This document shows, piece after piece, positions 1 to 52,087 of a stretch of DNA of 52,087 nt. The first letter of the stretch is position 1, and the number at the start of each line of letters is the position of its first letter. The stretch is from Nemertoderma westbladi (taxonomy: Eukaryota; Animalia; Xenacoelomorpha). The stretch is taken from contig JAUCBJ010009056.1 in assembly GCA_032718475.1 (NCBI GenBank), positions 1 to 52,087 of the forward strand. The letters run 5' to 3'. The translations under genes and the position numbers were made by a program. The notes beneath the pieces are model-generated. The model searched no databases. It was not told the DNA's origin and was given only the letters and a program-made list of their open reading frames with translations.

Positions 1-1454
1 TCAACAGGTCTATAATTACCCTTAATAGGGTTCACTATAGGAGTTTCTACTTCGCTAGCAGTATAGATGCGTGTAGGCTCCACACCTTGCGCATGAGATA
101 TTTCAGACCTAACAGGTTGACACATTGTTACAGAGGGTGGTGGTATACCCTTTTGGGTATTTACTAATTTATCGCGTTCAAGCGCGATACTTTGCTGCAC
201 TTCTTGCACGCTTACGTCCTTCTGGGCTCCTCCCCGAGGCGCACCCACGAGGCGGACGCTTTTCCACTACCCTTGGGGCCAGTCCGACTCCGTTTTTATC
301 AGACCGGGCCGGAGGGTAGCCCGATGCTTCCCGGGTTCAATTTTCAATTCCCCGATCACACCGGCACAGCTCGTCGTATGTAGCCGAACGGCGGATCAAA
401 GTTCGCCTACTGTCAACTTACTGTGGCCTGACTGTACATTGAGCCAACTCAGAGAGTCAACCGGCGGGTGGACCAGTCGATAGCGATCGAGCATCAAGGT
501 CGCCCTTGAGCCAAACCGACGGTCTTGTCCCATGTGGGCTTGCGCTACCCAGCATGGAATATTGACCGTTTTCACCCGCCTCGCCGGCAGTATTGAAAAG
601 GCAATACTGTCTGTAGCTAAAAAGCTACTGAACAAGTCACCACTTACCAGTCACTGTACACGTGTACTCAACAGATGTTCGATAATCAAGTACACAATGG
701 TAAACACAAAATCGGACACATACCATGCACACACAGAAGACATAATCGGGAAAGACAAAATCGGTGACAAAATCAGAGGGGACAAAATTGTATCGACTAA
801 TAAAAAGCCGAGAGTACCTTATTTTGCCGTCAGGGCAAAATAACTTTGTGTGCACAAAGTATGCTGGGGCGCAGTAAAGATATGGTCCTACTAATAACCG
901 GCGGCGACTGAACCAACCGGCAAGGTTTCCCACACTCACTCGCAGTGGCCATACACACACTCACGTATACCACGTACACACACAAACCACAGATTCCAGA
1001 GTATCATTCACTCGGACCACACTACAACACTAGCCCCTCCTTGCAGCCGATATTCCGGGTGCCACCTCCATTCCAATAGTAGTACCAACAGAATCATCAG
1101 GAACCTGTCCATTCCGATGCAACACCTCCATTCCAATAGTGCTACCCTGGGAAAAGACACGTTTTGGCAACCGATCGGAGACAGTAAAGAGTCTGGTCAA
1201 CTCATACATACCAAACATAGACCTACCACATAGACCACATAAACCACAGATCACGCCATGCCACCACCCCTACTGTGTACAGGACTGGCAGTACGGCAAC
1301 AGGCCGACTAGACGGTACCACGGCACCATGTTAATTCATGGTTCGCAAGACACGAGGGCCTTCAGTAACTCCCCTGCACTATAGTAAGGATTTAACGTGC
1401 CCCCAGACCCTCACGAGTCCGCCGCCGCCTGTTTAGAGCACCCCTATAGAGACC

Positions 1455-3554
1455 TCACCTCCTTAGGCACTCTAGCCTACTTTCCCTTACTGTGCCCTTG
1501 AATTGCAGGACAGTCTCCTGCATCTGCCCGAGCAGGATATCCATCCCCCGCCGTCTCTCGTCTACCCAATCAACCGCCGAAACGGGATCCGCCAACGTCG
1601 TAGCGGGCGGACGAGGGACAACGGGCGACAAATTTGGAATATTTCGCTCGGGGTCCAGGACCTGAACTGTCTCTTGGGCAGTTCTACGGGGCACAGGTAG
1701 CTTAGTGCTATGCAGAGGGAATTTAGAAGTAGTTTCAGGGAGCACAGGTGTATCTATCACCAAAGGGGTGATTTCAAGAACAGGCCTAATTATTTCAGGC
1801 TCATCTACTATAGTAGGGAGTCTTTCTATTTTAATTATTTGGTCTGTGGGCTCTGTACTACCTAAGTTGGTGTTATTTAGTTGCCTTCTAACAGCTGGAG
1901 GCAAATCAGGCAATTTCTGACGGTGGAATGATCTTTTACGTCTGCTTAGACGAGATCTATTTCCTTTGCCTTCAGTATCGGTGGTATCGCCTTCTTCAGA
2001 TGATGTATACCCCTGTCTTTTGGGAGTAGATCGCCTCATCATCTGCATATTACTAGCTGTTAACTGTTTATTGAAGTTGTCTTGCCTCTCTTGAAGATTT
2101 TCTAACTCTAGTTGGGTTGCCTCTTCAGATGCCCTCCGTTCTGCTTCTGCCACTGCCTCTGCTGTTTTTCTTTCGGCTTCTGCCGCTGCCACTGCTGCTG
2201 CCGCTTTCCTTTCCGCTTCGGCCTCTGCCACTGCCACTGCTGCTGCCGCTGCCGCTGCCTTTCTATCCGCTTCTGCCTCTGCCACTGCTGCCTTTCTTTC
2301 CGCTTCTGCCTCTGCCACTGCTGCTGCTGCCTTTCTTTCCGCTTCTGCCTCTGCCACTGCTGCTGCCACTGCCGCTGCCTTTCTATCTTCTATACGTTTT
2401 TTCTTTACTTGTTCTTCTTGGTCTCTAGCGATGCGGAGTTGTTCATCGAATTTAGCTTGGTTCGCCGCTAACCTATCCACATCAATTGCATCCAACACAC
2501 GCTGGGCTCCTTCACTATTAGGGCTAAGCCCATCTAGTCTTCTCCGCAACTCTTCATCACCTACGAAACGCTGATAGTCTGACAGATAGATGTCAATGGC
2601 ATCCCTCTTATGCGGTTTCTCTGCCGTCGCTTCACTTTCCACTTGGGAAAAAGTAGCGTCTGTTGATTCTCCATGGGTTGAGCGCTCCTCCAACTGAGCT
2701 TTCCACTGAGCTGCTCCTTGAACCTGGCGACTCACCCGTTGAAACCAAGTCTTTACGGCAACTTGCAACGACGTGTCTTGTTTTCTTTTAGAAGCCTCCT
2801 CAAAGGCGGATAAGATTAGCCTAATCCGCAGAACTCTTTCTCTAACTTGATAAAGCAGCGATCCCTGCTCTTGAGGTCCTTGAGGTTGTTGAAAAAGTTG
2901 CTTTTCTATTCGCTCCATAGAGCTGAAGAATCCCTGTGCGTATCCGGCTGCGGACCTCTTCCACACAGCTGGATCGATGGTTTCCTTGGCTACTCCCATC
3001 CGGTGTATGTCTTCCCAGGCAGCTTCTGATAAATCAAACGGGAGTCCGGGTCCGGGGAAGTTCCATTGCGACTCGACAATAGACTTCAGTTCTTCACTAG
3101 TGTATCCCGCGTAACTATCTCTAGTTGACCGTTGACTTCTCGCCCAATCGATCTGGTGTTCTTCCACCGCGATCAATAACCCAGCGAGCACGGCTGCAGG
3201 AAGGATGAGAAGGGGATCCGTATAAACCGCATCCGTCATCTCTGCTCCGCTCTCGGGTGTCAGCTCTACAGTATCCTCACTACTGGAGCTGCTGGGCCGC
3301 TGAGGAATAAGTTCTTGACTAGTGGGTTGTTGCTGTTCCGCTGCCTTTTGGTCCCGCTTGACCTGAGCTCGAGTGCCTATGATAGACCTACGATGTTGGA
3401 CTAGCCTAGGTTCTGTTATTACTACTGGAGGGATGACCTTCCTCACAGTGGGAGGTGAACTGGATTTACGACCAGACGGTTGTACGTCTCTATCTGAGTC
3501 GCAGATAGTTACATCTAATAAACTGTCTGACAGGTTCTGCTTAGTATCAGACAT
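1455..3554 (-). CDS. 699-aa intronless ORF of unknown function, probably gag/ORF1-like of an inserted element
   Basis: Long ATG-started ORF, GC-richer than the host introns; Ala/Glu coiled-coil repeats, Pro-rich C-terminus; no recognised domain. Confidence 0.55.
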   Translation of the reverse strand: MSDTKQNLSDSLLDVTICDSDRDVQPSGRKSSSPPTVRKVIPPVVITEPRLVQHRRSIIGTRAQVKRDQKAAEQQQPTSQELIPQRPSSSSSEDTVELTPESGAEMTDAVYTDPLLILPAAVLAGLLIAVEEHQIDWARSQRSTRDSYAGYTSEELKSIVESQWNFPGPGLPFDLSEAAWEDIHRMGVAKETIDPAVWKRSAAGYAQGFFSSMERIEKQLFQQPQGPQEQGSLLYQVRERVLRIRLILSAFEEASKRKQDTSLQVAVKTWFQRVSRQVQGAAQWKAQLEERSTHGESTDATFSQVESEATAEKPHKRDAIDIYLSDYQRFVGDEELRRRLDGLSPNSEGAQRVLDAIDVDRLAANQAKFDEQLRIARDQEEQVKKKRIEDRKAAAVAAAVAEAEAERKAAAAVAEAEAERKAAVAEAEADRKAAAAAAAVAVAEAEAERKAAAAVAAAEAERKTAEAVAEAERRASEEATQLELENLQERQDNFNKQLTASNMQMMRRSTPKRQGYTSSEEGDTTDTEGKGNRSRLSRRKRSFHRQKLPDLPPAVRRQLNNTNLGSTEPTDQIIKIERLPTIVDEPEIIRPVLEITPLVIDTPVLPETTSKFPLHSTKLPVPRRTAQETVQVLDPERNIPNLSPVVPRPPATTLADPVSAVDWVDERRRGMDILLGQMQETVLQFKGTVRESRLECLRR
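2140..2390 (-). repeat. Coding minisatellite encoding (E/D)RKA(A)nVAEAEA
   Basis: About 6 imperfect, frame-preserving units in the 699-aa ORF. Confidence 0.85.
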
Positions 3555-3689
3555 GACTAGGTATGTACAGTTGAATGCCTACTGCTATATTACAGTCTAA
3601 GCAAGTCTAGTAACTCAGTATGAACTGCTAGCCTAGTAATTAATTACCGTTACTGCTACTCAGTGTAGCGTGATATATATATAATATAT

Positions 3690-4066
3690 TAGAATACCGG
3701 TATACTTATAGTATATATAACTATATAAGTATTATTACAGACTAGGTTTATCTCAGAATACCGGTATAATTTTAGCACAAATATATATAAATATATAGTA
3801 GGCCTATCGGAATACCGGTATACAGCTTACAGTTTGTAGTATATATAATTCTGGACTAGAATTAATTACAAGTACCGGTATAATTTCAGCCTAAATTTAT
3901 AGAAATAAAGATAATAGGCCTATCGTAAATACCGGTATGCAGTTTACACTTATAGTGTATATATATAAGTATAATTACAAACTAGAATTAATTACAAGTA
4001 CCGGTATAATTTCAGCCGAAATTTATAGAAATAAAGATAATAGGCCTATCGTAAATACCGGTATAT
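3690..4066. repeat. Imperfect AT-rich tandem repeat anchored on TACCGGTA
   Basis: Seven TACCGGTA motifs at ~55-70 bp spacing; 3856-3938 is nearly identical to 3982-4064. Confidence 0.75.
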
Positions 4067-5009
4067 CAATTATTTTAAATAATTGAATTTCTGAATTTTA
4101 GGGTTACTTGGTTACTTTACTTACTTTATTACCGTTATTTGAGCAGTAATCCAACTGATATTGAGACCTAATGGTTGTATGGTAGGCCTACGATTTATAA
4201 ATCGTTAGATTTGATTTATAATATATATATACCCGTTTTAGTGGGTTTTGTCAATGTTTGAAATAAATGTTATTATTTCTGGAGAGTAATCACTACACAA
4301 AGCGGTGCGCTTTCAATGAAGTGTTACTTATAAGACACTAAAACAAATAATTCTAATTTACCTAAGTTACTTAATACTACAAATTACGTACAATTCGGGT
4401 GAGATTACAATCTCTAAATAAACACAAAAATTTACAAAAAACACAAAATACGAATTTTTTAGGGTAATTTTACAAGAAGTCTACAAACCAGCCTAACAAA
4501 GGGTTAGAAAACTGGTTATTACACGGACAGGGTACTACGGTGTTTTGAAATAATAAGTAGTAGTAAATACACTGCGTTGTCTAGATAGGAAAATACCACC
4601 GCCTGACGACCTATAGCCGTATCGCTATAGGTTCTACGTTATGTATCACGGAGTGTTCCTACCTAGAAGTTAATAGAGCTAATCGAATGTGCCTATCAAC
4701 CACTTTACAACACAGATATAATGTCTACAATAATTACTTCGGAAAGTACTGTACACTAAACCCTAAATTAGGTACGAGTACTTGTACAACAAATAATCAG
4801 TAGTTAAATATACTTGAACAGCTAAAAGAACCACGGCATCTGCTGGAGTGACCGATGCACAAAATCACCAGTCTTTACCTACGCCGAGCAGCCCGTGTAG
4901 TACCGGGGTTAATTTAACTATAGCGGTATGTATAACAAACACAATTACTGTAGGAACAAACTTGGGGAATGAATGTTGCGGATAATCGCATAAACTCTGA
5001 ATAATAAAT

Positions 5010-5570
5010 ATTACGCTACGCGTACAAACTACTCAAACAAAATACAGACCGAACACTGACAGACTACTATCAAGCCTAAACAAACTACGGTATATGCAGA
5101 CTCCGAAATGATTAGGGAGTATGCGCTCTAACCCAGTAGTGCGACTTATTCTTTAGTTGGGGGTTTACCTTACAGCGTTCGCTGCCCCGACTGCCTAACC
5201 GTACTTAATCGGACAGATGATCTACACACGCGGCAATCCGCTCAGACCTAATAACAGCCAGACAACTATCCAGCCTACAAATTATCTAAATAAAATTATA
5301 CGCTACCCGTACAGACTTACACAAACAAAGTACAGACTAAACGATGGCAGACTACTCTCAAGCCTAAATAAACTACAGGACATGCAGACTCCGAAATGAT
5401 TAGGGAGTATGCGCTCTAACCCAGTAGTGCGACTTATTCTTTAGTTGGGGGTTTACCTCACTGCGTTCGCTGCCCCTACTTCCTAATCGTACTTAATCGG
5501 ACAGGTGATCTACACACACTGCAATCCGTTCGGACCTAACAGCAATCAGACAACAGCTCAGCCTACAAAT
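5010..5570. repeat. ~288-bp tandem duplication
   Basis: gactccgaaatgattagggagtatgcgctctaacccagtagtgcg... occurs at ~5099 and ~5387. Confidence 0.9.
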
Positions 5571-6212
5571 CGTCTGTACAATCTGATCAGGTTTACACGC
5601 CTTCTGTTCAATACTGGCCTACAAACAAATAAAACTGACAGAAATAAGTAAGCTCCAAAAGAAACAAGGGGTGTACAGTCCCTAATCTCTTAAACAGCCT
5701 ACCGGTATACAACAATCAAATCGAATAATACTAGTGTACTTATACGGCAGTACCGGTTCTAGCGGTTGGGCCTACTGACCTACAGGTGTACTGTTCAGGT
5801 TTACCGGTTGACCGGTACTTTCAACTTTATTGCTTACTGCAATAAAGAAGCTATATCCTTTAATGTTCGCGCTTTCAGACCTTTGGCAGTTTAACCCACC
5901 AAATTAAGATGTCTTCTAGATATTAAATCAGTTTTTAGTCTTTGACAAGTATTTGATTCACTACACTAGTCGAAACCAATCCGTGCGCGACCATTCACCC
6001 GCTGGATATTCCCGGGAGATTGGGTTCGACGGTTTAATTTTTTATTGCTATGTAAGCCTAATGTATTATTCGACTGACAGTATTATATAATCTCTGACAA
6101 TATTATTCACCTTCGGTAATATTAACAGTTCCTTTAGGACGTGGCGCTTTATCTATATAAACAGAGTTATGACTTAAACTACTCACAACGATATGGCTTA
6201 ATTATAATTCAC

Positions 6213-6268
6213 ATATATGGCGCATTCTTTAGGAATTGCTTCTTTAACAGACTCACTCATACACAATG
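6213..6268 (-). CDS. Probable short polycystin exon (ALCMSESVKEAIPKECAIY)
   Basis: gtgcag acceptor in the required phase 1; supplies the two Cys expected after RQxRV; weak TAT|gtgaat donor. Confidence 0.6.
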
Positions 6269-9200
6269 CTGCACAATACTGCACACTAATCTGCCAATCT
6301 TCACTGATTTTAGTAACATATAAAAGGAACACAGACTGAATCATGTAGGGTCTATCAAATAACATTAGATTCACTTCAAACCACTTTAACATAAGTCACA
6401 ATCGTTTATTTGTAACCCTTCTCTCTTACCTTCGGTATATCAAGAATATTGGGTTTCGGGGTGATTTATCGTTATTCCAAATATAATTATTCATCAACCA
6501 TATTATGAAGAACTGACGGTAAATAGCAGTATAAAACAACAATGAAAACACTGATTGTTATGAGTTTGCAATGTTTCAGCAGTCAGCATGTATGATCATC
6601 AGTCAGCAGTAGTCGTTAGGTTAAAGGATATATGCCCTTTATAATTAAACCTACTAGTGTAAGACTAAAAACAGTAAAGCACAAAAATACTTCCAAGCCG
6701 TTCTTTCTTTGGCTCAGGACTGAATGTAAACACTGCACATAGGCATTGCGTCATTTCTCGGAAATTTTCTGTACAAGGAGCCACAAAAACGCTCTAATTG
6801 GCTGACTGAACTGAGAGACGCCGTAGAACAAAGGAAATCAACACGTATGAATGTCAGCTGTTAACCGTAGTCATAGTAACTACTGTTCAAGAGTAGCTAT
6901 CACCCCTTTGCGTCACGAATTGCCATAGAATCATAAAATATGCCTTTCACAGTACACATACGGAGGAAATAGGTCTTAGATCCTCTAAAAACACCGATAC
7001 AGCAATAATACGGTCTCTTACACTTATTAAATCAACTACAGAGTATTTTAATGTAAAAGATAATAAAAATAACGGGGCAATTCAGCAAAGGCTTTTACAT
7101 CTGCCCTTCACCTTACAGCCTTTGTGACGTTAGTTGACCAGTAACTGCAGTAACGTAGAACTACGGTACATAAATGCCGGACAATAAGGGACGTACCCGG
7201 TTTCACTCTTATCTGTCGAACCATCGGCATGCCAACCATGAGATTAGCCTTGTCCCCCAAGTAGCCACGCAGACCCATGGGTTTCGGTTGTTCGCGAGGG
7301 TACCAAACATCCGCATACAGTCCTGGTATCAAACGGTTTCTCATCCAATAGAACCATCCCTCATATGTAAAAGCCTAAAGGTAGAATAAAAGTTAGTCCT
7401 ACATTGTTTTACTTTAAAGGCATTACCCAAAGATAATATCTGCCTTGTACCCCTAAATGGTCGCTAAAAGAGTACCAGTTTCCTCTGGGAAGTAGTGTTT
7501 TGGTGATGATCGAACTGGGCATGACAAGATTGGCCTTCACTATGGTGCAATGTCGGTAGTCTCAGAAACAAGGCCGCCCCTAATCACTGCCATTGGGTGA
7601 ACCCCACCGAAAGGTTACAATAATACAAGCTGACTGTTTAAACCATAGCAGTAACTACTATTACGACAGTACTAGGTCGAGCGAGCTCGGACAGTGGAAA
7701 TGAGATCCTTCCAGGCTTCCCGATTCTCCATAGTTGTCGCAATTTCCTTTCTCCCAAGTTCAGTATCCCTTTCAAGTTGATATATATATGTTATAGCCGG
7801 TCGTCCACGACTACGCTTTCCATGAGTTGGTTGCCAGAGAAGTAGATCTGGTATGACCTCGTCTTTACTTCGCCAGCAGTGCCCACTGAATCTTAATCTG
7901 CGTTCACGGGGGGTGGTTGATGCAGGTAGTATTGTACCATAAAGTTCGGCGTTTGTCATGTGTTGTCTCCAGCTGATCTTTAGGGCTGCCCTTAGTAGAC
8001 TTGTGTAGCAACCATCAATTCGGTGTTCAAGTGATTTCGTTCCTCTGTGGCTCGAAAGAACTTAGTCTCAATGTTCCTGGTGCGCTAGCATATTAGAGAG
8101 GAGGTCGATGTCATCCGCAAAGTCGGTGTCTGTGACTGTAATTGCCGGATATCTACTTACTACTTCTGCGTTCTTGAGGTGTAAATCACAGATCTTCACC
8201 CTTTGTGGCCATCCTCATCGCGTAATCCAATACAATTACAAATAGTAATGGTGCTAATGTGTCACCTTGCAGTACGCCAGCCAGGATTGAGAAAAACTCA
8301 GTTTCACCATCTGGTGAGAGTACTTGAGTTTCTGTGTCAAAATATAACAACCCAATGCCAGTGACAGTTACTTCTGGTATTCCATAAGCTCTTAGGATTT
8401 CAAGCATTTTACCTCTATGGATGGAGTCGAATGCCTTCTTGAAGCCCATAAAAGTCATGACTGCAGTGAGATTCTTTGACTTAATTCCTTCAATCAGTCT
8501 CCGTAGTGCAAGTATCTGAGCTATTGTTGATCTACTTGGTCGAAATCCGTTTTGGCTCTTACGCAGTAGTTTCTCTATGTGAGGCCTAATGCTATATAGA
8601 ATCATTTTATTGTATATTTTGGCAGCTACCACAAGCAGACAGATCCGGCAATAGTTTGTTGGTATACCGAAGTCTCCTTTCTTTTTGGGGAGAGGCTAGG
8701 CTTACTTTTAGTTCAAATATTTGATCCGACTTTTAGTCCAAATTGGTGATGGCTTTTTCCCCTTTCAGCATCCGGTTGCAAACATCCAATAATTGTCTGT
8801 TTAGCACTCCTGTTTTCCATACCTCTGCAGGAATTTCATCTAATCAACTCGCTTTATGATTGTACAGTACATGCTTTTATTTAATGATTCTTTGGAGTTC
8901 GGCTGGTGTGAAGTCCCCTGTTTCTATAGGTAGTGTCTTGTCTTGTAATTGCTTCAATTTTATCCTGTATGTACTTTTCCTGGCTGATGTTGTAGGCCAA
9001 TTTAAGATCTTCCTTAGCTTTCTCAACCTTGTTAATGTTTTCTGGTATTTGTTGTTAGAGGAAATATCTTTCGGGTGTTACAAGTAATCTCAGAGTTCAT
9101 ACAAATGTACTACTACTAGGATCGGCATGCTGCATTGCAGCTGCATTTTTAAGAATGCTGTGCCGGCTTATCGTCAAAATTGCACCGCCACAACTCCCTA

Positions 9201-12200
9201 TCACCCATGACATTTGCTAGATCATCCGCATCTTTAAGGCCAGTGTCCTTTAAGATGCGTCTCAAGAAAGTCATGGGCTGTCCACCATGCTTATTCACTC
9301 CATGAGGCTGCCAAAGTACAAGATTATGCACTGGTTGGTCCTCACGGCGAAAGCAATGTCCTGCAAAGCGGAGGCGATTTTGTTCTAGTGTCAAGCTTGG
9401 GGGAACCAATGAGACACCTCCAATGTTATATAGTGTCTGGTTGGAGATGTGTGCATTGTACTTGACAAAATGAACCCGGCGTAGCATTCTTGTGAATGTG
9501 CCATCCAGAGATTTGGTGTCCTCAGTAGTTAGAGCCCAGCATGGACTCCCGTAGAGGAGTACTGGAACTACTGCTGCTCTAAATAATCGGACCTTAAGTT
9601 TCCAATTAATTCTCGGTGACTTCCAAATCCTGGAAAGCCTATTCAAGGCTGCCCATGCCTTTCCCTTACGTATTCGAAGGTCCTCACCTGACTTCCGGAT
9701 CCATGATCCCAGGTAACAGAAGTCATCCACATGCTCAAGCATACCATCTTTTGAGCTTATGCTCATCCGATCAGAGACTTGCTGAGGACTTTCAAAGTTA
9801 ACTGTCAAAATTTTGGTCTTTCTGGAGTTAATAAAAAGACCAACACTAAAAGCAGCATGTTCTAATGAGCTGAGGAGCCGTTGGGCTCCCTCTAGTGATT
9901 CTGAGAGTACTCCTAAGTCATCAGCAAAGTCTAGAGATGTGGTAAATCACAGATGTGGTAAATACCCTACAGTAGTGAAGGCACTGAATGAAATATTACG
10001 TACATGTTCAAAAGTTGTCCTGTCTATTTCACGATCAATTTTATTCTTTACAAAAGTTTCTTCGATGTGACTAAATAACTGATACCCATAAATCTCCTGG
10101 TTGAAATTGCAGATAAGAAATAGAAACATACAGAAAGTTATGTAAATTATTAATTCCCATATAATATCCCATATCTTGGCTTCGACTTGTTTTTGTTTCC
10201 GAAGTTTGTTGTGGAGAGTAGGAACCTCACGTTGAAGGATATTCTCACCTGCAAATAATTACTAATTATTAATTTAATATTCATATGAAAAATTATATTA
10301 AGAGGACCATTACCCCCGAATCGATTTTTTTTATTTTAAAGCCTCTATTCTGAAATTCTAACTCAATTATCTATGAGCCTTTACTATGAAAACTGGGTAT
10401 GGATAGCTTCGTAAACCCTTTTTTTCAAAAAATATGGCACTTTTTGTGAAGTTCGGTTTATTTAAAAAATGTTGTTTATTTTCAGGCTTTTATATATCTC
10501 ATCTAGAAGGACCAGTAATACTACCGTATATACCAGTACCAGTACCAGTACCAGAGATATTTAGGGAATCTTTTATGAAGCATAAAATTATTATTTTTGA
10601 ATGATTTATTGGGGCTTTATAATGTTCGGACGATATTTTGAGGATCATATATTTTGAAAGGCAAAGAGTTACAGTTACAAAATCGGTTCTAGAACATCCA
10701 ACTGGCCATGCTTTACAAAACGAATACTCACGATTGTAGCCCGGAAGCTGCTGAACAATTTGTTATATGTTTAATGACAATTGAGTAAAAAATAAAAAAG
10801 TAGTAGGCTGGAATTTTGTGATGAAAAATGATTCGAAATCTACAAACTGAGAAGAAGATTGTTTTATACAATACGCATGTCGCATACAGAGCGTCATGAA
10901 TATCAGCCATAAATACTGTTATTGTTGTTTACGAAAATATTATATGTATTTTGGACAGTCTCCCTGGGGTACCTACAAAATTACCTCCTTGAGGTATTTT
11001 TTTTTTCAATTTTCTTATTTTATCAATGAAAATTTCAAAAATATTTGAAGAAATTAAAAAAAAATTTATAATTTTTTTTTAACAAATTTCAAATTTTTTA
11101 ATTCAAGTTTCTGTTTTGTGATGAAAAAATCACTCGCCAGTGAAAACCGATGTCACCTTCTATCAGACTAAAAAAATAGATAAAACAAACTTTGTGAAAA
11201 TTTGGTAAATTTTCGAAAATTACCCTCACAAACATTGCGGTCACGTTAAATAATTATGATCAAATTTGATCACGGTTCATCGTGTTACATAATATATAAA
11301 TAAACTATATTTAATAAATTAAATAAATAGAAATAGAAAAAATTTAATGAAAAATAAACAAAAATTTAATAGAAAAATTATTATATACTGTACCATTCCC
11401 CGGACTACAGACAGTATAGTGTCGTAATTCAGTGACCCCCCCCCCCCCCCCCCCCCCCCAACAAAAAAATTATACAAAATAAAAAATCTTATAATACTAA
11501 TATTAATATATAACTAACTACTTGAAATTGTTGTGCCGTTTATATTTACCAATCATTTAGACCAAAATAACTAAGCATTAGTCTTATCGTGCGTAATAAT
11601 GATAACAACTAACCGAAAGAATGGAGATATTCTGTATCCTCGTCAACATCAATGTAATTATCATCGCATTCTAACTCATCGGCTTTGGGTTTACATAATA
11701 AAGCCATTAGAACAGCAATACAAATAACCTATTAATAAAAAAATATTATGTTGACAATGAAACACGCGAAAATATTTTTAACCGATAACGTAAATTATTA
11801 TTCGTCATCAGGCGGACCTTGGGTACTAATGACAGTCAGACAGGAGCGAAACGAGCAATATAGTACAGTATATGGCTGAGTACAAAACAAAACAAAGACC
11901 AAAGATCCAATTATAAAGACCTGAATAATCTTGTAACACGTTTTAACTTTCGTTTATTGTTTTGGTTCCCCCAACACGCCTCTGTAACCTGCTCCTATAC
12001 CAACCTGCTCCTGTGGCAATGGCAATGTTTGCAATTTACCTCTTTGTTTTGTACAGAAAAGTATTGTGTCTTTGTTTTGAATTCACCCTACAGTATATAA
12101 AACATGCCCGCAAAACACAACATCAAAACTTAGTATGACTCCGCTGGGGTACAGGCTAATGATGGTGACCCCATTGCTAATCTATCTTTCCTTATGTAAC

Positions 12201-15200
12201 AATAAAGTGAACTTTATTTACCTTTAGTGGTTGCAACAAGAACACAGATGACAGGAAGCTGAGGACCATAGATATTGTCATATCGGCAACTTCATCATCA
12301 AGATTATCCTTGTCCCACGGTTTACGAGGTAAACCTATGGAAAACAACAATAAGTCTGAGTAAACATAAGAAAGTAAAAAATAATAACTATTTATTTTAC
12401 GGTAAATAAAATATACTTTATTTACCGTCAGATAAGTCATAAGTTATAAGTCAGATCGAGGGGCGAAAAGGTAAATAACGTGATTTATTATCGTACAATA
12501 ATATGTAATTTTATTTTTAAAATCATCCTTATCATTATAATTATTAAAATATTTACTGTTTTAATAAGTAATTAAACATTGCACCAGTCGCACCGCAGTT
12601 AGTCTTCGTCCTTCTTGTGATTTGTTGATAACAATGGAAAGGTGTTGTTGAAAGGATTCCAAATTTGTAAATAACTATTAATGTCGTTAAGAAATAGATG
12701 AGATATATAGGCGTTCAAAACATGCAGGTATTTGCATCCTATACAGCATGCAGGGCAGGGAATTTATTATATTTACTAAATACACAATATTCTAGAACAT
12801 ATTATTTATTTGAAGATTATTAATTACTTAATATGTTATTTCACTAGTCGTAGCTACTCATTAAATAAATAAAATGCCCCAGTATAGTATTTATTACAGT
12901 GCAAAGTTGGCTGATTCAAGAGCAATAATCCCCATTTACCTAGGTAAATAATGCAGATATTATTTACCGCTAGCCCATTGACTGGACAGTAAATAATTAA
13001 TATTATTAATATTAAGAAACGGTAATATTATTTATTAGTCACCTTAATGAAAAAGGATTTCAGTTACCTGCGAAGTTTGCAGAGTAGAATAAAAGTAGAA
13101 ATAGTCCAGTTAGTACGGCTAAAACCGTTAGAATCCAACCAATATAACTGCACCAATAGGGTAAAGAGAACCCCTTACTGCGCCTCTTCTTAGGTTCAGA
13201 GTTCATCTGTAATCAATTAATTACCAAATTATTTACAATCAATTAATTGTTAAATCTATAAACAAATAATTTATTATAATTAAATTAAATGTTATTAAGT
13301 ATTAATTTAGTTTATTAATTTAGTATTATTATATAATCATTATTAAAACCACTAACCCCAATTTAAAAACAACCATATTTATTTATCTCCATTCTCTCTC
13401 ATTAATATACCCACCCACAGGGACAACAACACCTATAGCTACTTATAGCTATTCGTTGTTGCCCCTATCTTTCTCTGATACCATTTTAATTGTGCAATAT
13501 GTTCTATAGTATGTCACAGGAAGAACAAAATATTAATTTAATTGAATAGATATACAAACAATTTAGAATAAACAAAGAGTCGGCCGAAGCCGGAGACGAC
13601 CCGAAGGCTCCACTTTTATTCGCACATTTGTATAAGTTCCACAGTATTCTAACAAATAATTTTATTAATCACAGAATTAATCACAGGGAGTCTGAAATAT
13701 ATTGGCAGGTTAAAATAGGTCGCCTGTGCATCAGTCGATTAATAATCGCAAAATAATTCCTAACAGCAATATGGGGGACGTACCGTACAGGGATTGTATC
13801 AACAGATCTGTTTGGGATGTCGTGCTCCAGATATCAAACAGGTACATGTCTAACGGCGATTACAACATAAAACTTACAACTTAAACATAAAACAAAAAGA
13901 TTATAGTCTGCATGTCCTTTAGGGACAGGGTATGTTTATATAATATTAATAACTAATATTAATGGGGCCGCATATTTCTCCATATACATCATAAACCATT
14001 ATTTACAAAATTAAGTATAATATACTGTACAAGTGCAGCAGTAATAAGTCAGTCAATAATTGTGCCAAGCCAACGTAACTGACATGATTCTCGCGTCCAG
14101 CAAGGATGTTAACACAACAATTCCGCTCTGCGTCAGCAAAACAGCATAATGAGATTCTGGAAAGGCTGTACCTAGCAGTTCCAGAAAAAACATGACATCA
14201 TGGATAGTTGCCGGTTAACAACCAATAAAAGCCGCCATTTTGCTCTGTTTACATTTTTATAAAGGGATTCAGAATTCAGAAAGCGGGGCGTGTGGAGTAG
14301 TACGGGACAGAGCTTAGCGGCAATAAAAAAGCAAATTTTAGGACGCTAAAGCTTTTACATCTTTCGAGGGTAAGGGTGGGCGTCACTCCTACCCCAAGAT
14401 TTGCTCCCAGGTGTTTAACTGGTACTCATTTTATCGACCCCAGTGGATAAATTGCTGAATGGACCCTGGCGGGGCTCGAACCTACAACCAATAGATTGCA
14501 GGCCCGGCGCTCAACCAACTGAGCTACCCCGCCTTTTTAAAACATAGATACAATATACAGTTAACGATGTATTTATTAGTACTGTACTACAGTAAGGACT
14601 ACATGAGATATAGTTACCGGTATACTCACGTCGTCTTGTTTATATAAATGTTCCTTATCGGAATCAGACTTGTTATCAATCTCTTTCGCTTTGGAATATC
14701 GGAAAAACAGGACGATGAAAGCTGTTAGTGGGAAAACCATTAGAGCCGACATCAGGCCTATACCGAACTGAAAATATATTGGAGTTAGCTAGGAAGAAAG
14801 TACAATATTCGATAAATGATCATCACGTAACGTATCGCTTTACAGAATAGTAACATTCAGTCTGCTGCAGCTATTGTTTCTGACCTGGACGTTATAAAGT
14901 TATCCATAGTTTAGCTGAAGTGCAACATACGCCAAACAACCAACATTTTTCGTAAAAAGCAAATCATTATTCTAAAATGATTTTCAATGTACCGGTATCA
15001 TGACAGCTGGACAGGACTCCTTGTTAGGCCATGTCGTGATCCTTCGAAACATAATAAATGTAATATTCGCCACCAGCGGGGATTGAACCCGCGACTCAAG
15101 ATAAACGTTCAGGTATGCCCACCACTACATCATGGAGTCTCCCGCATGTATTCTGAATTCAATAGCAACCGTAAGGAAGTTTACCCCCTATAGCAAAACA

Positions 15201-18200
15201 ATCGGAATGATGCAGGAGCCACTGTGGTGTAGTGGTTAGCATACCTGAACGTTTATCGGAAGACGCGGGTTCGATCCTCGCTGGTGGCGAATTTATTTTT
15301 TCCGCTCCATTTGCTATAGAGTTGGATCATCCTAAGTCCTGTTTCAATTTCTTATAATTTATACAATCTCATGGATGTTAAAACATAAACAATAATAATA
15401 TATAATAATACAATATAATAATTCATTGATCATCAATAATAGAACAATTAAACAAAACCTTCCGGACAACGAGATCAAGAAATCAGTTGAATCCTTGAAG
15501 CTCCATGACGACAATCCCATCACTCCAAGTACATCGAAGCAAAAGGCCCTGTGCAAAGTCCTCGATGAGGCTAAGTTCGACAACCTCATAAACAAGACAG
15601 AGTCTGATTACCTCCTAGCTCGGCTTCATGGTGCCGCAGCACCTGGGTCAGGTGACTGGCTGAAAGCCAACCCCTCGGGATCATTGGGTCAGCGTCTTTC
15701 CGGCGAACTTCTTCGGATCGCTACTTCTGTCCGACTAGGAGCTAAAGTCCATGTTCAGCACAGTTGTACTTCGGGATCTACTTGTGATTCACTGGGTCTC
15801 CACTCTTTAGTTTGCAAAAAATTGCCTGGCAGACAAGCAAGGCACCGTCAGGCTCTGAGGGAGGCGATACGATCAGCGGATATACCCAAATACTCTTGAG
15901 CCTGTTATCCCTTTCCGACAATAAGCGCCCCGAAAGATCGACATTAGTCCCTTGGGCATCTGGCAAACCGTCTGAGCGTTGCTTTTTTTTTAAAGCGTGA
16001 TTCTAACTTTTAACTTGGCCTACATACATTATTACGTTTAACTTACTTTATTACTTTTAACTTACGTACTTCTACTTTTTAAAATTCAATTTGTGATTTT
16101 AACTAATTAAGATTTTACATAATTGAATTAATTAATTAATAAAAAATGATATAATTTATTAATATGTAGAGTTGGTGTGGCATAGGTGGGACTGTTTTTG
16201 TGGCACAAATTAAGTGCAAACTAATTATAAAAAAAATTTCAAATTAAGGCTTCAAAGTAAAAGGGCCCCAAAACAATCACAAAGATTAAAGACCCAAAAT
16301 ATAATACAATAATGAAAGGAGCTATCAGTTTGTTAACAATAATTACAAACACACAACAAACGCATCTCATAAAGTAGTTTATTTACCTGCTGTATTGGAA
16401 TAGGAATGGGTCCGAGTTTCACGGTATTAGAAGTTCCTTTACCAGCGATAGTCAGTGAATAATAAGCGCAGGCGACACCGAACTCCAAAATAACGAACGC
16501 TAAACAGCAGGTGAGCCTCTGTAAAGTTAAGTTATACCGTCGGGAAATAAACGAAAATAAATTGAAAAATAACATCCAAGGAAGGCCAAATAAAAGGGCA
16601 GATAAAAACAAATAATCATATATGTCACAACTATTTCCATATAGACGAGTAAAGGGACTTGCGATTGGTCATTCTTCTTAATTAACTGTACACGAGTAAC
16701 TTGTGATTGGTCAACCTTCTTAATTAACTGTACACGAGTAACTTGTGATTGGTCAACCTTCTTAATTAACTGTACACGAGTAACTTGTGATTGGTCATCT
16801 TTCTTAACTGTACAAGAGTAACTTGTGATTGGTCAACCTTCTTAATTAACTGTACACGAGTAACTTGTGATTGGTCAACCTTCTTAATTAACTGTACACG
16901 AGTAACTTGTGATTGGTCAACCTTCTTAATTAACTGTACACGAGTAACTTGTGATTGGTCATCTTTCTTACCTGAACGCGAGTAAATGGACTTGTGATTG
17001 GTAATCTTTCTTACCTGAACGCGAGTAAATGGACTTGTGATTGGCCGCAGGAACACGGAAAGGTAAATATGCTCATCGGAAATCATATCATGCGACTTGT
17101 TGTCAAAAAGCATATTAAACCCGGTTTGGTCTACAGAGGAAGCAACGGCTAAACGGCGGGAAATCTAAAATGGAGGAAAATAAATAATTTTTGTTACATT
17201 TATATCAACTTAACAGCGAATTACTCTTAAAGCTGCAAAGTTCTTTGGGGACCTCATTGCCTCTGCTTTTGGGGGCGCATGCGTCCAGCGCGAGGTTACC
17301 CTGGCATCCGGTTACCTGGACAGAAGGGGCCGCGAGGTAAGGGGAGTTAGGGCGGATCTCCTGGCTTCGGCTTTGGGGATGGTGCGGGTCTGCGGGGCAA
17401 TGACCTCGTAGACTGATATTAATCCCCGGTGCACCCCCTTTTTTAATTGTATTGTTTATATCTTTTTAATTTTATTGTTCTGATAGGTGGTGGGAATTTG
17501 GTGCAGTTTTATATTGATTAATTAAATATACTTACATATACTTTTTTATTATTAACAATATAAAATATAATATTTAGAGAAAATTGATTGATTTTTAATT
17601 GTTATTGAGCGGTACCGGTTATCAAATAGTCAAGTAGTTTAAATTAAATTGAATTGATATTAAAGGATGTTATTTCTATTAATAAATATCAAATTAAATA
17701 TAATAATGTTAGTATTTAATTATCATACCTCACAATCGTCTCTATCGAAAGCCAACCACCTGTTACATATAAACACGAATTTATTCCCGGTTTGTATATC
17801 TCGAATCGATATAAAGTTTAAGTACCAACTCTTGGAGTACCCGTCCCCAGAATTATCGTGCCAGATGTTTAAAGCCTTCAAGGGGCCCAGATGTCTGAAA
17901 TATTATAAATAACTGAATATTATAACGCTGTGGCAGTAACAACAAACATTTATTTCAAAAATAATATAGAAAATAACAACAGAGAGCATATAAGGAGTGA
18001 TAAAAAATAGAAAATATAGAAAAAGTGGAAAATATAGAAAAAATAGAAAATATAGAACAAAAAAATATACATAAGAAACTACATTTTTCTACTTTTCCAC
18101 TTTTCAGTGACAAGAATCACTGCCGTTTTTTTTATCTTACACTAAACTTCTAGAACACTAGCTCGCCTCTTTATAGAAAATTTGAATAACTTGCACACCA

Positions 18201-21200
18201 TTTGATTCCAAATTAAAATAATCGTAAACCGAGACAAAACAACCCATGCTATAAAATTTCAGATCATATGTCTTCGGGCCCAGAATATTGACCCAGAATA
18301 GACTCGGACTGGCTCTATAAATTAACTTAGACATTATTTAATTAATATTGTTCAGAATATCATTGCTTGCTATTAATGATATTATTTATCTAACTTATTG
18401 AGGTAAAACTATACACTTACACTTACACCTATACACTTAAATGCGCAAATTGACTTGTGTTTTTATGACGATTCGTGCATTTGTTCTTCTAGCCCTATAT
18501 TACATGGTTGCCATGGATTCAATGTAATCCAATATATATATGCAGTTTAGAATTACGAAACAGAGATTGTGACATGGGTACCAAGGTACGTTGTCATGGG
18601 TACCAAGGTACGTTGTCATGAGTACCAAGGTACGTTGAGCTATAAAACATCTAAATCTAAATTGTATACCTAATGCTAAAACTCGACTATTAGTAAGACT
18701 TATCTGTCCTTATATGGGCATGGAATGTATCTAACTATCTATATATTTAGCTAAAACTCGACTATTAGTAAGACTTCTCTGTCCTTATATGGGCATGGGA
18801 TATATCTAACTATCTATATATTTAGCTAAAACTCGACTATTAGTAAGACTTATCTGTCCTTATATGGGCATGGAATGTATCTAACTATCTATATATTTAG
18901 CTAAAACTCGACTATTAGTAAGACTTATCTGTCCTTATATGGGCATGGAATATATCTAACTATCTATATATTTAGCTAAAACTCGACTATTAGTAAGACT
19001 TCTCTGTCCTTATATGGGCATGGAATATATCTAACTATCTATCTATATCTCACTACTCACTGTTTGGTTCCCAAAAGGAAGGTGTTGAGTTGATTCATAC
19101 AGAAGGTTCGACGTTTAGGATCAGATAATATTCTCGCACCTGTTGAGAAATTCTCCCCGTAAATATCGCAGAAAACTCTGGATTTCGTACCGGCGTTGAA
19201 TTTCATTCCAGTCTGAACGGCAATCTCGTAATAATAATTGCAATTCGGATCGTTATCCGCTAGGGGGCATACACCAATCTGTATAGCAAAGGTGATAAAC
19301 GTTATTACCAGTAACAAAATAACTTAATTTTTGCGCGCGGTATTATAAAAGGAAGTTATCTTGTTTATTGTTTTGGTAATAACAACATGTTAATTTAACC
19401 TGCTATTTTCCTCTAATTAATAATTAACTTTGTTAATTAGTCGAGATGGAAAGCTGGATAATTGAACTAACCTGCATATACCAATCAAAAGTAAGACAAT
19501 AATTTACCAAAAGAGTTTGTATTAGTAACATATTGATTAAATTGTCTTTGTCCCTAAGGGATCCGAACTAACCAGTTCTTTGTCCCTAAGGGATCCGAAC
19601 TAACCAGTTCTTTGTCTCTGATATCTTTTCTTCTCGCCCAGATTAGTAGCAACGCGTAAATCCAAAATATCGAGAATATGAGAATATACAAAGGGTACAT
19701 AACGAGGAAGTCAAAGTTGAGACTCTCAAAGTTAATTGGAGGGGGTAAAGGGAACAAGGTTGAGGTGAATGTTGATAAATGGGTGCACAAACATTCAGAA
19801 ACATCTGTATTCGTGTGTGAACCAACCTAAAATAAATTAAAATTAAATTATTCTGGATCTAGATTTCTTACAATTCGCCCCCTAGCGGCCGACATAGGAA
19901 CTAGTAGTCAGTATGTGTTTATAGTATAATTTATAATAATAATAATAATATATACACCCCCAGCGGGGTAAATGGTTTTACAAGTGATTAATCTAGTAAA
20001 ATCCGTAATTTAATTTAAAATATATTATATGGTGCATTCAAATAATAGTAAAAGTTAATAAAAATATTTATATATATAATATATATATATAAATATAAAT
20101 TAAAAATAGTTAATTCCTTGAGGCCAGTTCGGCGAGAGGCGGGCAAACAGGGCAGTTGAGTGCGTGGTACCGGGTTGGAGGCAGTGGCGGCAGATACAGT
20201 CGGGCGGAATGGGGTGGAACGGGGATGATGTCTTGCATATAAGATGGTGGAACCCATGCGAAGTGGCGCGGGTTATGTGGTGGCGGTTACGCTGCCCGGC
20301 GAGTTTTCAGACTGAGCTGTAGAAGCCTGGGCCGGAGGCGTAGTGTTCATTCGGATAGTATAATTTATAAACTTTATATTCCACGTTACGACAATGGGGA
20401 CAAGGGAATATATAAACAAACAGCTTAAACGCTAGTATGTCAGAGACCTGTTGTTATTTAAAAGATAACGGATGTGTGATGATAAAACAACGAGATATGT
20501 TCTAAATTCCGGTAAATAATTGAAATACAAAATCTCTTATTTAACCTGAAGGAGCCCGGTGGTAGGGCGATAACGTTTGTTTGCTGAATAAAATGTTATT
20601 TGCCGGTGTTTAGACCCTAAATCTCGTTGTTATTTCAACACCCATCCGTTATGTTTAACATTAGAATACTGGCGCGGGCATACCACTTCATATCTTATTT
20701 TATAAAGATGGCAGTGACTGGCGCAGTTCGCAGATATCAAACCCTATTAGATATATATTAGATAGATATCAAACCAGTTCAGCAAATGGAAAGTCTCCAG
20801 TAAACAACTAATTATCTTACCACGCATCCCTTGTACCTCCATTCATTACTTACCACGCATCCCTTGGACATCCATTCATTACTTACCACACATCCCTTGG
20901 ACATCCATTCATTACTTACCACGCATCCCTTGGACCTCCATTCATTACTTACCACGCATCCCTTGGACATCCATTCATTACTTACCACACATCCCTTGGA
21001 CATCCATTCATTACTTACCACGCATCCCTTGGACATCCATTCATTACTTACCACGCATCCCTTGGACATCCATTCATTACTTACCACGCATCCCTTGGAC
21101 ATCCATTCATTACTTACCACGCATCCCTTGGACATCCATTCATTACTTACCACGCATCCCTTGGACATCCATTCATTACTTACCACGCATCCCTTGGACA

Positions 21201-24200
21201 TCCATTCATTACTTACCACGCATCCCTTGGACATCCATTCATTACTTACCACGCATCCCTTGGACATCCATTCATTACTTACCACGCATCCCTTGGACAT
21301 CCATTCATTACTTACCACGCATCCCTTGGACATCCATTCATTACTTACCACGCATCCCTTGGACATCCATTCATTACTTACCACGCATCCCTTGGACATC
21401 CATTCATTACTTACCACGCATCCCTTGGACATCCATTCATTACTTACCACGCATCCCTTGGACATCCATTCATTACTTACCACGCATCCCTTGGACATCC
21501 ATTCATTACTTACCACGCATCCCTTGGACATCCATTCATTACTTACCACGCATCCCTTGGACATCCATTCATTACTTACCACGCATCCCTTGGACATCCA
21601 TTCATTACTTACCACGCATCCCTTGGACATCCATTCATTACTTACCACGCATCCCTTGGACATCCATTCATTACTTACCACGCATCCCTTGGACATCCAT
21701 TCATTACTTACCACGCATCCCTTGGACATCCATTCATTACTTACCACGCATCCCTTGGACATCCATTCATTACTTACCACGCATCCCTTGGACATCCATT
21801 CATTACTTACCACGCATCCCTTGGACATCCATTCATTACTTACCACGCATCCCTTGGACATCCATTCATTACTTACCACGCATCCCTTGGACATCCATTC
21901 ATTACTTACCACGCATCCCTTGGACATCCATTCATTACTTACCACGCATCCCTTGGACATCCATTCATTACTTACCACGCATCCCTTGGACATCCATTCA
22001 TTACTTACCACGCATCCCTTGGACATCCATTCATTACTTACCACGCATCCCTTGGACATCCATTCATTACTTACCACGCATCCCTTGGACATCCATTCAT
22101 TACTTACCACGCATCCCTTGGACATCCATTCATTACTTACCACGCATCCCTTGGACATCCATTCATTACTTACCACGCATCCCTTGGACATCCATTCATT
22201 ACTTACCACGCATCCCTTGGACATCCATTCATTACTTACCACGCATCCCTTGGACATCCATTCATTACTTACCACGCATCCCTTGGACATCCATTCATTA
22301 CTTACCACGCATCCCTTGGACATCCATTCATTACTTACCACGCATCCCTTGGACATCCATTCATTACTTACCACGCATCCCTTGGACATCCATTCATTAC
22401 TTACCACGCATCCCTTGGACATCCATTCATTACTTACCACGCATCCCTTGGACATCCATTCATTACTTACCACGCATCCCTTGGACATCCATTCATTACT
22501 TACCACGCATCCCTTGGACATCCATTCATTACTTACCACGCATCCCTTGGACATCCATTCATTACTTACCACGCATCCCTTGGACATCCATTCATTACTT
22601 ACCACGCATCCCTTGGACATCCATTCATTACTTACCACGCATCCCTTGGACATCCATTCATTACTTACCACGCATCCCTTGGACATCCATTCATTACTTA
22701 CCACGCATCCCTTGGACATCCATTCATTACTTACCACGCATCCCTTGGACATCCATTCATTACTTACCACGCATCCCTTGGACATCCATTCATTACTTAC
22801 CACGCATCCCTTGGACATCCATTCATTACTTACCACGCATCCCTTGGACATCCATTCATTACTTACCACGCATCCCTTGGACATCCATTCATTACTTACC
22901 ACGCATCCCTTGGACATCCATTCATTACTTACCACGCATCCCTTGGACATCCATTCATTACTTACCACGCATCCCTTGGACATCCATTCATTACTTACCA
23001 CGCATCCCTTGGACATCCATTCATTACTTACCACGCATCCCTTGGACATCCATTCATTACTTACCACGCATCCCTTGGACATCCATTCATTACTTACCAC
23101 GCATCCCTTGGACATCCATTCATTACTTACCACGCATCCCTTGGACATCCATTCATTACTTACCACGCATCCCTTGGACATCCATTCATTACTTACCACG
23201 CATCCCTTGGACATCCATTCATTACTTACCACGCATCCCTTGGACATCCATTCATTACTTACCACGCATCCCTTGGACATCCATTCATTACTTACCACGC
23301 ATCCCTTGGACCTCCATTCATTACTTACCACGCATCCCTTGGACATCCATTCATTACTTACCACGCATCCCTTGGACATCCATTCATTACTTACCACGCA
23401 TCCCTTGGACATCCATTCATTACTTACCACGCATCCCTTGGACATCCATTCATTACTTACCACGCATCCCTTGGACATCCATTCATTACTTACCACGCAT
23501 CCCTTGGACATCCATTCATTACTTACCACGCATCCCTTGGACATCCATTCATTACTTACCACGCATCCCTTGGACATCCATTCATTACTTACCACGCATC
23601 CCTTGGACATCCATTCATTACTTACCACGCATCCCTTGGACATCCATTCATTACTTACCACGCATCCCTTGGACATCCATTCATTACTTACCACGCATCC
23701 CTTGAACATCCATTCATTACTTACCACGCATCCCTTGGACATCCATTCATTACTTACCACGCATCCCTTGGACATCCATTCATTACTTACCACGCATCCC
23801 TTGAACATCCATTCATTACTTACCACGCATCCCTTGGACATCCATTCATTACTTACCACGCATCCCTTGGACATCCATTCATTACTTACCACGCATCCCT
23901 TGGACATCCATTCATTACTTACCACGCATCCCTTGGACATCCATTCATTACTTACCACGCATCCCTTGGACATCCATTTATTACTTACCACGCATCCCTT
24001 GAACATCCATTCATTACTTACCACGCATTCCTTGGACATCCATTCATTACTTACCACGCATCCCTTGGACATCCATTCATTACTTACCACGCATCCCTTG
24101 GACATCCATTCATTACTTACCACGCATCCCTTGGACATCCATTCATTACTTACCACGCATCCCTTGGACATCCATTCATTACTTACCACGCATCCCTTGG

Positions 24201-27200
24201 ACATCCATTCATTACTTACCACGCATCCCTTGGACATCCATTCATTACTTACCACGCATCCCTTGTACCTCCATTCATTACTTACCACGCATCCCTTGGA
24301 CATCCATTCATTACTTACCACGCATCCCTTGGACATCCATTCATTACTTACCACGCATCCCTTGGACATCCATTCATTACTTACCACGCATCCCTTGGAC
24401 ATCCATTCATTACTTACCACGCATCCCTTGGACATCCATTCATTCCTTACCACGCATCCCTTGGACATCCATTCATTACTTACCACGAATCCCTTGGACA
24501 TCCATTCATTACTTACCACGCATCCCTTGGACATCCATTCATTACTTACCACGCATCCATTGGACATCCATTCATTACTTACCACGCATCCCTTGGACAT
24601 CCATTTATTACTTACCACGCATCCCTTGAACATCCATTCATTACTTACCACGCATTCCTTGGACATCCATTCATTACTTACCACGCATCCCTTGGACATC
24701 CATTTATTACTTACCACGCATCCCTTGAACATCCATTCATTACTTACCACGCATTCCTTGGACATCCATTCATTACTTACCACGCATCCCTTGGACATCC
24801 ATTCATTACTTACCACGCATCCCTTGGACATCCATTCATTACTTACCACGCATCCCTTGGACATCCATTTATTACTTACCACGCATCCCTTGGACATCCA
24901 TTTATTACTTACCACGCATCCCTTGAACATCCATTCATTACTTACCACGCATTCCTTGGACATCCATTCATTACTTACCACGCATCCCTTGGACATCCAT
25001 TCATTACTTACCACGCATCCCTTGGACATCCATTCATTACTTACCACGCGCCATTGGACATCCATTCATTACTTACCACGCATCCCTTGGACATCCATTT
25101 ATTACTTACCACGCATCCCTTGGACATCCATTTATTACTTACCACGCATCCCTTGAACATCCATTCATTACTTACCACGCATTCCTTGGACATCCATTCA
25201 TTACTTACCACGCATCCCTTGGACATCCATTCATTACTTACCACGCATCCCTTGGACATCCATTCATTACTTACCACGCATCCCTTGGACATCCATTCAT
25301 TACTTACCACGCATCCCTTGGACATCCATTCATTACTTACCACGCGCCATTGGACATCCATTCATTACTTACCACGCATCCCTTGGACATCCATTTATTA
25401 CTTACCACGCATCCCTTGAACATCCATTCATTACTTACCACGCATTCCTTGGACATCCATTCATTACTTACCACGCATCCCTTGGACATCCATTCATTAC
25501 TTACCACGCATCCCTTGGACATCCATTCATTACTTACCACGCATCCCTTGGACATCCATTCATTACTTACCACGCATCCCTTGGACATCCATTCATTACT
25601 TACCACGCGCCATTGGACATCCATTCATTACTTACCACGCATCCCTTGGACATCCATTTATTACTTACCACGCATCCCTTGAACATCCATTCATTACTTA
25701 CCACGCATTCCTTGGACATCCATTCATTACTTACCACGAATCCCTTGGACATCCATTCATTACTTACCACGCATCCCTTGGACATCCATTCATTACTTAC
25801 CACGCATCCCTTGGACATCCATTCATTACTTACCACGCATCCCTTGGACATCCATTCATTACTTACCACGCATCCCTTGGACATCCATTCATTACTTACC
25901 ACGCGCCATTGGACATCCATTCATTACTTACCACGCATTCCTTCGACATCCATTCATTACTTACCACGTATCCCTTGGACATCCATTCATTACTTACCAC
26001 GCGCCATTGGACATCCATTCATTCCTTACCACGCATCCCTTGGACATCCATTCATTACTTACCACGAATCCCTTGGACATCCATTCATTACTTACCACGC
26101 ATCCCTTGGACATCCATTCATTACTTACCACGCATCCCTTGGACATCCATTCATTACTTACCACGCATCCCTTGGACATCCATTCATTACTTACCACGCG
26201 CCATTGGACATCCATTCATTACTTACCACGCATTCCTTCGACATCCATTCATTACTTACCACGCATCCCTTGGACATCCATTCATTACTTACCACGCATC
26301 CCTTGGACATCCATTCATTACTTACCACGTATCCCTTGGACATCCATTCATTACTTACCACGCGCCATTGGACATCCATTCATTCCTTACGACGCATCCC
26401 TTGGACATCCATTCATTACTTACCACGAATCCCTTGGACATCCATTCATTACTTACCACGCATCCCTTGGACATCCATTCATTACTTACCACGCATCCCT
26501 TGGACATCCATTCATTACTTACCACGCATCCCTTGGACATCCATTCATTACTTACCACGCATCCCTTGGACATCCATTCATTACTTACCACGCATCCCTT
26601 GGACATCCATTCATTACTTACCACGCATCCCTTGGACATCCATTCATTACTTACCACGCGCCATTGGACATCCATTCATTACTTACCACGCATTCCTTCG
26701 ACATCCATTCATTACTTACCACGTATCCCTTGGACATCCATTCATTACTTACCACGCATCCCTTGGACATCCATTCATTACTTACCACGCATCCCTTGGA
26801 CATCCATTCATTACTTACCACGCATCCCTTGGACATCCATTCATTACTTACCACGCATCCCTTGGACATCCATTCATTACTTACCACGCATCCCTTGGAC
26901 ATCCATTCATTACTTACCACGCGCCATTGGACATCCATTCATTACTTACCACGCATCCCTTGGACATCCATTCATTACTTACCACGCATCCCTTGGACAT
27001 CCATTCATTACTTACCACGCATCCCTTGGACATCCATTCATTACTTACCACGCATCCCTTGGACATCCATTCATTACTTACCACGCATCCCTTGGACATC
27101 CATTCATTACTTACCACGCATCCCTTGGACATCCATTCATTACTTACCACGCATCCCTTGGACATCCATTTATTACTTACCACGCATCCCTTGGACATCC

Positions 27201-30200
27201 ATTCATTACTTACCACGCATCCCTTGGACATCCATTCATTACTTACCACGCATCCCTTGGACATCCATTCATTACTTACCACGCATCCCTTGGACATCCA
27301 TTCATTACTTACCACACATCCCTTGGACATCCATTCATTACTTACCACGCATCCCTTGGACATCCATTCATTACTTACCACGCATCCCTTGGACATCCAT
27401 TCATTACTTACCACGCATCCCTTGGACATCCATTCATTACTTACCACGCATCCCTTGGACATCCATTCATTACTTACCACGCATCCCTTGGACATCCATT
27501 CATTACTTACCACGCATCCCTTGGACATCCATTCATTACTTACCACGCATCCCTTGGACATCCATTCATTACTTACCACGCGCCATTGGACATCCATTCA
27601 TTACTTACCACGCATTCCTTCGACATCCATTCATTACTTACCACGTATCCCTTGGACATCCATTCATTACTTACCACGCGCCATTGGACATCCATTCATT
27701 CCTTACCACGCATCCCTTGGACATCCATTCATTACTTACCACGAATCCCTTGGACATCCATTCATTACTTACCACGCATCCCTTGGACATACATTCATTA
27801 CTTACCACGCATCCCTTGGACATCCATTCATTACTTACCACGCATCCCTTGGACATCCATTCATTACTTACCACGCGCCATTGGACATCCATTCATTACT
27901 TACCACGCATTCCTTCGACATCCATTCATTACTTACCACGCATCCCTTGGACATCCATTCATTACTTACCACGCATCCCTTGGACATCCATTCATTACTT
28001 ACCACGTATCCCTTGGACATCCATTCATTACTTACCACGCGCCATTGGACATCCATTCATTCCTTACCACGCATCCCTTGGACATCCATTCATTACTTAC
28101 CACGAATCCCTTGGACATCCATTCATTACTTACCACGCATCCCTTGGACATCCATTCATTACTTACCACGCATCCCTTGGACATCCATTCATTACTTACC
28201 ACGCATCCCTTGAACATCCATTCATTACTTACCACGCATCCCTTGGACATCCATTCATTACTTACCACGCATCCCTTGGACATCCATTCATTACTTACCA
28301 CGCATCCCTTGGACATCCATTCATTACTTACCACGCGCCATTGGACATCCATTCATTACTTACCACGCATTCCTTCGACATCCATTCATTACTTACCACG
28401 TATCCCTTGGACATCCATTCATTACTTACCACGCATCCCTTGGACATCCATTCATTACTTACCACGCATCCCTTGGACATCCATTCATTACTTACCACGC
28501 ATCCCTTGGACATCCATTCATTACTTACCACGCATCCCTTGGACATCCATTCATTACTTACCACGCATCCCTTGGACATCCATTCATTACTTACCACGCG
28601 CCATTGGACATCCATTCATTACTTACCACGCATCCCTTGGACATCCATTCATTACTTACCACGCATCCCTTGGACATCCATTCATTACTTACCACGCATC
28701 CCTTGGACATCCATTCATTACTTACCACGCATCCCTTGGACATCCATTCATTACTTACCACGCATCCCTTGGACATCCATTCATTACTTACCACGCATCC
28801 CTTGGACATCCATTCATTACTTACCACGCATCCCTTGGACATCCATTCATTACTTACCACGCATCCCTTGGACATCCATTCATTACTTACCACGCATCCC
28901 TTGGACATCCATTCATTACTTACCACGCATCCCTTGGACATCCATTCATTACTTACCACGCATCCCTTGGACATCCATTCATTACTTACCACGCATCCCT
29001 TGGACATCCATTCATTACTTACCACGCATCCCTTGGACATCCATTCATTACTTACCACGCATCCCTTGGACATCCATTCATTACTTACCACGCATCCCTT
29101 GGACATCCATTCATTACTTACCACGCATCCCTTGGACATCCATTCATTACTTACCACGCATCCCTTGGACATCCATTCATTACTTACCACGCATCCCTTG
29201 GACATCCATTCATTACTTACCACGCATCCCTTGGACATCCATTCATTACTTACCACGCATCCCTTGGACATCCATTCATTACTTACCACGCATCCCTTGG
29301 ACATCCATTCATTACTTACCACGCATCCCTTGGACATCCATTCATTACTTACCACGCATCCCTTGGACATCCATTCATTACTTACCACGCATCCCTTGGA
29401 CATCCATTCATTACTTACCACGCATCCCTTGGACATCCATTCATTACTTACCACGCATCCCTTGGACATCCATTCATTACTTACCACGCATCCCTTGGAC
29501 ATCCATTCATTACTTACCACGCATCCCTTGGACATCCATTCATTACTTACCACGCATCCCTTGGACATCCATTCATTACTTACCACGCATCCCTTGGACA
29601 TCCATTCATTACTTACCACGCATCCCTTGGACATCCATTCATTACTTACCACGCGCCATTGGACATCCATTCATTACTTACCACGCATCCCTTGGACATC
29701 CATTCATTACTTACCACGCATCCCTTGGACATCCATTCATTACTTACCACGCATCCCTTGGACATCCATTCATTACTTACCACGCATCCCTTGGACATCC
29801 ATTCATTACTTACCACGCATCCCTTGGACATCCATTCATTACTTACCACGCATCCCTTGGACATCCATTCATTACTTACCACGCATCCCTTGGACATCCA
29901 TTCATTACTTACCACGCATCCCTTGGACATCCATTCATTACTTACCACGCATCCCTTGGACATCCATTCATTACTTACCACGCATCCCTTGGACATCCAT
30001 TCATTACTTACCACGCATCCCTTGGACATCCATTCATTACTTACCACGCATCCCTTGGACATCCATTCATTACTTACCACGCATCCCTTGGACATCCATT
30101 CATTACTTACCACGCATCCCTTGGACATCCATTCATTACTTACCACGCATCCCTTGGACATCCATTCATTACTTACCACGCATCCCTTGGACATCCATTC

Positions 30201-33200
30201 ATTACTTACCACGCATCCCTTGGACATCCATTCATTACTTACCACGCATCCCTTGGACATCCATTCATTACTTACCACGCATCCCTTGGACATCCATTCA
30301 TTACTTACCACGCATCCCTTGGACATCCATTCATTACTTACCACGCATCCCTTGGACATCCATTCATTACTTACCACGCATCCCTTGGACATCCATTCAT
30401 TACTTACCACGCATCCCTTGGACATCCATTCATTACTTACCACGCATCCCTTGGACATCCATTCATTACTTACCACGCATCCCTTGGACATCCATTCATT
30501 ACTTACCACGCAGCCCTTGGACATCCATTCATTACTTACCACGCATCCCTTGGACATCCATTCATTACTTACCACGTATCCCTTGGACATCCATTCATTA
30601 CTTACCACGCGCCATTGGACATCCATTCATTCCTTACCACGCATCCCTTGGACATCCATTCATTACTTACCACGAATCCCTTGGACATCCATTCATTACT
30701 TACCACGCATCCCTTGGACATCCATTCATTACTTACCACGCATCCCTTGGACATCCATTCATTACTTACCACGCATCCCTTGGACATCCATTCATTACTT
30801 ACCACGCGCCATTGGACATCCATTCATTACTTACCACGCATTCCTTCGACATCCATTCATTACTTACCACGCATCCCTTGGACATCCATTCATTACTTAC
30901 CACGCATCCCTTGGACATCCATTCATTACTTACCACGTATCCCTTGGACATCCATTCATTACTTACCACGCGCCATTGGACATCCATTCATTCCTTACCA
31001 CGCATCCCTTGGACATCCATTCATTACTTACCACGCATCCCTTGGACATCCATTCATTACTTACCACGCATCCCTTGGACATCCATTCATTACTTACCAC
31101 GCATCCCTTGGACATCCATTCATTACTTACCACGCATCCCTTGGACATCCATTCATTACTTACCACGCATCCCTTGGACATCCATTCATTACTTACCACG
31201 CATCCCTTGGACATCCATTCATTACTTACCACGCATCCCTTGGACATCCATTCATTACTTACCACGCGCCATTGGACATCCATTCATTACTTACCACGCA
31301 TTCCTTCGACATCCATTCATTACTTACCACGTATCCCTTGGACATCCATTCATTACTTACCACGCATCCCTTGGACATCCATTCATTACTTACCACGCAT
31401 CCCTTGGACATCCATTCATTACTTACCACGCATCCCTTGGACATCCATTCATTACTTACCACGCATCCCTTGGACATCCATTCATTACTTACCACGCATC
31501 CCTTGGACATCCATTCATTACTTACCACGCGCCATTGGACATCCATTCATTACTTACCACGCATCCCTTGGACATCCATTCATTACTTACCACGCATCCC
31601 TTGGACATCCATTCATTACTTACCACGCATCCCTTGGACATCCATTCATTACTTACCACGCATCCCTTGGACATCCATTCATTACTTACCACGCATCCCT
31701 TGGACATCCATTCATTACTTACCACGCATCCCTTGGACATCCATTCATTACTTACCACGCATCCCTTGGACATCCATTCATTACTTACCACGCATCCCTT
31801 GGACATCCATTCATTACTTACCACGCATCCCTTGGACATCCATTCATTACTTACCACGCATCCCTTGGACATCCATTCATTACTTACCACGCATCCCTTG
31901 GACATCCATTCATTACTTACCACGCATCCCTTGGACATCCATTCATTACTTACCACGCATCCCTTGGACATCCATTCATTACTTACCACGCATCCCTTGG
32001 ACATCCATTCATTACTTACCACGCATCCCTTGGACATCCATTCATTACTTACCACGCATCCCTTGGACATCCATTCATTACTTACCACGCATCCCTTGGA
32101 CATCCATTCATTACTTACCACGCATCCCTTGGACATCCATTCATTACTTACCACGCATCCCTTGGACATCCATTCATTACTTACCACGCATCCCTTGGAC
32201 ATCCATTCATTACTTACCACGCATCCCTTGGACATCCATTCATTACTTACCACGCATCCCTTGGACATCCATTCATTACTTACCACGCATCCCTTGGACA
32301 TCCATTCATTACTTACCACGCGCCATTGGACATCCATTCATTACTTACCACGCATCCCTTGGACATCCATTCATTACTTACCACGCATCCCTTGGACATC
32401 CATTCATTACTTACCACGCATCCCTTGGACATCCATTCATTACTTACCACGCATCCCTTGGACATCCATTCATTACTTACCACGCATCCCTTGGACATCC
32501 ATTCATTACTTACCACGCATCCCTTGGACATCCATTCATTACTTACCACGCATCCCTTGGACATCCATTCATTACTTACCACGCATCCCTTGGACATCCA
32601 TTCATTACTTACCACGCATCCCTTGGACATCCATTCATTACTTACCACGCATCCCTTGGACATCCATTCATTACTTACCACGCATCCCTTGGACATCCAT
32701 TCATTACTTACCACGCATCCCTTGGACATCCATTCATTACTTACCACGCATCCCTTGGACATCCATTCATTACTTACCACGCATCCCTTGGACATCCATT
32801 CATTACTTACCACGCATCCCTTGGACATCCATTCATTACTTACCACGCATCCCTTGGACATCCATTCATTACTTACCACGCATCCCTTGGACATCCATTC
32901 ATTACTTACCACGCATCCCTTGGACATCCATTCATTACTTACCACGCATCCCTTGGACATCCATTCATTACTTACCACGCATCCCTTGGACATCCATTCA
33001 TTACTTACCACGCATCCCTTGGACATCCATTCATTACTTACCACGCATCCCTTGGACATCCATTCATTACTTACCACGCATCCCTTGGACATCCATTCAT
33101 TACTTACCACGCATCCCTTGGACATCCATTCATTACTTACCACGCATCCCTTGGACATCCATTCATTACTTACCACGCATCCCTTGGACATCCATTCATT

Positions 33201-36200
33201 ACTTACCACGCATCCCTTGGACATCCATTCATTACTTACCACGCATCCCTTGGACATCCATTCATTACTTACCACGCATCCCTTGGACATCCATTCATTA
33301 CTTACCACGCATCCCTTGGACATCCATTCATTACTTACCACGCATCCCTTGGACATCCATTCATTACTTACCACGCATCCCTTGGACATCCATTCATTAC
33401 TTACCACGCATCCCTTGGACATCCATTCATTACTTACCACGCATCCCTTGGACATCCATTCATTACTTACCACGCATCCCTTGGACATCCATTCATTACT
33501 TACCACGCATCCCTTGGACATCCATTCATTACTTACCACGCATCCCTTGGACATCCATTCATTACTTACCACGCATCCCTTGGACATCCATTCATTACTT
33601 ACCACGCATCCCTTGGACATCCATTCATTACTTACCACGCATCCCTTGGACATCCATTCATTACTTACCACGCATCCCTTGGACATCCATTCATTACTTA
33701 CCACGCATCCCTTGGACATCCATTCATTACTTACCACGCATCCCTTGGACATCCATTCATTACTTACCACGCATCCCTTGGACATCCATTCATTACTTAC
33801 CACGCATCCCTTGGACATCCATTCATTACTTACCACGCATCCCTTGGACATCCATTCATTACTTACCACGCATCCCTTGGACATCCATTCATTACTTACC
33901 ACGCATCCCTTGGACATCCATTCATTACTTACCACGCATCCCTTGGACATCCATTCATTACTTACCACGCATCCCTTGGACATCCATTCATTACTTACCA
34001 CGCGCCATTGGACATCCATTCATTACTTACCACGCATCCCTTGGACATCCATTCATTACTTACCACGCATCCCTTGGACATCCATTCATTACTTACCACG
34101 CATCCCTTGGACATCCATTCATTACTTACCACGCATCCCTTGGACATCCATTCATTACTTACCACGCATCCCTTGGACATCCATTCATTACTTACCACGC
34201 ATCCCTTGGACATCCATTCATTACTTACCACGCATCCCTTGGACATCCATTCATTACTTACCACGCATCCATTGGACATCCATTCATTACTTACCACGCA
34301 TCCCTTGGACATCCATTCATTACTTACCACGCATCCCTTGGACATCCATTCATTACTTACCACGCATCCCTTGGACATCCATTCATTACTTACCACGCAT
34401 CCCTTGGACATCCATTCATTACTTACCACGCATCCCTTGGACATCCATTCATTACTTACCACGCATCCCTTGGACATCCATTCATTACTTACCACGCATC
34501 CCTTGGACATCCATTCATTACTTACCACGCATCCCTTGGACATCCATTCATTACTTACCACGCATCCCTTGGACATCCATTCATTACTTACCACGCATCC
34601 CTTGGACATCCATTCATTACTTACCACGCATCCCTTGGACATCCATTCATTACTTACCACGCATCCCTTGGACATCCATTCATTACTTACCACGCATCCC
34701 TTGGACATCCATTCATTACTTACCACGCATCCCTTGGACATCCATTCATTACTTACCACGCATCCCTTGGACATCCATTCATTACTTACCACGCATCCCT
34801 TGGACATCCATTCATTACTTACCACGCATCCCTTGGACATCCATTCATTACTTACCACGCATCCCTTGGACATCCATTCATTACTTACCACGCATCCCTT
34901 GGACATCCATTCATTACTTACCACGCATCCCTTGGACATCCATTCATTACTTACCACGCATCCCTTGGACATCCATTCATTACTTACCACGCATCCCTTG
35001 GACATCCATTCATTACTTACCACGCATCCCTTGGACATCCATTCATTACTTACCACGCATCCCTTGGACATCCATTCATTACTTACCACGCATCCCTTGG
35101 ACATCCATTCATTACTTACCACGCATCCCTTGGACATCCATTCATTACTTACCACGCATCCCTTGGACATCCATTCATTACTTACCACGCATCCCTTGGA
35201 CATCCATTCATTACTTACCACGCATCCCTTGGACATCCATTCATTACTTACCACGCATCCCTTGGACATCCATTCATTACTTACCACGCATCCCTTGGAC
35301 ATCCATTCATTACTTACCACGCATCCCTTGGACATCCATTCATTACTTACCACGCATCCCTTGGACATCCATTCATTACTTACCACGCATCCCTTGGACA
35401 TCCATTCATTACTTACCACGCATCCCTTGGACATCCATTCATTACTTACCACGCATCCCTTGGACATCCATTCATTACTTACCACGCATCCCTTGGACAT
35501 CCATTCATTACTTACCACGCATCCCTTGGACATCCATTCATTACTTACCACGCATCCCTTGGACATCCATTCATTACTTACCACGCATCCCTTGGACATC
35601 CATTCATTACTTACCACGCATCCCTTGGACATCCATTCATTACTTACCACGCATCCCTTGGACATCCATTCATTACTTACCACGCATCCCTTGGACATCC
35701 ATTCATTACTTACCACGCATCCCTTGGACATCCATTCATTACTTACCACGCATCCCTTGGACATCCATTCATTACTTACCACGCATCCCTTGGACATCCA
35801 TTCATTACTTACCACGCATCCCTTGGACATCCATTCATTACTTACCACGCATCCCTTGGACATCCATTCATTACTTACCACGCATCCCTTGGACATCCAT
35901 TCATTACTTACCACGCATCCCTTGGACATCCATTCATTACTTACCACGCATCCCTTGGACATCCATTCATTACTTACCACGCATCCCTTGGACATCCATT
36001 CATTACTTACCACGCATCCCTTGGACATCCATTCATTACTTACCACGCATCCCTTGGACATCCATTCATTACTTACCACGCATCCCTTGGACATCCATTC
36101 ATTACTTACCACGCATCCCTTGGACATCCATTCATTACTTACCACGCATCCCTTGGACATCCATTCATTACTTACCACGCATCCCTTGGACATCCNNNNN

Positions 36201-39200
36201 NNNNNNNNNNNNNNNNNNNNNNNNNNNNNNNNNNNNNNNNNNNNNNNNNNNNNNNNNNNNNNNNNNNNNNNNNNNNNNNNNNNNNNNNNNNNNNNATCGT
36301 CATTGAATGATTGACAGAGAGTTGTGTAAATCGCGATAGTTAGATTGCTCATGAAGACCTAGAAAAATATATATTTAGTCAAACAAAAACATGAATGATC
36401 CATTGAGACATATTGTCTAACCTTATCTTCTATGAATGATCAATTGAGACAGATTGACTAACCTTATACTCTATGAATGATCCATTGAGACAGATTGAAC
36501 CTTATACTCTATGAATGATCTATTGAGACAGATTGAACCTTATACTCTATGAATGATCTATTGAGACAGATTGACTAACCTTATCTTCTATGAATGATCC
36601 ATTGATACAGATTGACTAACCTTATACTCTATGAATGATCCATTGAGACAGATTGACTAACCTTATACTCTATGAATGATCCATTGAGACAGATTGACTA
36701 ACCTTATACTCTATGAATGATCCATTGAGACAGATTTACTAACCTTATCCTCTATGAATGATCCATTGAGACAGATTGAACCTTATACTCTATGAATGAT
36801 CAATTGAGACAGATTGACTAACCTTATCCTCTATGAATGATCTATTGAGACAGATTGACTAACCTTATCCCCTATGAATGATCTATTTAGACAGATTGAG
36901 TAACCTTATCCCCTATGAATGATCTATTGAGACAGATTGACTAACCTTATCCCCTATGAATGATCCATTGAGACAGATTGACTTACCTTATCCTCTATGA
37001 ATGATCCATTGAGTCAGATTGACTAACCTTATACTCTATGAATGATCTATTGAGACAGATTGACTAACCTTATCCCCTATGAATGATCTATTGAGACAGA
37101 TTGACTAACCTTATACTCTATGAATGATCTATTGAGACAGATTGACTAACCTTATCCCCTATGAATGATCTATTGAGACAGATTGACTAACCTTATCCCC
37201 TATGAATGATCCATTGAGACAGATTGACTAACCTTATCCTCTATGAATGATCCATTGAGTCAGATTGACTAACCTTATCCCCTATGAATGATCCATTGAG
37301 ACAGATTGACTAACCTTATCCTCTATGAATGATCTATTGAGACAGATTGACTAACCTTATACTCTATGAATGATCTATTGAGACAGATTGACTAACCTTA
37401 TACTCTATGAATGATCTATTGAGACAGATTGACTAACCTTATCCTCTATGAATGATCCATTGAGTCAGATTGACTAACCTTATACTCTATGAATGATCTA
37501 TTGAGACAGATTGACTAACCTTATCCTCTATGAATGATCCATTGAGACAGATTGACTAACCTTATCCTCTATGAATGATCTATTAAGACAGATTGACTAA
37601 CCTTATACTCTATGAATGATCCATTGAGTCAGATTGACTAACCTTATACTCTATGAATGATCAATTGAGACAGATTGACTAACCTTATCCTCTATGAATG
37701 ATCCATTGAGACAGATTGACTAACCTTATACTCTATGAATGATCTATTGAGACAGATTGACTAACCTTATACTCTATGAATGATCCATTGAGTCAGATTG
37801 ACTAACCTTATACTCTATGAATGATCAATTGAGACAGATTGACTAACCTTATCCTCTATGAATGATCCATTGAGACAGATTGAACCTTATACTCTATGAA
37901 TGATCAATTGAGTCAGATTGACTAACCTTATCCCCTATGAATGATCCATTGAGACAGATTGACTAACCTTATCCTCTATGAATGATCTATTGAGACAGAT
38001 TGACTAACCTTATACTCTATGAATGATCCATTGAGACAGATTGACTAACCTTATACTCTATGAATGATCCATTGAGATAGATTGAACCTTATCTTCTATG
38101 AATGATCCATTGAGACAGATTGACTAACCTTATCCTCTATGAATGATCCATTGAGACAGATTGAACCTTATACTCTATGAATGATCAATTGAGACAGATT
38201 GACTAACCTTATACTCTATGAATGATCTATTGAGACAGATTGACTAACCTTATACTCTATGAATGATCCATTGAGACAGATTGACTAACCTTATCCTCTA
38301 TGAATGATCCATTGAGTCAGATTGACTAACCTTATACTCTATGAATGATCTATTGAGACAGATTGACTAACCTTATCCTCTATGAATGATCCATTGATAC
38401 AGATTGACTAACCTTATACTCTATGAATGATCTATTGAGACAGATTGACTAACCTTATCCTCTATGAATGATCTATTGAGACAGATTGACTAACCTTATA
38501 CTCTATGAATGATCTATTGAGACAGATTGACTAACCTTATACTCTATGAATGATCCATTGAGACAGATTGACTAACCTTATCCTCTATGAATGATCCATT
38601 GAGTCAGATTGACTAACCTTATCCCCTATGAATGATCCATTGAGACAGATTGACTAACCTTATCCTCTATGAATGATCCATTGAGACAGATTGAACCTTA
38701 TACTCTATGAATGATCAATTGAGTCAGATTGACTAACCTTATCCCCTATGAATGATCCATTGAGACAGATTGACTAACCTTATCCTCTATGAATGATCTA
38801 TTGAGACAGATTGACTAACCTTATACTCTATGAATGATCTATTGAGACAGATTGACTAACCTTATACTCTATGAATGAACTATTGAGACAGATTGACTAA
38901 CCTTATCCTCTATGAATGATCTATTGAGACAGATTGACTAACCTTATACTCTATGAATGATCTATTGAGACAGATTGACTAACCTTATACTCTATGAATG
39001 ATCCATTGAGACAGATTGACTAACCTTATCCTCTATGAATGATCCATTGAGTCAGATTGACTAACCTTATCCCCTATGAATGATCCATTGAGACAGATTG
39101 ACTAACCTTATCCTCTATGAATGATCTATTGAGACAGATTGACTAACCTTATACTCTATGAATGATCTATTGAGACAGATTGACTAACCTTATCCTCTAT

Positions 39201-42200
39201 GAATGATCCATTGAGATAGATTGAACCTTATCTTCTATGAATGATCCATTGAGACAGATTGACTAACCTTATACCCTATGAATGATCCATTGAGACAGAT
39301 TGACTAACCTTATCCTCTATGAATGATCCATTGAGACAGATTGACTAACCTTATCTTCTATGAATGATCCATTGAGACAGATTGACTAACCTTATACCCT
39401 ATGAATGATCCATTGAGACAGATTGACTAACCTTATCCTCTATGAATGATCCATTGATACAGATTGACTAACCTTATACTCTATGAATGATCTATTGAGA
39501 CAGATTGACTAACCTTATACTCTATGAATGATCTATTGAGACAGATTGACTAACCTTATACTCTATGAATGATCTATTGAGACAGATTGACTAACCTTAT
39601 CCTCTATGAATGATCTATTGAGACAAATTGACTAACCTTATACTCTATGAATGATCTATTGAGACAGATTGACTAACCTTATCCTCTATGAATGATCTAT
39701 TGAGACAGATTGACTAACCTTATACTCTATGAATGATCTATTGAGACAGATTGACTAACCTTATACTCTATGAATGATCTATTGAGACAGATTGACTAAC
39801 CTTATCCTCTATGAATGATCTATTGAGACAGATTGACTAACCTTATACTGTATAAATGATCTATTGAGACAGATTGACTAACCTTATACTCTATGAATGA
39901 TCCATTGAGACAGATTGACTAACCTTATCCTCTATGAATGATCCATTGAGTCAGATTGACTAACCTTATCCCCTATGAATGATCCATTGAGATAGATTGA
40001 ACCTTATCTTCTATGAATGATCCATTGAGACAGATTGACTAACCTTATACCCTATGAATGATCCATTGAGACAGATTGACTAACCTTATCCTCTATGAAT
40101 GATCCATTGAGACAGATTGACTAACCTTATCTTCTATGAATGATCCATTGAGACCGATTGACTAACCTTATACCCTATGAATGATCCATTGAGACAGATT
40201 GACTAACCTTATCCTCTATGAATGATCCATTGAGACAGATTGACTAACCTTATACCCTATGAATGATCCATTGAGACAGGTTGACTAACCTGATCCTCTA
40301 TGAATGATCCATTGAGACAGATTGACTAACCTTATACTCTATGAATGATCCATTGAGACAGATTGACTAACCTTATATTCTATGAATGATCCATTGATAG
40401 AGATTGACTAACCTTATCCTCTATGAATGATCCATTGAGACAGATTGGCTAACCTTATCCTCTATGAATGATCCATTGAGACAGATTGAACCTTATACTC
40501 TATGAATGATCCATTGAGACAGATTGACTAACCTTATACTCTATGAATGATCCATTGAGACAGATTGAACCTTATACTCTATGAATGATCTATTGAGACA
40601 GATTGACTAACCTTATACTCTATGAATGATCCATTGAGACAGATTGACTAACCTTATCCTCTATGAATGATCCATTGAGACAGATTGACTAACCTTATAT
40701 TCTATGAATGATCCATTGATAGAGATTGACTAACCTTATCCTCTATGAATGATCCATTGAGACAGATTGACTAACCTTATACTCTATGAATGATCCATTG
40801 AGACAGATTGACTAACCTTATACTCTATGAATGATCCATTGAGACAGATTGAACCTTATACTCTATGAATGATCTATTGAGACAGATTGACTAACCTTAT
40901 ACTCTATGAATGATCCATTGAGACAGATTGACTAACCTTATCCTCTATGAATGATCCATTGAGACAGATTGACTAACCTTATATTCTATGAATGATCCAT
41001 TGATAGAGATTGACTAACCTTATCCTCTATGAATGATCCATTGAGACAGATTGACTAACCTTATACTCTATGAATGATCCATTGAGACAGATTGACTAAC
41101 CTTATCCTCTATGAATGATCCATTGAGACAGATTGACTAACCTTATATTCTATGAATGATCCATTGATAGAGATTGACTAACCTTATCCTCTATGAACGG
41201 CTCCGAGCTGTAGAACTTTCTAGGATTTCTGTGACGAGGTTTTATCCCAATGTAGTAAATACCTTCATCCATTAGAATGTTGTTATCAAAGAAAGCCGCG
41301 TATTTATTTGGATAAAATTCTCCAGGATGTCTCGATGATTCTGTGATTAAATAATATATTAGTAATTGAAGCGATATCCAATAATACTTAAATTAGGGGA
41401 AACAATAGAGGCGGTTCAGCTGGATAAATTAGAAACCTACAGTGACCAAAACTCCCTGACAGTTAACTTACGCAAAACAAAGGTTGTATAATTCCGAACA
41501 GGTGGCCGTCTCCCCGCAAATGATTAAATTGATTTACAAGGGTCAGCCAATCGAATTGGTCAACAGTTTATTTAGTTACAAGGGTCAGCCAATCGAATGG
41601 GTCAACAGTTTATTTACTTACAAGGGTCAGCCAATCGAATGGGTCAACAGTTTATTTACTTACAAGGGTCACCAGTTTAATTACTTAGGGGTGGTCCTCT
41701 CGACAAAAAATGGCGCCGCAGGACATTATTACCACCTGAAAAACCATGGAATAGCATCATGTATGCGACTGGCGACAAAAGTTGACCTCAGTTCAATTTC
41801 CCTAGCATCCGCACATAAACTCTGGTCTCATGTAATTCTACCCGCCGTTACATATGGTTGCCCCATTTTTGACCCCAGCATGGGTAACCCCAATCTACAG
41901 TCACACAGTTTAGACCACGTTATTAAAAGTCCGGGGTTTTTACTGGAAGCTGCGGAGTGGCCTAAGTACCACCGCTTGTGCTCGACCGCACATACACAGC
42001 CATAATCACGATACTATTTTACATTTTTATCACTAGGCCTATATGTACGACTTTCATATTTGTGTCCATTTAATTATTTTTAATTTACTATTAATTATTA
42101 TAATACTGTTGGGGCCTACATCCACTTCGGATATATTGAAATAAATATAAACCATCATTATTTTGAAAATTTAATTAATCTACTGCACATGTTTGTGGCG

Positions 42201-45200
42201 AGTTATCTGCATTGGGGCTGTAAGAAACTGAACTCGGTAAAATTGGATCAAAAGGTCGGACATGAAGAAGAATACAGTGAAATAAAATAAAAAACAAATT
42301 AAAATTATTTAAGTTCAGAGTATGTCTCAAAATAATAATAAAAATAAATTAGAAAAGAATAGAAAAAAAAAGTATAAAGAAATAAACAAAAAGTACTAAT
42401 GAATGGGGGAGATTCTTTTAGGCTCATTAAGCCGAGGACTATCTGTTCACCACCATATGGGTGATATTCCACAGTAAACCCTTCCACTCTGTTTCCCAAG
42501 TAGCCTTGGGTACTAATGAAAAAAAGCGATCCTGTCCATTGTGGGGGTGAGAGTAGTGATAGAATCTCATAGAGGCCGTCCGAAAGGGCGGGGGCCGATT
42601 TCCCAAGTATGGAGGCCGTCAGAAAGGGCGGGGCCCATTGTCCCAAGTATGGAGGCCGTCAGAAAGGGCGGGGTCTATTGTCCCAAGTATGGAGGCCGTC
42701 AGAAAGGGCGGGGTCCGTTGTCCCAAGTATGGAGGCCGTCAGAAAGGGCGTGCTCCATTGTCCCAAGTATGGAGGCAGTCAGAAAGGGCGGGGCCCGTTG
42801 TCCCAAGTATAGAGGCCGTCAGAAAGGGCGGGGTCCATTGTCCCAAGTATAGAGGCCGTCAGAAAGGGCGGGGTCTATTGTCCCAAGTATGGAGGCCGTC
42901 AGAAAGGGTGGGGTCCATTGTCCCAAGTATGGAGGCCGTCAGAAAGGGCGGGGTCCATTGTCCCAAGTATGGAGGCCGTCAGAAAGGGCGGGGTCCATTG
43001 TCCCAAGTATAGAGGCCGTCAGAAAGGGCGGGGTCCATTGTCCCAAGTATGGAGGCCGTCAGAAAGGGTGGGGTCCATTGTCCCAAGTATGGAGGCCGTC
43101 AGAAAGGGCGGGGTCCATTGTCCCAAGTATGGAGGCCGTCAGAAAGGGCGGGGTCCATTGTCCCAAGTATGGAGGCCGTCAGAAAGGGCGGGGCCCATTG
43201 TCCCAAGTATGGAGGCCGTCAGAAAGGGCGGGGTCCATTGTCCCAAGTATAGAGGCCGTCAGAAAGGGCGGGGTCCATTGTCCCAAGTATGGAGGCCGTC
43301 AGAAAGGGCGGGGTCCGATTTCCCAAGTATGGAGGCCGTCAGAAAGGGCGGGGCCCATTGTCCCAAGTATGGAGGCCGTCAGAAAGGGCGGGGTCTATTG
43401 TCCCAAGTATGGAGGCCGTCAGAAAGGGCGGGGTCCATTGTCCCAAGTATAGAGGCCGTCAGAAAGGGCGGGGTCCATTGTCCCAAGTATGGAGGCCGTC
43501 AGAAAGGGCGGGGTCCGATTTCCCAAGTATGGAGGCCGTCAGAAAGGGCGGGGCCCATTGTCCCAAGTATGGAGGCCGTCAGAAAGGGCGGGGTCTATTG
43601 TCCCAAGTATGGAGGCCGTCAGAAAGGGCGGGGTCCGTTGTCCCAAGTATGGAGGCCGTCAGAAAGGGCGGGGTCCATTGTCCCAAGTATGGAGGCCGTC
43701 TGAAAGGGCGGGGTCCGATTTCCCAAGTATGGAGGCCGTCAGAAAGGGCGGGGCCCATTGTCCCAAGTATGGAGGCCGTCAGAAAGGGCGGGGTCTATTG
43801 TCCCAAGTATGGAGGCCGTCAGAAAGGGCGGGGTCCGTTGTCCCAAGTATGGAGGCCGTCAGAAAGGGCGTGCTCCATTGTCCCAAGTATGGAGGCAGTC
43901 AGAAAGGGCGGGGCCCGTTGTCCCAAGTATAGAGGCCGTCAGAAAGGGCGGGGTCCATTGTCCCAAGTATGGAGGCCGTCAGAAAGGGCGGGGTCCATTG
44001 TCCCAAGTATGGAGGCCGTCAGAAAGGTCGGGGTCCATTGTCCCAAGTATGGAGGTCGTCAGAAAGGGTGGGTCCCGTTGTCCCAAGTATAGAGGCCGTC
44101 AGAAAGGGCGGGGTCCATTGTCCCAAGTATGGAGGTCGTCAGAAAGGGCGGGGTCAATTGTCCCAAGTATGGAGGCCGTCAGAAAGGGCGGGGTCCATTT
44201 TCCCAAGTATGGAGGTCGTCAGAAAGGGTGGGGCCCGTTGTCCCAAGTAGAGAGGCCGTCAGAAAGGGCGGGGTCCATTGTCCCAAGTATAGAGGCCGTC
44301 AGAAAGGGCGGGGGCCCTTGTCCCAAGTATGGAGGCCGTCAGAAAGGGCGGGGTCCATTGTCCCAAGTATGGAGGCCGTCAGAAAGGGCGGGGTCCATTG
44401 TCCCAAGTATAGAGGCCGTCAGAAAGGGCGGGGCCCATTGTCCCACGTATGGAGGCCGTCAGAAAGGGCGGGGTCCATTGTCCCAAGTATAGAGGCCGTC
44501 AGAAAGGGCGGGGTCTATTGTCCCAAGTATGGAGGCCGTCAGAAAGGGTGGGGTCCATTGTCCCAAGTATGGAGGCCGTCAGAAAGGGCGGGGTCCATTG
44601 TCCCAAGTATGGAGGCCGTCAGAAAGGGCGGGGTCCATTGTCCCAAGTATAGAGGCCGTCAGAAAGGGCGGGGTCCATTGTCCCAAGTATGGAGGCCGTC
44701 AGAAAGGGCGGGGTCCATTGTCCCAAGTATAGAGGCCGTCAGAAAGGGCGGGGTCCATTGTCCCAAGTATGGAGGCCGTCAGAAAGGGCGGGGTCCATTG
44801 TCCCAAGTATGGAGGCCCTCAGAAAGGGCGGGGTCCGTTGTCCCAAGTATGGAGGCCGTCAGAAATGGCGGGGCCCGTTGTCCCAAGTATGGAGGTCGTC
44901 AGAAAGGGCGGGGTCCATTGTCATGGAGGCCGTGCTGCCGGTCCAACAAACTTACCAAGGTTAGAAAGTTCCCGAGGTAATACAATCTTATGGTCGTAAT
45001 CAGATACTGTAGGTTCAGCTTCGTATTTCAAGTAAACGGAGTAATATTCGCTGGAAATAATATCTTGTGGAAGTATTTCAACAGTAATAGCCGCATCTCC
45101 TTGCATAGTTACACTGAAATATAATAGGTCATTAATCATATTCTTTATATTATTTGTGTGGGTAAATAATATGTAATATAATAATAATAATAAAATATTA

Positions 45201-48200
45201 TATATTATATATAATAATATAATATAATAATAATAATATGATATGAATGGCCTACAACATATTGGCTCGTTGTCACCAAATACCATTTAGCTGTAAGTTG
45301 ATGGATGAAGTTCGTAAGGAACAACAGCAGAACTTCATCAGCAAGAAGACCACAGAGAAGACATTGTCTCAGTTGAAGGTGGATCGTGTGGTTGAGAGCC
45401 TCCCCCAAGATCGCCTGAAACTGGTCGAGCTGACTTCAGAGAAGGGAGCATCCACTTGGTTAAGTACCTCTCCAACCACTCGACCCATCTCACAAAGGAA
45501 GAGTTCAGAGATACTCTTTGCCTTCGCTGTAGTTGGCTACCTAAGCTCACCACTGCTCGTTGTGCCTGTGGGACACGATTCTCTGTCAACATATTTTATC
45601 GTGTCCTACAGGTAGATAGATACCCTTCTATCCGCCACAACGAGATCCGTGACTTTATCGCTAACTCACTTACAAAAGTGGCCAACAGCTTCTCTATAGA
45701 ACCTATTCTTCAGCCACTGACTGTCGAACAGTTTGATCGAGTGTCAACATCCACTGACGAACAAGACCGTTTAGACATATCTGCTTCTGGATTCTGGGCC
45801 TCCCGCTATCAGAAATGTTTCATTCAGATCTCGTATGCTGCTACCATCAACTGGGTGCGGAGGAAAATATGCTGTGCTTTGCTTCGTGCGAGCCTTACGT
45901 GTATACGGGGGTCAAGGTCATCCGGTAGTCACCCAGTGCGACATTCTATAGAGGAGACTTCTATCCAATTATCCAATGCGGATACAATGCTGCAGACTTA
46001 ACTTTAGATTTTGTATTGAATTGTTTTACAATCGCTCCGTTTTTCATTTTCAACTCTAGGTATGTTCGTCTGTGCTGCAATCTTATCCTTTTTAATTTTA
46101 TTACTAAATATATTTTAAGAAGAGTGCTCATATATTTATTACTAAATATATTTTAAGAAGAGTGCTCATATATTTATTACTAAATATATTTTAAGAAGAG
46201 TGCTCATATATTTTTAATCATTCAGTGTTAATTGATAATTTGTATTTTTGTGTACTTGAAGGGCTAGTATATGTTATTCATTTAAACTTTTACAGTATTT
46301 TTGTTTTCAGTTTATCTATTATATCATTATTTAACTGGTATTTTACAATTGTTGCATAATTTTATTATACCGGTAATTAAAAGTTTTACGATCTATAATT
46401 CAGTCTCAGTGTATTCTTACCCCCATGATATTTTAAATTTCAATATAATTTAAATTCGATTTAGCTGTAAATTCCACTGAAAAATTAAAAGGAAATAAAA
46501 GGATTTTTATTATGTTCTAATAATACCAATTAATTGGTTTTAATTAAATATATTTAGGTCTCAATAAATACTAACTTATACTTAATGAATTGGTGTTCTT
46601 TCCCTTTAGGGATATCTGGCACCATAAATGTGTGAATTATTTTATCTTTATCTTTCCTCGGTATGTGAATGTCTATCAGTTTCCTAGCAGCGACAACATC
46701 CATATGACCTAAAACGAGTAATTAGTTAAACACAGTAAAAATGAATATCCAATACAGATTTCAAAAGAAACAATAAATGGTGAAATTACTCAACCGGCTA
46801 TCTGATATGTGATTAATGGTGTTAATTATATGAACTAGTAATTGTTATTATTAGTATAAACTTAATAGCTGTAGTAAATAGCTAAACATTTAGGTTAATA
46901 GAATAATAGATTAATAGGTTAACAGGTTAATAGGTTAACACATCCATCTGTTATGTATGACCAGGTAGATTAACCTTCAGGTCCTCTAAAGTTAACTGTG
47001 ATTGACGATGAAGTTTGGTTGAAGAGTTTACTGCTCCCATCAAGATGAAAGAATGGATTGTTCGGTAGAACATATATCTGAATTTCTACTGTTTTATTCT
47101 TTTCTAACTTCACACCTAAAATAAAAATAAAATCAATATGCAATAAAATAATAGTCAAAATGTATAAAAAAGGAAAAATAATTAAATATGTAACAAAACA
47201 ATATTGTTTAAAAAATGCCGCTTTAAATTAATGTGGAAAGTTACACAAAATATATAATTATTTTTACCATAATTATTATAAAATAATACCATAATTATTA
47301 TAAAATAATCAGAAGGATTAATTTATGTGCCAGAAGAATTTACATACATACAGTACACACAGACATAGGCCTCACTGACACCACTACGGTACATTACCGT
47401 TTATCGACCGTCCCTAAGAAACTCTACACCTCCACAGTTCGCGCTCACCAATGCAAATCCCAACTCGTCTGCGTTATCAAGACTAAATAGTGTCTATTAG
47501 GAATTCGGAATGCCCATTGCCCAGTCTAGTCAAGATAATGCAAATTCTCCTCAATTATAAGATTGTAGTGGCCGGTATGACTCGACTGTTGTGTCTGCAG
47601 GGTGCTGCTGGGTAACAAGCTGTTACTATCGAGACTGTACAATGCCTCACTGGTCAAGAAATAATAATTATGATATTGTGATAAATTGTGTATATTGCTG
47701 GTACTGTTACCGGGTGTAAACCTCAAAATCTGCGAGTCAGCAAATCAATAGTCTCTGATCTTAAGTTCCTGATTTGTTCCGAAGATTGTTGATAAGATCC
47801 GAATTGCAACTTTTCGCACGAACGTATCTTTTTTGCCAAATCGCAACTTTTTCCGAACTACGACACAATCATTACGTATACCAGAAACTAGACAGACAGC
47901 CTAAATAGACAAAAATCGATTAGAACTTTATTAGATTTTTTTTCAACCAACCCAAGTCATCAAAGGCCGGTATTTGAACCCTAGCCTCCCCGTCCATGTC
48001 TCCGGCTTTCAAGGAGACATCGCTGGCCTTCAATTGGCTGGATTTTTCTTTCATTAACACCATGTCCACATTATGTGAGGTGTACCGTGATGGCTGCTCA
48101 CCACACGCCTGTAAGAAAGAAAATCAATTGAATAATTTAAATTATTTACTATTTATAATAAAAGTTATTAAATCATATAATTTGGTGTGGAAATAAAACA

Positions 48201-48772
48201 ATCACCTGTGTGCAATTGCTTTATTTTCGGAATCCCAGTATTGATGAATTCAAGGTTCAAAAAATACACACATATTTCCGTAGGTTTCTGATGCTGATTG
48301 GTTTTTGCAGACAATTGTTAAAAAAAGACCCAAAATCGTTACCTCCTTAAATATTTCGTTCAAATTAGCTTGTTTATTATAAGCAAGAGCACAAAAACAT
48401 CTGCACTCTATAAATTTACAGATAAATAATTCATAATAATTTAGTATAAACGGTATGTATAAGCTGGTAGATCAGCAACCATATGTCTGGTTGCATCCAA
48501 GTGATTAAATATATAAGATTAATAATATTTAATACCTTTTAGAATTCCCACTCTATCTTATCACAATTAATTATTATAACGAATAAATTTCAAACCTTGT
48601 TGGCATTGATGGATATCGCGATATCCCTAAGACTTTTCTGCAGAGGTTTTGATATTTTCTCTGATATTAATTCCGCGTTCGCCATCGACATGTTTTGATT
48701 GGCGGCTTTTCGTTCTTCCGACGTATACTCACACCAGGGTTTAGTTAACGGCGAAACCTCACTCAAACGCTC
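6213..48772 (-). CDS. Polycystin-1-like (PKD1L2/PKD1L3/PKDREJ family) gene, partial; span of 19 assembled exons
   Basis: Manually spliced exons have GT-AG ends and matching phases (the GPS exon's length cannot be checked because of the gap). Domain order fits PKD1-like proteins: GAIN-like segments (GIYYIGI), GPS (C..F....WMSKGCV..CLCTHL/STF), TM1, PLAT (YYEIAVQTG..AGTKS; IWHDNSG..SWYL; FICNRWLA), HIYLSVF.RP..SPFTRVQRLTCC, LPYWC.YIGW, and GMPMVRQIRVKP. Confidence 0.93.
7197..7374 (-). CDS. Polycystin-1-like exon, polycystin/TOP domain (AFTYEGWFYWMRNRLIPGLY...GMPMVRQIRVKP)
   Basis: ctttag acceptor, G|gtacgt donor, phase 0-1; G.PR.RQ.RV-like motif. Confidence 0.92.
7655..9090 (-). mobile_element. 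Degenerate RTE-like non-LTR retrotransposon, 5'-truncated
   Basis: RT motifs QNGFRPSRST, FKKAFDSIHR, GVLQGDTLAPLLF and DTDFADDI (~8100-8135); C-terminal RRLRFSGHCWR..LLLW..RGRP; frameshifted. Confidence 0.9.
9107..9940 (-). mobile_element. Second RTE-like LINE 3' fragment
   Basis: DFADDLGVL (~9910-9935), DFCYLGSW, RLRFAGHCFR; (TAG)n tail at ~9107-9118. Confidence 0.88.
10004..10248 (-). CDS. Polycystin-1-like exon, TM6 (ENILQREV...IWELIIYITFCMFLFLIC...TTFEH)
   Basis: ttgcag acceptor, CAT|gtacgt donor, phase 1-0. Confidence 0.88.
11436..11459. repeat. Poly-C/poly-G tract (~24 nt)
   Basis: Homopolymer run in an AT-rich intron. Confidence 0.9.
11614..11728 (-). CDS. Polycystin-1-like exon (VICIAVLMALLCKPK...YLHSF)
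   Basis: taatag acceptor, G|gttagt donor, phase 0-1. Confidence 0.85.
12222..12334 (-). CDS. Polycystin-1-like exon (LPRKPWDK...SFLSSVFLLQPLK)
   Basis: ccatag acceptor, AAG|gtaaat donor, phase 1-0; S...SVF..QPLK motif. Confidence 0.9.
13068..13206 (-). CDS. Polycystin-1-like exon, TM4 (MNSEPKKRR...LPYWCSYIGWILT...YSANFA)
   Basis: ttacag acceptor, G|gtaact donor, phase 0-1; LP.WC.YI.W motif. Confidence 0.92.
14350..14533 (-). mobile_element. tRNA-derived SINE
   Basis: Head GGCGGGGTAGCTCAGTTGGTTGAGC...GGTTCGAGCCC (A and B boxes), followed by GGGTCGATAAAATGAGTACCAG, which resembles conserved metazoan SINE central domains. Confidence 0.75.
14630..14767 (-). CDS. Polycystin-1-like exon, TM3 (FGIGLMSALMVFPLTAFIVLFFRYSK...KQDD)
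   Basis: ttttcag acceptor, GAC|gtgagt donor; IG..S.L.VFP....V..FR motif. Confidence 0.92.
15066..15135 (-). mobile_element. Inverted degenerate copy of the same tRNA-like element
   Basis: Reverse complement matches 15218-15291 (tacctgaacgtttatc; cgctggtggcgaa). Confidence 0.65.
15218..15289 (+). mobile_element. tRNA-like SINE head or pseudo-tRNA
   Basis: GCCACTG/TGGTGGC acceptor stem, TGGTGTAGTGG A box, GGTTCGATCC B box; anticodon arm does not pair well. Confidence 0.65.
15426..15975 (+). mobile_element. CRE-like (restriction-like endonuclease) non-LTR retrotransposon 3' fragment
   Basis: SGDWL..P..LG, degenerate CCHC knuckle (C....CDSLGLHSLVC), ARH, KRPE..LVPWASGK; frameshifted. Confidence 0.7.
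16387..16518 (-). CDS. Polycystin-1-like exon, TM2 (RLTCCLAFVILEF...LGPIPIPIQQ)
   Basis: ttacag acceptor, CAG|gtaaat donor; completes FTRVQR-LTCC. Confidence 0.92.
16646..17045 (-). repeat. 43/42-bp tandem array derived from the FTRVQ exon end plus donor (~10 units)
   Basis: Two units read CCAATCACAAGTCCATTTACTCGCGTTCAG|GTAAGAAAGAT, followed by diverged units CCAATCACAAGTTACTCGTGTACAGTTAATTAAGAAGGTTGA. Confidence 0.93.
17015..17164 (-). CDS. Polycystin-1-like exon (ISRRLAVASS...HIYLSVFLRPITSPFTRVQ)
   Basis: ttttag acceptor, CAG|gtaaga donor; conserved polycystin-1 FTRVQR motif. Confidence 0.95.
17729..17894 (-). CDS. Polycystin-1-like exon, PLAT C-half (HLGPLKALNIWHDNSG...FICNRWLAFDRDDCE)
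   Basis: tttcag acceptor, GAG|gtatga donor, phase 2-0; canonical PLAT motifs. Confidence 0.95.
18573..18637. repeat. 22-bp tandem repeat x3
   Basis: catgggtaccaaggtacgttgt. Confidence 0.9.
18675..19045. repeat. 75-bp tandem repeat x5
   Basis: gctaaaactcgactattagtaagac at 18675, 18750, 18825, 18900 and 18975. Confidence 0.95.
19061..19278 (-). CDS. Polycystin-1-like exon, PLAT N-half (IGVCPLADND...YYEIAVQTG...FLLGTK)
   Basis: atacag acceptor, CA|gtgagt donor, phase 0-2; PLAT motif. Confidence 0.93.
19546..19616 (-). repeat. 32-bp tandem duplication of the TM1 exon end plus donor
   Basis: GACAAAGAACTG|GTTAGTTCGGATCCCTTAGG x2, then a partial GACAAAG. Confidence 0.95.
19605..19826 (-). CDS. 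Polycystin-1-like exon, GPS cleavage site and TM1 (VGSHTNTDVSECLCTHLSTF...LLIWARRKDIRDKEL)
   Basis: ttttag acceptor, CTG|gttagt donor; CxCxHL/S cleavage consensus; WARRKD..D after the TM helix. Confidence 0.93.
20465..20652. mobile_element. Imperfect inverted repeat, MITE-like
   Basis: ataacggatgtgtgatgataaaacaacgagat pairs with atctcgttgttatttcaacacccatccgttat; the inner arms also pair. Confidence 0.6.
20816..36195 (-). repeat. 33-bp satellite, ~466 units, made of the GPS exon end plus GTAAGT donor
   Basis: Minus-strand unit AATGAATGGATGTCCAAGGGATGCGTG|GTAAGT; ends at the gap. Confidence 0.98.
36176..36358 (-). CDS. Polycystin-1-like exon, first half of GPS (VFMSNLTIAIYTTLCQSFNDD-[gap]-WMSKGCV)
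   Basis: tttttctag acceptor, interrupted by the N gap, then GG ATG TCC AAG GGA TGC GTG|gtaagt. Joins in phase 0 to VGSHTNTDVSECLCTHLSTF. The true donor is ambiguous because it is tandemly repeated. Confidence 0.85.
36196..36295. other. Assembly gap (100 N)
   Basis: N run. Confidence 1.
36391..41197 (-). repeat. 41-bp satellite, ~117 units with 37-bp variants, made of the exon end plus GTTAGT donor
   Basis: Minus-strand unit TTCATAGAGGATAAG|GTTAGTCAATCTGTCTCAATGGATCA. Confidence 0.98.
41183..41340 (-). CDS. Polycystin-1-like exon (SSRHPGEF...GIYYIGIKP...FIEDK)
   Basis: aatcacag acceptor, AAG|gttagt donor, phase 1-0; G.YYIGI motif. Confidence 0.87.
41400..42005 (+). mobile_element. LINE reverse-transcriptase C-terminal fragment with an internal 42-bp triplication
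   Basis: YKGQPIEWVNSLFT x3, then FNYLGVVLS and ILPAVTYGCPIF, resembling the LINE IE.V..F.YLG thumb region. Confidence 0.6.
42570..44932. repeat. 40-bp GC-rich satellite, ~59 units
   Basis: tcccaagtatggaggccgtcagaaagggcggggtccattg. Confidence 0.98.
44956..45113 (-). CDS. Polycystin-1-like exon (VTMQGDAAITVEI...YLKYEAEPTVSDYD...LSNL)
   Basis: atttcag acceptor, G|gtaagt donor, phase 2-1; YL.Y...PT...YD motif. Confidence 0.85.
45245..46001 (+). mobile_element. CRE-like (RLE) non-LTR retrotransposon 3' fragment, second family
   Basis: EKGASTWL, EFRDTLCLR, CACG, IRHNEIRD, IEP.LQPL, RLDISASGFW; frameshifted and internally deleted. Confidence 0.75.
46098..46212. repeat. 37-bp tandem repeat x3
   Basis: ttattactaaatatattttaagaagagtgctcatata. 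Confidence 0.9.
46576..46708 (-). CDS. Polycystin-1-like exon (HMDVVAARKLIDIHIPR...FIKYN)
   Basis: ttttag acceptor, AA|gttagt donor, phase 1-2; I.I.IPR motif. Confidence 0.8.
46975..47115 (-). CDS. Polycystin-1-like exon (VKLEKNKTVEIQIYVLPNNPF...GPEG)
   Basis: ttttag acceptor, G|gttaat donor, phase 1-1; NPF motif is typical of the PKD1L GAIN region. Confidence 0.8.
47952..48108 (-). CDS. Polycystin-1-like exon (ACGEQPSRY...PAFDDLG)
   Basis: ttcttacag acceptor, G|gttggt donor, open frame, phase 0-1. Confidence 0.75.
48596..48772 (-). CDS. Polycystin-1-like exon (ERLSEVSP...ISINANK)
   Basis: tgcgtcag acceptor, AAG|gtttga donor, 177 nt, phase 0-0, matching the next exon. Confidence 0.7.
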
Positions 48773-49012
48773 CTGACGCAGAATAAAATAAAGAATTAGC
48801 AAGTTGTTAGTAAACATTAGGATGGAGAAATCGGAAAAATTTAATAGTAATTGAGAAATTTAAGAACGTATAAAAATACCGTATACACCTATATAATACA
48901 CTTTATATAAAACATAATTATAATATTTAGAAATACTGTTTTTGACAGAAATACTGTCACTTTTGGTACATTTACTAGACTTAAGTTTAGTTTAGGAGCA
49001 AAATGTTATTTC

Positions 49013-49235
49013 TTGTCATATGTTGTCTCCAGCTGATGTTTAGGGCTTAGTAGTCTTGTGTAGCAACCATCATTTCGTTGTTCAAGTGATTTCGTCAGTA
49101 TCCAGGTCTCACACCCACTATTAAAATATACTTTCCACTGTGGCTCGAAAGAACTTAGTCTTCAGGTGCCTTGAGAGATCTGATTTCCAGATGGTATCCA
49201 TATTTTGATAGAGCTATCCACACAAGGCAAATACC
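49013..49235 (-). mobile_element. RTE-like LINE fragment, same family as 7655-9090
   Basis: tgttgtctccagctgat, tgtgtagcaaccatca, ttcaagtgatttcgt and tgtggctcgaaagaacttagtc are shared with ~7955-8070. Confidence 0.8.
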
Positions 49236-50390
49236 GCGCTTTATGGTACTACTAGAAACCCAAGCGCGCTTAGGCGCGCCTGGGAGCCAACTAACAATAT
49301 AATAAATAATATGTTCACAGTAAATTATAAAAAGGCAATTTTTTAAGCGCTCAGGCTCACCCTCCTAGAAAATTCCAAGCGACCTTTCCTCCAAGTAAGT
49401 CAGACCACATAGAATGTAAATGTAGAATTTCGCAACGTTGTACCTTAAATCTATAAAATTGAAACACAATAACCTGGTATATGGGTAAAAAAATATTGTG
49501 TTTGACGTATGAAATATGTAAGTATGTAAATATGTAAAATATGTATGTAATCGATCTGTTCGTCTCCAAGTTCATTACACGCACACATTGATTCTGGGTT
49601 ACAACTAATAAGCAATCAATGACAAGTTCACGTTGATTTTATTGATAACTAGCTGGCAATTCCCAAGGCGGGGGTTACCCGGTAGACATTAGAGATAATT
49701 TTACTTTTATAGGTACAGCAATGAAGTTCATTACTCATATAGTCTCCTTAAACCTTTATAGCGCACACCAACGTCTAATAATTGACTGAAGTGTGTTCGA
49801 GTGCAATGGATATTGAGCTCAACATGTTAAGATACTACATAATTCTTAATTATCTCGAGAATTAATTAATTAATTAACGCGTAACTTTCCTATTCCATGG
49901 CTGACACACAAACCATTTGTATTTATAAGAAGAAGAAGGGTAGTATTATGTTATTTCTTACTATAATGTTTGCCTGAAGTGAACAATGACGAATTTGTAC
50001 CAATTGGCATGGTTAACTTGTTATAAATTGCTAAACATAATTGTTTTAATAACAAATATTTTTTATTACTATTACTTTATGGCACTACAATGTAATTCAA
50101 CATCAAACATCAAGGAAAATGTTAAACAAAGATATAACTATATATACATGTATACAGTAACATAAATTATATGTTTCGAAAAAGCTGTGTTGTTATTCCC
50201 TCTGCAGTTTAACTACAGACATTTTAATGCAAGGTACACCTTGACTTAATATTACTATTATATATATTTTTAATCAACTCAGCAATATTTTATACATTAT
50301 AAAATCGCAATTTAGCTACAGTTGACATAGTTTTTTTTTACATATTCACATATTCATTTATGAAAAGACCCAATATTTTCTATAAATGAA

Positions 50391-51611
50391 CTAATTTTTA
50401 CTTTTTCCACCGCATTTAAATATATTAGAATTAACGGCTTTCCGAAAACTCCCCACAAAAATGTACATAACATAAAAATTTATACCATAAACGACAGAAC
50501 CCAAGGTTGAAATGTAAGCAAAATATGACGCGTAATGCCTCAATAACAATAAATTAGAATATTCTGCCACAAGTGACGTCAGGGGATCTATTGTGTTTTC
50601 CAATGAATTTTGAAACGCCCAAAGTATATTCCAAATGACACTTAAAAAATCCTTAGCACTATTTAGACTCGCTGTTATGAACATCATTTTTACAGCTCCA
50701 ACCATTTTAGCTGTTGATGGGGAATTCGGGTTTGATTTTACGAGCTTCTTTAACTTATATATCAAAAGACCGTTAATAACACAAACTGAAAGAACTTGTA
50801 CACCAAGTCTTATAGGAGTGTAAAATACCAGAAATGAGATGAATTCAGATATACGTACATTATGGGCCCTGTAATAAGCTTCTAGAACCAAAAATTGTAT
50901 TTTACCATCAACATATTTGATTTCGGCAACATTTCTAATAAGTGTTGGCCAGAACAGTAAAACTGTTGATATAATTGTTATCAATAAAACTATGTAAATC
51001 ATGTTTTTATTCTTCAATTTCGTATCTTTATACCAAACAGGGAAATAAAGAGCAGATAACCTTTCTACACCCATGATTAATGTTAGAGTTTCATCTACAT
51101 GTTGAAAAAACCACGCCATAACAGGCCAGAGTAATTCAAATAACCAGTAGGCTACATTTTTGCAATCTAAAATATAATACAATCTGTCATTATGGTTTTG
51201 TTCGCTGTAACCCTTAAACCACCACCCAAAATTTCGGCCAAGCAAAAAAAATTGACCAATTGATATTATAATATCAAGAACTGTTTTATATAATAACATT
51301 CTGTAAAACAGACTGTTGAATGATGGTTCGCGTATTATTGTTATTATAGTCATGGTATTTCCCAACAGGCCCAATATATTGTAAGTTGAAATGTATGGTG
51401 TTAGTATATATTGAAAAATAGTTTCAGCTTTAATGTAATTGACATATACAACATCATATAAATATTCCCAATCAGACTGAAGGATATTGATGTAATATGA
51501 GTGGTATAGATTAGAGATGGTTGTGTTAGCAACCGCGTCAGAAGCAGAGGCATACATTAATATTATTGCGCAAAATATGTACAACTTTATGTGAAGTATT
51601 GTTGAAAACAT
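50391..51611 (-). CDS. Intronless class A (rhodopsin-like) GPCR, orphan peptide-receptor-like
   Basis: About 406 aa from the ATG at 51611 (the track start at 51623 is TTG). Has TM1 GN, TM2 LD, ERL in the DRY position (MGVERLSALYFP), TM7 INFYVMY...FRK and a hydrophobic N-terminal leader. Confidence 0.9.
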   Translation of the reverse strand: MFSTILHIKLYIFCAIILMYASASDAVANTTISNLYHSYYINILQSDWEYLYDVVYVNYIKAETIFQYILTPYISTYNILGLLGNTMTIITIIREPSFNSLFYRMLLYKTVLDIIISIGQFFLLGRNFGWWFKGYSEQNHNDRLYYILDCKNVAYWLFELLWPVMAWFFQHVDETLTLIMGVERLSALYFPVWYKDTKLKNKNMIYIVLLITIISTVLLFWPTLIRNVAEIKYVDGKIQFLVLEAYYRAHNVRISEFISFLVFYTPIRLGVQVLSVCVINGLLIYKLKKLVKSNPNSPSTAKMVGAVKMMFITASLNSAKDFLSVIWNILWAFQNSLENTIDPLTSLVAEYSNLLLLRHYASYFAYISTLGSVVYGINFYVMYIFVGSFRKAVNSNIFKCGGKSKN

Positions 51612-51765
51612 GTTGATTTCCAAAACTAAAACATAAATAGAAATAAAGTTGTTGAATAGCGAAGTTTACGCGGCGTTTACTAATTTAACTTATCAACATT
51701 TTAGTTGAATTCGGATAGTTTTTTTTTTTAAATCGTCCTTATATAGGTCACGCTCCCCATTCCTC

Positions 51766-51826
51766 ATTGGCTAAAACAAAAGAACAACCAGCTGAAAAAC
51801 AAGATTGAATTGATTCCTGATTGGCT
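51766..51826 (-). promoter_or_regulatory. Two CCAAT-box-like motifs upstream of the GPCR
   Basis: ATTGGCT occurs twice, about 155 and 210 nt upstream of the GPCR ATG. Confidence 0.3.
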
Positions 51827-52087
51827 CGTTACTTAACCGAGAGCACAGTAACTTATACATCGAAGTCATAGAAACTACAAGTAACTGAAAAGAAAGCACA
51901 ATTGGGTGTAACTCTGAAACTTATTAGGAGTGCATCGAACCAAATAATTCAGAATCAGCTAAAATGCAAAGTTAATAAACTTGCCTAATAATCAACGATC
52001 CATCCTCAACAAAGAATAAATTTCTCAAGCGCGGCCTCGATATTAAGCCGACTTTTGACCATAAAGCTGACTTTTAGGCACACCCAA

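Follow-up and report, generated by a model that had tools for sequence, protein, structure and literature searches.

Four minisatellite arrays spanning splice donors in a polycystin-1-like gene of Nemertoderma westbladi

RESULTS

The window, by which we mean the whole 52,087-nucleotide stretch of N. westbladi DNA analyzed here (contig JAUCBJ010009056.1 of assembly GCA_032718475.1), contains on its minus strand a polycystin-1-like gene, of which 18 exons were modeled between positions 7197 and 48772 (first exon, E1, 48772-48596; last modeled exon, E18, 7374-7197). The exons chain in one open frame and all introns are GT-AG; the gene likely extends below 7197. The preliminary description had counted 19 donors, four of them hit by repeats; the four stood, but the model gives a total of 18. 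Its assignment of the gene to the polycystins is supported by (i) a PLAT domain (PF01477) detected with Pfam in E10 (E value, 6e-9), with a further match in E9 (0.0045) below the cut-off; (ii) the position of this domain, which follows the first transmembrane helix as is typical of the polycystin-1 family; (iii) the match of E10 to human polycystin-1 (E value, 1e-6); and (iv) an exon order like that of related loci. E7-E8 show a Cys/Trp pattern that resembles a GPS motif. Searches of Pfam and PDB with E8 alone gave no matches, and the modeled exons stop short of the 3' end of the gene, where the C-terminal channel domain of the family would be expected. Homologue searches were empty for exon 8 and for a neighboring receptor and returned a single snail protein (54%) for exon 10, and an atlas search yielded generic serpentine receptor clusters only; 24 distant loci with 37 to 61% identity to exon 10, none of them an orthologue from a close relative, were used for intron positions only. 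A dispersed-repeat motif had no match in metagenome contigs.

The exon model is supported by a 4,062-nt spliced contig from a public run (X4), which is listed as 'DNA?' and was taken as RNA by inference from the splicing; the transcript evidence is this one contig of one run, and minor isoforms are invisible in contigs.

TRF recovered four arrays whose first unit spans a donor, with units of 41, 33, 32, and 43/42 bp (TRF copy figures of 118.1, 466.9, and 2.2, and of 7.6 at 42 bp plus 2.3 at 43 bp). TRF and the exon model agree with the earlier claim of four unrelated units straddling exon/intron junctions and taking in the last 12 to 30 exonic nucleotides (measured values of 15, 29, 12, and 30, respectively); none of the units occurs elsewhere in the window. 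Of the copy numbers first proposed, 10 (43/42 bp) and 2 (32 bp) held, about 117 was counted as 118 (41 bp), and about 466 became a minimum of at least 467 (33 bp), because the first unit of that array falls in a gap of 100 N. The statement that the units carry a GT donor was correct for the 33-, 41-, and 32-bp arrays but failed for the 43/42-bp array, where the GT survives in only 2 of 10 units; elsewhere the donor copies are intact in 459 of 467 units (33 bp; donor 9-mer), 101 of 118 units (41 bp; full 9-mer), and both 32-bp units.

Exon 6 (41183..41340, minus strand) has its last 15 nt within the 41-bp unit, and the corresponding array (36391..41197, minus strand; 118 units of 15 exonic plus 26 intronic nt) keeps GT in all 105 full-length units and leaves about 58 nt of the 4,824-nt intron 6 as non-array sequence. 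The first donor of exon 6 is used, because the loose end of the transcript enters exon-unique sequence. Exon 7, which measures 96 nt in the transcript contig (record positions 814-913), is represented in the window by its 5' part (36296..36358, minus strand), and the remainder ends inside the assembly gap (36196..36295, unstranded), which swallows the first unit of the 33-bp array (20811..36195, minus strand; at least 467 units of 29 exonic plus 4 intronic nt); that this array overlaps exon 7 is evident from the transcript contig, not from the window. Exon 8 (19605..19826, minus strand; transcript joint 19278/19605) has its last 12 nt within a perfect duplication of 32 bp (19545..19616, minus strand; 12 exonic plus 20 intronic nt), whose two ends share a direct repeat of 8 nt. 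The last 30 nt of exon 11 (17015..17164, minus strand; joints 17164/17729 and 16518/17015) belong to the 43/42-bp array (16657..17044, minus strand; 10 units), which comprises two donor-carrying units of 43 bp, seven derived units that measure 42 or 38 bp and have lost GT, and a distal partial copy of 23 nt in which the array terminates. Each of the four introns retains a non-repeat 3' part. Of all intron DNA in introns 1 to 17, 53% belongs to donor-spanning arrays, and with intron 6 nearly all array, the suggestion that the arrays expand introns is well founded.

The arrays are not assembly artefacts. The arrays or their breakpoints also appear in DNA contigs from two other samples (X1 is one sample, and X2 and X3 together are the other): the junction of exon 6 with the 41-bp array was found in contigs of X1 and X3, the distal junction of the 33-bp array to unique intron DNA was found in X2, and contigs of X1 and X2 stop at 19574 and resume at 19587, in the 32-bp duplication. 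The contigs break where repeats of 40 nt and 43 nt would break a 31-mer graph, and the 33- and 41-bp units stand at very high summed depth (peak for the 33-bp unit of 52,771 in X1, 9,208 in X2, and 1,317 in X3, depth not being equivalent to copy number). Variant units also form structured patterns: in the 33- and 41-bp arrays, whole blocks of them recur. An artefactual origin, in favor of which one could cite the termination of the 33-bp array at an assembly gap and the absence of exon 7 itself from the DNA contigs examined (a hole that proves nothing), is hardly credible against these observations.

The one transcript contig is spliced from the first donor at all four array junctions and reveals no alternative donor use. 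This speaks against the earlier proposal of arrays of alternative donors, according to which the arrays would be functional ladders, with the in-frame 33-bp unit adding 11-residue repeats in the GPS region. The conservation of the donor 9-mer in the 33-bp units and an exon frame that stays open 726 codons into the assembled 33-bp array would suit such a function, and minor use of the second or third site is described for 6-16 and CBS (PMC1557585). However, the contig carries a single 33-bp unit, the lengths of the other three units (41, 32, and 43 bp) are not divisible by three, the amplified 42-bp units lack GT, and a 32-bp variant unit present in 23 copies in the 33-bp array breaks the frame, and we regard the proposal as very improbable.

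Three further arrays, omitted from the earlier reading, start 15 to 37 nt inside donors: a 40-bp array of 59 units (42572..44933, minus strand; GC content, 0.60), which starts at +23 to +34 of intron 5 and does not include the donor; a 75-bp array of 5 units (18675..19046, minus strand) at +15 of intron 9; and an 8-bp repeat of 6 units (46891..46938, minus strand) at +37 of intron 3. Intron 17 has a 16-bp period at +41, and intron 9 an insertion allele of 8 nt at +27. Young duplications of comparable size (22, 42, 38, and 22 bp) lie in mid-intron.

All positional tests were post hoc, the window having been picked for this pattern, and with this proviso, arrays lie at donors above chance: local nulls expected 0.3 to 1.1 donor-spanning arrays, and four were seen. 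The expectation was (i) 0.55 among all 19 merged repeat loci (P = 0.0018), (ii) 0.25 to 0.41 among the 8 loci with a GC content of ≥0.3 (P = 6e-5 to 4e-4), and (iii) 0.92 to 1.11 when each array was shifted within its own intron (P = 0.004 to 0.013). Counting loci that span a donor or start within 40 nt of one, 7 of 19 were seen versus 1.39 expected (P = 2.5e-4). GC content can be discarded as the cause, since the excess persists after GC conditioning. None of the 19 loci lies over an acceptor, which agrees with the preliminary description, but the comparison of donors (4/17) with acceptors (0/17) is not significant (P = 0.051). When the loci were split by size, likewise post hoc and with 8 low-complexity or short-unit loci excluded, all four arrays of at least 10 copies spanned or started within 40 nt of a donor (0.34 expected, P = 5e-5), as against 2 of 7 small young arrays (0.56 expected, P = 0.1), of which one was donor spanning (P = 0.23). 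Barring acceptor-spanning seeds shifts the expectation only from 0.34 to 0.35.

DISCUSSION

We read the locus as four independent mirage minisatellites whose crowding at donors probably results from array survival and growth, and give this reading a probability of roughly 0.55. Survival and growth are preferred to birth because nearly all of the excess is due to the four large arrays. The history could be as follows: (i) microhomology-mediated duplication of 20 to 75 bp would give birth to the seeds and would also leave the mid-intron arrays of the same gene; (ii) duplications inside exons would be purged and acceptor-spanning ones less tolerated, while donor-spanning ones would leave the mRNA unchanged, the use of the first donor in splicing making the array tolerable; (iii) growth would probably proceed by slippage and unequal exchange, and the recurring blocks of variant units noted above for the 33- and 41-bp arrays are as multiunit duplication predicts; (iv) a deletion removing an exon-abutting array could not begin upstream of the donor, and such shelter may grant a longer time for growth; and (v) the choice of the window for its pattern may inflate the excess. 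Against this account, the acceptor and GC filters alone do not yield four of eight, and the shelter effect should operate at acceptors as well.

In favor of the proposed birth step, the 32-bp unit shows a direct repeat of 8 nt at its period and the 41-bp unit one of 5 nt, resembling the microhomology-mediated tandem duplications that PMC13167724 describes as general, mostly neutral, and depleted from coding DNA. Unlike those, two of the four seeds here (33 and 43 bp) are without clean microhomology, the 33-bp unit having 1 nt of exact repeat at its ends and the 43-bp array closing with a partial copy of 23 nt, and the background at array-free junctions, 3 to 7 nt, encompasses the 5 nt of the 41-bp unit.

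A birth hotspot, the model of the earlier reading, in which duplications in this lineage arise preferentially across or just inside 5' splice sites (through pausing, splicing-coupled lesions, or a chromatin boundary), appears to us possible but rather unlikely. The seven loci at or within 40 nt of a donor and the persistence of their excess under GC conditioning argue for it, and the additional small duplications at +41 (intron 17) and +27 (intron 9) are what a hotspot, too, would predict. On the other hand, small young duplications show no significant enrichment, the donor-acceptor contrast falls at P = 0.051, an acceptor-side mirage has been published (BflGb6; PMC3087553), and the evidence comes from a single gene chosen post hoc. 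Nor did the units share the properties expected of the R-loop or pause origin put forward earlier: their sense-strand GC skew ranges from +0.60 to -0.24, which removes a common R-loop skew, and hairpins do not clearly separate the donors (z of -1.1, +1.2, -1.8, and -2.4 at the four junctions versus -2.0 to +1.2 at 14 other donors). The negative values at two of the four collapsed junctions (-1.8 and -2.4) would favor a hotspot, but an array-free donor has -2.0 and one acceptor -2.1, and hairpins were rejected as the cause.

That four arrays lie at donors by pure coincidence, in a repeat-rich gene picked from many windows and with no genomic positional bias, we consider improbable, and more so than a hotspot. 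The window was drawn from some 250,000, the repeat density is high (19 loci in 15 kb of collapsed intron), and the most lenient null gives a P value of 0.013; against this stand the P value of 5e-5 for the large-array subset and the recurrence of boundary-spanning arrays in lancelet and human genes. Chance insertion of a dispersed satellite was rejected as well, each unit matching its own exon end and nothing else in the window.

The idea that the four arrays form a stage series was not sustained. Differences between first and last units are 0/32, 2/33, 5/41, and about 10/43 at 2, 467, 118, and 10 copies, so that divergence does not track copy number, and the 10-copy array appears oldest because its first-to-last divergence is the largest.

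The locus is a dense case of the mirage class already in the literature, not the undescribed route first suspected, the arrangement having been published for mirages and for human minisatellites (PMC3087553 and PMC1557585). Tandem units of tens of bases have the authentic boundary in the end unit, further units carry the splice signal on into the intron, and the authentic site is the one used in the one transcript contig. Amphioxus mirages, attributed to Canestro et al. 2002 as cited in PMC3087553 and PMC3902484, are reported in these two papers from Adh3, the globins BflGb6 and BflGb9, troponin C, and PGBD5; Adh3 alone holds several unit sizes, 10 to 72 bp (PMC3087553), splicing is undisturbed, edge units escape homogenization, and the mechanism is called unclear. 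The arrays described here are similar in that their units span the exon-intron boundary and differ in size within one gene, and splicing is undisturbed in the one transcript contig. They differ in position, all four being at donors whereas lancelet mirages are found at 5' and 3' boundaries alike; in size, the lancelet globin arrays having 3 to 6 units whereas two of the arrays here extend over 4.8 kb and at least 15.4 kb; and in that three further arrays here start just inside donors.

Human minisatellites at donors (the 37-bp VNTR of F7 IVS7, 6-16, CBS IVS13, LMNB2, and PDGF; PMC1557585) are alike in that the exon end and the donor lie in the first unit, pseudo-donors occupy the units that follow, and splicing takes the site farthest upstream, as that paper states for F7. 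Theirs are single arrays per gene with 5 to 25 copies, in contrast to four here with up to 459 intact pseudo-donors per intron. The VNTR of human ABCA7 intron 18, a large minisatellite starting immediately inside the donor (PMC13747324), resembles the 40-bp and 75-bp arrays, but its expansion alters splicing, while the one contig here holds no altered product.

Exon-boundary minisatellites have so far been described from individual genes, and their origin is called unclear in the work on lancelets (PMC3087553). We found no genome-wide test of donor versus acceptor versus mid-intron repeat position in the open-access literature: the words "intron" and "splice" are absent from the main text of PMC13167724, which is silent on donor bias, and a donor-versus-acceptor test is absent from the available sections of PMC10078293, PMC4039745, and PMC2812944, supplements aside. 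A genome that has four arrays in a single gene is good material for such a test, in which the contrast between large arrays at donors and small young ones mostly elsewhere would offer a sharp means of separating birth bias from survival bias. Should the first tens of intron bases be a lineage-wide and genome-wide hotspot for the birth or amplification of short duplications, with introns growing from their 5' ends by copying the donor region again and again, a tentative idea that we doubt, 7 of the 17 introns in this one gene would bear its mark, and over half of the gene's intron DNA would have arisen in this way. As a natural experiment on first-donor choice the locus is extreme, with at least 459 identical in-frame donors, of which the first is used.

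Intron gain by tandem duplication (the Rogers model), in which a new intron is made of duplicated exon sequence, does not fit this gene. The introns keep a non-repeat 3' part, and at the exon 8 donor position an array-free intron is present in 3 of 12 distant loci matching exon 8 (two at the exact position and one a codon off), the other nine being intronless there.

Host gene and donor-spanning arrays

The four arrays are real and constitute a further case of a known class of exon-boundary minisatellites. They lie in a polycystin-like gene on the minus strand, modelled as 18 exons from 48772 to 7197 with a single open frame and GT-AG introns; PLAT is present in exons 9 and 10, and exon 10 is similar to human polycystin-1 (E 1e-6) and to a snail polycystin of 1,822 aa. 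A 4,062-nt contig from X4, a public run that is labelled 'DNA?' yet yielded a spliced contig, contains the joints 16518/17015, 17164/17729, 17894/19061 and 19278/19605, and its loose ends support the joins of exons 12-13, 6-7 and 7-8, while the junctions among exons 1-6 and 13-18 are based on the open frame only. An AG...GT-bounded stretch at 6430-6512 (-), outside the 18-exon chain, may be the 19th exon of the preliminary description.

All four arrays of that description were found at donors, and the anatomy of their units could be traced. At exon 6, the 41-bp array (36391-41197; 118 units, each of 15 exonic and 26 intronic nt) carries the full donor 9-mer in 101 units and GT in 105 of 105 full-length units, and only about 58 nt of the 4,824-nt intron 6 lie outside it. 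At exon 7, the donor 9-mer is intact in 459 of the 467 units of the 33-bp array (20811-36195); since the X4 contig passes from 36296 through 4 letters, then through 29 nt of one unit, and on into exon 8, exon 7 measures 96 nt and the unit comprises 29 exonic and 4 intronic nt. The first 33-bp unit falls in a 100-N gap, which makes 15.4 kb a minimum length for the array. The 32-bp array at exon 8 (19545-19616) consists of two identical copies (12 + 20 nt), and the 43-bp array at exon 11 (16657-17044) contains two donor-bearing units, seven derived ones that lack GT and, distally, a partial unit. As previously described, no array covers an acceptor (0/19 repeat loci).

Three further arrays start just inside donors: a 40-bp array (59 copies) at +23 to +34, a 75-bp array (5 copies) at +15 and an 8-bp array (6 copies) at +37. 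Of the 38,653 nt in introns 1-17, 61% is tandem array and 53% donor-spanning array. What is unusual is the density, with four spanning and three adjacent arrays in 17 introns, and the size of at least 15.4 kb. The largest three arrays occupy consecutive introns 5, 6 and 7 (36391-44933), possibly a region prone to unequal exchange. A small polymorphic duplication lies close to the intron 9 donor: at 19034, 27 nt into the intron and adjoining the 75-bp array, an 8-nt insertion is present in the contigs of X2 and X3. A 16-bp-period duplication (9935-9963) lies 41 nt inside the intron 17 donor, at the edge of a reverse-transcriptase element.

Presence in other samples and donor choice

The DNA contigs of public runs X1 (one sample) and X2 and X3 (both from a second sample) show many differences from the window and are therefore taken to represent other individuals. 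X1 and X3 contain the junction of exon 6 with its array, and X2 the distal junction of the 33-bp array. X1 and X2 contigs stop at 19574 and resume at 19587, 30 nt into either end of a 40-nt repeated stretch; in X1, one contig begins at 17015, which is 30 nt away from where the 43-bp repeat ends. We infer that, in the presence of the duplications, a 31-mer graph would have to break at these points. These junctions and breakpoints, recovered in two other samples, rule out an assembly artefact. Peak summed depth reached 52,771 (X1), 9,208 (X2) and 1,317 (X3) for the 33-bp unit and 4,310, 2,554 and 1,149, respectively, for the 41-bp unit, compared with about 7-33 (X1/X2) and 12-112 (X3) for single-copy contigs; summed depth is not copy number, as X2 and X3 disagree though drawn from one sample, and it shows high copy number only. 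Exon 7 lies outside the coverage of these DNA contigs.

The suggestion that the arrays serve as alternative donors was not borne out, the first donor being used at all four junctions (exons 6, 7, 8 and 11) in the sole X4 contig, which represents one run and another individual and belongs to a type of data that loses rare forms. A switch to the second donor would cause a frameshift with the 41-, 32- and 43-bp units and would add 11 in-frame residues with the 33-bp unit; the exon 7 frame reads on through 726 codons of the assembled array (20811-36175, -) as an 11-residue repeat, until a 32-bp variant unit (23 copies) breaks it.

Donor excess

With a single unit kept per array (14,988 intronic nt), all excess tests being post hoc on a window chosen for the pattern, four donor-spanning loci were seen among all 19 against 0.55 expected (P 0.0018), and seven against 1.39 (P 2.5e-4) when loci starting within 40 nt were included. 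For the eight loci with GC >= 0.3, GC-matched nulls, with and without a ban on acceptor-spanning seeds, gave 0.25-0.41 donor-spanning loci (P 6e-5 to 4e-4), and shuffling arrays inside their own introns gave 0.92 for these eight loci (P 0.004) and 1.11 for all 19 (P 0.013). Donor-spanning arrays are thus in excess over local nulls, but the contrast of donors (4/17) with acceptors (0/17) is not significant (P 0.051).

A birth hotspot at donors should enrich young duplications first, but only two of seven small young duplications span a donor or start within 40 nt of one (P 0.1), and one of seven spans it (P 0.23). Among arrays of at least 10 copies, 4/4 span a donor or start within 40 nt of one (P 5e-5); the difference between large and small arrays (P 0.045) comes from a split chosen after the data were seen, with eight low-complexity or short-unit loci left out. 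Since a hotspot should appear first in the young class, the large-array signal leans weakly toward survival and growth.

Origin, growth and age

Microhomology-mediated duplication, a process treated in PMC13167724, accounts well for two seeds and loosely for the other two: direct repeats at the unit ends measure 8 nt (32-bp unit) and 5 nt (41-bp unit), whereas the 33-bp unit has 1 nt of exact microhomology and the 43-bp array terminates in a 23-nt partial copy. At junctions without arrays, chance direct-repeat pairs measure 3-7 nt. Seeds would arise by microhomology-mediated duplication, and long arrays would then grow via multi-unit slippage or unequal exchange, whose expected trace we infer in the variant units that recur as repeated blocks in the 33-bp and 41-bp arrays.

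Two elements of the preliminary description find no support here: (i) a stage or age series from single duplication to satellite is contradicted by divergence that does not track copy number, first and last units, a rough clock only, differing at 0/32, 2/33 and 5/41 positions for 2, 467 and 118 copies, and the dominant 42-bp unit sharing 33/43 positions with the first unit of the 10-copy array; and (ii) an origin at R-loop-prone 5' splice sites is not supported, as the sense-strand GC skew of six units ranges from +0.60 to -0.24 and so shows no common R-loop-prone strand. Hairpin z-scores at the array junctions are -1.1, +1.2 (exon 7 being computed from the distal unit), -1.8 and -2.4, and those of the other 14 donors -2.0 to +1.2. 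Of 12 distant loci with a match to exon 8, three have an array-free intron at the exon 8 donor position, so at least this intron is probably older than its duplication.

Known relatives

Boundary-spanning arrays are already in print, and the arrangement can no longer be called undescribed. According to PMC1557585, the first unit of a 37-bp VNTR in human F7 intron 7 spans the boundary and the most upstream donor is used, as in the arrays here, and 6-16, CBS, LMNB2 and PDGF are cited as similar cases. According to PMC3087553 and PMC3902484, lancelet 'mirages', tandem repeats whose unit spans an exon-intron boundary (10-72 bp in Adh3), leave splicing undisturbed and have an origin called unclear; they affect both boundaries, whereas the arrays here affect donors only. 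An ABCA7 VNTR begins adjoining a donor (PMC13747324). No genome-wide donor-versus-acceptor test of boundary arrays was found in the open-access literature.

Other features in the window

Upstream of the polycystin gene, an intronless frame at 50391-51665 (-) encodes a seven-helix receptor of 424 aa (Pfam Srsx, E 1.4e-5) for which a large protein search returned no homologue at E < 0.001. ARAGORN places a tRNA-Asn(GTT) at 15218-15289 (+) within intron 12, which may be a tRNA-derived repeat; by eye, a decayed inverted copy seems present at about 15060-15130. Intron 17 holds a broken reverse-transcriptase element (7672-9946, -) with RVT_1 across two frames. An open frame of 707 codons at 1455-3578 (-), which has Ala-rich repeats but matches no Pfam family, and the 288-bp tandem duplication after it (4996-5570) are likely part of a mobile element in the gene's next intron.

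What the first reader, a model, noticed from the sequence alone, without database searches (positions are those of the whole stretch)
20816..36358. 15.4-kb in-frame donor array inside the GPS autoproteolysis motif
Seen: the unit is 27 exon-like nt (NEWMSKGCV) plus exactly GTAAGT, 33 nt long and stop-free in the exon frame. The frame stays open for about 66 units below the gap, until the first 32-bp variant near 34005. Each of these donors would splice in phase 0 to VGSH...CLCTHL/STF. Established: the GPS W..GC and CxCxHL/T segments form the disulfide-bonded cleavage site of the GAIN domain. Inference: donor choice could add 0 to ~66 Cys/Trp-containing SNEWMSKGCVV repeats, changing ectodomain length or cleavage, while more distal donors would give stop-containing, NMD-type transcripts. 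How a donor is chosen among hundreds of identical ones is an open question.
Basis: partly seen in the sequence, partly recalled or inferred. Interest (0 to 1): 0.9.

Follow-up and report, generated by a model that had tools for sequence, protein, structure and literature searches.

The report
Splice donor copied 467 times
In an animal polycystin-1-like gene, a 33-base piece matching the end of one exon plus its splice signal is repeated at least 467 times, and three other splice signals in the same gene are repeated out of frame, so this is likely an unusually large but known kind of intron repeat in which the cell would use the first signal, not a dial for protein length.

Summary
The array is real: 20811-36195, 33-nt unit, 467 visible GTAAG donors, of which the first 66 would join in frame without a stop. 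It lies in a phase-0 intron that splits the GPS motif of a PKD1-like gene. The true first donor is hidden in a 100-N gap. The length-dial reading is not supported. Four of 18 donors in this gene are tandemly duplicated; at the other three (41, 32, 43 nt) the second donor gives a stop or frameshift, so an intact protein needs first-donor use, including across 117 donor-like copies in the intron just upstream. An in-frame unit is a one-in-three chance. All 31 relatives with a full GPS carry one W..G[C] segment, and a one-copy model aligns to them as one domain. The class is known: human F7, CBS, ABCA7 and amphioxus 'mirages', where the first donor dominates and leakage reaches one or two units. 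No RNA run could be listed, so donor choice here is untested. What stands out is the size, and that 6 of 8 long-period arrays in this gene start at a donor.

The parts
20811..36195 (-). 33-bp minisatellite, at least 466 whole units; each unit is a copy of the exon end (NEWMSKGCV) plus a GTAAG(T) donor
33999..36195 (-). Exon-proximal visible part: 66 donors that would splice in frame and stop-free; ends with the first 32-nt unit (34030-33999); first stop at 33997
20816..20820 (-). Last donor copy (GTAAG, continuing ATAATT); likely the original start of the intron (inferred)
36196..36295 (.). 100-N assembly gap that hides the authentic exon end, the first donor and an unknown number of units
36296..36358 (-). 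Visible 5' part of the exon whose end is copied (21 codons, holds the first GPS cysteine); starts in phase 0
19605..19826 (-). Next exon: second half of the GPS (CLCTHL|STF) and first transmembrane segment; starts in phase 0
36391..41197 (-). 41-bp donor-spanning minisatellite (118 copies; 117 AAG|GT, 101 AAG|GTTAGT) filling the intron just upstream; out of frame, with a stop in the first unit
41183..41340 (-). Exon whose last 15 nt seed the 41-bp array; ends in phase 0
19545..19616 (-). 32-bp donor-spanning duplication (2.2 copies), out of frame
16657..17044 (-). 43-bp donor-spanning duplication (2.3 copies) running on into a 42-bp array; out of frame
42572..44922 (-). 40-bp array (59 copies) starting 34 nt downstream of the donor at 44956; does not include the donor
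18675..19046 (-). 75-bp array (5 copies) starting 15 nt downstream of the donor at 19061; does not include the donor
7197..48772 (-). Host gene: hand-built 18-exon model of a PKD1-like (polycystin-1 family) gene, partial at both ends; 329 codons above the gap and 605 below, without a stop

Best explanation
This is a tandem array of a 33-base unit matching an exon end plus its splice donor, inside an intron of a polycystin-1-like gene; it likely arose by a local duplication across the donor, likely grew by slippage and unequal exchange without selection for its reading frame, and is predicted to be spliced out whole from the first donor. Shown: the array, its content, its place in the GPS-splitting intron, three more donor duplications in the same gene that are out of frame, and block-wise repetition of variant units. 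Inferred: the seed duplication was guided by a few shared bases on either side of the donor; the most upstream donor wins, as in F7, so the mRNA carries one W..GC segment and a normal GPS; trace use of the second or third donor (+11 or +22 residues) is possible and would be noise. That same first-donor rule would explain why such duplications survive at donors (4 of 18) and are not seen at acceptors (0 of 18) in this gene.
For: 4 of 18 donors are tandemly duplicated, 0 of 18 acceptors. At the 41-, 32- and 43-nt repeats the second donor gives a stop or frameshift, yet the model is open over 329 + 605 codons using first donors; the intron just upstream has 117 AAG|GT copies. One of four unit lengths is a multiple of three, as chance gives. 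31 of 31 relatives with W..G[CLVI] upstream of CxCxHL have it once, 29 of 31 at a spacing of 12 residues, which is the spacing that one copy gives here. The one-copy model aligns as one domain over profile positions 13-280 (242 bits); models with 2 to 65 copies split into two or more domains. 80 of 86 short genomic fragments of relatives have Q or K just before the VG stretch, against 6 of 32 full-length GPS segments, which points to an old acceptor at this place. Variant units repeat in blocks (18 matches at lag 51; highest value in 300 shuffles 9) and both ends are homogeneous, the far end more so. 10 of 14 distinct substitutions change the residue, among them W to C, C to Y and C to F. Precedents: F7 (only the most upstream site used, with 1 to 12 monomers; PMC1557585), amphioxus mirages (RT-PCR suggests no interference with splicing; PMC3087553), ABCA7 (retention of one unit, not dependent on length; PMC5954066).
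Against: Donor use in this organism was not observed. The first donor lies in the gap, so it is not shown to be intact or equal to the later ones; in F7 a disabled first site hands over to the next. The precedent experiments are mammalian or amphioxus and, for F7, reach 12 monomers, not hundreds. IFI6 (6-16) and CBS use two downstream sites as well (PMC1557585 introduction). Total profile scores for 2 to 5 copies (241-245 bits) are no lower than for one copy, so the profile score alone does not penalise insertions. The substitution count is a weak test: nearly all variants lie beyond unit 66, and 4 of 14 silent changes is not below the 17 of 99 expected. No variant touches GTAAG in 467 copies (chance about 0.065). 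The donor-versus-background contrast is modest: 203 of 2705 sampled positions outside the three large arrays also have a nearby duplicate. Amphioxus mirages also occur at acceptors, so the donor-only pattern is not universal.
Confidence: 0.72

Rival explanations
1. Splice dial: downstream in-frame donors are used at real frequency and insert 11-residue Cys/Trp repeats into the GPS, changing folding, cleavage or ectodomain reach, while distal donors feed nonsense-mediated decay.
For: 66 visible donors are in frame and stop-free, and the first 65 units hold one variant only. All donors are equally strong and close to consensus. IFI6, CBS and ABCA7 do leak to the second or third site. This is the only one of the gene's four donor duplications in which leakage would escape a frameshift, which may have let it grow largest.
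Against: The far end has a longer frameshift-free run (128 units) than the exon end. No relative has a repeated W..GC segment (0 of 31). F7 pseudo-sites that would keep the frame are not used. The GPS turn depends on two disulfides and close packing, and one substitution can cause ER retention (PMC4810088), so extra Cys-bearing units would more likely misfold than tune (inference). Exons of 0.1 to 2.3 kb would have to be defined by identical donors.
Confidence: 0.07
2. The array is a burden: it lowers splicing efficiency, promotes skipping of the roughly 95-nt exon between the two large donor arrays, or sits in a gene that is weakly expressed or losing function. Skipping would be in frame, because both flanking introns are phase 0, and would remove the first half of the GPS.
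For: Arrays fill 57% of the modelled gene span. The exon is flanked by 117 and 467 donor-like sites. In ABCA7, skipping of a flanking exon rises with repeat length; in F7 skipping appears when upstream donors are disabled. LINE-like fragments also lie in introns.
Against: All 18 modelled exons keep canonical boundaries and an open frame, with the four GPS cysteines and the HL|S tripeptide in place.
Confidence: 0.13
3. The size or the placement is partly an assembly artefact: the array is collapsed or inflated, or the join across the 100-N gap is wrong.
For: The array abuts a 100-N gap. 379 of 466 units are identical, with runs of 57 and 69 identical units near the two ends. No reads could be laid.
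Against: Variant units form ordered blocks that exceed all 300 shuffles, which read noise would not produce. The 3' end runs into unique intron sequence without a gap. The sequence above the gap and the unit below it are collinear with relatives with one residue missing.
Confidence: 0.08

Closest known systems
Human F7 intron 7 37-bp VNTR (Borensztajn et al. 2006, PMC1557585; parts 1-4 of 6 read: abstract, introduction, results, first part of the discussion); the same introduction lists IFI6 (6-16), CBS, LMNB2 and PDGF
   Same: First monomer spans the exon-intron boundary, so an identical donor is repeated down the intron.
   Different: F7 has 5-9 copies and the other listed genes 10-25 or so; here at least 467. 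F7 copies 4 exon nt; here 27-28 coding nt, in frame. Donor use was measured for F7, not here.
Amphioxus 'mirages' in Adh3 and globin genes (Ebner et al. 2010, PMC3087553; six passages read; the original Adh3 paper PMC117041 was not held)
   Same: Minisatellite-like tandem duplications of exon-intron boundaries in an invertebrate, at several loci, with concerted evolution inside the cluster and diverged edge units.
   Different: The globin clusters described have 2-6 units and include acceptor-side cases; here up to 467 units, and all four boundary duplications are at donors.
Human ABCA7 intron 18 25-bp VNTR (De Roeck et al. 2018, PMC5954066; six passages read)
   Same: Array starts at the donor, each unit begins with the donor GT, alleles reach at least 9.7 kb; one-unit retention is seen.
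   Different: Unit is intronic and out of frame; here the unit is mostly coding sequence and in frame. Its length-dependent effect is skipping of the next exon, not a ladder.
Polycystin-1-like proteins (PKD1L2/PKD1L3 type) with a GAIN/GPS domain (review PMC4810088, 12 passages read)
   Same: GPS with W..GC and CxCxHL|S, then a transmembrane segment and a PLAT domain; 8 of 10 relatives looked up are named PKD1-like.
   Different: No relative has a repeated GPS segment; the best identity to the query exon among the 150 listed hits is 48%, so no close orthologue was available.

Membership tests
Donor-spanning minisatellite (F7 IVS7 type, 'mirage') | Repeat unit holds the exon's last bases plus the donor | tested here: met
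   Unit encodes the W..GC segment that relatives have at this place, followed by GTAAG(T) in phase 0
Donor-spanning minisatellite (F7 IVS7 type, 'mirage') | Head-to-tail copies run into the intron downstream of the exon | tested here: met
   466.9 copies, 20811-36195, ending 985 nt before the next acceptor
Donor-spanning minisatellite (F7 IVS7 type, 'mirage') | First unit is continuous with the authentic exon | tested here: inconclusive
   The junction is in the 100-N gap; collinearity with relatives across the gap supports it. Seen directly for the 41-, 32- and 43-nt repeats
Donor-spanning minisatellite (F7 IVS7 type, 'mirage') | Most upstream donor is the one mainly used | not testable with these tools
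   No RNA run was listed
Donor-spanning minisatellite (F7 IVS7 type, 'mirage') | Copy number varies between alleles (VNTR) | not testable with these tools
   One haplotype only; no genome held
Polycystin-1-like (PKD1L) gene | GPS motif with four cysteines and HL|T/S just before the first transmembrane segment | tested here: met
   One-copy model aligns as one domain, 242 bits, to a profile of 25 relatives' segments; Pfam GPS on the repeat alone is weak, E 0.057, below cut-off
Polycystin-1-like (PKD1L) gene | PLAT/LH2 domain after the first transmembrane segment | tested here: met
   PF01477 E 6.3e-9, above cut-off, on exon 17729-17893; E 0.0045, below cut-off, on exon 19061-19278
Polycystin-1-like (PKD1L) gene | Polycystin domain and channel-like C-terminal part | tested here: inconclusive
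   PF20519 E 0.022, below cut-off, on exon 7197-7374; tblastn of relatives hits the same exon collinearly; later exons were not found in the window
Polycystin-1-like (PKD1L) gene | REJ module in the ectodomain | tested here: inconclusive
   No Pfam hit on the six upstream exons scanned singly; the gene's 5' part was not located
Polycystin-1-like (PKD1L) gene | Autoproteolysis at the GPS | not testable with these tools
   Motif present; cleavage needs a protein experiment
   Proximal 65 units are open, but the distal 128 are too; 10 of 14 substitutions change residues, mostly outside the proximal part

The most novel reading that the evidence does not exclude
Because this is the one donor array in the gene that is in frame, leakage past the first donor yields a stable ladder of isoforms with extra Cys/Trp 11-mers inside the GPS, giving a splicing switch between cleavable and non-cleavable polycystin whose setting depends on array length and tissue.
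Probability: 0.07. Interest if true: 0.8.

Novelty: new member of a known kind. Interest (0 to 1): 0.28.

Why it matters
As an ordinary case it is still an extreme one: at least 467 identical donors after one exon and 117 after the previous one, against 5 to about 25 copies in the human genes listed in PMC1557585. Because the unit is in frame, leaky products would not be removed by nonsense-mediated decay, so this locus is a clean natural read-out of how strict first-donor choice is in an invertebrate. The clustering of arrays at donors (6 of 8 long-period arrays) makes a testable genome-wide prediction about where minisatellites are born or tolerated. If a regulated ladder were found, it would be a new way to control GPS cleavage.

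Tried and rejected
No whole genome is held for this window, so no genome-wide count of donor arrays was possible. No RNA holder was listed for window 16380-20800; this is no evidence on expression, and no reads could be laid. An exact scan of metagenome contigs with 24 nt of the exon next to the gap found 0 matches, so the gap stays open. A word-indexed search with exon 19605-19826 against longer proteins found none at E 0.001; the full HMMER search found 169, none the window's own product. Solved-structure search with that exon gave only two chance matches. AlphaFold2 on ten repeat units without an alignment gave mean pLDDT 36.6, which says nothing either way about a repeat fold. The plus strand of the array has long open frames in all three frames; I rejected these as a gene because the unit simply lacks stop codons on that strand and nothing else supports one. 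The 787-aa frame through the gap was rejected as an effect of the arbitrary gap length. One search used wrong coordinates for one exon; it was redone as 10248-10004 with the same counts. The array list printed held a 22-nt repeat in place of the 33-mer; the list was corrected. Paper searches for a recalled UPF3A repeat example returned 0 papers, so it is not used. PMC10078293 (12 passages) had nothing on donor-spanning units. Searches turned up no paper on an in-frame donor array of this size or in a polycystin gene, but the library lacks most subscription papers and I did not open supplements. Look-ups of earlier findings by place or sequence for this genome returned nothing.
Full report
Observation. 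The window holds a 33-bp tandem array at 20811-36195 with 466.9 copies and 98% matches. Read on the minus strand it has 467 GTAAG sites and 466 whole units, 379 identical to the consensus and 23 one base short. In the exon frame a unit reads VSNEWMSKGCV. The first short unit is number 66, starting at 34030, and the first stop follows at 33997; 66 of the 467 donors would join the next exon in frame without a stop. It understates one thing: the array begins below a 100-N gap (36196-36295). The authentic exon end, the first donor and an unknown number of units are not in the sequence, so all counts are minimums, and the frame that seems to run through the gap depends on the arbitrary gap length.

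Host gene. I built an 18-exon model on the minus strand from 48772 to 7197 with GT-AG boundaries; it is open for 329 codons above the gap and 605 below. Pfam finds PLAT on two exons (one above cut-off) and weak Polycystin_dom and GPS matches. A full HMMER search with exon 19605-19826 gave 169 hits, the listed 150 at up to 48% identity; 8 of the 10 that I looked up are named PKD1-like, and tblastn of long hits is collinear with the model. It is a polycystin-1-like gene of an animal; I did not identify the organism, and both ends of the gene are outside the model.

Place of the array. Of 140 CxCxHL-type motifs in the 150 proteins, 31 have a W..G[CLVI] segment within 40 residues upstream. All 31 have it once, and 29 have 12 residues between it and CxC; one copy spliced at GTG|GT gives 12 here. 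A profile from 25 relatives' segments aligns the one-copy model, with one unknown residue at the gap, as a single domain over positions 13-280 (242 bits). The zero-copy model scores 209. Models with 2 to 65 copies break into two or more domains, although their summed scores for 2 to 5 copies are similar. This supports the join across the gap and one copy as the native form. Among 86 short fragments of relatives that lack the upstream segment, 80 have Q or K just before the VG stretch, against 6 of 32 full segments. That is what translating into an intron's final AG would give, so the intron is likely old and the array grew at an existing donor (inference). The review PMC4810088 (passages) confirms that cleavage occurs at HL|T in a strained turn held by disulfides and hydrophobic packing.

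Not a one-off. Four of 18 donors in this gene are tandemly duplicated and 0 of 18 acceptors. The other three units are 41, 32 and 43 nt, and using their second donor gives a stop or frameshift. The 41-nt array fills the intron just upstream with 117 AAG|GT copies. If the gene makes its protein, first-donor choice must already work there. One in-frame unit among four is what chance gives, and for a phase-0 donor with five or six intron bases an in-frame unit is stop-free automatically. Two more arrays begin 15 and 34 nt after a donor, so 6 of 8 arrays with period 30 or more start within -50 to +40 of a donor (binomial P 1e-5; 5 of 7 and 1e-4 without the 33-mer; the window was chosen after seeing the data). 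Against this, the per-donor contrast with background is modest (203 of 2705 sampled positions). The edges of the arrays show short stretches shared by exon and intron (for example TTCAT at the 41-mer), which suggests slippage as the seed (inference).

Array evolution. Variant units recur in blocks, with 18 matches at lag 51 against a maximum of 9 in 300 shuffles, the pattern of unequal exchange and an argument against read noise. All 23 short units lie between units 66 and 338; the last 128 units have none, a longer clean run than the first 65. The open proximal stretch therefore needs no selection to explain it. Ten of 14 distinct substitutions change the residue, including the W and C of the motif, but this is a weak test because nearly all lie beyond unit 66. 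GTAAG is unchanged in all 467 copies, with a chance of about 0.065.

Mechanism. Most likely (0.72): a neutral donor-spanning minisatellite spliced from its first donor, with at most trace use of the next one or two. Shown are the anatomy, the neighbouring out-of-frame cases and the one-copy norm among relatives. The donor choice itself is inferred from those and from published cases. In F7, only the most upstream of identical sites is used with 1 to 12 monomers; stronger downstream sites do not compete unless they are perfect; later sites that would keep the frame are not used; a disabled first site passes to the next, with growing exon skipping (PMC1557585). IFI6 and CBS leak to two further sites. 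ABCA7 retains one unit at a rate independent of array length, with alleles up to at least 9.7 kb (PMC5954066). Amphioxus mirages do not appear to disturb splicing (PMC3087553). Rivals: a burden on splicing or a gene in decline (0.13), noting that skipping the small exon would be in frame and would remove half the GPS; an assembly artefact in size or join (0.08); a working splice dial (0.07).

Earlier scan notes. A word look-up found 21 earlier findings in at least 13 genomes, 8 shown. Several describe donor arrays, two of them in frame, and report first-donor use in RNA. I did not check those data; they are leads, not support. One pointed me to the mirage paper, which I then read.

Limits. No genome, no RNA run and no DNA across the gap were available. 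The fold of the repeat was uninformative. The literature searches cover open-licence papers only, and no supplements were opened.

Verdict. A real feature and a new, very large member of a known kind. Interest 0.28. The size, the in-frame unit and the donor clustering make it a good test locus for first-donor choice, but nothing here indicates a new mechanism.

Noticed in passing
window 50391-51605 (-): Intronless 404-aa ORF with a serpentine 7TM receptor match (PF10320, E 1.6e-7, above cut-off), upstream of and on the same strand as the PKD1-like exons. No relatives at E 0.001 in the word-indexed search. It may be nested in an intron of the PKD1-like gene, whose 5' part I did not find.
   Followed up: partly
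window 7672-9946 (-): Reverse-transcriptase fragments (PF00078, E 2.7e-18 at 8186-8695; weaker at 9149-9946 with DUF6451), likely broken LINE-like insertions in the intron between exons 10004 and 7374.
   Followed up: partly
window 1-5570 (-): Downstream of the last modelled exon: a 288-bp tandem duplication (4996-5570) and a 707-aa ORF (1455-3578) with Ala/Glu-rich repeats and no Pfam match. It looks like an inserted mobile element, which is an impression, not a test; the gene's remaining exons were not found in the window.
   Followed up: partly
window 36359-41182 (-): The 41-bp array occupies nearly the whole intron, ending 33 nt before the acceptor; before expansion the intron would have been only a few tens of bases long, and donor-like copies now lie right up to the branch-point region.
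   Followed up: partly
window 14460-14535 (-): A tRNA-like stretch inside an intron, seen by eye; possibly a SINE head or tRNA pseudogene. Not scanned.
   Followed up: no
P0001, residues 528-602 and 1288-1365: This relative has two GPS-TM-PLAT blocks in one predicted protein, possibly two fused gene models.
   Followed up: no
window 20811-36195 (+): The plus strand of the array is open in all three frames for thousands of codons, a property of the unit; automatic gene callers could mistake it for a gene.
   Followed up: yes
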